DNA from: Macrostomum lignano
Lineage: Eukaryota
NCBI GenBank assembly: GCA_002269645.1
Contig: NIVC01001433.1
Coordinates: 124,001-188,000, forward strand
Direction: 5' to 3'
Length of the DNA: 64,000 bases
Shown here in pieces: positions 1 to 64,000 of this stretch (position 1 is the stretch's first letter; each line of letters opens with the position of its first letter). A program made the translations under genes and the position numbers. The notes beneath the pieces were generated by a model, which was not told the DNA's origin, ran no database searches, and saw only the letters and a list, made by a program, of their open reading frames with translations.

Positions 1-385
1 CATCTCCAGACACGGCGGCTCCAGACACGGCATCTCCAGACACGGCATCTCCAGACACGGCATCTCCAGTCACGGCATCTCCAGACACGGCATCTCCGGA
101 CACGGCATCTCCAGTCACGGCATCTCCAGACACGGCGGCTCCAGACACGGCATCTCCAGACACGGCATCTCCAGACACGGCATCTCCAGACACGGCATCT
201 CCAGACACGGCATCTCCAGTCACGGCATCTCCAGTCACGGCATCTCCAGACACGGCATCTCCAGACACGGCATCTCCAGTCACGGCATCTCCAGACACGG
301 CGGCTCCAGACACGGCATCTCCAGACACGGCATCTCCAGACACGGCGGCTCCAGACATGGCGGCACCAGACACGGCGGCGCCAGT
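1..385. repeat. 15-bp tandem repeat (CATCTCCAGACACGG), runs off the window start; possibly coding on minus strand as (AVSGD)n
   Basis: About 25 visible units; the minus-strand frame GCC GTG TCT GGA GAT is stop-free and continuous with the putative exon starting at 421. Confidence 0.9.
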
Positions 386-1715
386 GGCAGGCAGGACGAG
401 AGCAGCCGGCCGCTTTGAATTCTTTGCCAAAATAAATAAATAAATAAATTAATGGCAAAATTAATAAATTTCTTTGTACTTTTAGTGCTTTTTACTTTTA
501 AACTCTACAGGTTAATTGTAAATTTTTAATTCCTTCAAATGTTAGCAATCATGCTGTACTCACTGTCGCTATCGATGCCGCCGGTGAGTTTGTAAGCCGC
601 CCGCAAACTTACTCGCAATGGTGTAAAATACGTACGAGTACGTTGATGCAACAAAGACTGCAAGCAGCTATTCAGTGTATTGATTTTAGTTCAGAAATTC
701 ATTCAGGATTTCTTTTTGACTCGCAAAAGGTAAAAATGCTTTCTAAACTAGAAAATAAGTTTAAATTAATTGCTAAGGAATTCAAGTTTACGTTTAAAAG
801 TGGGATTTTTGTAATTTCAGGAGTTTTCTGTGACAATTATTTAGCAAATTTAGCAATTTTACCTGATGAAATTGGCGCTGCACACATTCGGTGAGGTTCT
901 GGTGGTCGGCCATGAGCCGCTGCTCCTGTGCAGAGCAGTTCGACGGGCCCATGACTTCCAGCCACTGCCGAAACTTAGAGACGATGACGCTCTTGAGCAG
1001 CGGTGAATATCTTTCTCGATACTGATAGAACAGGGAAACACGAGCGCCAGGTCGTCGTCCTTCGAGCGCTCGGCGAACCTCTGGGCTAGCAGCTGCATAA
1101 GCCAATCGGCGCAAGGCGTGACGCTGGCCCAAGTCGACCCGTGCTTTGCGTTGGATTTATGACTTTGCACCTACCGCGGCTCGTTTAGTGCTTAAATCCA
1201 GCGCCGGGCGTCAGAGATTAGGCAGGTCGAGGCCACGCCTTGCCGGTTGGCATTGCCATCACTGTTGTGTATGCCAAAACTTGAGGTTTCCAGTTGTAGT
1301 TGCAAATTAAAAGTGCCAGGTGTGCACAGGTGCTGTATTTAAATTTTAGTCTCCTTAGAAAAACTACACGATCGATAAATTAGAGCCAGAAATGTCACGT
1401 GATTAATAATACATTATACAGATAATTTATCAACTACTCTACTGAAAGAGGCAGCATAAGTAAAAGACAAGAATAATATTAATATAGTTAGCATTTGCGT
1501 AATACCATACTTAAAATAGAAATATCAGCGTTACAGTATTATCATTAAGTTGACCCGTTAAGTTACGACACAACAATCACCAAAACTGATAACCATGCTA
1601 ACGGCAAGGTATGCCACCGTCCTGTGCGGATGGGAATTAGAGGTATTTATTTATTTAGAGGAAATTTTCCCAGATTTCAAATCTCAGATTTCTGGAACTT
1701 CTGAGCTAATAAAAT

Positions 1716-2225
1716 TTGCAATGCCACTTTGAATGCCAGTGTCATTTTGAATGCCAGTGTCACTTTGAATGCCAGTGTCATTTTGAATGCCAGTGTCATT
1801 TTGAATGCCAGTGTCACTTTGAATGCCAGTGTCATTTTGAATGCCAGTGTCATTTTGAATGCCAGTGTCATTTTGAATGCCAGTGCCATTTTGAATGCCA
1901 GTGTCATTTTGAATGCCAGTGCCATTTTGAATGCCAGTGCCATTTTGAATGCCAGTGTCACTTTGAATGCCAGTGTCATTTTGAATGCCAGTGTCACTTT
2001 GAATGCCAGTGTCATTTTGAATGCCAGTGTCATTTTGAATGCCAGTGTCATTTTGAATCCCAGTGTCATTTTGAATGCCAGTGCCATATTAATCCCAGTG
2101 CCATATTAATCCCAGTGCCTCATTAATCCCAGTGTCATTTTGAATGCCAGTGCCATATTAATCCCAGTGCCATATTAATCCCAGTGCCTCATTAATCCCA
2201 GTGTAATTTTGAATGCCAGTACCAT
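1716..2225. repeat. 18-bp minisatellite (TTTTGAATGCCAGTGTCA) in putative intron
   Basis: Directly visible; explains ORFs 1677-2126. Confidence 0.95.
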
Positions 2226-3375
2226 TTTTTAAATCTATTAGCCCTATTAAACTTAACATGGCAGAGAATTCTCTAATATTATACCTCGTCATAAAAAGTA
2301 TTGGGAAAAAATGAAACTTACTTTGTCCTTGGATGACCGCCCCTCTCCCAGCACAGCATCCTTCATCTCAAATACGGCTTTAATTTGCTCTCTGTTGAGC
2401 AGCTCTTCCTCTCGGCGGTCAACCAGCCTCGCGTAGTACTCCGCCTTCGGCCCCATAGAGCTTGCCGTCCAACTCTTAGTGGCCTGCCTGTACGACGTGA
2501 GCTGTTGCTGCAGGCCACCGTCTGCTATTTGTTGATAACGGCGGGTAATTAAAAAATGCCGACTTTCTCAAGTGCGGGCACTGTTTCAGCATTGAATAGG
2601 ACAAACTGTCCAAGTGTGCGCTGATTCTGTTGCGCAGATCCTCTGAAACTCAGGATGTCGAGACGCTGCATCAGCCGCTTCAAATAGCAGCGGATCTCGC
2701 GGACCGTAGCTGGCTTTTTCCGTCCGCCGAGAGAGCTGGCCAGGAAGCCGCAAAGTGCCTCTACATCAACTGTTGAGGAATGCTCGGCCACCGCTGCTCT
2801 GGCCGGCACTTTGGCACTGGCGTCGACAAGTTTTTGTTCCCTTTCGGCTCAGACTGCGTCAGGGTGGCTGTTTCGCATATGGCTGCCGAGCAGATTGGAA
2901 TTGTTTCGCCACTCTCCACAGACGTCAGATTGTCGCAGGCGCCTGCTGGCTAGGGCTGGCATGATATTTGTTTTTACTCCTGGTGTGCATATGCGATGTA
3001 CATCCAATATGATTGGTTTTCTGTTTTTAGTGTACGCATTTTCAGTTGCAGGGTCGCTGCTAAATATATAAATCGATCGCACAGAGCCTACAATGATTTG
3101 AGGTTTTTCGGCTACACACAACGCATAACTCTCACTCTCGACTTCGCTCTCTACAGGGCCAGCAGTCATTTGGTGCGTGTGCAGCTTTATTGCCCCACGC
3201 AGAGCTTTTGTTTGCCAGGCATCTGCCGTTAGCTGTACAGCTGCTGCCGGCTTTTCCTTTGTACTTTGCACAGGCGAATGAGCCCTTTTAATATGCCCTA
3301 TTAATACCGTGACTCTTTGATTGGCAAGCAGTTGCCAAACGGGCAGATACACTCTTGCCCGGCCCGCGTTCTCTT

Positions 3376-3640
3376 TAACTGCTGGACGTTGACGTGCTGC
3401 TGGACGTTGGCGGGCTGCTGGACGTTGACGTGCTGCTGGACGTTGCTGGGCTGCTGGACGTTGACGTGCTGCTGGACGTTGACGTGCTGCTGGACGTTGA
3501 CGTGCTGCTGGACGTTGACGTGCTGCTGGATGTTGACGTGCTGCTGGACGTTGCTGGGCTGCTGGACGTTGACGTGCTGCTGGACGTTGACGTGCTGCTG
3601 GACGTTGACGTGCTGCTGGACGTTGGCGGGCTGCTGGACG
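3376..3640. repeat. 18-bp tandem repeat (GCTGGACGTTGACGTGCT), read as NVQQHV on minus strand
   Basis: Directly visible; frame-preserving unit inside the N-terminal part of the recombinase-like gene. Confidence 0.9.
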
Positions 3641-3949
3641 ACTCCAATGGACGGCTTGGTGCACTGCTCCCATTGTAACAATTTTTCGATAAAAGTTTTA
3701 TCCATTTGATTTTAATTAGGTTTGAATTGAAACTGACTAAATTATTCAAAATACAGGCAAGGAAAAGATGCGTGTGCTCAAAAGTGGGGATAAAGTTCAG
3801 TCATCAACAAAAAATGTAGATAAAATTTCATTGGTTGCAATCTTAACTCAACTTTGGTGACTAATTAAAGCTTACAATAGTTGGAACTGCATGACACTAT
3901 TCTTTACGATAATGGCGCAATCATAAGTTTGGTGCAACAAATTTGCTGC

Positions 3950-4149
3950 TGTGGAGGTCACGCCACACGCGCGTGCGCGCTCCGGCAGCCACCCCAACCC
4001 CGGCCGGGAAGCCCGGCGCTATGTGCACGGTCGCTGTGCGTTGATTGGCTGCCCAGTGTACACCGCTGGCCTATATAACTTTAGACCTTTGTCTCGCGCG
4101 CCTCCACCCTGCTACTTCAAATAAACTTTACGTGGCTCAACTCGCCACA
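3950..4149 (+). mobile_element. 5' LTR of Ty3/Gypsy element (200 bp)
   Basis: TGTGG...CCACA termini, TATATAA near 4072, AATAAA near 4120, followed after 1 nt by TGGTGAGCCCGAC (PBS-like, 4151) and gag. Confidence 0.85.
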
Positions 4150-6265
4150 TTGGTGAGCCCGACTCTCAACCGCCTGTTTGAGAATAACTCCTCAGTATGT
4201 CAACTGAGTTTGCGGTGGCCCTCAAGCTGCCCACGTTCTGGGCCAGCCAGCCTCGCGCCTGGTTCATCCAGGCAGAGGCGCAATTCGTCCTCCGCAACAT
4301 CACGCAAGATGCTATCAAATACTTTCACCTCGTGGCTGCGCTGGACCAGCAGTCAGACGAGTGCCTGCTGGACGTGCTTGAGACACCGCCGGCTAAGAAC
4401 AAGTACGACGATCTCAAGGCCCACCTCCTTCGGCCTGACGCAGCAACAGCGTGCCAGCCGGCTGCTCAACCTGGCCGGCCTCGGTGACCGCCGCCCGTCC
4501 GAGCTCATGGACGAGATGCTGGCCCTGCTCGGCAACCACCGGCCCTGCATGCTCTTTGAGGAGCTTTTCCGCCAGCAGATGCCGGCCGACATTCGCATAG
4601 CATTCGTTTCCGCGGATTTCGCAGACCCGCGCGACGTTGCGCGACTCTGGGCGAGCCGGGAACAGCCCGTGGCCACCGCCACCCTGCCGCCAGAGCACCC
4701 GCCGGTAGTTGCTGCCACCGCCCGCCCCGCTCGCGCCAAGCCGCAGCAGCACCAGCCGAGGGAGGCCGACGGCCCCATCTGTTTCTTCCACAGGAAGTTC
4801 GGCGCCAAAGCCCGGCGTTGCGAGCCGCCCTGCCAGTTCTCGGAAAACGGGCCGGCCGGCCGTCAGTGAACGCTGAAAAGCTGGTCGACACCGGCGCTGA
4901 AGTGAGCATTTTTCCTGTCTCGGGGGCAGACGCCTGCTCGCACACACCCGGCCCGCCGCTTTTCGCGGCCAACGGCAGCCCAAACTGGACGTTCGGCAGC
5001 CGGACGCTAACGCCCGACCTCGGCGTCAAGACCTGCACCTGGCCGTTCATCCTTCGTTGATCGGCGCAGACTTCCTGCGGTACCACGGCCTCCTGGTGGA
5101 CATGCCAAACCGCCGTCTGCTCGACACTAGCTCGCTGTCCTGCTGCTCGGGTCCGGCCCGGCCCCGCAGCTTGCCGCCGCTGTCGCTGGGGACCCGTACA
5201 GCCAGCTGCTCGCGGAGTTCCCGACGCTGACAGAGCCGAGTTTCCAGAAAGCCCGGCCGCTCCACGGGGTCCAACATCATATTCCTACGACGGGCCCCCC
5301 GTCCACGCCCGGGCGCGCCGCCTGCCGCCTGACAAGCTGGTGGTGGCCAAGGAAGAATTCCGCAACCTGGAGCAGCTGGGCATCGTGCGGCGGTCCTGCA
5401 GCCCCTGGTCGTCGCCACTGCACATGGTGCCAAAGGCCTCCGGGGGTTGGCGGCCCTGTGGCGATTTCCGGCGACTCAACGACGCCACGGTGCCCGACCG
5501 CTACCCGGTGCCGCACATCTAGGACTTTTCTGCGCGGCTGTCCGGGTGCAACATTTTCTCCAAGATCGACCTGGTGCGGGGCTACCACCAGATCCCGGTT
5601 GCCGAGGCCGACATGGCCAAGACGGCCGTCATAACGCCATTCGGCCTGTTCGAGTTTCTCCGGATGCCATTCGGACTCAAAAACGCCGCCCAGGCCTTCC
5701 AACGGCTGATTGACACGGTCTGCCAGGGCCTGGACTTCGTGTTTGCCTATATCGACGACTTCCTAGTGGCGAGCAGCGGCCCTCAGCAGCATCTGGAGCA
5801 CCTGCGCACGTTGTTCCAGCGCCTGGCAGACAACGGCCTCCTCGTCAATCCAGCCAAGTGCCAGTTTGGCCGCAGTGAAATCGACTTTCTGGGCCACCGC
5901 ATCAACAGCCGGGGCGCCGTGCCGCTGCCAGACAAAGTCGAAGCCACCGCCCGATTCGCACCGCCCGCGACCGTCAAGGGCCTGCAAGAGTTCGCCGGCA
6001 TGGTGAACTTCTATCACCGGTTCGTGCCGCGGGCCGCCCAGTTGCTGCGCCACATCTACGGCGCCCTGGCCAGCAAGGACAAGATCGTTCAGTGGACACC
6101 GGAGCTGACGGACGCCTTCAACAGCACGAAGCAGGCCCTGGCTGACACCCGGAGCCCCAAAGGCGCTGACGGTCGACGCCTCGGACACCGCCATCGGGGC
6201 GGTTCTGGAGCAGCGTGTCGGCGAGGCCTGGCGGCCACTAGCTTTCTTCAGCCGCCAGGCTCGTG
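3950..6265 (+). mobile_element. Ty3/Gypsy LTR retrotransposon, degenerate and 3'-truncated (gag, protease, RT, partial RNase H; no integrase or 3' LTR)
   Basis: Gag KLPTFWASQPRAWFIQAEAQF and CFFHRKFGAKARRCEPPC; protease LVDTGA; [38 protein letters not shown]; RNase H TVDASDTAIGAVLEQ. Frameshifts, small deletions and a TAG at 5520. Confidence 0.95.
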
Positions 6266-6332
6266 TCACTCGTGAAATATCAGTTAAAAGCATCCGAGCG
6301 TCGTATATTAAAACACCGATTTGCACTGTAGC

Positions 6333-6566
6333 GGCGCTGTCGATATGTAAAATCAAATGGAGAGCTTAGAAATGACACTAGATGGAGCTAATGCACACAG
6401 CTGCAAAGATGACGCACACAGACTGGCCCGCTACTCTCAGCATCTCTAACTAGCACTGTCAATATATAGAATCAAATGGAAAGCTTAGAAATGACACTAG
6501 ATGGAGCTAATGCACACAGCTGCAAAGATGACGCACACAGACTGGCCCGCTACTCTCAGCACCTCT
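6333..6566. repeat. Two direct copies of a 119-bp unit
   Basis: ATCAAATGG at 6352 and 6471 with near-identical downstream sequence. Confidence 0.9.
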
Positions 6567-6940
6567 CCAAAACGGTAGCATCAAACCGCCTCATCAAAGC
6601 GGTAGCATCAAACCGCCTCATCAAAGCGGTAGCATCAAACAGCCTCTCCAAAGCGGTAGCATCAAACCGCCTCATCAAAGCGGTAGCATCAAACCGCCTC
6701 ATCAAAGCGGTAGCATCAAACCGCCTCATCAAAGCGGTAGCATCAAACCGCCTCATCAAAGCGGTAGCATCAAACCGCCTCATCAAAGCGGTAGCATCAA
6801 ACCGCCTCATCAAAGCGGTAGCATCAAACCGCCTCATCAAAGCGGTAGCATCAAACCGCCTCATCAAAGCGGTAGCATCAAACCGCCTCATCAAAGCGGT
6901 AGCATCAAACCGCTTCATCAAAGCGGTAGCATCAAACCTT
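6567..6940. repeat. 27-bp minisatellite (AAAGCGGTAGCATCAAACCGCCTCATC), about 14 copies
   Basis: Directly visible; each unit contains the inverted repeat GCGGT-N8-ACCGC. Confidence 0.95.
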
Positions 6941-7368
6941 TCGCAAAGCGTCTCGAAGTCTACAGTGTTCAGATTATAGCTTGATCAGTTTCAACTTCAA
7001 ACTGTAGCAAATGAAGCGAAATAAGCACTATAAAAGTTGACCTCATCAAATTTAAATCTGCTTTTGGGCCTAGCGCAAAGCATAAATTTGATAGCCCTTC
7101 AAGCAAACCACATAAAAGAAAGCTTTATAAGAAAGTACAAACGGCATTTTCTAAAAATTATAATCTCTGAGACGTATAAAGAACATTTCATCATAGAAGG
7201 TTATGAAGATTTGTTTCATTCTGAAAACGTTCAATCAACGACCGTAAACAACCCAAACTAGAAATTTGAAAATTGGAATTCAGCTTATATGGCATAAAAT
7301 TGCCAAATAGTTTTTTATCACCTATTGAAACAGGATTAACGTCTCTACATGATAGATACTACAAAAAA

Positions 7369-10300
7369 TTACTTAACAAGCATTTCAAACTCCTTCATTG
7401 AGTAGAAGTTGCCGAAGGGATAATACCAGGAAATACCGACGGCTTCCACTGACAGGTGAAAAGCTTCTGGGGGATTAAAGTACAGGCCGTTCGGGTTGGT
7501 CTGATGACACAGACCATACCACCAGCCTCCTTTGTATGTCAGACTACAGCTGCCATCTCCTGCATCGTTGTCAGAGTCGATGGTGCTGAACTGCATGCCA
7601 TTGTGGAAGGCCATGACGTCTCCCAGACTCGGGTGGCTGCCATGGAAACCGGAGACACTCAAACGGAACTTGTCGGCCTCGCTGGCCACGGAGAAGCTGG
7701 AGTAGTCGGCCCAGAACTCCGTGCCATTCCACAGCCTCATTCGCATGCGAAGTGCTCGACCAGACGGCCAGGTCAGAGAGTGCACAGCTCGCAGACCTGC
7801 AGTTGTCAAGCACAGCTCAATGCTGAGCAGCTCACAGCCACAGGAGGCCAGCGCTATCAAAAAGTGCATCAATACCGTCATGACCGCACTGCACTGCACT
7901 CACCGAGCCAGTGGTTCGTGTGGGCTCCCTCTCCGAAGCCGGCTGCGTACTCGGTCCAGTTGCGATAGAAGTCTGTCGAGTTGTCCACCCGACGCTGGAT
8001 GCTGATCCAGCAGTCGCTGAGTGACGTCACAAACACCTGCAGTGAGGCATTGAGAGCTGCGGTCAGGCAAGTGCTGTCAGTTACCTGGCTGTCAGGTGAG
8101 TCAGTGCACGCTTGCTACTCACCCTGATGCAGCACGGAGACTGGTGAGTGTGAGGCGTCAGTCTGCGACACACAGCGCCACTTCGGTTTGCTAGAATGCG
8201 AATGAGCTCAGCTGGGTGAGCAGCTTCCTCAGGTTTAAGGCATTGAGCATGAGTACTGATGTGCGATGCTGTGGCTGTACTGCTGCTCACACACTGCAGA
8301 CACTGCTCACACACTGCAGACACTGTTCACACACTGCAGACACTGCTCACACACTGCAGACACTGTTCACACACTGCAGTCACTGTTCACACACTGCAAA
8401 CACTGCTCACACACTGCAGACACTGCTCACACACTGCAGACACTGCTCACACACAGCAGACACTGCTCACACACTGCAGACACTGTTCACACACTGCAGA
8501 CACTGCTCACACACTGCAGACACTGTTCACACACTGCAGTCACTGTTCACACACTGCAGACACTGTTCACACACTGCAGACACTGTTCACACACTGCAGA
8601 CACTGTTCACACACTGCAGACACTGTTCACACACTGCAGACACTGTTCACACACTGCAGTCACTGTTCACACACTGCAAACACTGCTCACACACTGCAGA
8701 CACTGCTCACACAATGCAGACACTGTTCACACACTGCAGACACTGTTCACACATTGCAGACACTGCTCACACATTGCAGACACTGCTCACACACTGCAGA
8801 CACTGCTCACACACTGCAGACACTGTTCACACACTACAGACACTGCTCACACACTGCAGACACTGTAAGAGCCACTGCTGCTCACACTGCAAACTAACAC
8901 TGTGAGTGTTCACACTACAGTCACTGGTCACACACTGCAGACACTGCTCACACTGTAGAAAGTACTCATAGTCACACACTACATAAACTGAAAGAGCGAC
9001 TGCTCACACACTACAGTCACTGGTCACACACAGCAGACACTGCTCACACACAGCAGACACTGCTCACACACTGCAGATACTGGTCACAAATACAGTCACT
9101 GCTCACACACTACAGTCACTGGTCACACACTACAGTCACTGGTCACACACTGCAGACACTGCTCACACACTACAGTTACTGGTCACACACTACAGTCACT
9201 GCTCACACACTACAGTCACTGGTCACACACTACAGTCACTGGTCACACACTGCAGACACTGTTCACACACTGCAGACACTGGTCACACACTGCAGACACT
9301 GCTCACACACTACAGTCACTGGTCACACACTGCAGACACTGTTCACACACTGCAGACACTGCTCACACACTGCAGACACTGTTCACACACTACAGACACT
9401 GCTCACACACTGCAGACACTGTTCACACACTGCAGACACTTCACACACTGCAGACACTGTTCACACACTGCAGACACTGTTCACACACTGCAGACACTGC
9501 CCACACACTGCAGACACTGCTCACACACTGCAGACACTGTTCACACACTGCAGACACTGCTCACACACTGCAGACACTGCTCACACACTGCAGACACTGT
9601 TCACACACTACAGACACTGGTCACACAGAGCAGACACTGTTCACACACTGCAAACACTGCTAACACACTGCAGACACTGTGAGAGCTCACACACTACAGT
9701 CACTGGTCACACACTGCAGACACTGTTCACACACTGCAGACACTGCTCACACACTGCAGACACTGGTCACACACTGCAGACACTGCTCACACACTACAGT
9801 CACTGGTCACACACTACAGTCACTGGTCACACACTGCAGACACTGTTCACACACTACAGTCACTGTTCACATACTACAGTCACTGGTCACACACTACAGT
9901 CACTGGTCACACACTACAGTCACTGGTCGCACACTACAGTCACTGGTCACACACTACAGTCACTGGTCGCACACTACAGTCACTGGTCACACACCACAGT
10001 CACTGGTCGCACACTACAGTCACTGCTCACACACTACAGTCACTGGTCACAAATACAGTCACTGGTCACACACTGCAGACACTGGTCACACACTACAGAC
10101 ACTGTTCACACACTACAGTCACTGGTCACACACAGGTCTCGGCAACGCAATGCAGCCAGGACTCACTCACCCACGATGCACTGCGGCTGCTGTGCCCCAT
10201 CCCGAGGGATGAAGACAAGCAGCTGATGAGCGAGCAGGTGCTTGGCAGCCTGTGCAGCGCACTGCAGCACATCGCTGGCTTGCTTGATGGAGGAGAGAGC

Positions 10301-10411
10301 GAAGTGGCGGACTCGACCGCCCGACCAGCTGCTGCTGTGGACTTCGTGCAAGTCCAAAGCGCTGCCGGCGGCCACGGCTGAGATGAGCAGCAGGAGTTGA
10401 GCGAGTTGCAT
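7369..10411 (-). CDS. Secreted fibrinogen-related domain (FReD; ficolin/tenascin-like) protein, copy 1, 4 exons
   Basis: Exons 10411-10171, 8190-8123, 8036-7904, 7796-7369 with phase-consistent GT-AG sites; signal peptide MQLAQLLLLISAVAAG; FReD motifs IQRRVDNSTDFYRNWTEYAAGFG, HNGMQFSTIDSDND, GGWWY..CH.TNPNG. Confidence 0.92.
8282..10135. repeat. 20-bp minisatellite (CACTGCTCACACACTGCAGA) filling intron 1 of FReD copy 1
   Basis: Directly visible 20-bp periodicity; explains the THCRHCSH-type ORFs. Confidence 0.95.
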
Positions 10412-10569
10412 TTTTATGAAAATTCCAAGCGTTTCTGAGTCCACGTGAGTCGTGTCTGTCGCCACTGGAGCTGCCGTGACCACTGGCAATGGTACTTGAT
10501 AGCTATAAAATTCTTGCCGTAGTCACTGTGAGAGGCTGGGTGTTTTTGTTCATAAATTTTCCACCAAGT

Positions 10570-10900
10570 CATGGACTCTGGAAGTCAACTGGACTGGAAG
10601 CGAGCTGGCGAAAGTTAGTCAGCACTGCATCCAATGGCAGATGAGCAACCGACAGCTCAGCCGCAGCTATTTGCGCGGCGCATCTGAAGGCTGCGTACGG
10701 CTGTTCAGTCCAAGGACTGGGGGGTCGCCGCACACCCTCAATTACCCCAGCTAATGCTGGTAACCCATTTTACAGCTGGGTGAACTGAAGCAATGTAGAG
10801 TTAATTGTCTTGCTCAAGGACACAAATTGTTCCAGTGGGATCGGGAATCGAACCCCCGAGCTTTCAGCCGTGAGTCCGAGGCTCAATAGGCTACAGCTAG
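10570..10900 (-). mobile_element. tRNA-derived SINE with CORE-like central domain
   Basis: Minus-strand B box GGTTCGATTCCC near 10850 followed by GTCCTTGAGCAAGACA...CAGCTGTAAAATGGG, resembling conserved SINE core domains. Confidence 0.7.
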
Positions 10901-11439
10901 CCTGCAATTTATCAGAAATCCTTAATTATCAAAGCGAAATCTCCTTAGTAGTGAAAAAATTCAACGTGTACAATTTCGGTTCTCCAGTCCAGTTGATTTT
11001 AAGGATCCTGGGCTCTGTATGTTGATTTGCATTTGCTAAGCGAAAGTCAACAATTTCCTGGCTATATTGATTTCCTGTCTGAGAATTAGTGCCCAGTGGC
11101 CGCTAGTAGCCCCCCCCCATTGTTTTACAGAAGCTGTGATGTTGACACTCGGCTTCTATTGGCAGCAGCCTGCATGCAAACTGGAATTTTTTATGGTCCA
11201 GGCTGAGCACCTGGTAGCTTCTTTTCCCGTCAGCTGTTTATTTTATACTGAAGTTAAACATTGCACCGTCAGTGCTGGCTATGATTGGCGCTCAATGCGG
11301 ACTATTAGGCGTCTGATAAAGGACTACCTGTATGGGAAAATAGGCGCTTACTGAATAATCAGCGCTTACGGAAGCATCTGGGCTTACTAACGGTATTAAA
11401 GATTCGACGCTTGTAGAAAAATCGGAGCCTAATGAATAA

Positions 11440-11640
11440 TCGGGACTTGTTGGAGAGTCGGGCTTACTAAAGAATCGGTGCTTACTGAAGAATCAAGGCC
11501 TACTGAAGAACCAAGGCTAACTGAAGAATCAAGGCCTACTGAAGAATCGGTGCTTACTGAAGAATCAAGGCCTACTGAAGAATCAAGACTTACTGAAGAA
11601 TCAAGGCCTACTGAAGAATCGGTGCTTACTGAAGAATCAA
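11440..11640. repeat. 18-bp degenerate tandem repeat (TACTGAAGAATCAAGGCC / TACTGAAGAATCGGTGCT)
   Basis: Directly visible. Confidence 0.9.
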
Positions 11641-11849
11641 TAATATCGAGTCGATCCTCTTAAGACCTGGCGCAAATGAGTATAGGCTTACCGCAAGAAC
11701 TCAGCCGAGTCTCGGTTGACTTGGTCTGAAGAAAGTTCCTCGCTGACTTCCTCTTCTGAGCTCTTCTTCCCTCTGGAAGGTTCTCTGTTGTCTCTGTTGT
11801 TGCTCCGGTCCGCTTCGGACCACTTGTATTTAAGGGCGATTTCGCGAGA

Positions 11850-11995
11850 TATAAATAGCAACATGATTCATCTGTTTCGCTATAAAAAGTAATATGATTC
11901 ATTTTCTGGTTATAAATGGTAACATGACTCATTTCGTTTATAAATAGCAACATGAATCATATTTTCCGTATAAATAGTAACATGGTTCATATTTA
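11850..11995 (+). promoter_or_regulatory. Five ~30-bp units each with TATAAA(T/A) plus an ATGANTCAT palindrome (AP-1-like)
   Basis: TATAAA at 11850, 11881, 11911, 11939, 11969; ATGATTCAT twice, ATGACTCAT, ATGAATCAT, and one degenerate copy; regulatory role is inferred only. Confidence 0.4.
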
Positions 11996-12672
11996 AGGTT
12001 TTGGTGTGCAAATGTCCGCCAGTCTACTCAGTAGCAATCTATGAATAACCTTCACCTTAACAATTGTATGATTTTCTGTGGGAAGTAGAACACTCTACAG
12101 ATGTGCCTAACGCAACGGACTGCTTTGGTATCTAATCAGGTAATTCCAGCATGTAATAGCCACCCGATGATGGACGAGAATAATCAAAGGGGATTAGAAT
12201 AGAAAGGCATCGCAAGAGGCCAGACGAGGAATTTAGCAGTGAATTTCAGTTTCTGTTATTCCTAGAATCCTTCTCTGCAGAATTTTCTAAGGCTCAGAAA
12301 TTAGTCATTACTCAACGTTTCTTTTTTTAGACTTTGAATGCGTTTCCGTAATGAGGAAAATTCTTAAACTCTCTCACATCCAATCAAACTACTTCTCACG
12401 AGAATTCCAAGTCAGTAGGAGAAGCTGCTGACAGGGGCAGAGAAGCAATTAAATTGCCAGCTTGAAGTGAAGCCTTACTGGTAGGGTCTGGATTGTGGAG
12501 CTGGTGCTTATAAAGGAACCTCTTCACATCCATTGTTTTCAACCCTTCAATCGTGGATGCCAAACTCTTGCAAGGCTCCTAAAGACGTAGCCAACTATGA
12601 GAATGACGATTTGAAATAAAATCCCCTTCTCAAAGACAAGAACGATTTCGTTATCTACAGCGTCACCAAGGC

Positions 12673-13615
12673 ATGAGTTGCAGCATCCTAACTGGACTCG
12701 CTGTGGCGATGCTGCTGCCACTCCTGGTGCACTGCGGCAATGGAACCCTGCACAGCAGCATCTCGGTCGGCGGCTGCGTGGTGCCGCAGACTCCGCAGCA
12801 CTCGCTGGCGGCCTCGAGCGCCCGCATGTGCGCCTTCCTGTGCTCTCAGCTCCGTCGTCCCTGCATCGCCTGGAGCCACCGCGCAGGTGTCTGCAACATG
12901 TCGGACAGCCTCCAGACCGCCAGTCTGACGAACGACACCGACTGCCAGGCGTGGAGCGCCCTGCGCCAGCTCGGCCTCGTCGCCTTCTGGCCCATGAGCA
13001 ACGCCACTCGGACTCGCAATGCGGTCTCGAACAGCGGCCATCTCGACCTGCAGGAGAACATCCCGATGCAGTACACGGACAGCGCCGTCAACTTCACTGG
13101 TCAGTCGGGTGTGTCAGAGCGGTTCAACATTGACGAGTTGAATTCGGTGTGTCTCACCAGCCTCACCATGTCCGTGTGGGTCAAGGTCACCAATGCGTCG
13201 AGAGGTCCGATGCCTCTGCTGGATAGCATGACCCTGCCAGGAGGATACTTCACTCGACTGTGGCTTCATCCAAACAGTACGAGCCTCCACGTGGTGATTG
13301 AGTCGCCAATTTCTCACTGCACAGCCGACGAACCCACCGACACGGCCAGCGGTTGGACCCACTTTACCGCGGTATATGACAAGCAGACGCCGTCAGTGAA
13401 GATCTACTCGAACGGTACGGAGAAGGCCATCTCTGGTATACCGGCCACTCTGAACTCGTGCGCGGATTTCGGCACCACTGCTCAAATCGGCGGCTCGACT
13501 AGCGACTAGCGACGTGACGCACAACCGCGTGTTCCAGGGCTACATGAGATGCTTCAGCGTCTCACAGAGAGCCCTGAGCCAGGCTGAAGTTCGCCATTTA
13601 ATGAAGCTCTGTTGA
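12673..13615 (+). pseudogene. Secreted PAN/apple-like plus LamG/concanavalin-A-like lectin protein, copy A, frameshifted near the C-terminus
   Basis: Signal peptide; Cys pattern RMCAFLC..C.AWS...GVC; LVAFWPM, LTMSVWVK, GWTHFTAVYD, IYSNG. Tandem 7-bp duplication GACTAGC (13497-13510) gives a stop at 13509; removing it restores HNRVFQGYMRCF...KLC* ending at 13615. Confidence 0.85.
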
Positions 13616-15500
13616 GCAGGTTATGCCATCACAAACGGAGTACTCGGAGCTCATCCAATTCAAACAATTTCTAACTTTGGAACAATATTCGCCTAACCGA
13701 CTCAGAAAGATTTTTTAACTTTTAGTTAGTGCAGCAGTTCTTTTCAATATTTTCCGCCCTTTGGACGTCTAGTAAAGTGTAGCGTAAAAGTATATAGCGC
13801 TCTTCAGTAGTCTGTGTGACACATATTTATTCATGTTTCAAAGGCACTATGCGGATGCTGTTCTAAGAACAATAACTGTTCTTTTAATCTCTAAATCTAT
13901 GAAACGCTATACTGCTGAATTTTCTTTTGTAGTAAAGATCATTGTGGAATAAGTAACCAATATTTTTTCTTTAAAACTAATAACCTGAGCGAAACGCAGC
14001 ATATATCTGATTGTGTTTCAAGACTTGGCACTATTAAACAAAGGGAGACTAAATACAGTTGTTGGCTAACCTGGCCTTTCTATCAGAGTGAAGCATTCAA
14101 TTCTGGGGATGATTTTCTTTTCAAAGAACCTAAAGTGATTCTAGGCAAACCAAACACTGGTTGAGCAAAGGACACCAGCTGTGCCTCAATATTTGAAGTT
14201 TGCGCGGCTCCTCTTCTCCTAGCGACGAGGTAGACTTTAAATCAAAAACAGTCTTCGTAGCACATCTGTGGCGGTTTATTCTTCATCATCCTCGCGATCG
14301 GATGAACTGTCAATTCATTTCACTTTTAAGCCAGTAGCATAAACGCACGAGGACATGATATAATAGAATTCTTTTTTTCCAATCGAAACTGGTACGTTTA
14401 TGACATACTCAGGTTTGCCTTTACTGAACTTCAAAACTGTTGGTTATTTTCTAGTTTCCAAGAATCGGAAGATGAGTTCAGGCGATTCGGCAGTGAATAT
14501 GATAGATGGTGGATCGAGGCTTAATTAAGAGTGAAGTAGATGGTTAGTCAGAAGTGAATCTGACTGGATGAATCAGGGGGTGAATCGGTGGGTGAATAAT
14601 GGATAAATCAGGGGAAATAGCGGGTGAATCGAGGTGAATGGATGCGTGAATCGTAAGCGTTCATCATTGGGATAGAGACAAGATAAAATACTTTCTTACA
14701 CGCATGCCACTTTTAAGAAATGACCTCTGAAAGCCATTTTACCCAGAAAATTCTGCGAATTCAAGGAACTTTTAAAAGTAAGGGTGAAACCCCTTGTCGA
14801 CACAATGAGTCGCAGCAGGGCATGGTAGCTATAGCCACAGTCAAATCCTGAGTTCGTAGCTAGAATTACTAGAATTACTAGAATTACTAGTCGTAGCTAG
14901 AGCTAGAGTCTGCACTGCTGAGGATCTGCCACCTCAGTTTACATGCGTCAGCCGGCAGGGTTTTGCCGCGCGGCTTCTGTGGACTGTCGCATTGCTAATT
15001 AGAGCTGTCGGTTCCTCAGCATACCTGCGCGCAGAAATTCATGGGAGAGGAACACAGCTTGCTAGAAGCAATTTACAGGAGGCAAACCGGGAGAGAAGAA
15101 ATTCTGAATAAGTTATAAAGAGCCCAGCAAAAAAAGAACTCCGACAAAAAAATCATCAAAGCTTGCTTGTTAAGCTGAAAAATGCGGCAGCAGGAAATTC
15201 TGTCCTTGATTAAAATTGCAGCCACATTCAGACAATGGGCTTGAGCTCGCCTAACGACTCAATTGGGAGAGACTGTACTGCGAACAATGGAAATTTGCGT
15301 TTCCTCATTTTTCTCACAGCAGGGATTCATATTTAAGAAGGCTTCCTTAGCCAACGAGAGAAACTCTGAATGACAAGAGCCGAGGGAAAAGCATTAAAGT
15401 AAATAAGCTGCTGAGAAGCTCCAGTCTGCAGCTGAATTGCAGCTGTCAAAATCCGATTAAAAAGCAAGAACGAGTTCAGTATCTACAGTGTCACCAAGGC

Positions 15501-16436
15501 ATGAGTTGCAGCATCCTAACTGGACTCGCTGTGGCGATGCTGCTGCCACTCCTGGTGCACTGCGGCAATGGAACCCTGCACAGCAGCATCTCGCTCGGCG
15601 GCTGCGTGGTGCCGCAGACTCCGCAGCACTCGCTGACGGCCTCGAGCGCCCGCATGTGCGTCTTCCTGTGCTCTCAGCTCCGTCGTCCCTGCATCGCCTG
15701 GAGCCACCGCGCAGGCGTCTGCAACATGTCGGACAGCCTCCAGACCGCCAGTCTGACGAACGACACCGACTGCCAGTCGTGGAGCGCCCTGCGCCAGCTC
15801 GGCCTCGTCGCCTTCTGGCCCATGAGCAACGCCACTCGGACTCGCAATGCGGTCTCGAACAGCGGCCATCTCGACCTGCAGGAGAACATCCCGATGCAGT
15901 ACACGGACAGCGCCGTCAACTTCACTGGTCAGTCGGGTGTGTCAGAGAGGTTCAACATTGACGAGCTGACTTCGGTGTGTCTCACCAGCCTCACCATGTC
16001 AGTGTGGGTCAAGGTCACCAATTCGTCAAGGGGTTCGATGCCTCTGCTGGAGGGCCTCACAATGCCTACCTCAGACTACACTCGATTTTGGCTTTATCCC
16101 ACAGTTACAACCATACACTTCGTAGTTTTGTCCCCGGAGGCGGGACTCACATATCCCGGACCCACCGACACGGCCAGCGGTTGGACCCACATCGCCGCCG
16201 TGTACGACAAGCAGGCTCCGGAAATCAGGATCTACGTCAACGGAACTCAGAAAGCAACTAACGGTCCGGTAGCTGCTGTGACATCCTGTGCGAACTTCGG
16301 CAGCAGCGTGCAGATCGGAGCCGTCAGCCGCAGTGTCAGTCACAACCGCGTGTTCCAAGGCTTCATGAGATGCTTCGGAGTGTCAGAGAGAGCTCTGAGC
16401 GACTCTGAAGTTGCTTCTTTGTATGAGCTGTGCTAA
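15501..16436 (+). CDS. Secreted PAN/apple-like plus LamG/concanavalin-A-like lectin protein, copy B (311 aa, intronless)
   Basis: Intact ORF with signal peptide, PAN-like Cys pattern and LamG_3-type motifs WTHIAAVYD, IYVNG, FQGFMRCFGVSERALSDSEV. Confidence 0.9.
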   Translation: MSCSILTGLAVAMLLPLLVHCGNGTLHSSISLGGCVVPQTPQHSLTASSARMCVFLCSQLRRPCIAWSHRAGVCNMSDSLQTASLTNDTDCQSWSALRQLGLVAFWPMSNATRTRNAVSNSGHLDLQENIPMQYTDSAVNFTGQSGVSERFNIDELTSVCLTSLTMSVWVKVTNSSRGSMPLLEGLTMPTSDYTRFWLYPTVTTIHFVVLSPEAGLTYPGPTDTASGWTHIAAVYDKQAPEIRIYVNGTQKATNGPVAAVTSCANFGSSVQIGAVSRSVSHNRVFQGFMRCFGVSERALSDSEVASLYELC

Positions 16437-18234
16437 GTGTACAATCACCACATTTTTCTATTATGAGTATGGTTGATAGCGATGTGAACGAACTTTGAGC
16501 CATAACTTTGACGATTGACTGTTAACCAAGTTCCTGTGGCACCAAAAACGCACCAAATAACCCAATTTTAGAACTGGAAAATGAGAAAACTATACTAAAT
16601 CTCAACTAACTACTCGGGTATGAAACTATGAGCAACTGAGTATGCTTATAGGCTTACAAAACCGCTTATAATCAAATGCTTCTGTCGTGTTAAATAAATT
16701 CATAACTGAGACACTTTAAGACAATTTTCTTCGACGTCACTGCAAGTTGCAGCAGCCATTGTATTGGTGCAATTTCCAAGCTTTTCAGGCATAAAATAGA
16801 TGGGGGCGTCTGATTGGGAAAAGAATTTCCTGCAGGGCTAACAAAAAACACCTTTTCCAGTAAGGAAAGAGCTTTGCCAGGGAGTTGTTAACCTCGTTGC
16901 CATGCCAACCGCTCCACAAACTATAGCTGCTAGAGTGCTTATTGTTTGAGTCACTCAAGAAATTTCTCCCTAGTGAATTCATGCAGTGGCAGGGATTCTT
17001 ACAATGACTGCTTCAGCGCCTCTCCAAGGCGCACATGTCCCAACTCTTAAAAAATGCATAAGTTTTGAGCAGCCAGAAAGGGCGGAGTGGAGAATTAAAT
17101 TCTTTGGGTTCGGCGTGCAGCAGCTTGAAACAGGTACTTGTCTGAAGCAACAATGTGGAGGACTGCTTTTGCAGAAAGGAATTTTGCTTCAAGACTCGGC
17201 AGCACTCCCTGCAATTGCAATTTTGCTATTTTGTTTTAACACTTCAGATGCTTAAATAGTTCGTGTGACTGCGTTACTATATAGTAGTATAGTATGCTAT
17301 AGTAGTAAAAAACATTTAGGAAATAATAATCATAATATTTGATTACAGCTGCTTTATTGGACTCACGGCTCAGTTATCAGTTGAAACTCTTCACAATGAT
17401 ACATGTTCCAACTCTTCTTACATTTAATACCCTTCACCCGTGTTACCAAGAGGAAAACCAGTATCCCAGGGGCTGAGCCCCCTACTTAAAGTACCTTAAA
17501 GCATTTAGTAACGTTCAGCAACTTATCGAACTACTCAAAGGTACCAAAGAAGTGTCTTTCAGAATAACCTCCAGAGCAAAATGCGCAGGAGACAATGGTG
17601 ACTGAGACTTCAGACCAACATTTCATTGCGATTCATAAATTATGTTCAATTTTGAACACTTATCTGCGTTTCGAAAGCACGGATATGGACCATAAAAGCT
17701 CAGAGGTCTGTCTGCATGTTACGTAACTTTCAAAATATGCTAACCCGACTGTCGGTTGCTCTAAGGACTTTCTTAGCCGTTAACGGTGAGATAGACAGCT
17801 GAAACTGAATTAAAAGTTTACAGTACTAGGCATTGTTGAATTTAAGTGTCAATTATGGCACTGACAGGGTAATATTTTTCCTCTAGAGTTTATTAAAAAG
17901 CTTGAAAAAATAAGAGGGAGAAGTGTGTAGCTAGCAAAGCATCCAAATTATGATTGAACAATGGAAAAAGCTTATTGGGCACAGCTGTCTTTCACCTGCT
18001 AGTAACTGTTTGCATGCTGACACTCATGTATTTCGCCTCCATATAGCTGATGGCTTAGACACAATAAGAAATTCACTCAATTTAAAGAAATCCAACTGAA
18101 TTCTGTCCAATCCTCCAAACCACCTGCACCGGCTCTCAAATCTAGGGAGGGGTTGTGAAGGCAGTCATTAAAGCTGATAAACAGAGCTTACGCTTAAAAC
18201 AGATGTCACAGGTAGAGAAACATTGGTGAGGCTG

Positions 18235-20485
18235 ATGAAGACGTTCTCCAAGCTGCTGATTTTCCTGACCGCAGCGGCTGCGGCTTCGGCCATCGAGCTG
18301 AACGAAGTCCACAGCAGCAGCTGGTCGGGCGGTCGAGTCCGCCACTTCGCTCTCTCCTCCATCAAGCAAGCCAGCGATGTGCTGCAGTGCGCTGCACTGG
18401 CTGCCAAGCACCTGCTCGCTCACCAGCTGCTGGTCTTCATCCCTCGGGATGGGGCACAGCAGCCCCAGTGCATCGTGGGTGAGTGAGTCCTGGCTGCATT
18501 GCGTTGCCGAGACCTGTGTGTGACCAGTGACTGTAGTGTGTGAACAGTGTCTGCAGTGTGTGACCAGTGACTGTAGTGTGTGACCAGTGACTGTAGTGTG
18601 TGACCAGTGTCTGCAGTGTGTGACCAGTGTCTGCAGTGTGCGACCAGTGACTGTAGTGTGTGACCAGTAACTGTAGTGTGTGACCAGTGTCTGCAGTGTG
18701 CGACCAGTGACTGTAGTGTGTGAACAGTGTCTGCAGTGTGTGAACAGTGTCTGCAGTGTGTGAGCAGTGTCTGCAGTGTGTGAGCAGTGTTTGCAGTGTG
18801 TGAGCAGTGTCTGCTGTGTGTGACCAGTGTCTGTAGTGTGTGAACAGTGTCTGCAGTGTGTGAGTAGCGTCTGCAGTGTGTGAGCAGTGTCTGCAGTGTG
18901 TGGGCAGTGTCTGCAGTGTGTGAACAGTGTCTGCAGTGTGTGAACAGTGTCTGCAGTGTGTGAGCTCTCACAGTGTCTGCAGTGTGTGAGCAGTGTCTGC
19001 AGTGTGTGAGCTCTCACAGTGTCTGCAGTGTGTGAGCAGTGTTTGCAGTGTGTGAGCAGTGTCTGCTGTGTGTGACCAGTGTCTGTAGTGTGTGAACAGT
19101 GTCTGCAGTGTGTGAGAAGTGTCTGCAGTGTGTGAGCAGTGTCTGCAGTGTGTGAGTAGCGTCTGCAGTGTGTGAGCAGTGTCTGCAGTGTGTGAGCAGT
19201 GTCTGCAGTGTGTGAGCAGTGTCTGCAGTGTGTGAGTAGCGTCTGCAGTGTGTGAGCAGTGTCTGCAGTGTGTGGGCAGTGTCTGCAGTGTGTGAACAGT
19301 GTCTGCAGTGTGTGAGCAGTGTCTGCAGTGTGTGAGCTCTCACAGTGTCTGCAGTGTGTGAGCAGTGTCTGCAGTGTGTGAACAGTGTCTGTAGTGTGTG
19401 GACAGTGTCTGCAGTGTGTGAGCAGTGTCTGCAGTGTGTGAGCAGTGTCTGCAGTGTGAGCAGCAGTGGCTCTCACAGTGTCTGCAATGTGTGAGCAGTG
19501 ACTGCAGTGTGTGAGCAGTGTCTGCAGTGTGTGAGCAGTGTCTGCAGTGTGTGAGCAGCAGTGCAGCCACAGCTAGCATCTCACATCATTACTCATGCTC
19601 GATGCCTTAAACCTGATGAAGCTGCTCACCCAGCTGAGCTCATTCGCATTCCAGCAAACCGAAGTGGCGCTGTGTGTCGCAGACTGACGCCTCACACTCA
19701 CCAGTCTCCGTGCTGCATCAGGGTGAGTAGCAAGCGTGCACTGACTCACCTGACAGCCAGGTAACTGACAGCACTTGCCTGACCGCAGCTCTCAATGCCT
19801 CACTGCAGGTGTTTGTGACGTCACTCAGCGACTGCTGGATCAGCATCCAGCGTCGGGTGGACAACTCGACAGACTTCTATCGCAACTGGACCGAGTACGC
19901 AGCCGGCTTCGGAGAGGGAGCCCACACGAACCACTGGCTCGGTGAGTGCATTGCAGTGCGGTCATGACGGTATTGATGCACTTTTTGATAGCGCTGGCCT
20001 CCTGTGGCTGTGAGCTGCTCAGCATTGAGCTATGCTTGACAACTGCAGGTCTGCGAGCTGTGCACTCTCTGACCTGGCCGTCTGGTCGAGCACTTCGCAT
20101 GCGAATGAGGCTGTGGAATGGCACGGAGCTCTGGGCCGACTACTCCAGCTTCTCCGTGGCCAGCGAGGCCGACAAGTTCCGCATGAGCATCTCCGGGTTC
20201 TCCGCCAGCCACCCTGGCGTTGGAGACTGCATGGCCTTCCACAATGGCATGCAGTTCAGCACCATCGACTCGGACAACGACATTTCATCTGTCAGAAGCT
20301 GCAGCGTCACCTTTAAAGGAGGCTGGTGGTATAAAGATTGCCATCGCACAAACCCGAACGGTCTGCAGTACTTTAATCCCCCGGAAGCTCTTGCCACTCC
20401 TCAGTATGCTGTCGGGATCAACTGGTATTGGAGTTTCGATTACTACTATTCGATGAAACAGTTTGAGATGTTACTGAAAGGGTAG
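18235..20485 (+). CDS. Secreted FReD protein, copy 2, 4 exons (inverted paralog of copy 1)
   Basis: Exons 18235-18478, 19655-19722, 19809-19941, 20049-20485; same exon 2/3 sizes and phases as copy 1; FReD motifs intact. Confidence 0.92.
18510..19560. repeat. 20-bp minisatellite (reverse complement of 8282-10135) in intron 1 of FReD copy 2
   Basis: GTGTGTGAGCAGTGTCTGCA units. Confidence 0.95.
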
Positions 20486-20814
20486 CAATCCAGCTCGTGG
20501 AAGAACCTCTGGACAGATCGGTTTATACGAGTACAACAGATAAACCTTTAAAAAAATAATACCGAAAATATGCATCAATAAAAGGCGTTGATAATAGAAA
20601 TAAACACGTAGTATGGATTAGTGTCAGTCGAGTAGTCGTCAATAATCTCATAAAGACTGGTACTTAAGAATATATTTTTAGAGGTACTAATCGTTCAGTG
20701 ATAAAATTTGAATACAGTGCAACAGAAGAGAATGAGTTCAGTTTATTTATTTCTTTATTCTAAAACTGATTAGAATTTAACTTCCCAGGAGGGCCAATCC
20801 CCAGGGCACAGAGT

Positions 20815-21050
20815 CCCCAACCCATGTAGCGCCAACTCTAGTGGCGCTAATCCTTGTGGCGCCAACCCGTCTAGCGCCAAACCATGTAGCGCCAACTTTA
20901 GTGGCGCCAATCCTTGTGGCGTCAATCCTTGTGGCGCCAAAACCATCCGGCGCCAATCCAAGTGGCGCCAAATCATGTAGCGCCAACTCTGGTAGCGCCA
21001 ATCCTTGTGGCGTTAATCCTAGTGGCGCCAAATCATGTAGCGCCAATTGT
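20815..21050. repeat. Degenerate ~20-bp repeat with (T/A)GGCGCCAA core
   Basis: Directly visible. Confidence 0.8.
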
Positions 21051-21544
21051 TAATTGTTATGATTGCTTTCTGCTTTTGCGCACCTGAACTGAATAGAAGT
21101 CTCTTACATGCATCTATTCTTTCCCATGCACGCCACGCACGTACTGTACATTCAAGTTACAAAAGTAAACTACAGCGTACACTCACTCCAGTACACAGTC
21201 CAACATATGCACTCTGATAATGGCTGTGACTTTCGTCGCTAGTCTCTGCACACTGCTGCATATAAATGTGTATTAGGTAGTACCTTGTACGATACACCAG
21301 CATTGTATTGCTAATGCATGCAGTCCTTGGAGTTAGGATAGCTACAAATCTTGTACTCGGGTGAGTGACAAAATGTACAAAAATATTTCCTTTTTTGTTG
21401 GTTGCTTCACAGGGATCAGCCAATTCGGATTATTTCAAGTTTCTTGTGCGTCACCTACAGGGTATTACTCATACTTGATCCGTTGAGTGTCGCCGAGGAC
21501 CTTTTAAACGTAGACTATGATGACGGATTGACGATGCAAAATTT

Positions 21545-21765
21545 CGAGTTTGTCAAGATTCGAGCTTGTGAAGATTCGAGCTTGTGACGACTCGAGCTTG
21601 TGAAGACTCGAGTTTGGGAAGTTTTGACCTTGTGAAGACTCGAGTTTGGGAAGTTTTGAGCTTGTGAAGACTCGAGCTTGTGATGACTTGAGCTTGTGAT
21701 GACTTGAGCTTGTGAAGATTCGAGTTTGTGAAGACTCGAGCTTGTGAAGACTCGAGCTTGTGCAA
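21545..21765. repeat. ~16-bp degenerate repeat (GACTCGAGCTTGTGAA)
   Basis: Directly visible. Confidence 0.85.
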
Positions 21766-21859
21766 ATGACTCACATTTTGACCTTCTGTGTCGGCAAAAT
21801 AGATTGGCAAACGCGATAGTTTGGTGCCCCAACGTCTGTAGCCCCAGTTGCTACTTTCG

Positions 21860-22090
21860 CGCCACCGCTGCTGGCTCCCTTTTGGAGGCCGCTGGTTCGA
21901 TTCCTTGCGCGGCCACAATCATTCATTTGGGGCTTTTGGTGCACGGAAATTGGCCGAGAGGGGTTGTCGGTGCGATTCACGGCAACTGAGGGCCAGCCCC
22001 CAAGGCACAGACAGTGCACATGCCTGACGATTAGAAAGTCAAAGGGCCGCTGTACACCCAGTGTGAGCGTGTGTATGAGTGCGCAATTTA
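21860..22090 (+). mobile_element. tRNA-derived SINE-like element
   Basis: B box GGTTCGATTCC near 21895; body TTGGGGCTT..GTGCAC..GGCC..GTGC(G)(A/G)TTCAC..GAGG..CCCC..GGCACAG..ACATGCCTGA recurs at 42185-42295. Confidence 0.6.
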
Positions 22091-22312
22091 ATTGACAGTC
22101 TGTAAGTCAAGTACTATAGTTAACAAGGTAGTACTTCCTTACTTGAACCAGTAGTGCCCTGTGCAAAAATAGGTTTTATTACATATTGTAGGGTAAATGC
22201 TAAATATACTCTTTTCTAACAGCCGATATAGTCAGTGAGTATTTCCAGCCCATATCCTGCCACAACTTTTACAGGTCATCTACAATACTTGGTGAAAAGC
22301 ATTTTTCAGTCC

Positions 22313-23074
22313 ATGAGCGAAGAGCCATTGTCGGAACAGTGCGCGTCGCAGCTTGAAGCGGCTCTGCACTACACCTCAGAGACTCTGTACGCCAGATTAG
22401 GCCCGCTAGCACGGTCCTGTCGCCAAGGTGACCAATACGAATGTATCAACGCGTGCGTCTTTTTGATATCAAGCGCAGCAAGCCAGAGGCATGTGAGTCG
22501 AGAAGCTCGTCTGGCCACTTTCAGGGAAGGCCGCTGGTCAGAGAAGAATTGCTGCCAATCGCAGGAGAGCATGGTAGAAGCCGGGTTCTACTATCTGGGA
22601 GAAGCAGACTATGTGAAGTGCTTCTTCTGCGATCTGGGCCTCAGAGACTGGAACCCGGCCGAAATAGCCGAGATGGAGCACGCCAATTTCAGCCCTCTCT
22701 GCTTCTTTCTCAAGGCTTCTCGCGGTCTGGACTGGCTTCGGAGTCGGTCGAACCGGCCGCAGAACTACCCGACCTCGTATCTGCGCCAGGACCACAACGG
22801 GCTGATGCGGCAGATCAAACAGGAGCTGGACAGTCCGTACGCCGTATTCGCCTGCGGCAGCGGGTTCAACGACACGAAAGTGATGCTGTGCATAGCGCGT
22901 CGGTATATTCGGCAGGGGGCCAAGATGACGCTGCAGGAGCTGATCACGGAGCTGCAGGCCGAATGGGACCGGGAGATGCTGGGGGGCGGCAACAGCTCGA
23001 AGTTCAGCGATGCAGGACCGAACTTTCCTGGCCAGTTCGATCTGGCTGCCACGCTGCGAAGCTTTCGGGTCTGA
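22313..23074 (+). CDS. BIR-domain (IAP family) protein with C-terminal UBA-like segment, no RING, intronless
   Basis: RLATF...AGFYYLGEADYVKCFFC-x16-H-x6-C is a canonical BIR; downstream SPYAVFACGSGFNDTKV...LQELITEL resembles the IAP UBA; ATG at 22313. Confidence 0.9.
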   Translation: MSEEPLSEQCASQLEAALHYTSETLYARLGPLARSCRQGDQYECINACVFLISSAASQRHVSREARLATFREGRWSEKNCCQSQESMVEAGFYYLGEADYVKCFFCDLGLRDWNPAEIAEMEHANFSPLCFFLKASRGLDWLRSRSNRPQNYPTSYLRQDHNGLMRQIKQELDSPYAVFACGSGFNDTKVMLCIARRYIRQGAKMTLQELITELQAEWDREMLGGGNSSKFSDAGPNFPGQFDLAATLRSFRV

Positions 23075-23399
23075 GATTTCGAATCGAACAAGTTGACTAA
23101 TGTCTCTCGGTCTTTTTAACCGCGAATGGTACATGTATCAGTTAACTATTTACTTTGTATTTTTTCATACACGAAAAATAAGTAAAAGGTTTGCTTCTGA
23201 GCTAACAACCAAGGACAACTTAAGTTGTCTTCTCAGGAGAGAGGACATGAGAGGAGAGAAAAGAGAAGATATTATAGAGAACAGAGCTGAGAACAGAAGA
23301 TCAAGACATGCCCAGTTAGTTATGCCTTGCACTGTTTTAAAGAGTAAGTCATTTTCTGCACTACATTAATGATGTCAGAGTGAAGATCAGCCAAATTTT

Positions 23400-23480
23400 G
23401 AAGAGACAAGAGAGAGGTAAAGAGAGAGGTAAGAGAGGTAAGAGGTAAGAGAGGTAAGAGGTAAGAGAGGTAAAGGGGTA
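23400..23480. repeat. (GAGAGGTAA)n simple repeat
   Basis: Directly visible. Confidence 0.85.
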
Positions 23481-24683
23481 GAAGTGCAGACGATTGAGAG
23501 ACATTCTGCATGGGAATTGTGCTTGGTTGAGGTATATTTTCTCATGGTAAATGGTACTTGTACAGTAGAATACGTGCTGTTGCAGTACCTAGTTCCAATA
23601 ATATTCACCCTATGCATATCTGTAATTATTGGCCAAATGCGTCAGAAATGTTTACAGAAAGGTCCGTATACGCTCGTTGCACACTTGCTGAAAATAGCAT
23701 GGCTGTATTTGGAAATGAGGCAAATTTCAAATATAAGTTTGGAAAATACCTTGTTAACCATATCTACAGTATTTGAAGAAATATGTGAAAATTCATAAAT
23801 GGGAATATAAAATTTTGTTTTTTTCCGGCCTAAAATTCTTAAAGGCTTATTAAGCTTATTAAGGAAAAATTCTTATTAAGCTGCTATAGAGTTCATTTGA
23901 AAACTTTCAAGATATAGTTGTTATAGCTAGTCGTGAGTAGATATACATACGGAGTATAAGACAAAAACTATTTTTAAGCAGTTATTTAATTAGTTAAATC
24001 AAACTAGTCTTTCAGGCGATCGAACTCAAGCGTTACAATTTTGAAATGCTACAGAAAAATTTACACCGACCGATGGAGTATGACGAACTTCGAACACACG
24101 CTCGTAGATAAAAGAATTAACGGATGGATGGCAGTGACCTGAATTTTCTCTTCATTCTGTTCTAGATGGTGACAAAAAAACGGCAACTATGGCCGTCTAA
24201 AATCATATAGGAATGTTGAGATGGGCCCTCGATAAGTTCACCAACTTATTAATCTCCATTATTAGGAATCTATTAATTTTTGCATGAAATTTTTAATTAG
24301 GAAGCGACGTTGGAACCTCCGTTTATGTAGTTACAACAATTCTATATATATAATATATGTATACGTTAATTTTGAGCCGCCCGCAGTCAGCGAGGAAGCA
24401 AGCAGTCACGCCGCCATTTCGCTGACCCCTGAGACTGGGAGTACAGCGGCCCTTGTAAGTTTTTCACCACGTCAGAGACTGTATTTTTAATCTGCTTGAT
24501 TAAAAAAACAAATTATATCGTAGTTTATTGCAATATTGCATATTGCGATACATTCGTCGCTTAAATTTGCAATAATTCTGTATTGATGAATCTTCGTGAT
24601 AATTACTGAATAAAAATTAAAAGATAAAAAACTGTTTTTAAAATTGTGCGTTTCATGATTTGAGCAACGCCACCGGGCAGCAG

Positions 24684-27600
24684 CTAACAATCCTCGTCCA
24701 AACGACTCATCACGCTGTCAATGTACTCTCCGATTGACACCACGGTGCCGCGTTTTCGAGACTCCTCAGCGGCGAACGCCACCAGATGTCCGTAGAGAGT
24801 GGAATCGTTGAGTTCGCGCTGCAGTTCAGCTAAGCTGCTGCCTGCAGTGTCACCACCTGCCTCAGCTGAGTCCTTGGCTTTGAGCAGGGCCCGAACAAAG
24901 GCCTGCAGAAAAATGACAATTAAAAAAAATGGTTTTAACGAGGCACTACCCGTTCTATACGCACAGAGAAGTAGCTTGTCATTAACAAGGTACTGCCACT
25001 TACCAGTATCTGCTAACCAAAGGTACTGCCTTATAGGAATAATACACAGAGTAATAAGGAACCGCATATGTCAGGAACTAAAAAAAGCATTCTCTAGTGA
25101 CGTCATTCAAAATAACAAAAAATCCGTAATCCTGTGCCTTACAGTACATTTTATATACAGAATCCCGTCTAAAATAGCTTCATCAATGTTCACAATGCCC
25201 CAATCCAATTCATTTCATTTTGCTGACACCCCAGTAACACAAATCACACAGGGTGTACAGCGTCCCGGACATTCCCATCGTCAGGCATGTACTACGAGAC
25301 CCAATCTGGAATTAAAAGTCAATCAGAATTTGTCTAGTGAAAACGTGAAAACGCCAGAAACGTCTTTTCGATACATATCGGAACATGTCACAATTTCGGG
25401 CAGATTTTGTATTAAAAATGGTATATAATATTATTTTCGATACATATCGGAATAAATCAAGATTTTACACGCCGATTTTGTACTGAACGACTGCGTAATT
25501 TTGATACACATCGCTCTAAATCTTGATAGCAGAAGACGGCTAAATATGCACTTTTCGATACATATCGGGACATTTCGCAATGTATCGGTGCAATTAGAAC
25601 TCGTTTTGAAAGACTAAATATGATATTATTTTCGATACATGTCGTGTTATAACACAACTCAATCAAACAGTCAAAATGCACTTTTCGATACATATCGGTA
25701 GACAAATTTAACCTCACCTGAGCCAGGAAGAAATCGGCCGAACCGTGGCCTCGCATCCGACCGCTACCAGCTGGTGGGGCTTCCTGATTGTCGCCCTCGG
25801 GGCCCAGGCCCACAGGTACGTGCATGTGGTCCATGCTGGCAAATTCGTACATGGTCAGAGCCGTGTCTCCGTAGGAGGCGCCGTTCCAGCGCAGTTCACC
25901 GCGGGTCCCATAGAAAACGCTGGAACGAACGCAGACCGCCTCGGTGAAGGCCATCATGGTGAGGCTGGCGGTGGCCCCATCATCAAATTCCATGTTTACT
26001 ACCTGCGGGATTAGCAGGTTTGAGATAAAAGAACTTTATTTTAATGTAAATCTTGATGTTTGTTAAAGCTGGAAATACTGTAGCATCTGAATATCATCAC
26101 AATTAACACCTGAATATCCTCACAATCAACACCTGAATATCCTCACAATTAACACCTGAATATCCTCACAATCAACACCTGAATATCCTCACAATCAACA
26201 CCTGAATATCCTCACAATCAATACCTGAATATCCTCACAATTAACACCTGAATATCCTCACAATCAACACCTGAATATCCTCACAATTAACACCTGAATA
26301 TCCTCACAATCAACACCTGAATATCCTCACAATCAACACCTGAATATCCTCACAATCAATACCTGAATATCCTCACAATTAACACCTGAATATCCTCACA
26401 ATCAACACCTGAATATCCTCACAATCAACACCTGAATATCCTCACAATTAACACCTGAATATCCTCACAATTAACACCTGAATATCCTCACAATCAACAC
26501 CTGAATATCCTCACAATCAACACCTGAATATCCTCACAATCAACACCTGAATATCCTCACAATCAACACCTGAATATCCTCACAATCAACACCTGAATAT
26601 CCTCACAATCAACACCTGAATATCCTCACAATTAACACCTGAATATCCTCACAATCAACACCTGAATATCCTCACAATCAATACCTGAATATCCTCACAA
26701 TCAATACCTGAATATCATCACAATCAACACCTGAATATCCTCACAATCAACACCTGAATATCCTCACAATCAATACCTGAATATCCTCACAATCAATACC
26801 TGAATATCCTCACAATCAATACCTGAATATCCTCACAATCAATACCTGAATATCCTCACAATCAATACCTAAATATCATCACAATCAACACCTGAATATC
26901 CTCACAATCAATACCTGAATATCCTCACAATCAACACCTGAATATCCTCACAATCAACACCTGAATATCCTCACAATCAACACCTGAATATCCTCACAAT
27001 CAACACCTGAATATTCTCACAATCAACACCTGAATATCATCACAATCAACACCTGAATATCATCACAATCAACACCTGAATATCCTCACAATCAACACCT
27101 GAATACCATCACAATCAACACCTGAATATCCTCACAATCAATACCTAAATATCATCACAATCAACACCTGAATATCCTCACAATCAACACCTGAATATCC
27201 TCACAATCAACACCTGAATATCCTCACAATCAACACCTGAATATCCTCACAATTAACACCTGAATATCCTCACAATTAACACCTGAATATCCTCACAATC
27301 AACACCTGAATATCCTCACAATCAACACCTGAATATCCTCACAATCAACACCTGAATATCCTCACAATCAACACCTGAATATCCTCACAATCAACACCTG
27401 AATATCCTCACAATCAACACCTGAATATCCTCACAATTAACACCTGAATATCCTCACAATCAACACCTGAATATCCTCACAATCAATACCTGAATATCCT
27501 CACAATCAATACCTGGGTATCATCACAATCAACACCTGAATATCCTCACAATCAACACCTGAATATCCTCACAATCAACACCTGAATATCCTCACAATCA

Positions 27601-29121
27601 ATACCTGAATATTCTCACAATCAATACCTGAATATCCTCACAATCAATACCTGAATATCCTCACAATCAATACCTAAATATCATCACAATCAACACCTGA
27701 ATATCCTCACAATCAACACCTGAATATCCTCACAATCAACACCTGAATATCCTCACAATCAACACCTGAATATTCTCACAATCAACACCTGAATATCATC
27801 ACAATCAACACCTGAATATCATCACAATCAACACCTGAATATCCTCACAATCAACACCTGAATACCATCACAATCAACACCTGAATATCCTCACAATCAA
27901 TACCTGAATATCCTCACAATCAACACCTGAATATCATCACAATCAACACCTGAATACCATCACAATCAACACCTGAATATCATCACAATCAACACCTGAA
28001 TACCATCACAATTAACACCTGAATACCATCACAATCAACACCTGAATACCATACGCTGCCAACCCGCTCACCTGATGATCGCAAACGTCATTGTCGCAGT
28101 TGTAAACGCGGCGGCCGTACGGCCCAGTCTTAACGGCCTCCTCAACCAGTTGCTGATATTTCGCATGGTCTCCATTGCACGCTTCCCGGTCGACGAAAGC
28201 TGCCGGGCTCCAGACTCCGGGGAAAATGTAGGCCTGGATTCGAGGCAGGGGTTTCCGGGTGGGCGAAGCATGAGAGACAGGTGAGACAGGGATAGTTAAG
28301 GGAAAACGGTTAGTACAGGGAATAGGATCGGGACAATGCAGGGGATAGGATAGGAAGAGTGCAGGGAATAGAATAGGGAGAATGCAGGGAATAGGATCGG
28401 GACAATGCAGGGGATAGGATAGGAAGAGTGCAGGGAATAGAATAGGGAGAATGCAGGGAATAGGATAGGAAGAATGCAGGGAATAGAATAGGAAGAATGC
28501 AGGGAACAGGATAGGAAGAATGCAGGGAACAGGATAGGGAGGATGCAGGGAACAGGATAGGGAGAATGCAGGGAACAGGATAGGGAGGATGCAGGGAACA
28601 AGATAGGGAGGATGCAGGGAACAGGATAGGGAGGATGCAGGGAACAGGATAGGGAGGATGCAGGGAACAGGATAGAGACAATGCAGGGAACGGATAGGGA
28701 GGATGCAGGGAACAGAATAGGGAAAATGCATTGAAGTGTCCATCGCAGCCACCTTAACGGCAGAGTAGGGGCAATCTTTCTCCACGCTGCAATCAACACA
28801 TCGCTCGGCGGCCCCCTCTGGCTTCTCTTCCGGCCGGAAGTGCACCAGGCTGCCGAAGCTGGACACCCTGGAGCAGCGGGACGGCATCCAGTAGCAGATC
28901 AGGTCCACATCGTGGCAGCACTTCGTCAGCAGGGAGAACGCGCTGCCAGCCTCGTTGCGCCAGTTGCCTCTGACGTAGGAGTGCGCGAAATGAGCGTAAC
29001 CAACTGGCTCGGTGTGCTGCACGTGGCACAGGCGGCCCAGCTGGCCAGACCTGCGGTGGGGGCGGCGGATGTCTGTCTGTCTGTGTGTCTGTGTCTGTCT
29101 GTCTGTGTCTGTGTCTGTCTG

Positions 29122-29166
<45 letters not shown>

Positions 29167-29559
29167 TAATGTCTTTCTGTCTGTCTGTCTGTGTCTGTCT
29201 GTCTGTCTGTCTGTGTGTGTGTCTGTCTGCTGTCTATCTGTCTGTCTGCTGTCTGTCTGTGTCTGTCTTTCTGTCTGTCTGTCTGTGTCTGTCTGTCTGT
29301 CTGTCTGTGTCTGTCTGTCTGTCTGTGTCTGTCTGTCTGTCTGTGTCTGTCTGTGTCTGTCTTTCTGTGTCTGTCTGTGTCTGTCTGTCTGTGTCTGTCT
29401 GTCTGTGTCTGTCTGTGTCTGTCTGTCTGTGTCTGTCTGTCTGTGTCTGTCTGTGTCTGTCTGTGTCTGTCTGTCTGTCTGTCTGTCTGCTGTCTGTCTG
29501 TGTCTGTCTTTCTGTCTGTCTGTCTGTCTGTGTCTGTCTGTCTGTGTCTGTCTGCTGCC

Positions 29560-29590
<31 letters not shown>

Positions 29591-29672
29591 GTCTGTCTGT
29601 CTGTCTGTGTCTGTCTGCTGTCTGTCTGTGTCTGTCTGTCTGTCTGTGTCTGTCTGCCTGTCTGTCTGTCTG

Positions 29673-29734
<62 letters not shown>

Positions 29735-31218
29735 GCTGTCTGTCTATCTGCCTGTCTGTCCGTCTGTCGCGAGCAAAGCTGCATGTCAGCTACTATGAGT
29801 AAGAGGACTAGCAAAGAACTGACAGCAGACTAATAATAAAACTGCTTGCTATTCACAACAGCTGTACGTGAATGCAGTTCGCCTGCACGATGTCTGCAAT
29901 AGTTTAGTACGCACTTGTGGTGGTTTTTGACATTGCATAATACATTTAAGCTAAATTTAGAGAAATTCTTACCTAATAAACACTGAATTAGGCACTGAAT
30001 GCTAATAAATTTAAATATTTAATTTTAATTTTCCAACACCAACACGTCACACTCGGTCGTGTCAGCACTCTGCTGATAACAGAAATTCAACATGCAAAAG
30101 CTTGCAGGAGACAGTGCAAACAAATTATTTACCAAAAGAAATTACAGGACTACGAGTAGCATAGAACGTGAGAAGAGTCATAGAAGAATGGAATTAAGAA
30201 GAGAATCAAACAAGACAAAATCAAACATAAAGGAAGCGTCATGTTAAACATAAAAGAAATTGCTGAGTTGTCAAGGCTGAAAGGTCAGAAGCAAGCAACG
30301 AGCTACATGTAGTGTAATCAAAAAAATTTATTCCATTCTTTGTTGCCTCACCAACGGGGTGACGCTGATGTGGGTAGGTATGCAACCATGGCCTATGACA
30401 AATTGCAGTAACATGAATGGGAAAGCAAGGATAGAGCATTATAAAAATAACCTGATAAATTGGTGAATTTTTCGCACAGCAGGCAAATAGCGCAGCACGT
30501 GACAAATAACCATCAGCTGATCGGCCTCGCTCAGCCACTCCCTATGCACAAGGCGAGCGCAGTCCAGCGGGCTACAAGCCATGGGCTTCTCGAGTAGTAC
30601 GTGACATCCTAAGCGTTTGCAGGCCTGCAATGCGATAATATTTTACTAGTGTGTAAATCTGAAATTCGGCCGTGGTTAGTGCACAATCTGAATGTCGGAT
30701 GCTACACATACACACATCTACAAAACTCACCTGGCATGGCTCCAGATGCTGCTGATCCTGAGTACAGATGATAGCAGCATCAGCTATGCGGCCTTTCTCA
30801 ACCAGCGGCTGCCAATGCTCAAAGACTGCATCATTGGCTAGGCCAAATGTGCGACTCATGTAGCTTCGAGCTGTAGCTCTGTGACAATGTTAAAGTATAG
30901 ATCTACAAATATATTGATTGAAAAGCGAGTCTAGATACTTGTTAATAGCAAATAATTTGCATACCTTGGATCAGCTGCAGCCACAATCTGCAGCTCATTT
31001 GGTCGAATTAAGGCATACTCTGAGTAACACCGACCTCTTTGGCCACAGCCAATCACAATAGCAGTGATTGGGCCAGATTTCCAAGTTTGCCTGGTTGTAG
31101 CTGATTCTGAAAGTGCCAAATCAGTCTTGGAATGGCTTGTTGTAGGCTCCTGCACTTTGTCCTTGGCCTTGGTAGTAGTAGATGATTTTTTATGTTTAAA
31201 TAGGCCTAGAAAACTCAT
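24684..31218 (-). CDS. Gfo/Idh/MocA family NAD(P)-dependent oxidoreductase (YteT-like), 7 exons
   Basis: Exons 31218-30965, 30878-30731, 30624-30452, 29050-28753, 28233-28072, 26002-25718, 24902-24684, phase-consistent; motifs [62 protein letters not shown]. Confidence 0.92.
26088..28052. repeat. 23-bp minisatellite (CAATCAACACCTGAATATCCTCA), about 85 copies, intronic
   Basis: Directly visible. Confidence 0.97.
28310..28715. repeat. 23-bp purine-rich minisatellite (GCAGGGAACAGGATAGGGAGGAT), intronic
   Basis: Directly visible. Confidence 0.93.
29070..29765. repeat. (GTCT)n/(GT)n compound microsatellite, intronic
   Basis: Directly visible. Confidence 0.97.
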
Positions 31219-32314
31219 TTTGCATGCAAATAATTGAATGAAGCAATACAAGTATTGACTAACAAAACTAAACACAAAGAATATATAAGTATTTATCTAT
31301 CTCCACTAGTGCTAGAGTTTAAACTACTTATTTCTAATGCAAAAAATAGAATAACATATGAAAATTTATGAAAAAAAGTTTAATTATAAAATTTTATATT
31401 TAAAGAAGCACTTTTATTTGATAACATTTATAACTTAGAAATCAAATATAATATTTGTGAGATAAAAATAGTTTTGTGAGCTTCTATATAGATTGATTGC
31501 ACTTCCTACTAACAATATTTACGAGAAGATGAACAAGTGAAGACTAGTAAGAAGTAAAAGGAAGAGAAGGGTAAAATTTAGATAACAAAAATGCAGCTTT
31601 ATTTATAGCCAGTCACCCCCTTTCAAACCAGTTAATGGGGGGGGGGGGCTCGCTTGCTAGTCTGTAATCTTATTTGCACTAGACCTATGGGCTAAGGTGC
31701 ACTTCTAGGGCCTAGCTAGCTAGATTTTGGTTTGCAATCATGCCACATGCCCTTGGAAGGTTCAAGCCATTTCTGATTGGTTTACTAATTAAAGCTAGGT
31801 TAAACTTAATGGATGCAAGCTGTGTCAACTTCTCTATTAGGCCAAGCCAGTTTTGTAGTTATATCTTATTACTTTGACCTATTAAATATCTAACAATAAA
31901 CTGGTCTGACTTTATGTATTTTCCATAGCAAAATGGCAAAAAAATAATAACAAAATCATTAAATAACAAATAATATTCTCACAAAGTACACTATCTCCAC
32001 TAGTGCTAAAGTTTAAATTATCTATTACTAAATTAGTAGGCCTAATGAAAAAATATAAAAAATTATTTTGATAATCTGTACTAGGCTCAAAAAGTTTCAT
32101 TTATTCATCTATGTAAACTATTAAAAATATTTTATTTGATATTTGATAAATATCTGATAAATATTTGATAAAAATATTTGATAATACTAAAACATAACAA
32201 GCAAAACAGTAAAAACTTTCGAAAAGAATTAGAATAGAAAAGTGACAATTGTGACAATGCTTTTGTTGTTGCGGGATCAATGTATCAATAATTATTTTGC
32301 AACTTCTTTATTCA

Positions 32315-32420
32315 CAATATACTAAATCTCTAAGGTCTGTCTGTCTGACCGGTATTCCAGTCCACAGCCTGAATGCCTGAACCGATTTTTTTCAAACTTG
32401 CTCGACTAAATATGAGTCGA
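32315..32420 (+). mobile_element. Possible Helitron-type non-autonomous 5' fragment
   Basis: ATACTAAAT...GTCTGTCTGTCTG...TGAACCGATTTTTTTCAAACTT resembles the microsatellite plus CCGATTT layout of non-autonomous Helitron ends; no 3' hairpin identified. Confidence 0.4.
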
Positions 32421-33738
32421 GATGTAAATTAATATAGTTTTTCTGTCACGACTCACTAACTGTCAACTGACCATCACCGACGTTCATATATATACTACTT
32501 ATATATATACAACAATAATAAGTCATGAACAACATGGTCGTAATTTGAATTCGGATAAAAATGACATTACATCATACATATCTTTTAATTTTTAAAGATA
32601 GATTATTAAACTACATTTATCTGTTATAAACTAGCAGACTTTATTCAAGGGTGTTTTATAACAAAATCGTTATTTTTTCTATGAAATATTTTGTTATATC
32701 AATAACTACAAGTCTAAAGTTCAAGCTTAATTTCCAAGAACATTTCTTACAAAAACGTTACGAACATTATTAACTGACTGACTTCTGACTAGTCAGACTG
32801 CTATTCAGCTATTGTCTAATTTGTTGTAGACTATATTCCTTACAAATATAACTTCAAAACAAAATGCTAGCACTAAGACACCGACTTTCGTCCCTTTGCT
32901 TAAAAGCAGTAAGTCAATGATATTAAATCTACCTTTAAATTGGCTTAGTGTTGTTTTGAACTGCGATTATAGTCAATGATTATTATATAAACAGTCTTTA
33001 TGTTACAATTCAGGTAATAGGTATTTGTAGTTATTATGGCATTCTTTCGTTAGACGATCCCCGAGCAGATCAAGTTTCGTTTCACGGTCCCCGTTAAAGA
33101 GTCAAATACACTCCAATCCAGTATATCAAAAAATTATGCTTCACATTTTAAATTGTACTCACTTTTCAAATAATTTCAAATCACCACTGCAATTTTCATT
33201 GAAACCTAGAGCATAGAAAGTTATGGAAGTGTAGCTTATATTCACTTTTGTTACACAATCATTTAAATATGGAAATTATATGTACTATAATGTAGGTAAT
33301 TGTAAGACAAAACTGAAAATGCTTATAGGTTTCAAATTATGACCACACCAATAGTAAAATTGTATTAGTGGGATTGTTCATGAAATTGAATAGATTGGTA
33401 TGGTTTCAAATTCACCATTTGATAATGATAGTGTTCATTTTGACATTTTATGGACATAAAGTCTAGTCTATGTCAAATAGTAGGCCTATATCTCTAACTC
33501 TGTCAATGATAGACACATAGTTGAGAACCATAGTGTGGATCATGCTAAGTGCACGCGAGAAACGACCCAAAGCTAATTCCCAAAAGCACGTCGACAATAA
33601 GCGAATGCATGCCAATGCATGCCGATAAATTAAAATTCAAATTGAAGACAAAAAACATATTTTAAATTGCATTGTGTAAAACAAAGCAATAAATGATGTA
33701 CAAAAGAAATGATATATCTTTAAAAATGTGTATTTCTC

Positions 33739-34620
33739 CAGTGTTGGGCACCGTTAATGAAAATCTTAACTTTCATTAATAGCAAAAGCGTTAGCGTTAA
33801 AACAAAAAAATCTTAACTTTTTAACTCCTAATTTCGTTAAGTTAACTGAAAGTTAACTGATAATCGTTAATAAGCATTAATCCGTTAAAGTTAACATAGA
33901 AAATATGGAAATCTTGCACGTTTTTTCCAAAACAGACTTTGTATTGCACTTCTTTGCTATTCCATCTTTTAAGCGAAACACAGAGGTCATCTAAGCGATT
34001 TGAAAGCTAAAAAAGTAATAAATAATCATTTTAAAAACTTGCATGCATAATACTACTAAAAGTAAAGCATATGGTAAAAAAAGTAACTTTTTTTATTTGA
34101 AACTTAAAAGCTAATAGCGAGAAATTCATAATTAAATACGCATAGGAAGGTTGTTTCAGTACCATTAGCAGGCGCAGCAGAAAGTTGCAAAAGATTGGGA
34201 TAGAAGTGAATCAAAGTGATCGATGCTCACGCGCAAGAAATAAAGTTTCACACTATTTTAATTCATTATTTTAAAGTTTATTTGTAAGAAGTTGTTAATT
34301 ACATGTACGTCTGTATGATCATCGTCATAAATAAAGAGATTATATTTAGGCATATAGGTAAGCTCAAATACGTTCGTAATGTTTAAACTTCTTGTAAGAC
34401 TTCTATTTTTCGTTCCTTCTTTGCGTCTTTAGTCATTGACATAGACACTACCGTTAACGATGAATTTATCGTTAATTCACAAAATTTTTAACGCAAATTT
34501 GTTAATCCGTTAGTTCAAAAAAATCTTAACAACAGTCCGTTAACGTTAATGAAAAATCTTAACGCTTATTAACGCTTATTAACGGATTAACGCTTATTAA
34601 CGGACTGGTGCCCAACACTG
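33739..34620. mobile_element. Non-autonomous hAT-type MITE (882 bp)
   Basis: TIR CAGTGTTGGGCACC / GGTGCCCAACACTG; perfect 8-bp TSD TATTTCTC on both sides; subterminal TTAACG/CGTTAA repeats. Confidence 0.92.
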
Positions 34621-35227
34621 TATTTCTCATACATTAATTTATCTAACAGTCTTATACACTGTTTATTTACAATAGTTTTTTTTCAAAAGTTAAATACAAT
34701 AATACATATTTTATGTCTGCTTACCATTGCATTGGCAGCTTTGCCACATCAGGTGCCAGGCATGCGGCACGCGGCGCATGCCAGGCATGCCAGTGTATTT
34801 ATATAGTGTGCATTATACACGCCAAATGCACGCCACTTACCTAATCGCACGCCGGTGCACGCTACTTTTGAAAATGCACGCGGGAAAATTCTCGCGTGCA
34901 CTACATGATCTACACTATGGGTTGAGAACAAAATTATTAATTATGGTATTTGCTTCTCAATATAATATATATCCCCACTCAATATAAAATGCTTCCATTT
35001 CACTAGGCCTAAGGGGATATAAATGTCCAATTCTTGCTTGTGCAAAATGTCGACGTAGCCAAGACAAAACAGCAGGATGTCCATTTTGATTAATATACCA
35101 ATAATTTCCTTATTAATATACTGATAAATTTGAAATACAATCTCTAGTACAATTTCGCTATTAGTGTGATTTTAATTCAAAACCAATAAGCTCTTTTGGT
35201 TTTATCTTATGATCACTTATGTTATGT

Positions 35228-36720
35228 TAGGAGTTGGCAACCTCCAGCTTGCAGGCTAGATCTGGCTTGCAAAGACTTTCTATGTGGCCCTCAAACTTCC
35301 TATATCTTTATTATTATAATACGGCCTGCACCATTATATTAACTCTATTATTTGGCCTATAAAATTTTTGTGCATTGAAATGGGAGATTCCTTCCCTTGT
35401 CAATATCAAAGACAAATGAGTAATAAGACAAACTGAGTGAAACACGAGTGGCTGTTTACAAGTTCTAGACTAGACAGCATATCAGTTCAAACTACTAAAT
35501 AATACAAGTGTAAAGGGAACTGGCAAAGGAAAGTAGGTGGTAGTTCTAGCCAATGACAAGGTGGAGTATAAATTGATAAGGCTGACAGTACAGTGAAATT
35601 GGACAAATGTACATTAAGCTTTTGTTCAACAATTGTTCTTTAGTATGTACATTTTTCTTTTCCACTTAAAAAACCATTGCTTATGTTGTTAGGCTGTGGC
35701 CTAATGGAATATAATATAACAATACTCACACTACACTTGTTTAAATTTAGACAAATGCTAGAAAAATATAATTGAAACAATCTAGTGATTACTTATACTA
35801 TCTGCTATCTTTCAAACTGAAATCATTTACTATTTTCTTGCGTGCTATGTAAAAGCTATGTCAAGCTCAATATAATCTATTAAGCCACTAGCAAGCAAGG
35901 AATGCAAATTGGATTCAGAAAACTGCGCCTTTAATATAAGATAGACATAGCAGTACTTTTCTATTAAAAGACATGGCAAAGCACAGTGCCTGATTTGCTT
36001 ATCAACAGTGGCCATCTTCAAGAAAAATAACATTTTCCAATACTGGAAGACAACTCATAGCTCTTTAAAGTACCCCAGTATGGATGATGCCTTGCACCAG
36101 GTGGCAGTTACTAGGCTTACTAGGTGAATTTGTGAAAGAGTATCTTCTGACTGTTGCTGATGTTTTCTACCCTGCTCAACAATTTATTATCTTTAGTCAG
36201 TCTATCTGCCCACACTATATCACGAAGAATAGAGGAAATGACCACAAAAATTTGCTCATCTTTGCATGACCACATGAACTGATTTGAAGTTTTCTCTGTC
36301 GCAATTGCTGAGTCAACAGATTCAAAGGACACCTCTCAGCTTGTTATATTCATCCAGGGAGTTTCTGCTAATCTTTAAATGAGGGAGGAATTCCTTCAGC
36401 TTGTTCCCATGCAAGGTACAACAACTGGCAAAGATATCTGCAACTCTACTTTGGCCTGCCTCGAGATAGCTGGTTTAGATCTGAAGCAACTGTGTTCTAT
36501 CACTACTGATAAAGCACCAGCCGGCCATGGTTGGTAAAGTTAGGGATGCCATTTCATTCTTCATGAAAAAGTGTAGTGATGCCATAGACCAGCACAACAT
36601 CTGGAAGCTGCACTGTATCATTCACCAAGAAGCTCTTTGTGCCATGGCAGCTACTTTGTCAGAAGTCATGGCTGTGGTAGTGAAAGCTGTGAACAGAATT
36701 TTATCCAAAAAAATGTTTCA
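35228..36720 (+). mobile_element. Decayed hAT (Charlie/SPIN, GTF2IRD2-like) transposase relic
   Basis: Terminal-like GGAGTTGGCAACCT...GCTAGATCTGGC; zinc finger GKAQCLICLSTVAIFKKNNI; AESTDSKDTSQL, EEFLQLVPMQGTTTGKDI, ITTDKAPA, LHCIIHQEALC; several stops and frameshifts. Confidence 0.88.
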
Positions 36721-37269
36721 GTGTGTTTTTAGTAAGAAAATTCCTATCTATATGATAAACTAAATTTTGGTATACAAAAATAAAGTAATCATTTTAATAA
36801 ATCAATCTATTAATTTATTTGCTTTCTGTGTGTTTTTTACTATTTTAGTAAGACTAGTTTACCATTAAAAATATTGAAGCCATTTTATATGTACTTAAAT
36901 AATCTCAATATAAAGCAAAACCCCTTGTAAGTAACAGTATATGATGAGGTAACAAAAAATGATACTGAATTCTACTTTACTTATACAAATTATTTCTTTA
37001 ATAAGATTAGACCACCAAATGACAAATTTTAAAATGTTATGCCTTCAACCCAAGACAGTTTAAATTCAACATTTGAGTTTTTTTTCATGCTTTTAAACAA
37101 TTCAAAGGCCAGTAATAGCAGGTCTTAATATAGTATAATAGTTAATAAACTGTAAACTAATGTAAAATAATGCAATTTATATTACTACATGTATGTCATT
37201 TATATTTTAAATATTTTAGCTTTGTTAAATTTCTACAAACATTACTAACAAGTAGTCTGGTGTAATCAG

Positions 37270-39712
37270 CCGCAAAATTTCGCTCTCACACGCCTGTCAA
37301 GGTGCGCCAGCATGGCATCCGTGGCATCAGCAGAACTGCCACTGCCGCCGCTTCTGCCGCCTCCGCTGCCAAACCAAAGCCCGCCTTTGTTCGCGTGCCC
37401 GAGGCCCAGGTCACCACCATGGACAATGGCCTGCGAGTTGCCTCTGAGGACTGGAACACCCCGACCTGCACTGTGTCCGTGTGGGTTGAAGCTGGCAGCC
37501 GCTACGAGACTGAGGAGACCAATGGGGTTGCTCATTTTCTTGAGCACGTCCTGTTTAAGGTGGGAACAGCTGAATATAAAGTAACCCTAACCCTAACATT
37601 CATAGCCAAATTCCTTAACGTTCACATCCACAATCCTCATTCGCAATTCCTATTCCTAAGCATTCACATCCCCGATCCTCATTCACCATTCCTATTCCCA
37701 GGGTTTACATCTTTGATCTTTCATAGCGTTCACGTTCGTCGTCCACAATATTAATTCGTGATCCCAAATCCCAGGTGTTCACATCCCCAATTTCCAAGTA
37801 TTTACATCCCTAATTCCCAGATGGGTGTTCGCATCCCTCATCCTCAATCACAATCCTCATTCCTAGGTGTTTGGAGCCCCTATCTGCATTCACAATCCCA
37901 TCAAATCACAATCACACCCCTTAGTAGCAATAGAAAATCAAAAGAAAAATTAATTTCGATACATATCGTCGCTTAGGCCGATTTTATAAACACTCGAATT
38001 CCTCTCTGCCGCTGCATCCAGGGCACAAAGTCCCGGTCGCAGCTGGACATCGAGAAGGACATCGAATCTCGAGGCGCCGAGGTGACCGCTCGGACCACTC
38101 GCGAGCTGACATCCTACAGCGTTCGCTGCTTCAGCAAGGACGTGCCCTGGGCTGTTGAACTTCTAGCCGACGTTGTCCGCAATGCCAGCTTCAACGATGA
38201 GGCCATCGAGTCCGGCCGAGTTGAGATCCTTCGCCAGATGCAGGAGGCTGAGAACGATCCCGAACGGTGGTCATGGACTACCTGCACTCAGCTGCTTATC
38301 AGGGCACGCCGTTGTCTCGCCCAGTCCTGGGACCCATCGATTCCGTTCGCTCAATCTCCAAGACGGACATTCAGCACTACGCCGAGGATAATTTCAAGCC
38401 GCACCGGATGGTTGTTGCGGCTGCTGGCGCTGTGGCTCACAGCGAGCTGGCCGATCTATGCAAACGGCATTTCGGCAGTTTGACTAACGACTATGCGAGA
38501 CTGGCGCCAACTATGAAGCCTATTAGGTAAAAGGGAGAGACTAGTGTTAGATGTTAGGCAGACACTAAGAGAACATTTTTCGACGACCCTCGAATAGCCC
38601 CAAAAAATTTCAGCAACCCTGGATATACTCTAAAACTACCTATTCCCTGAGTGGAATTCAAAAGTACATTTTCAGCGACCTGGGTACTAAAAGTACATCT
38701 TTAGGGATCCGGATATGCTCTAACAGTACATTTTCAGAGACCCTGGATAGACTCTTGAGTATTGATACAATTTCGGCGACCCTAGATATATTCTAAAGTA
38801 CAATTTTTACGACCCTGGATAGACTCTAAAGTACACGCACAATTTCGGCGAACCTGGACAATTATTCTACAGTATAATTTCGGCGAGCCTGAATAGACTA
38901 AAGTACAATTTTGGCGACCCTGGGAAGACTAAAAGTACATTTAAGCGCCCCTGGGTGGACTCTACAATTACATTTTCAGCGAACCTAGATAGACTGGAAC
39001 ACTGGTTGGAACTTTTGGAGCACTGTTTCCTAACCAAAGTATTAATATTTGTTTCAATTCATACCGCAGGTTCACCGGCTCCTCTCTGCTCGACCGTGAC
39101 GATCACCTGCCGTTTGCTCACGTCGCCATTGCCGTCGAAGGTCCCGGCTGGGCGGACGACGACATCATTCCGCTATCGCTGGCCTCCGCCTACATCGGCT
39201 CCTGGGATCGGGCGCAGAGCGGCGGCAACAACATCGCCTCCCGGCTGGCCCGTCAGGCTCACGATGCCTTCAACGGAGGAGTTCTGTCCTACGATAGCTT
39301 CTTAACCAGCTATCGGGAGACGTCGCTATGGGGCATGCACTTCGTTGCCAATCAGGAGTCTGTTAACTTCTTTAGCAAAGACTTCCAAACCGACTGGATG
39401 GAACTGTCGCAGGATGTTCGCGAATTCGATTTGGTCCGTGCTAAGAATGCCACCCTGACTAATATGTACTCGCGTCTAGCCGGCACTCAGGCTGCCTGCG
39501 ACGAATTGGGCCGTAATATCATCTGCTATGGCAGGCGCATACCCATGGCCGAGCTGGAGGACCGAATCGCTCGGGTTAGGCCAGCCGAGCTTAGCCAAGC
39601 TGCCCAGCGTTACATCTACGATCGCTGCCCGGTTGTTGCCGGCTTTGGACCTATCGAAGGCCTACCAGATTACAACAGGATTCGCGGCAAGATGTGGTTC
39701 TACCGGGTGTAG
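37270..39712 (+). CDS. Mitochondrial processing peptidase beta / UQCRC1 (M16 family) homolog; start not resolved, one frameshift near 38265
   Basis: Exons ~37270-37559, 38022-38526, 39070-39712; presequence-like [12 protein letters not shown]; [17 protein letters not shown](V)LFKGT; RFTGS; GRRIPMAE; LPDYNRIR. Confidence 0.85.
38575..39000. repeat. Degenerate ~35-bp repeat (GCGACCCT.GATA.ACTCTAAAGTACA.TTT) in MPP-like intron
   Basis: Recurrent motif visible by eye. Confidence 0.7.
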
Positions 39713-41741
39713 AAACGGCTAACTGGCTGGCTGGGAAAGGTTTATAGTGACTTGAATATGTAGCTAGTAGGATGAGAGAGTGAAATATTCATTTTATCTT
39801 TTGTCTGTTAAATAACACCGGAAAATTTTCAAACAACGGTTATAACAAATTTGTCGTAGTTTTGTTTATTATCGTATGCAACTGTTTCTAAAGTAGATCT
39901 AGCTAATATAATAACTTATACCCTATCAATCTTCGCTCTCTGCTCTGAAACATCGTATGCGTTAAGTCCACTCCTACGTTTTCGCGAATTTTAAATTTTC
40001 AGAATTTATATGGGGGATGAAATGCAAACTTCTCTCCTCTCTGTGCCCGTCATGTTATATTAGTACGATGAAATAGAAATATACTGAAATACAAATACAC
40101 AATTTAGTTGTTATAAAATAAAAGCGAATCCTGACTAACACGTCGCGCTTCTTATTTGATCAATATTAAAGCGCACCCTTTGGTCCGACTTTATAATTGC
40201 TTCTATACATGTTAAGGCCTCGACCCGTTTTCGCTATTTTTGCATCTAAAGTAAATCTGGATTATTCAAAACTCGTTTGATTTAGCTTTGATAATAATGG
40301 GAATACGTATACATGCAACCTAAGGGAGCCGGAAGTCTAATAATGGTTATCGTGGAGAGAGCAAGTCATACATCCAGTAAACTTAATTTTAATTATGTTT
40401 TACGATAGCTTGAGGATCTGACATCAAATATTAGGAATCGACGTATCTGTATCCGATGAGCATAAATAAATGTATTGAAGTCATCTTTATTTCCATGTAA
40501 AGGTGTAAAGTACATGTACATGTAAAGTACAAGTTTAATTTTCACTGAATTGAATTTGTCGAGCGGTAAATAATGGTACCGATAGTAAAGATTAATAATG
40601 ATACCGATCGATAGTAAAGATTAATTTTTTATCAATAAAAAATAATAAATAGCGATACGACTGACTCGTAAATTGTTCCGTGAAGTCTTATTTAACCGCA
40701 AGCAACTCCAACATTTAAACAAAATGGTCGGAATTAATTTATAGAGAAGCGCAATATTTTATTTTTAAGTTAAAAAAATAACTAATTGTTTTTATTTTAA
40801 AGGCTACAAAAAAAGTTACAAAAAATTCAGAAAGGTTTTCATTTCTACTGTAAATGATGCTCAAATTTGTGTTGGCTAGATTTACGAATAAAAATAAATG
40901 GACTTACTACTAAATAGAAATATAGTTGCGAGTTAAAGCAAAGCGATTATAAATAAAATAAAAAAGTTAAATAATAAGCGAATTCAGTTTATACAGTAGA
41001 AATTTTTTACGTTGGTTTACTAAAATCCTTTTTTAGATTTATAAAGTCATATTAAATGCCTATCTTTATCTTATAAATTAAAATATATATCTAGATAGTC
41101 TTCTTAATCAGTTCTCATTCACACAGGCCACAGCTTACGGATCTGTATTAATTACTAACTCCTCCATTATTTAAATTACGCATATTTGCAAAATAGTATT
41201 AGTTTAAGCATTAATTTTTTAAAAAATATACTATAAGGTCATAAGGATTGTGTAAATTGTACCTTCAGCATTTAAGTAGGCCTATACTGCTCATTTGTCT
41301 CTTAATATTAGATCATATTTAAAAGGTTTTAAGCCATGAAATGATAAACATAAAAATGACTTTTGTTCTGGAGTATTGACATATATTTTATTATATATTA
41401 CTCTTCTGTAAAGCCATAACTACAAAAAGCTATCCATTTTACTTAAAAATGTCAACTCCTAATGTGTATTAAATTTCAAAATACACTTGCAATAAAATGA
41501 CTACTAGAGTAAAAGATTACTATTTCACAATATGAACCGTTAATGAGACCTACAATATATTAATGGTTTTTATTGAATAGGCCTTATTAAGCACAATGTA
41601 GATGGATATCAAGGAATAGTGCCTGTTTGATATTTGACTGCATATTAACAGTATTAAATACAGTGTGTGTTTAATAAAGAGGATAGGTCATGCTTTGTAG
41701 TCATCAACTTCATTTTCAGCTCATTCATAAAGCACAGTACA

Positions 41742-44303
41742 ATGCTTACGTCAGACGAAGCTGCCACTAAAATCCAGCGCGCCTGGCGGCGTCACATCGA
41801 CATGCAGGTATTCCGCTACTACAGGGACCTCATCAACTTCAAGCAGAAGGGCGACCCGGCCCTCATGCTGAAGAGCATCAATCCCATGGAAGCCAAAATG
41901 CTGGACGCCGCCTCCGGTGTGCACGTGAAATTTCGCCTCGCTGGGGAGACATTTCCGCCCAATATCTTCTATAAGATATTCACGCACAGGCCGGTGCAGG
42001 ACATGTGCGCCAACAGTCCCAAGGATTACACTCGACCGGAGGCTAAGCTGCAGGTTGGCAACTTTTTTGTCTGTTTTGCTTTGACAGACACAAGGAAGTG
42101 ATTGACTACCTAGACACTACTCAAGACTTTTGAGCGTAATCGAACTCAATTGACAGGCGTGTAACTGTCAATTTTTGTGCACGGCCACATTAGTTTGGGG
42201 CTTGCGTGTGCACAAAAAATAGGCCGGCAGGTCGCCGTGCGGTTCACAGCCATGAGGCCCAACCCCCGTGGCACAGGAAGTGTACATGCCTGAGTGCGTG
42301 TCTGTGTACAGTGTTGGCGCGCTTGTGTGTGCTCAGGATTCAGCGGAATGGGCAGAATTTCTGTGAGCGCTGGTTGTGTCGCCCAGGGAGTCGCCACCGT
42401 GGGGGACAAGGGGGACATGTGTCCCCCCCCCAGTAAAATCTATGGGGGACATGCTAATGATTTGTGAGTGCTAAAATGAGTGCCTACGGCGCTAAAATGA
42501 GTGCCTACGGCGCTAAAATGAGTGCCTGCGGCGCTAAAAGGAGTGCCTGTGGCGCTAAATGAGTGCCTACGGCGCTAAAATGAGTGCCTACGGCACTAAA
42601 ATGAGTGCGTACGGCGCTAAAATGATCGAGTGCCTACGGCGCTAAAATGAGTGCCTACGGCGCTAAAATGAGTGCCTGCGGCGCTAAAATGAGTGCCTGC
42701 GGCGCTAAAATGAGTGCCTGCGGCGCTAAAATTAGTGCCTGCGGCGCTAAAATGAGTGCCTACGGCGCTAAAATGAGGGCCTGTGGCGCTAAAATGAGGG
42801 CCTGCGGCGCTAAAATGATCGAGTGCCTACGGCGCTAAAATGAGTGCCTGCGGCGCTAAAATGAGTGCCTGCGGCGCTAAAATGAGTGCCTGCGGCGCTA
42901 AAATGAGTGCCTACGGCGCTAAAATGAGTGCCTACGGCGCTAAAATGAGTGCCTACGGCGCTAAAATGAGTGCCTGCGGCGCTAAAATGAGGGCCTGCGG
43001 CGCTAAAATGAGTGCCTACGGCGCTAAAATGAGTGCCTGTGGCGCTAAAATGAGGGCCTGCGGCGCTAAAATGATCGAGTGCCTACGGCGCTAAAATGAG
43101 TGCCTGCGGAGCCAAAATGACAACAAATGAAAACAATGTACATGTAGAAATTTAGTCCTGTACACATACATTTGAATTCTTGGCTTTGTCCCCCCCCCAC
43201 CATAAAATCCATGGCGATGCCCCTGGTATCGCCCGCAGTCTCCCTACAGTCATGATTCTAATTATTACAAGCATGTGGCTCCAAACCGCTTGTTCAGGAC
43301 TGTCGTCAGCTGCACAACACCAGACCGCTGGACTTCATCCAGCAAGGCCCTGAGCGCGATGGCTGGTACCGCCGCATCGAGAACAACGGCTGGCGTCTCG
43401 TGTCCGACCGCGCCCTGGCCGGCGGAAAAACCATCGACCCGGATCCGGCGAGCGGCGCCGCCGAGTTCCATCACGACCGGCTGCAGCGTCGGGCCGACCT
43501 GGCCGCCAAGCGCAAGCAGCGGCGAGTCCAGTGGCTGATGAAGATGCACCGGGAAGGCCTGTTGAAGAGTCGCGAGCCCGAAGCTGCCGATCTGGTTGAG
43601 AGTGCAGCAGACGGGATGGTGCGAGCTTTGGAAGCTGGAGAAGAGGTAAAGCCAAGTGGCACTGCTATGAGCGCGTATCCTAATTGATTGATTAATAATG
43701 AATTTACTTGTCCATTTCTATCGGCAGCAAATCTGAACCTTGGGACACTTTGCATGAGCAGAACATCTGAACCTTGGGACACTTTGCATGAGCAGAGCAT
43801 CTGAACCTTGGGACACTTTGCATGAGCAGAACATCTGAACCTTGGGACACTTTGCATGAGCAGAACACCTGAAACTTTGAAACTCTATATGATCAAAACA
43901 CCTTAACCTTGAGACACTACATGAGCAGAACACCTGATCTTAGGACAAATTCTACGATTCTCTAGATTCTCATACTCAATTTTTCCAGTAAGGCGAGTAC
44001 CATGAATATAAATGTTCTTTAATTCTCTCCCAAAAACAGGTAGAAGACTGGGAAGTTGAAGAACTACTTCACTGGTCAACCTGTTTAGACTTTGAGCAGT
44101 ACGCCTCAGACTGGGGCTGCGTGGCTACAACGGCTCCGTCGGATGAGCAGCTGAGAATTGCTGCCCAATTGCGCATACTACAGAATACCGCCGCTGAGTC
44201 GTCTGTGTCGGAGCGACATTTGAATACGGCCGACTCAAGACCCAGACCGGTCGCTCCTGCGAATCCGGCGGCTGTGAACCTCCCTGACAAGACCGTGGAT
44301 TGA
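41742..44303 (+). CDS. C11orf65: C11orf65/MFI homolog (IQ-like motif), 3 exons
   Basis: Exons 41742-42053, 43298-43645, 44040-44303; AATKIQRAWR, VKFRLAGETFPPNIFYKIFTHRPVQDMCANSP, GWYRRIENNGWR, EDWEVEELLHWSTCLDFEQY match recalled C11orf65 motifs. Confidence 0.85.
42185..42340 (+). mobile_element. Second, diverged copy of the SINE-like body seen at 21925-22090
   Basis: Colinear similarity from TTGGGGCTT to ACATGCCTGA. Confidence 0.55.
42384..43225. mobile_element. Non-autonomous hAT-like MITE carrying an internal 21-bp tandem array
   Basis: Imperfect TIR CAGGGAGTCGCCA / TGGCGATGCCCCTG; GGGGGACA and TGTCCCCC subterminal motifs; near-perfect 8-bp TSD GTGTCGCC / GTATCGCC. Confidence 0.82.
42470..43115. 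repeat. 21-bp minisatellite (ATGAGTGCCTACGGCGCTAAA)
   Basis: Directly visible; explains the MSAYGAK ORFs. Confidence 0.95.
43730..43950. repeat. 34-bp tandem repeat (ATCTGAACCTTGGGACACTTTGCATGAGCAGAAC), intronic
   Basis: Directly visible. Confidence 0.9.
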
Positions 44304-44419
44304 GGAGGACACCTTTGAGATTTTACTCGATTTTATTGAAAATTTCCAGGCCATTCATCTCTGTTCCCGGAACCCTGTCAACTCCTCACCATTCAACCTA
44401 TCTACACTATTTTATGCCC

Positions 44420-44790
44420 CTTTGATCAACCACCTCACTCCCCGCGCACCCGAAAACCCTAGACTCTCTAGTGGACCCACCACCCCACTTATTTCCTGCC
44501 CCTTTGATCACCCACCTCACTCCCCGCACATCTGAAAACCCTAGACTTTCCAGTGGACTCACCACCCCAGTTATTTCCTGCCCCTCTGATCACCCACCTC
44601 ACTCCCCACACATCTGAAAACCCTAGACTTTCCAGTGGACTCACCACCCCAGTTATTTCCTGCCCCTCTGATCACCCACCTCACTCCCCGCACATCTGAA
44701 AACCCTAGACTCCAGTGGACCCACCACCCATTTATTTCCTGCCCCTTTGGTCGCCCACCTCACTTCCCGCACGCCCGAAAACCTAGACTC
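44420..44790. repeat. 82-bp tandem repeat, about 4.5 copies
   Basis: GATCACCCACC at 44506, 44588, 44670. Confidence 0.9.
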
Positions 44791-45284
44791 CTCAGTCAAT
44801 CAATCGCCCGCTTATTTTTCTAATTGCACCTCTAATTAGCAAACTATGTTTCTCTGACAGACCATTGCATAAATCAAGTTTGTTTAAATCGGTCTATGAG
44901 AAAAACAGCCGTCACCATTTTTTACTGTGTTTAAACTGTGAAACTTATGTAAATCATTATTGAAGATTTAAATGATGTTCGACTGTTACTTAAAAAATGA
45001 AATACATGATTAATAGGATTGCTTGTTTGATGTCACTTTTTAATATTATTATTTTACCTTTATTTGTAGATGCAAAATCAGTTCGCGTTGTAGCTAAAAG
45101 AATTGACAAGCAATCTATATAGATGAGTTGCTTTGGATATTACATCGTAGTATGTACTTCATTAACTGTGTTGACAAAATCAAGTATTAAACAACTTTAA
45201 TGCAAATCAACTTGACTCAAGATTGATCAGCAGTCAGTGGAAGGCAATTCAAATCTCACCACTGGGCTGTAATCGGAATTCGCG

Positions 45285-48200
45285 ATGATACCAGGCTTCA
45301 TGCCCAGGCGATCGGCTGGGACCATGGAGAGTCGGTACGAGTCCAGCGAAATTATCTCGGAGAGCGAGGAGTTCGAAGCGGTGAGGCTTGGGGCGTGTGT
45401 GCGATCACTGTGTATAACAGGTGTGATCTCCGTGTCTAACATGTGTGATCTCCGTGTCTAACAGGTGTGATCACTGTGTATAACAGGTGTGATCTCCGTG
45501 TCTAACAGGTGTGATCACTGTGTATAACAGGTGTGATCTCCGTGTCTAACATGTGTGATCTCCGTGTCTAACAGGTGTGATCACTGTGTATAGCAGGTGA
45601 GATCTTCGTGTCTAACATGTGTGATCTCCGTGTCTAACAGGTGTGATCACTGTGTATAACAGGTGTGATCTCCGTGTCTAACATGTGTGATCTCCGTGTC
45701 TAACAGGTGTGATCTCCGTGTCTAACATGTGTGATCTCCGTGTCTAACATGTGTGATCTCCGTGTCTAACAGGTGTGATCACTGTGTATAACAGGTGTGA
45801 TCTCCGTGTCTAACATGTGTGATCTCCGTGTCTAACAGGTGTGATCACTGTGTATAACAGGTGTGATCTCCGTGTCTAACATGTGTGATCTCCGTGTCTA
45901 ACAGGTGTGATCTCCGTGTCTAACAGGTGTGATCTCCGTGTCTAACAGGTGTGATCACTGTGTCTAACAAGTGTGATCTCCGTGTCTGCAGCAATACGAA
46001 CTTGAGTTATTATTAGGGTTTGACGTACTTTTGATAGCCTTAACTAGAAATAGAATCACAAGTGAAAGTATTTTACCCAAACTCATTCAACCCTGCAGGT
46101 AAGAACTCTTGAACAGGAAGCTTTCACACTATTTGAAGCCGGGCAAAGTCAAGAAGCCTTGATTCGCCTATCTGACGCTCTGGAGATTGATGCAGGCAAT
46201 GCCCGACTACTGTGTCTGAGAGCTCAGCTCTACTGCCAGTTGGGCGATTTCGAGACAGCTCTGTCCGATGCGGAGCAGGCAGCGTCTGTTGAGCAGTTTA
46301 GCTGCGAGGTGATGAAGAATTACTAATTAATTTGACTAAATAGTAGCTCTTCCATAAATCTTCTGCATATTATTAATATGCATATCTTAGGCTTTCTGAA
46401 GCGACTATTTTTTTCTAACCTCTATCTCGTCGCTGATTGGCTGTCTGGATCGACAAATTCTTTTCTAACCCCATCTCGTCGCCGATTGGCTGTCTGGATC
46501 GACAAATTCTTTTCTAACCCCATCTCGTCGCTTATTGGCTGTCTGGATCGACAAATTCTTTTCTAACCCCATCTCGTCGCCGATTGGCTGTCTGGATCGA
46601 CAAATTCTTTTCTAACCCCATCTCGTCGCTAATTGGCTAGCCAGTTCCTTTTTCACCATTATATAGCTGTCATAGAATTACTTTTAAACAGATTTAGAGC
46701 AAACTTAAAACTCATGCCCAACCAACAGACTTGCTGCTTTCGAAGCGCCATACTTCGCAAACTGGAACGCAACGACGAAGCCATCCTGCACAACATTCGC
46801 TGCCTCAGTCTAGACGATTGCAATCTGCCGCGAGTCAAGACTTCGCTGCTTTTGTCGTTCAGACGGATGCTGCCTCATACAGCTGAGCAGCTCGACGCGA
46901 TGAAGAGTGAGTTAATCTGCTATGAGTCCACCGTATTTGGCTCAACGCTGATCGGCTATTCCTACTCTTTTTTCCCTAGCTCACCGCTGATTAGCATTGT
47001 ATCTCCAATACTATAAACTATATTTTAATTTCCGCAGATCTCGAAATATTCAACTTCCTGTGCCAGATTGGAGTGCTCGCCTCTAAAGAAGGACGCCAGC
47101 ACTTGGCCATCCAACTGTTAGAAGTTGCGCAGACTTACGAAACTGAACAGCTGGGACTTCGAATGCTAATGTTGCTTTCCTTGGCTAACTCTTACGCCAG
47201 CAGAAAGTACTCCGAAGTGGCTATCGAGCTGTACACGGAGTGTTTAAAAGTAAATATACTAATCGTATAAATATTGATTGAGTTGGCGCCCTATTAGGTA
47301 CTGGATTTGGCGCCCTATTAGACACTCGATATTTGGCGCCCTATTAGACACTCGATATTTGGCGCCCTATTAGACACTCGATATTTGGCGCCCTATTAGA
47401 CACTCGATATTTGGCGCCCTATTCGATACTCGATTTGGCGCCTTATTAGATTTTTGATTTAGCGCTATACAAACACCAGATTTTGCGCCATATAGACACC
47501 GGATTTAGCGCCCCATAGACACCAGATATAGCGCAAATTTTACAGCTTGTAAATTTTTCCTTGAAAATCCAAAACCCACGAAATGCTCAGGTGGCCACAG
47601 AAGTGCACGACAGCAGCTACCAGATCAAGTGCTTGGTCAGCCTGGCCACTATGCACCTGCACAGCGATAATGTTGCCAAGGCAACCGCCTATTACCAGCG
47701 CCTATTGGACCTGAGACAGGACAAAGCTGTGATCAATGGAGACGACTGGTCGCCCGAACTTGAATGCGGCTTATTGCTCAACTTGAGCATCTGCTGTGCC
47801 ACTCTTGGCAATCTGGACGAGTCGAAGCGCTACGCTGAGCTGAGCGTCTCCGCGGCTGAGCAGTCGGTGGCAGCTGCTCAAATGCAGGCCCAGTGCAGAT
47901 CGAATTTCGGCCTGGCTTTGCTCAGAGCCGGCCAGCCTGAGCTGGCCAAATCGTCGCTGGAGGAGGCGCTGAAACATGCCAGGAAAGTTGGCGATCCAAG
48001 TCTGCTGGCCAGCTGCCAAGGACTGCTAGGCAGCGTGATGGCCGAGCTGAGGAATGCTGGATTGTCGGCCGCTTATCACGAACAGCAGGTGATTTGACTT
48101 GCGTGTTCTTATCTTTTCTCTATCGGCATATTGATAGTACCTGTCTGTTATCTCTCTTATCTCTCTCACCTGTCTCTTACCTCTCTTATATCTCTCACCT

Positions 48201-51200
48201 GTCTGTTATCTCGCTTATCTCTCTCACCTGTCTCTTTTCTCGCTTATCTCTCTCACCTGTCTGTTATCTCTCTTATCTCTCTCACTTGTCTCTTATCTCT
48301 CACACCTGTCCTTTATCTTTTATCTCTTACACCTATATCTTATCTCTTATCTCTGTTATCTCTCTCACCTGTCTCTTATCTCTCTTATCTCTCTCACCTG
48401 TCTCTTATCTCGCTTATCTCTCTTGACTGTCTCTTATCTCTCTTATCTCTCACACCTGTCCTTTATCTTTTATCTCTTACACCTATATCTTAAATCTTAT
48501 CTCTCTCACCTGTCTCTTATCTCTCTTATCTCTCTCAGCTCTTGTATCTTCCATCTCAGTAGAGTGAGTCAGCGAAATGGACAGAATTGCCTCAGCGTTG
48601 GTTGTGGGACCAAGTCATCGAAGGTGTTTCGCCAGGGTGCCAACAAATCCGAAAATATTTACTTGTTTTTAAATTTCCACACTAATCCCTATGCTCCCCC
48701 TTCCAGATCATCAACAGTCGCCGTTGCGATGACCGCGACGCCCTCGCACGCGCCCATCTGGCCAGTGGCGACAGCCTCCGCCTGCTGGGCAAATTCGATT
48801 CGGCTGTGGATTCGTTTGCGGAAGCTGGCAGAGCCGCTATCAGGCCGGAGATGAAGCTGCTAGCCGAGGTGAAGATCGGAGAGACTCACCTCAGCGCCGA
48901 CCGGCCTCAGCGGGCCCTGTACCATTTCGAGCGGTGTCTGGAGATTGCGGAGGCTGACTCCGCGGTCAGCAGCGACCAGCTGCAGTCGGTGCAACTGCAG
49001 GTGGCCGTCATTCATCAGATGTCTTCATCACCTGAAGCTCTCGATATTGTGAGTCCACTGTGCTTCTTTGAGGCTTTTGAACTCAAATCCGGAGTTCATG
49101 GGGATTTTGATGGGGATTTAGATGGGGATTTAGATGGGGATTTAGATGGGGATTTAGATGAGAATTCGGATGGGGATTTAGATGGGGATTTAGATGGGGA
49201 TTTAGACAGGGATTTAGATGGGGATTTAGATGGGGATTTAGATGGGGATTTAGATGGGGATTTTTTCCTAGAAAGCCTGGCCAATCATTTTGAAACTCCC
49301 TCATCCCGCGCTTGCGCAGGCCGAGCGCCTGTTCTACCAGCTGCTGCCGAACCTGGAGCGCGGTCTCGATCGGCCCCGGCCATGGGACGCGCCGGCGCCT
49401 CGGGATCTACTTCGCGATCTGCGCCGTTGCTACCTGGGCTTGGCCAACTCGGCGGCTAAACGAGGCAAGTTCGAACGCGCGTTGCTGGCCTCTGAAGCGG
49501 CCAGGCAACGAAGCCTCAGCCACCACCTGGCTGGCAGGCAGTCGCTGCTGTCGTCGGATCGATTCGACGGCCTCGGCGGCGGCGGCGGTGGTGGCGGGTT
49601 GTCGCTAATCGATGATCATCGAGGGAAAGAGCGAGTTCGACTGCGCCTCAATTGGGATATGGACCGGCTGAGGCGGACTGTGAGAGAACTCTCTTTGTCC
49701 CTGTGACTCTTTGTCCCTGTGACTCTTTGTCCCTGTGACTCTTTGTCCCTGTGACTCTTTGTCCCTATGACTCTTTGTCCCTGTGACTCTTTGTCCCTAT
49801 GACTCTCTTTGTCCCTGTGACTCTTTGTCCCTATGACTCTTTGTCCCTGTGACTCTTTGTCCCTGTGACTCTTTGTCCCTATGACTCTTTGTCCCTGTGA
49901 CTCTTTGTCCCTATGACTCTCTTTGTCCCTGTGACTCTTTGTCCCTGTGACTCTTTGTCCCTATGACTCTCTTTGTCCCTGTGACTCTTTGTCCCTGTGA
50001 CTCTTTGTCCCTGTGACTCTTTGTCCCTGTGACTCTTTGTTCCTATGACTCTTTGTCCCTGTGACTCTTTGTCCCTGTGACTCTTTGTCCCTATGACTCT
50101 CTTTGTCCCCAAGACTCTTTGTCCCTATGACTCTTTGTCCCTGTGACTCTTTGTCCCTGTGACTCTTTGTCCCTGTGACTCTTTTTCCCTGTGACTCTTT
50201 GTTCCTATGACTCTTTGTCCCTATGACTCTTTGTCCCTGTGACTCTTTGTTCCTATGACTCTTTGTCCCTATGACTCTTTGTCCCTGTGACTCTTTGTCT
50301 CTATGACTCTTTGTCCCTATGACTCTTTGTCCCATGACTCTCTTTGTCCCCAAGACTCTTTGTCCCTATGACTCTTTGTCCCTATGACTCTTTGTTCCTA
50401 TGACTCTCTTTGTCCCTATGACTCTTTGTCCCTATGACTCTTTGTCCCTATGACTCTTTGTTCCTATGACTCTTTGTTCCTATGACTCTTTGTCTCTATG
50501 ACTCTCTTTGTCCCTATGACTCTCTGTCTCTATGACTCTTTGTCCCTATGACTTTTTGTCACTGTGACTCACTTTGTCTCTATGACTGTCCCTATGACGC
50601 TGTCCTTATAACTCTTTCCCTACGACTCATAATCCAAATGATTTTATTGTTCCAAAGACAATGTGTTTTTTCTCATCGACTTTTGTCACTGTGTCACAAT
50701 GTCTCTTTCACCCCAAATCCACAGGTGGATCTGCAATCTACAATAGTCCTCTGTCTGAGCCTCACTACCGACGGTTGTTTGGTGTGGCTTCTCGAACCCG
50801 GCCGCGGTCTGACCGCAGTGGACCACCGGACCAGCTCCAAGGGTTTCAGCGGCAGGCGTTTGAAATTATTGACTGCTCAACTGTACGACCGGTGGGTCGA
50901 TCGACAGAGGCTCAGATACTTTGCCGAGGGTCGGCGTCTGCCCGAGTCTCGGGGTCGCCTGAAGTGCCAGCGAAGGCGCTACGAAGCCCTGTCGACCGCG
51001 CATCGGAGGGCCGAAGCGGAGCGACTGTTCGACGAGGCGGAGGCTGCGGCTAAGAAAGATGAATCTGGGAGCGAGTGTGTAAGTGATTTTTTCTATTTTA
51101 GAAAACTAATCCTTACTCTATAGGGTGTTCACTTGGCTAACAAGCCCTCACTTGATAGGCCCTCTTGTTTCTTACTTGACTAATCTTTCTTCTCTTTTCC

Positions 51201-54200
51201 GTTGTACGTGAACACTCGACCAACCCCTCCTCTCTCTTCTCCAGTGTACACTTGACCAACCCCCTCTCTCTTCTCCAGTGTACACTTGACCAACCCCCTC
51301 TCTCTTCTCCAGTGTACACTTGACAAACCCTCCTCTCTCTCTTTTCTCCAGTGTACACTCAACCAACCCATCCTCTCTCTTCTCCAGTGTACACTCGACC
51401 AACACACTCTCTCTTCTCCAGTGTACACTCGACCAACCCCTCCTCTCTCTTCTCCAGTGTACACTCGACCAACCCCTCCTCTCTCTTCTCCAGTGTACAC
51501 TCGACCAACCCTTCATCTCTCTCTCTTTTCCAATGCACAATTGACCAACCCCATGTCTTCTCTATTATACACTCGAATGCCTCACATTTACCATCACTTT
51601 ATTTAATTTGAAACCTCCAAGCCAATCATAAACCAAAGCTTATTTTGTCCCAACGCAGTCTCCCCTGGAGCCGCTGCACCAACTCTACCGAATGCTACTG
51701 GGAGGCGGCACAATTCACGAGCGTCTTCAAAGCCTGCCACCAGACACTGCCGTCACCATAGTAACCGACGACCACGAGCTGGCCAGCCTACCATTCGAAT
51801 TGGCGCCAGTATTTGACGCCTTATCGGCGCCGCTATTCCGCGCTAGCAGTCTGTGGCACCTGGACTGCGCAATCAACAGCGAGTTGGACAGACTCAGAGT
51901 CGATGAGGATGTCGAATTCGAGCGCCAGCTGGTCAGGCGGGGAGGCAACACCAGTCCCAGACTTGTCAATCAATTAACAATGCTTCTGCCACAAGATTCC
52001 GAGCGATACAAAGCTGCAGACACCGACAGGGAGAAACGAGGAGCAACCGTATCGTTTGAGCCGTCCATGCCTGATAAAAAATCCAAAAAAGATTCTAAGA
52101 AAACAGTCGGCGTCAAGAAGGTTTCCATAGCAACGCCTGGCGTTAATTTTGCCGATCCAGGGGACAGCGGTGGAAGAGAAGAAGCAAATTTTGAGGTTGA
52201 GAAGGCGCCGTCTCTGAATCCTAGACAGGTGAGAGCAGAGCATTCTTCTAGGTAACCTTTGTGCCGTTGACCCACTTAACCCTGACCCATTGAGACGAAA
52301 CTGATCCACTGTGACGACTGCACTGACCCACTGCGACACTGACCCACTGCGACACTGACCCACTGCGACACTGACCCACTGCGACACTGACCCACTGAGA
52401 CACTGACCCACTGGGACACTGACCCAATGGGACACTGACCCAATGGGACACTGACCCAATGGGACACTGACCCACTGTGACCCACTGTGACACTGACCCA
52501 CTGTGACACTGACCCACTGGGACACTGACCCACTGTGACCCACTGGGACACTGACCCACTGTGACCCACTGAGACACTGACCCACTGGGACACTGACCCA
52601 ATGGGACACTGACCCAATGGGACACTGACCCACTGGGACACTGACCCACTGTGACCCACTGTGACACTGACCCACTGTGACACTGACCCACTGTGACGAC
52701 ATTGACCTACTGTGAGGAGATTGACCCACTTTTCCTCACCCTCAGCTATCCAACCCGCATCTGCTTCGAGTTTCATCGTCAAAGGCCGGTGCCGCGGTGG
52801 CTGTCAGCTCGCCGACAAAGCAGCCGACTTCGTCGTCGCTCCAACCGCAGGTCGGCTCCCGTCGTCCGCAGGCGCCAGACAGCGGATTTGAAGCCTCATC
52901 GGGTATTCACTTTACTCAACAAGCCAGATTGAAGACTCGAACTCGAGTAGCGGACACCGTGACCGTGGTGACGACTCGAACTGCGACTGACACGGACGTG
53001 GCCACCTCTGCCCTGTTTGTGACGCCTTTCCGACAAATTAGCGACCCGGAGAAGTGCGTCGTTGTTGGAAACCCGAAGCTGCCGAAACAGTGAGCATTTT
53101 TCCGAAAAATAAAAATTCTATTGTTAGTTAAACCGCAGCATTTCGCATTGGCCAATGGAAATCTTCCAACTTGGCCTGCGATCATCGAATTAAAAGTTTA
53201 TTTAAATTTAAATTGGCGCCAAAATAGAACACTTGTTTTAATGACGCTTGTTTTAAACGCTATTTCTTGCTGTGGGTTTACGGCCGCTACTAAAGACGTT
53301 TATCACGCTTAATATGAATAGTTTATTGTTAAAATGTCCACTTTTGCGCGAATTCGAAATTGGCATGATTTTAGTTTTACAAACATCGATTGATTTATCA
53401 ATAAGTCGAATTAAAACTCGCAATTTTTTAGTTTGACGGTCGACGGCGAGCCTTGGACAACGGTTAGTCAAATGCAGCAGGCCCACGCTGAACTATTGCT
53501 GGTCGGCGAGATGTGCGAAGTTTGTCCAATCGAAGGCGAGGACGCCACTAAAGATGTGTTCCTTCGCGAACTGCAGACTGCTACTGTTATGCATATTGGT
53601 TGGTGTTTGTTTGCTTTGATTCATGCGCTAGTTCAGTTTTAAGATCAACTTCTTATCGTCTGCTACAAAGAAGTGATTAAAAAATCGGAGAGTCTCTCCC
53701 TGTTATCGGAGGCTATTTTTAGGCGTACACTTGGATAGAAAAGCAAGCGTTATTGTTCGCTTATTGTACAGCGAATGAATCTACATTGGGTGTTAGCGCT
53801 AGTGGTTTTTTGGGTGAAAGTAGAAAGGATTGGGGTGGGGTGGTGAACGTGGTGAGGCAGCTCTTTAGTAAACACAGAGCACGCGAGCAAATGAGCTAAT
53901 TTTAAACGAGCGGAGTTTGACTTGCGCTAACTTTAAAAGTCATAAAAAGTCAAATGTACACCCAAAGCCTTAAAGGCCTAGTAGATGAGCTGGGCTCAAT
54001 GTACACTAGGGGAAGAGGTTTAAGGTTTATAGATGTACACTAGATGTACAGTTCGTTTTAAAACTTTTCTTACAGCAACCTACGCTTGCCTAAGACGCGG
54101 CTACTTCGCTTTGGCGCCAAATCCAACACGCCAGCGACTCAATGACGGCGATGTTGTTGCATCAAAGAGTGCCTCAGTAACAAAATCTGCCTCTGGAGAT

Positions 54201-57200
54201 AAAAGTAAAACGACAAAGAAGGAAGAGGCGGACGAGGCCAGTTATCTCGTGAAACCGAGTGACCTGCTGCAGTGCGGTCGACTTCGAGCTGGTAAGGTTT
54301 GAGCGCTTTTTAGCGCCAAAGTTTCTCATTTTAGCGCCACAGACTCTCATTTTAGCTCCACAGGCTCTCATGTTAGCGCCACAGGCTCTCAGTTTAGCGC
54401 CATAGGCTCTCATTTTAGCGCCAGACTCTTATTTTAGCGCCACACTCATTTAAGCGCCCATTAACTAACTGAAACAAAACAAAGATTTCAATTGGTTTGC
54501 TTTACTCAGGTCTGATTGTGCTCAGCTGTGGCTGGGCAACCAACTCAGCACCTGTGCCTGCAGCGGCGGCCAAACCCGGAGGCAAAACCGCCACAGCTGC
54601 GCAGGACAGTGCAGACGATTTAGCCGCTTCAGAAGAAGAAGATTCTCTGTTGCCAAATTTGCTTCTGTCACTGGGAGCTCAATGCGTCCTTTGTCTGGCT
54701 TGGCCTCTGCCTGGCAAAGCGCTTGCTGAATTTTGGCGCCAGTTCTATCTGGCGCTACAGTGGGGACGCGCTAGCGTTGGCGCTGCGGCGCGGAGTGCGC
54801 TGCGCGAAATGGCGGAGATAGAAGAGTGAGTTTTTTGTTTTTGTTTTGTTTTTTGAATTTAGGTTGTAATTTTTGCGTATTTCTACTCTTACGAGCTCGT
54901 AGTAGATTGCTTAGAATATAGGTTGTTATTTGCGCGTATTTCTACTTTTAGTAGGTAGTTTAGTTATTTAGTTGTGTAATTGCTACCTAAGCAAAAATAC
55001 AATGAGCCTCCCACTCAGAGTTTGTTGGAGTGTTTTATCATAGTGGTCGTTTCATCACGCTACTAACTCAGTAGCAATATTGATATACTCCATCCAGATT
55101 TGCTGCTCCAAGTGTTCAAGGCGCTATTCGACTTTACGGAAAGGATTTAGTCATCAACTTGGCCGACATTCGGTCAGCTCAACTGTCTCAAACTATCGAC
55201 GCCGTGGAGGCTCAGGATGGAGCAAGGGAACTGCTCAACGATGACTCCGATAAGGAGAAATGTGAGTATTTTTAGCCAACTGCGTTGGTCTTAGCCAATT
55301 GACAGGTTTGAGTGATCTGCCCCATAGAGTGACTGGTTTGAGTGATCCGCCCCCATAGAGTGACTGGTTTGAGTGGTCCGCCCCATAGAGTGACTGGTTT
55401 GAGTGGTCCGCCCCCATAGAGTGACCGAAGGTTTGAGTGATCCGCCCCCATAGAGTGACTGGTTTGAGTGATCCGCCCCCATAGAGGGACTGATAAAGGT
55501 TTGAGTGATCCGCCCCCATAGAGGGACTGATAAAGGTTTGAGTGATCCGCCCCCATAGAGTGACTGAAGGTTTGAGTGATCCGCCCCCATAGAGTGACTG
55601 GTTTGAGTGATCCGCCCCATAGAGTGACTAAAGGTTTGAGTGATCCGCCCCCATAGAGTGACTGATAAAGGTTTGAGTGATCCGCCCCCATAGAGTGACT
55701 AAAGGTTTGAGTGATCCGCCCCCATAGAGTGACTGAAGGTTTGAGTGATCCGCCCCCATAGAGTGACTGATAAAGGTTTGAGTGATCCGCCCCCATAGAG
55801 TGACTGATAAAGGTTTGAGTGATCCGCCCCCATAGAGTGACTGAATGTTTGAGTGATCCGCCCCCATAGAGTGACTAAAGGTTTGAGTGATCCGCCCCCA
55901 TAGAGTGACTGATAAAGGTTTGAGTGATCCGCCCCCATAGAGTGACTGAATGTTTGAGTGATCCGCCCCCATAGAGTGACTGAAGGTTTGAGTGATCCGC
56001 CCCCATAGAGTGACTGATAAAGGTTTGAGTGATCCGCCCCCATAGAGTGACTGAATGTTTGAGTGATCCGCCCCCATAGAGTGACTGAAGGTTTGAGTGA
56101 TCCGCCCCCATAGAGTGACTGGTTTGAGTGATCCGCCCCCATAGAGTGACTGGTTTGAGTGATCCGCCCCCATAGAGTGACTGAAGGTTTGAGTGATCCG
56201 CCCCCATAGAGTGACTGATAAAGGTTTGAGTGATCCGCCCCCATAGAGTGACTGAAGGTTTGAGTGATCCGCCCCCATAGAGTGACAGGTTCGAGTAATA
56301 TACGAATATTAAAGTTACATTTTACTTTTGTGTAATACGATTATTACTATATTAAAATTTGATGCCACGGTGAGGGTATCTGCTAATTGTTTTAACACCT
56401 CATTTCCACATTGCCAACTTGAAAAGTCGAACCGCCAAAGGACACTGAAGAGGAAATCTTTGTTCTGGAGAAAGAGGGTAAAAATTTATAATTTAAATCA
56501 TTAGATGCCACTGCACAACAATGAGGCCAAGCGTGGTTAATTATGAGGGTATAATTTAATGCACTTGTAAGCAACTTGTTTTTTTAAAAATCAATGTCTT
56601 TTTTGTCGATGTGTATTCAAGTTTGTTCAAATTCTATTGTTTTTTCCGCCTGTAGAAAAAACGCACAGATTTTATTATTTGTCAGTCATCGCTTCTACTA
56701 AGAGTGAAACTACTGCTTGTCAGTAGCATTTACTGCGCATGCATGGCATATTTATGTAGGACAAATTCAGACCAAAAATTTTGAGCCTGTATTATTTACT
56801 AACAAAAGTTTTATTTTTATGCCCCATAGTTTTTTCGTCAGCGACGATGGAAAATTCGATACTTGGCTACTTATAAAAGTAGCCTGTTGCAGGCAGTATC
56901 GTATATTTTGCTTTGATAGTCAGATTGTCACGTCATTTATTAGGGGATTGAAGCCTGTAATTTTTTCAATTAAAATTTATCAATATTTGTTTTAATTAGG
57001 AACTATTCTATACTTGTGTTAAAAACTTTTCAGTTCCAAAAGAAGCCGCTCTGATGTACGAATTGCAAAGTCTGGTGTCGGCTGTGCTGCAGGAAAACAA
57101 GCGGCACGCGGGCTGCTTGGATCAAATTGCTTCTCTGGTTAGTAGGGCCCTAATGAGACGAGACGAGGCAGTAATGAGATAAAAGACATGGGTGATATGA

Positions 57201-60200
57201 AATAGACAATAGAGAGACGTGAAAGAGATCGCAGGGACAATGTAGACATAGCAGAGACAGGATACTCGTGAAAGATACACATGAAAAAGACAGAGGGTCA
57301 TCAGACATGCGAGAATGACTCAACAGAGACATGGCAGAGAAGCAGACACAAGAGAGACATGAGAGACGGACAAAAGAGAGAGACATGTCAGACACAGAGA
57401 CAAGAGACAGACATGGCAGAGACACAGAGACAAGAGACAGACATGGCAGAGACACAGAAACAAGAGACAGACATGGCAGAGACAAGGCAGACATGGCAAA
57501 GACACAGAGACAAGAGACAGACATGGCAGAGACAAGGCAGACATGGCAGAGACACAGAGACAAGAGACAGACATGGCAGAGACAAGGCAGACATGGCAGA
57601 GACACAGAGACAAGAGACAGACATGGCAGAGACACAGAGACAAGAGACAGACATGGCAGAGACACAGAAACAAGAGACAGACATGGCAGAGACAAGGCAG
57701 ACATGGCAGAGACACAGAGACAAGACAGACATGGCAGAGACACAGAGACAAGAGGCAGACATGGCAGAGACAAGGCAGACATGGCAGAGACACAGAGACA
57801 AGAGACAGACATGGCAGAGACAAGGCAGACATGGCAGAGACACAGAGACAAGAGACAGACATGGCAGAGACAAGGCAGACATGGCAGAGACACAGAGACA
57901 AGAGACAGACATGGCAGAGAAAAGGCAGACATGGCAGAGACACAGAGACAAGAGACAGACATGGCAGAGACAAGGCAGACATGGCAGAGACACAGAGACA
58001 AGAGACAGACATGGCAGAGACAAGGCAGACATGGCAGAGACACAGAGACAAGAGACAGACATGGCAGAGACACAGAGACAAGAGACAGGCATGGCAGAGA
58101 CACAGAGACAAGACAGACATGGCAGAGACAAGGCAGACATGGCAGAGACACAGAGACAAGACAGACATGGCAGAGACAAGGCAGACATGGCAGAGACACA
58201 GAGACAAGAGACAGACATGGCAGAGACACAGAGACAAGAGACAGACATGGCAGAGACACAGAGACAAGACAGACATGGCAGAGACAAGGCAGACATGGCA
58301 GAGACACAGAGACAAGACAGCCCTGCCTCCAACATCGCTCCGCAGCTGGACGGCGCCCTGAAGCGGCTGTTCCTTGGCAACCCGGGCAAAGCCAAACGCC
58401 GTCTGCCCGACTGTCTCGCTGACTTTCCCGCGGCAGTTCGCCTGCTGCGATTTCTTGGCTTCCATTTCCAGCCAGATTTCGAGGACACGCCGAAACAGCT
58501 GATCGTGTTCCCGCACTGGGACCGGGGCGGACTGCTGTTGCCCGCTTATCACGTGTTCTCCAGCCTGCTAGCGGTTGCTCCACACCCGGCACTCACGGAG
58601 TCGCTATTCCAGCTGCTGCCAACCAGCCAGGAGAAGATCTCCTACCTGGTCGACCTGCTGGCAATCACTAAACACGCAGAGGAGCTGCAAGTGAAGCAGT
58701 CGGATTTGACTGTTCGCATTCTGTTAGGCCAGCCAAAAACTTTGGCTCTGGTGCGCCAGCTCGGCTTTGTGGAGCTCGGGAAGTTTCTCTACTTTTCTAA
58801 GACTAATGAGCGCAGGTGAGAGAGATTGATTGCCATTAATAAATGTGTATACATGGGCGGGAATGTCTAACAGGATGCTGTTAGATAGGTGTTAGATACG
58901 AGTGTCACCTGTTAGATGGAATGATAACCTTTTAAAAAGTAGGGCCACTTGTTAGATAGTGGGGTCACCTGTTAGATAGAAGGGTCACCTGTTAGATAGT
59001 AGGGTCACCTGTTAGATAGTAGGGTCACCTGTTAGATAGTAGGGTCACCTGTTAGATAGTATGGTCACCGGTTAGATAGTAGGGTCACCGGTTAGATAGT
59101 AGGGTCACCTGTTAGATAGTAGGGTCACCGGTTAGATAGTAGGGTCACCGGTTAGATAGTAGGGTCACCGGTTAGATAGTAGGGTCACCGGTTAGATAGT
59201 AGGGTCACCGGTTAGATAGTAGGGTCACCGGTTAGATAGTAGGGTCACCTGTTAGATAGTAGGGTCACCTGTTAGATAGGAGGGTCACTTTTTAGATTAG
59301 GGTCACCTGTTAGACAGGGTGTAATGACACCTGTTAGACAGGTATAGTGTCATCTGGTAGACACAATTTACACAAGCCACCATGCCTCATCATCAAACCC
59401 AGAGCGCTGCTCAACGCGTGCCTTCAGCTGCTCATCGCCCTGTCAACGCACAAGAGTCCCAGTCTGGTGCACAAGCTCGATCCAGAGTTGCTAGGCAACA
59501 AACGCGTTGAGCTGGCGGCTGGTCAGCAACTGCCAGTGAGGGAGCTGAGTCGCTTGTCAACTTTGGAGCCCCTGCTACTGCCGAGGAATCAGGTATTGAA
59601 TAATCATTTTAACCACGTTTTTTATTGATGTCGATACATATCGGATGATTCGAAATAAATGTCAAAATTTTCAATCGGATTGATTTGAAATGTATAGCCA
59701 TGAATTTAATTTTGATAAATATTGGCTGGTTCAATTAATTTTGCAGCCATCAAGTTTTTTTCGACACATATCGGCTAATTCGAATTTATTTTAGCCTTGA
59801 ATTTATTTACGATACATATCGGCTGATGTGAAATAGTTGTAGCCTTAAATTTATTTACGATGCGAATCGGATGATTCGAATTATTTGTTGCCTTCAAAGA
59901 TATTTTCGATACATATCGGCAGTTTCAGTAAAGTCCATAGTTCTGTTTTTTATGATCATACTCGTACAGAACCGAAGTGGTCACTAAACTGACAAGTGAG
60001 TTGATCGATCTGGCCAGTGAAAAGTATGTGTACGTGTTTAAGTACGTGTACTCTCGTATCTCACTTCGGTTCACGTATAAGATCTATATTTTAACACATG
60101 CGTTTTATAGTCACGAATTTTATCGGTATTCTTTTGTTTTAAAACTCATTGAAATTATTTTGTTCACTTGATGATATTTTAAATCGTGCCTAATTCTGCA

Positions 60201-61106
60201 TTAGCAATAAATCATCACGGATTACAAACCTTCCTAAATCCTTATCGCAGTTGGGCTTTGCATAGTTCCCTCAGCCTCACCGGCCTCACCATCATCCTAC
60301 CCCTCAGCCTCACCGGCCTCTCCATCATCCTACCCCCTCAGCCTCCCCTCTTAATCATCCTACCCCCTCAGCCTCCCCTCTCCATCATCCTACCCCCTCA
60401 GCCTCCCCTCTTCATCATCCTCCCCTCAGCCTTCCCTTCCTACGCAATCTCCGCTCTCCATTAACCTCAGCTTCCCTTCTCCCTCCTCATCTTCTCTTCC
60501 CCATCTCAAGTGGATATTTTTCCCCACAAATGGGCACTTCCCAGTAACCATGGTACCTCAACCATCCCCACCGAAAACTTCCAGCTTCGCATGGCCACCC
60601 CATGGATGACGCTGATGGAGACCGCGGACGAGATGGCGGAGAAGATGCTGCTATCCCGCGCTCACACGGACATCGAGCGTCACGTGCTCGCCGCCGTACG
60701 CCGAACTCGCACCTGGCAGCTGGAGGGCTTGAAAGCCACCGCTGCTGTGGCCTCCGCCGAGCTGCAGCTTCAGCGGGCGGCGGCCAGACAGCACACCATC
60801 TACAGCAGCAGCGGCGCCGCTAGCAGCGAAGTCGGCCAGCCGTCAAAACCGTCCATTGTTGACAAACCAGACACTGATGAGGCCGAAAAGCAGGACGAAC
60901 GTGACCGGCTTAAAGTTAAAGTGCAGCCTGGCGGCACTCCGTCCAGCACTCGCTACCCGGTAGATTACCGGCCGCCGCAGACGCTGCCGCAGGTGGCCGA
61001 GAAGCGCGCCAAGGCGCATCGGGTTGTCGAGGATCGACTGCGCGAGATCGGCGATAGGCGAGAGGCGAAGCTCAAGGAGCTGTTCCTGCCGTACATTCAC
61101 GGCTGA
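45285..61106 (+). CDS. TPR-repeat plus CHAT-domain protein (TTC28-like), 18 exons, about 1770 aa
   Basis: Exons 45285-45380, 46099-46308, 46729-46906, 47038-47249, 47591-48088, 48707-49048, 49320-49679, 50725-51078, 51659-52228, 52746-53089, 53432-53598, 54076-54291, 54510-54825, 55098-55261, 57034-57137, 58346-58815, 59403-59592, 60585-61106; all GT-AG and phase-consistent (sum 5313 nt). TPR helices; CHAT motifs LASLPF, VVVGNPKLP, ATKDVF..L..ATVMHIAT, LIVLSC, LGAQCVL...W. Confidence 0.85.
45405..45990. repeat. 22-bp minisatellite (AACAGGTGTGATCTCCGTGTCT), intron 1
   Basis: Directly visible. Confidence 0.95.
46400..46635. repeat. 49-bp tandem repeat, intron 2
   Basis: GACAAATTCT at 46452, 46501, 46550. 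Confidence 0.9.
47283..47530. repeat. 26-bp repeat (GGCGCCCTATTAGACACTCGATATTT), intron 4
   Basis: Directly visible. Confidence 0.9.
48135..48545. repeat. Pyrimidine-rich repeat (TCTCTCACCTGTCTCTTATC-like), intron 5
   Basis: Directly visible. Confidence 0.9.
49095..49262. repeat. 12-bp repeat (GATGGGGATTTA), intron 6
   Basis: Directly visible. Confidence 0.93.
49692..50600. repeat. 16-bp minisatellite (GACTCTTTGTCCCTGT), intron 7
   Basis: Directly visible. Confidence 0.95.
51215..51560. repeat. ~34-37-bp repeat (CCAGTGTACACTTGACCAACCCCCTCTCTCTTCT), intron 8
   Basis: Directly visible. Confidence 0.92.
52300..52710. repeat. 16-bp repeat (GACACTGACCCACTG[C/G/T]), intron 9
   Basis: Directly visible. 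Confidence 0.93.
54300..54460. repeat. Degenerate ~21-bp repeat, reverse complement related to the 42470-43115 array, intron 12
   Basis: TCATTTTAGCGCCACAGGCTC units. Confidence 0.8.
55300..56290. repeat. 31-37-bp minisatellite (GTTTGAGTGATCCGCCCCCATAGAGTGACTGAAG), intron 14
   Basis: Directly visible. Confidence 0.95.
57350..58320. repeat. 30/20-bp composite minisatellite (GACATGGCAGAGACACAGAGACAAGAGACA), intron 15
   Basis: Directly visible. Confidence 0.95.
58945..59340. repeat. 20-bp minisatellite (GTTAGATAGTAGGGTCACCT), intron 16
   Basis: Directly visible. Confidence 0.95.
60265..60430. repeat. 30-36-bp C-rich repeat, intron 17
   Basis: CATCCTACCCCCTCAGCCTCCCCTCT units. Confidence 0.85.
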
Positions 61107-62685
61107 GCGGGAAACTTTTTTCAGAACTTTTTCAATAAGATTTACAGAAAAGAACGAAAAACGCTATTTAGACTACTAAGCTACTGATAGTAGTTTAAAA
61201 CACTCTTGGAAATGCCAATGCTTGTTTAATTAGTTTTCTGAACAAAAACCTCAGCTACCGAATGACGTGTAGATGTTGAAGAGTTTATGTGTGCATGTAC
61301 ATGTTCATCTAAGAATTTACAACTTTTGCTATGCTATTTGAGTGATATATTTTTGAGCCCCCAAGAATTTTCTAAAAATTATTTTATTTTACAGAGTGAA
61401 TAGTAGCTAATACTATTGTACATATCTTCTACTACTAGATAAATTAGTAAAACGCCTGTTTGTGATAAACCCAATAGACTATATTTTCTATCTAAATTCA
61501 ATTTCTCGCACCTACATAAAAGTTATTGCGAACAAAGTTTTTGAAAGTTTTCTTAGATTCTTGGTTTCAGTAAATAAAAAATAAAACTTGTGCCTAAGCC
61601 GCCGAGTAGAAAATATTTTTTTCTTAGAAAATCATTGTCTAAAACGTTTATTTTTTAGCCTTGTACATGTACGCTCGAATGCTTTCAAACGTCTAACAGG
61701 TGACATTATACCCTGTCTAACAGGTGACTTTATACCTCAACAGGTGACAATATACTCTGTCTAACAGGTATCTACGCGGAATTCCTGCAGTGAATGCTTC
61801 AGCTAAGGAAAAGACCCCAAGTTCAATAACTGCAACATTGGAACTTCAGCATTTTATTAGTTCAAGCATTGACGTTCGCATTTGAATGCCTATAAAAACA
61901 TTTACAAACTATATATTTGTCATTATACTCGTAGTTATGATAAAAAGTTATTGTTAATAAAGAATAACAAAATAAAAATATGCCAATCGCACAAAGAACA
62001 CAGTGACTTGAGTTAAACTAAACTTGAGTTTGATGGTTCACTACATAATAAAAACAGGAACCTTAAGACGTGAAAGTGAAAAACATAACTCAAAAAAATG
62101 GATTGTTATCAATGTTTCTGAAGCGTTTCTTTGCCGGTAGAGAAGAGAAATCTTGGACATAATCCAAGTTTAATTTGATCATTTCGGGTCAATGGTTTAC
62201 CCGGGTCAATTTTTGAAGAACAGTGACTCAAAGACTCAAATGTGGAGGGTCGCCCGTTAAGGACTTGTGTTAGCGCGCGCCTTACCTTTCTACTAACTCA
62301 ACTAACTAGACTAAATGGAGTTGTTAAACACGAAATGCGAAAAAGTGCCATCTTATGCACTTTTAGACTGCAACTCAGTGATTCCACAGCGACTCTACGA
62401 CTTAGAGTCATTTCAGAGTCGTTTCAAATTGACTTTAGGACGACTCTTTGACGACTTGTACCGTGAGATCTCGTCATTTTACAGTCGTCTAGAGAGTCAC
62501 TTCTTTCCTATTTTACCTGTGTTACCTGAAACGACTTTGGGACGCTTCTTGGCCAATTGGTATCGTTTTCATCTGGTCGAACGAGTGACTGCAGAATCAC
62601 AAAGACTACTTGTAAATTAGATAATTACCTGGAAAATACCCTCAAGTCTATGATACAAGCAAGACCAGAAAAAGGAAATACGAAC

Positions 62686-64000
62686 TCAAAAGAAGCTGAC
62701 CCCATTCAAACCGCCTGAAACGCTGCTCAACGCTTTCACCACAGCCTCAACAATGGTGTCAGGTTCAGCCATTGCCCCGGCTCCAACTTCTCCGCACATC
62801 AATGTTTTAGCCACTACAGGCACTTCAATATAGCCTAAAGTGTTTTTCAATACGGCTACGTGTTTAGCGGTGAGCGGATGCTGGTACATAGCAGAGTTCA
62901 TTGCCAGTGCAAATATGATTGGACGGCCGAAGTCGCCAACAGGCCAGGCTCTGGCTATGCAGGTGAGTAGGTTATCGCACAGGCCACATGACAGCTTGGC
63001 CAAGGTGTTGGCGTCCAGCGGTGCCAGCAGCAGCAGGTCCGCCCAGTTGCGCAGGTCGATGTGAACCACCGGGTCGCCGCGCGCCTGACGATGTTATTTG
63101 TTTAAGAGAGAGCGACTGAAGTGTGACCAGAAGTTTTCCCTGAAGCCTTTTATAGAGACTGAGCTGACTAACATAAAGTTTTTTTCTGAAGAGAGCCTTA
63201 AGTTCCTGAAGTATCCGTGGACAGATAGACTGAAGTTAATCCTGAGTTTTTTGCTGAAGTATCCGTAGACAGATGGACTGAAGTTAACCCTGAGTTTTTT
63301 GCTGAAGTATCCGTGGACAGATAGACTGAAGTTAATCCTGAGTTTTTTGCTGAAGTATCCGTAGACAGATGGACTGAAGTAAATCCTGAACTTTTCCTGA
63401 AGTATCCGTGGACAGATAGACTGAAGTAAATCCTGAACTTTTCCTGAAGTACCCGTGGACAGATGGATTGAAGTTAAACCTCAAGTTTCGGAAGTTTTCG
63501 TTGACACACGTACTGAAGTTAAACCCGAAGTTTTTCCTGAAGAGAGTAACTGAAGTTAATCCTGAAGTTTTCGTAGTGGGATGGACGGAAGTTAAATATC
63601 AAGTTCCCGAAGTATAAGAGTGGTAAGAAGGATTGAAATATAACCTGAAGTCTTTTACCTGAAGTGGAGGGAGATTAACTGAAAATAAACCTGAGGTTTT
63701 TCCTGACGTCTTTTAGGTGCGACTAAACCCCAACCTGAAAGTTTTCCTAAAGCTTTCTTGCAGATTTCTTGAAGGATCTGAAGCCTGAAGAATCGCGTAT
63801 AGCACTGACAATGCCTTAATACACAGCTAAAATTACAGCTACATGTAAACAGGGTAAATCAGGAATGCAACCCTGGCCCTGCCAACCTGCCAAGAGGACC
63901 ACTCGTCGCTGTCGCGCCACACTCGAGTGACACCTTCGGGCATGGAGCGATCAGCTCTAGCTAGGAAGTGCTCAGCAGACTGGGTGCACACGACTGCAAC
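62686..64000 (-). CDS. PPCDC: Phosphopantothenoylcysteine decarboxylase (HAL3/HFCD flavoprotein), 3' two exons; gene continues beyond the window
   Basis: Exons >64000-63887 (VVCTQSAEHF...RDSDEWSSWQ) and 63084-62686 (ARGDPVVHIDLRNWADLLLLAPLDANTLAK..GLCDNLLTC..MNSAM..KTLMCG..GAGAM). Confidence 0.93.
63190..63480. repeat. 48-bp tandem repeat in PPCDC intron, decaying toward 63780
   Basis: GAAGTATCCG at 63208, 63256, 63304. Confidence 0.88.

Follow-up and report, generated by a model that had tools for sequence, protein, structure and literature searches.

In a ~13-kb cluster of Macrostomum lignano genes, two unrelated families are each represented by a pair of genes that are probably old duplicates, the middle part of which was recently overwritten by interlocus (ectopic) gene conversion. 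The cluster lies within the window (the whole 64,000-nucleotide stretch of DNA that was analyzed) and contains FReD(−), LamG-A(+), LamG-B(+), and FReD(+) in that order, with the fibrinogen-related (FReD) pair in divergent orientation and the tandem LamG_3 pair enclosed between them. Gene models and Pfam searches bore out the order, strands, and families that an earlier note had given for these four genes. Its description of a symmetric locus is apt for the gene order but not otherwise, as there is no inverted repeat outside of the FReD genes themselves, and of the four secreted genes that it counted, one, LamG-A, is disrupted by a 7-bp duplication. UniRef M. lignano proteins are 94–100% identical to the genes of the window.

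Gene models and predicted proteins

The FReD(−) gene (7369–10411, minus strand) has four exons (10411–10171, 8190–8123, 8036–7904, and 7796–7369) with consistent phases and GT-AG sites throughout, and encodes 289 aa. FReD(+) (18235–20485, plus strand; exons 18235–18478, 19655–19722, 19809–19941, and 20049–20485) encodes 293 aa. Alternative acceptors are present for exon 2 of both genes, at 8211 (in-frame) in FReD(−) and at 19634 in FReD(+). Exons 3–4 of FReD(−) are identical to the UniRef M. lignano protein P0005, and those of FReD(+) to the database protein P0200. The first intron of each gene carries the same 20-bp minisatellite, with ~93 copies in FReD(−) (8283–10133) and ~52 copies in FReD(+) (18516–19558) as counted by TRF, and both ends of the FReD(−) array match the FReD(+) copy. 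The window is rich in minisatellites overall (39 TRF rows); a tRNA scan of it found none, and a T-arm-like motif near 10850 was noticed by eye.

The FReD(−) protein consists of a signal peptide, a ~60-aa helical N-terminal segment, and a fibrinogen-related domain. Pfam Fibrinogen_C (PF00147) was matched with E-values of 4.8e-52 for FReD(−) and 3.9e-49 for FReD(+), and no other domain reached significance in Pfam scans of the full FReD proteins (INTAP, E 0.34), including any IgSF domain upstream of the FReD. There is likewise no collagen stalk, with no Gly-X-Y run in residues 1–100 and no Collagen match in Pfam. Human ficolins are the best sequence matches in the PDB (ficolin-1, E 3e-36), and an AlphaFold model of FReD(+), with pLDDT values of 88–98 over residues 105–293, had the recognition domains of L-/M-ficolin as its top Foldseek matches (rmsd 1.3 Å over 181 columns, E 7e-23, TM 0.75–0.81 on target). 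The canonical A subdomain is degenerate; the pLDDT falls below 50 for residues 69–100, and the Pfam match begins at profile position 22. The DxDxD motif and Cys pair of ficolins and FReD-only lectins (tachylectin-5A, FIBCD1) are kept in the FReDs of the window, which differ from those proteins in having no collagen-like stalk or transmembrane segment and, in its place, the ~60-aa segment, predicted as helical at low confidence.

LamG-B (15501–16436, plus strand) is an intact single exon of 311 aa, 94% identical to the UniRef M. lignano ‘LamGL domain-containing protein’ P0001. LamG-A (12673–13509/13614, plus strand) is also a single exon, encoding a signal peptide, a Cys-rich PAN-like segment, and a Laminin_G_3 domain. 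A tandem 7-bp duplication (TAGCGAC ×2 at 13500–13513) results in a frameshift and an in-frame TAG stop at 13507–13509, leaving the product 33 aa shorter as assembled, with the last 33 codons running in another frame to 13614; removal of one 7-bp unit gives a 311-aa open-reading frame colinear with LamG-B. LamG-A as assembled would be a young pseudogene or null allele. Laminin_G_3/LamGL (PF13385) scored 61.8 bits (E 1.1e-16) in LamG-B and 37.7 bits in LamG-A against a cut-off of 27.6. For the N-terminal segment, which the earlier note had labeled PAN, PAN_1 and PAN_4 of the PAN/Apple group were the sole families matched, in two diverged paralogs and at a sub-threshold 12–13 bits (E 0.09–0.3; cut-offs 21–27), a profile search against PDB sequences produced no match at E up to 10, and an AlphaFold model of LamG-B from a 6-sequence alignment (pLDDT 30) was unusable for either the PAN or the LamG fold. 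Pfam scans of the LamG proteins gave no Pentaxin match at E up to 0.1. We know of no lectin activity for this LamG_3 family, and calling these proteins lectins is an assumption. Alignment of the FReD and LamG N-terminal segments with hhalign detected no homology (probability 0.2%), and the two families do not have a scaffold module in common.

Homogenized tracts and diverged 3′ ends

The homogenized FReD tract (18301–20170, plus strand, with its partner at 10348–7675 on the minus strand) extends from within exon 1, past the signal peptide, through all three introns and takes in 122 nt at the start of exon 4. Identity between the copies runs at 97–100% in the overall profile, with piecewise values of 97.2, 100, 93.5, 100, 100, 100, 98.1, and 99.2%. 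Introns 2 and 3 are 100% and 98.1% identical between the copies, and dS in the constant part is 0.025 (Nei-Gojobori, as for the signal peptide below). Upstream of the tract, the promoter, 5′UTR, and signal peptide are unrelated between the copies (dS 2.6 for the signal-peptide codons), and both flanks outside the gene are unalignable at 43–48% identity, which is the random level. Downstream, the variable 3′ end of FReD(+) (20171–20485) has 73.6% nucleotide and 70% amino acid identity to 7674–7372, with dS of 1.15, dN of 0.23, and a pairwise dN/dS of 0.20.

In the LamG pair, the homogenized tract (12637–13190, plus strand; partner 15465–16018) is identical at 541 of 554 positions (97.7%; Nei-Gojobori dS 0.033 in the constant part) and contains 36 nt of 5′UTR; from there it continues through the signal peptide, PAN-like segment, and linker into the LamG domain, of which it covers the initial ~17 residues. 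The variable 3′ part of LamG-A (13191–13614, plus strand), which covers most of the LamG jelly-roll, has 67.1% nucleotide identity to its LamG-B partner (16019–16436), with dS of 0.83, dN of 0.34, and a pairwise dN/dS of 0.41. Third-position differences number 2 of 175 inside the tract versus 59 of 136 outside, and the flanks of this pair are again unalignable (~45% identity). Near-identical 5′ parts followed by an abrupt switch had been described for both pairs; both do step abruptly, but the FReD tract is internal rather than at the 5′ end.

In maximum chi-square breakpoint tests, resting on the DNA of two copies per family, the observed value was reached in 0 of 2000 permutations, whether all sites or third positions alone were used. 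GC3 is raised in the tracts (0.74–0.85 vs 0.62–0.68), as expected under GC-biased conversion. Since the tracts include introns and silent sites (dS 0.03 inside vs 0.8–1.1 outside), protein-level constraint is rejected as an explanation for the constant part and interlocus conversion is indicated. The earlier proposal of a shared scaffold homogenized by gene conversion is thereby supported, given that introns and silent sites are identical inside the tracts, dS is ~1 outside, and the flanks are unalignable. Alternative 3′ exons of a single gene are also rejected, as a complete set of exons is present in every copy. One crossover or partial duplication in each pair would leave the two sequences looking just as they would after recurrent conversion.

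Under the conversion reading, each pair would descend from an old duplication, as suggested by promoters, FReD signal peptides, 3′ ends, and 3′ flanks that are saturated or unalignable, and conversion between the paralogs would recently have overwritten the central 0.55–0.85 kb, together with the intronic minisatellite in the FReD genes. The outcome would be a constant N-terminal scaffold joined to differing C-terminal binding modules, with a boundary that may persist either because selection acts against conversion of the binding module or because the sequence there has become too diverged for recombination. The pattern resembles human RHD/RHCE, MHC, and KIR, in which most of the length is homogenized, introns included, while one functional segment is highly diverged, with sharp breakpoints and patchy boundaries; it differs in taxon and families, in the parallel between two unrelated families within one 13-kb cluster, and in its many dispersed paralogs.

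Paralogs, a possible assembly artifact, and selection

Database proteins repeat the constant-plus-variable pattern: at least five further FReD paralogs have it, as do a second FReD subfamily and additional LamG units. FReD(+), FReD(−), P0002, P0004, and P0008 have one identical constant part and five different ends, with ragged, patchy boundaries between the two; the second subfamily (P0009–P0017) breaks at the equivalent position, and the LamG units of P0051 and P0052 have only the central 85 aa in common. At the protein level, P0202 is a mosaic of a V(−) start and a V(+) remainder, P0001 joins a LamG-A 5′ part to a LamG-B 3′ part, and P0002 is also mosaic, although the gene models of all three may be chimeric. 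These database proteins derive from imperfect gene models, several of them fused or with translated introns, and may not be independent of the assembly of the window. A comparator FReD tandem array (ENA contig L001) has copies that are uniformly 82–87% identical over ~0.9–1 kb with no step. Mosaic paralogs of this kind are a textbook footprint of gene conversion and not proof of an immune cassette.

Collapse or chimeric joining during assembly, or polishing across paralogs, could in principle create such tracts in a repeat-rich, hidden-polyploid genome, and the minisatellite density of the window as well as chimera-like database models (P0001, P0012, P0051, and P0201) would fit this explanation. 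We consider it very unlikely, given that the tracts are imperfect, with scattered differences of 1–6% and minisatellite arrays of 52 versus 93 copies, that both constant-plus-variable combinations recur in the database proteins P0005 and P0200, and that the same design is found in at least ten other family members and in the second subfamily. On the conopeptide model, the duplicates would be young, and targeted mutation or strong positive selection would have driven their 3′ ends apart quickly; this scenario is scarcely credible. It would account for a sharp boundary inside an exon and for a diverged part that coincides with the binding module, but divergence has reached the level of random sequence in the FReD signal peptides and in the flanks on both the 5′ and the 3′ side, the variable parts have a synonymous divergence of ~1 with pN/pS at 0.3–0.6 throughout, and mosaic intermediates exist. 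Conopeptides and cathelicidins are similar in being secreted paralogs with a constant N-terminal and a variable C-terminal functional part; in those families, however, conservation is highest in the signal sequence and the variable part evolves at dN/dS above 1, whereas the genes of the cluster have dN/dS below 1 and, in the FReDs, signal peptides less conserved than any other part. The suggestion that the binding surfaces diversify, in the sense of positive selection, was not upheld, with dN/dS of 0.20 for FReD and 0.41 for LamG rather than above 1, and a highest 20-codon window of 1.01 in the pairwise comparison, none being clearly above 1. These ends seem to be old and under constraint rather than evolving fast.

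Binding pockets and candidate functions

In FReD(+), the variable end runs from the last part of the B subdomain through the P subdomain, with its putative ligand pocket, to the C-terminal strand. The variable FReD part thus corresponds to the predicted ligand-binding P subdomain, and its pocket residues differ between paralogs. The GlcNAc pocket of M-ficolin is formed by F274, D282, C283, H284, Y300, A301, and Y312 (PMC3088710). All seven residues are retained in FReD(+), which by sequence has a ficolin-type acetyl-binding S1 pocket, and three of the seven in FReD(−), whose variable end (7369–7674, minus strand) departs from M-ficolin at the other four positions (F274Y, D282L, Y300E, and Y312N). 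P0002 retains four of the seven and P0008 one, so that FReD(−) and other paralogs differ from ficolins in having altered pockets. The proteins are predicted to be Ca-dependent glycan binders, with a canonical acetyl-group pocket in FReD(+) and an altered one in FReD(−).

FReDs are recognition molecules in many invertebrates, and an innate immune pattern-recognition cassette, in which diversified FReD and LamG heads would recognize microbes, is possible but doubtful. The ficolin-like fold and complete predicted acetyl-binding pocket of FReD(+) point in this direction, as does a pocket in which paralogs have 2.86 residue types per column, against 1.86 elsewhere in the variable part. Against it are the dN/dS values of 0.2–0.4 with no window clearly above 1, proteins with no oligomerization or effector domain (no collagen, no IgSF), the broken LamG-A gene in the supposed cassette, and a literature search that found no paper on flatworm FReD immunity. 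The main texts found by searching for Macrostomum fibrinogen, ficolin, or gene conversion and for flatworm fibrinogen-related proteins left this family undescribed. In itself, the constant-plus-variable pattern does not uncover a novel type of immune system. The FREPs of Biomphalaria glabrata, which combine a FReD with IgSF and are diversified through point mutation and gene conversion, are likewise an invertebrate FReD multigene family with exchange between paralogs that produces mosaics. It is the N-terminal IgSF1 region that is diversified in FREPs, and somatic variation has been reported there; the FReDs of the window, by comparison, have no IgSF, are germline paralogs that vary in their C-terminal P subdomain, and have the constant part as the converted one.

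A role as secreted gland products, most plausibly as prostate-derived seminal-fluid proteins, has a reasonable chance of being correct, though short of an even one. Such proteins are typically multi-copy and lineage-specific. Of 76 prostate-limited, socially plastic putative seminal-fluid transcripts in M. lignano, nine are of FReD type (RNA815_9549.1-.6, 11128.1, 14220, and 50917; Weber et al. 2018, PMC5977470 Table S1), and because these nine are prostate-limited, a reproductive role stands as a rival on an equal footing. The prostate FReD-type transcripts map to multi-gene clusters, e.g., Mlig005727.g1-g6, and sequence-sharing ‘isoforms’ from one region are the de novo transcriptome output expected of a constant-plus-variable family. 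Mlig-pro7, -pro8, and -pro13 (Weber et al. 2018) belong to the same species and domain family and are secreted, multi-copy, and clustered as ‘isoforms’, but they are different genes; their published RNAi primers match nowhere in the window when up to 5 mismatches are allowed, and the primer-encoded peptides NGNYWM and ADENYK come from another FReD subfamily. Our rough division assigns somewhat under half to a secretory or reproductive gland (seminal fluid), somewhat under a third to defense, and the remainder to other functions. It is improbable, on our estimate, that two FReD subfamilies and the LamG family form germline ‘constant-variable’ lectin repertoires for the recognition of partners (through seminal fluid) or microbes, in which conversion would keep the scaffold uniform and selection would preserve a panel of distinct binding heads. 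On this reading, the two FReD constant tracts of the cluster are inverted repeats of 0.7–2 kb, and a recombination event joining them would flip the 8-kb LamG segment and exchange promoters and signal peptides between the two FReD binding heads.

If it holds genome-wide, conversion that homogenizes a scaffold while ligand-binding modules remain distinct would make this a clean natural example, with unrelated families affected side by side and in a tractable model flatworm for which RNAi, transgenesis, and in situ hybridization are available. RNAi or in situ probes placed in a constant tract would match many paralogs together, as would de novo transcript ‘isoforms’, and this cross-matching bears on the published M. 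lignano seminal-fluid screens.

Structure of the FReD and LamG genes

The FReD(+) model, built by hand from the sequence, comprises four plus-strand exons (18235-18478, 19655-19722, 19809-19941, and 20049-20485) encoding 293 aa, with GT-AG at every intron and agreeing phases, and FReD(-) is its mirror on the minus strand (10411-10171, 8190-8123, 8036-7904, and 7796-7369; 289 aa). At exon 2 of both genes, an in-frame acceptor lies 21 nt upstream and is chosen by some database models. Both proteins start with a hydrophobic signal peptide, match Pfam Fibrinogen_C (E 4e-49 for FReD(+) and 5e-52 for FReD(-)), and are 97-100% identical to UniRef M. lignano entries. Intron 1 of both genes contains a common 20-bp minisatellite, with ~ 93 copies in FReD(-) and ~ 52 in FReD(+). 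Such an array is not unusual for the M. lignano genome, since minisatellites are dense across the window (39 TRF rows scoring at least 200, with periods of 12-150 bp), as at 26087-28048, 42470-43120, 49691-50587, and 55304-56286.

LamG-A (starting at 12673, plus strand) and LamG-B (15501-16436, plus strand) are single-exon genes, with a Cys-rich segment between the signal peptide and the Laminin_G_3 domain; LamG-B shares 94% identity with P0001, a UniRef protein of M. lignano. The earlier note counted four secreted genes. In LamG-A as assembled, TAGCGAC is present twice at 13500-13513, a 7-bp tandem duplication that creates a TAG at 13507 and a frameshift. Removal of one 7-bp unit restores an ORF of 311 aa colinear with LamG-B. 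The final 33 codons have stayed open after the frameshift, so the lesion would be young, allelic, or an assembly error. LamG-A as assembled would thus be a recent pseudogene, a null allele, or the product of such an error, not a fourth intact secreted gene.

In Pfam, the N-terminal segment of the LamG proteins touched only PAN_1 and PAN_4, at just 12-13 bits, and a profile search of PDB sequences returned no match for it; it is not homologous to the N-terminal segment of the FReD proteins. Structure prediction for LamG reached a pLDDT of 30. Beyond Macrostomum, the LamG domain has its closest relatives in bacterial proteins bearing LamG domains (24-36% identity). When LamG-B was compared to a representative library, the best 150 matches beyond three M. 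lignano proteins began at E 4e-24, and the eight of these that were looked up comprise one from Actinokineospora, one from a Zixibacteria MAG, and six unnamed metagenome proteins. For these intronless genes, the matches make an old horizontal origin possible, as they do mere database bias. Antisense ORFs of 117 aa cross the GC-rich constant part of LamG-A and LamG-B (12688-13041 and 15516-15869, both minus strand), and their translation is found inside a UniRef model, P0051, evidently as a mis-annotation.

An identity step in both pairs and its cause

The two FReD genes are 48% identical, the random level, over 300 nt of upstream DNA and signal peptide. Identity then rises to 97.2% in exon 1 past the signal peptide, 100% and 93.5% in the flanks of intron 1, 100% in each of exon 2, intron 2, and exon 3, 98.1% in intron 3, and 99.2% in the initial 122 nt of exon 4, before falling to 73.6% in the remainder of exon 4 and 43% in the 3′ flank. 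For LamG-A and LamG-B, identity is 45% upstream, 97.7% over 12637-13190, 67.1% from there to the stop, and 45% in the 3′ flank. By maximum chi-square, the FReD break falls at codon 191 and the LamG break at codon 175, and none of 2000 permutations matched the observed value, either with all sites or with third codon positions alone. Third positions differ at 3 of 169 sites on the near-identical side of the FReD break versus 39 of 98 on the diverged side, and at 2 of 175 versus 59 of 136 for LamG. The abrupt step reported from the sequence is, therefore, genuine and sharp in both pairs, and statistically well founded. The accompanying description of a constant 5′ part fails for the FReD pair, in which promoters, 5′ UTRs, and signal peptides are unrelated and the constant tract is internal. 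The symmetry ascribed to the locus is seen in gene order and does not extend to the DNA, as inverted repeats of 100 nt or longer were absent outside the FReD genes.

Divergence within pairs was estimated by the Nei-Gojobori method. In the near-identical constant part, dS and dN were 0.025 and 0.008 for FReD and 0.033 and 0.013 for LamG, compared to 1.15 and 0.23 (FReD) and 0.83 and 0.34 (LamG) in the variable part, the diverged 3′ coding end; the FReD signal-peptide codons gave 2.6 and 0.49. Inside the tract, silent sites and introns vary as little as replacement sites, so constraint on the protein cannot account for the constant part; nor, with flanks that are unalignable, can a young duplicate diverging fast under adaptation account for the variable part. 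The simplest reading is that each pair consists of old paralogs, the middle of which would have been overwritten recently by interlocus gene conversion or by ectopic exchange of an equivalent kind. The contrast in dS and the uniform introns thus lend good support to the earlier proposal of a scaffold homogenised by gene conversion. GC3 is 0.74-0.85 inside the tracts versus 0.62-0.68 outside, which is weakly suggestive of GC-biased conversion. Sliding pN/pS in the variable parts was 0.26-0.61 for FReD and 0.33-1.01 for LamG, so these ends look old and constrained, and the earlier suggestion that binding surfaces diversify was not borne out in the form of positive selection. Partial concerted evolution within a family of secreted lectins is a known process, of which this pattern is a new and tidy example, with no earlier description for M. 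lignano.

Ligand pocket and variable ends across the family

The FReD(+) structural model is confident over residues 105-293 (pLDDT 88-98), where its closest structural neighbours are the recognition domains of L- and M-ficolin; among PDB sequences, ficolin-1 is the top match (E 3e-36). A long helix is predicted with low confidence for the exon 1 segment, and the exon 2 segment is unmodelled. Ficolins carry a collagen domain and FREPs an IgSF domain, whereas the Pfam scan of FReD(+) and FReD(-) found neither, so that, strictly, neither name applies to these proteins. The variable part maps to the last stretch of subdomain B and the entire P subdomain, the latter being the ligand binding site of ficolins. 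All seven residues of the M-ficolin GlcNAc pocket (F274, D282, C283, H284, Y300, A301, and Y312; PMC3088710) are retained in FReD(+), while these positions read Y, L, C, H, E, A, and N in FReD(-) and the database protein P0008 retains just the Cys. Across five types of variable end, the pocket averages 2.86 residue types per column, over seven columns only, versus 1.86 in the rest of the variable part. Given these pocket differences, it is reasonable to infer that the paralogs differ in ligand specificity, with acetylated sugars predicted for FReD(+) and another specificity, or none, for FReD(-).

The constant part …VFVTSLSDCWISIQRR…SEADKFR is identical in FReD(+), FReD(-), and three database proteins (P0002, P0004, and P0008), and is followed by five different ends. 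Boundaries are ragged, with P0002 tracking FReD(+) for 17 residues further and P0008 tracking FReD(-). The variable part of P0202 starts FReD(-)-like and continues FReD(+)-like, and P0001 follows LamG-A to residue ~ 201 and LamG-B thereafter. A second FReD subfamily (P0009, P0010, P0013, P0014, P0016, and P0017) has an invariant 97 aa, after which five or more different ends occur, with the switch at the position equivalent to the FReD(+)/FReD(-) break. The LamG units in P0051 and P0052 have only their central ~ 85 residues in common with LamG-A and LamG-B, the Cys-rich segment having diverged. Judged from these proteins, the constant-plus-variable design is a habit of the family, not a peculiarity of this cluster. 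As the database paralogs come from imperfect gene models, with fusions, intron read-through, and an antisense ORF, any single mosaic could have arisen as a chimera during annotation or assembly, and the paralogs may not be independent of the assembly behind the window; taken together, the mosaics are hard to dismiss. A comparator, the FReD tandem array at 9800-19700 of contig ctg6990 (ENA ERZ25068685), showed a uniform 82-87% identity and no step. This contig is eukaryote-like and 5.5 Mb long, and the array genes are canonical FReD.

Candidate function and surroundings of the cluster

The cluster had been proposed as an innate-recognition cassette, a reading that the present results do not support. 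No main-text description of flatworm FReDs was found in the literature. For M. lignano, Weber et al. 2018 (PMC5977470 Table S1) list 76 socially plastic transcripts that are limited to the prostate and encode putative seminal-fluid proteins. Nine of them are FReD-type (RNA815_9549.1-.6, 11128.1, 14220, and 50917), and these nine map to multi-gene clusters. Because of these transcripts, a reproductive-gland role for the genes in the window appears no less likely than a part in immunity. The window FReD genes are not Mlig-pro7, 8, or 13, three of the nine transcripts, whose published RNAi primers have no match in the window and encode motifs of another FReD subfamily. Carbohydrate-binding modules (WSC, FReD) predominate in the seminal-fluid candidate list, and one transcript can map to as many as 14 near-identical genes (PMC5977470 Table S1; PMC6953679 Table S1). 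RNAi and in situ probes of those seminal-fluid studies probably strike several paralogs at once, and work on these FReD and LamG families that relies on transcripts or probes calls for the same practical caution.

Upstream of FReD(-), at about 10830-10900 on the minus strand, a T-arm-like motif (GGTTCGATTCC), at which ARAGORN found no tRNA, may be the remnant of a tRNA-derived SINE. An 18/72-bp minisatellite with a repeat ORF of TEESRPTEE type lies between FReD(-) and LamG-A (11461-11640). About 1 kb past the 3′ end of FReD(-), a retroelement is represented by a reverse-transcriptase fragment (RVT_1, E 3.9e-24; 5574-6275, plus strand), spanned by a GC-rich block at 4000-6400. A fused UniRef model, P0012, joins the antisense of this retroelement, FReD(-), and an ORF at 11660-11953 (minus strand), and another annotation therefore has the same local order. 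On the other side, ~ 1.7 kb downstream of FReD(+), lies a BIR (inhibitor-of-apoptosis) ORF (22235-23074, plus strand; E 3e-17).
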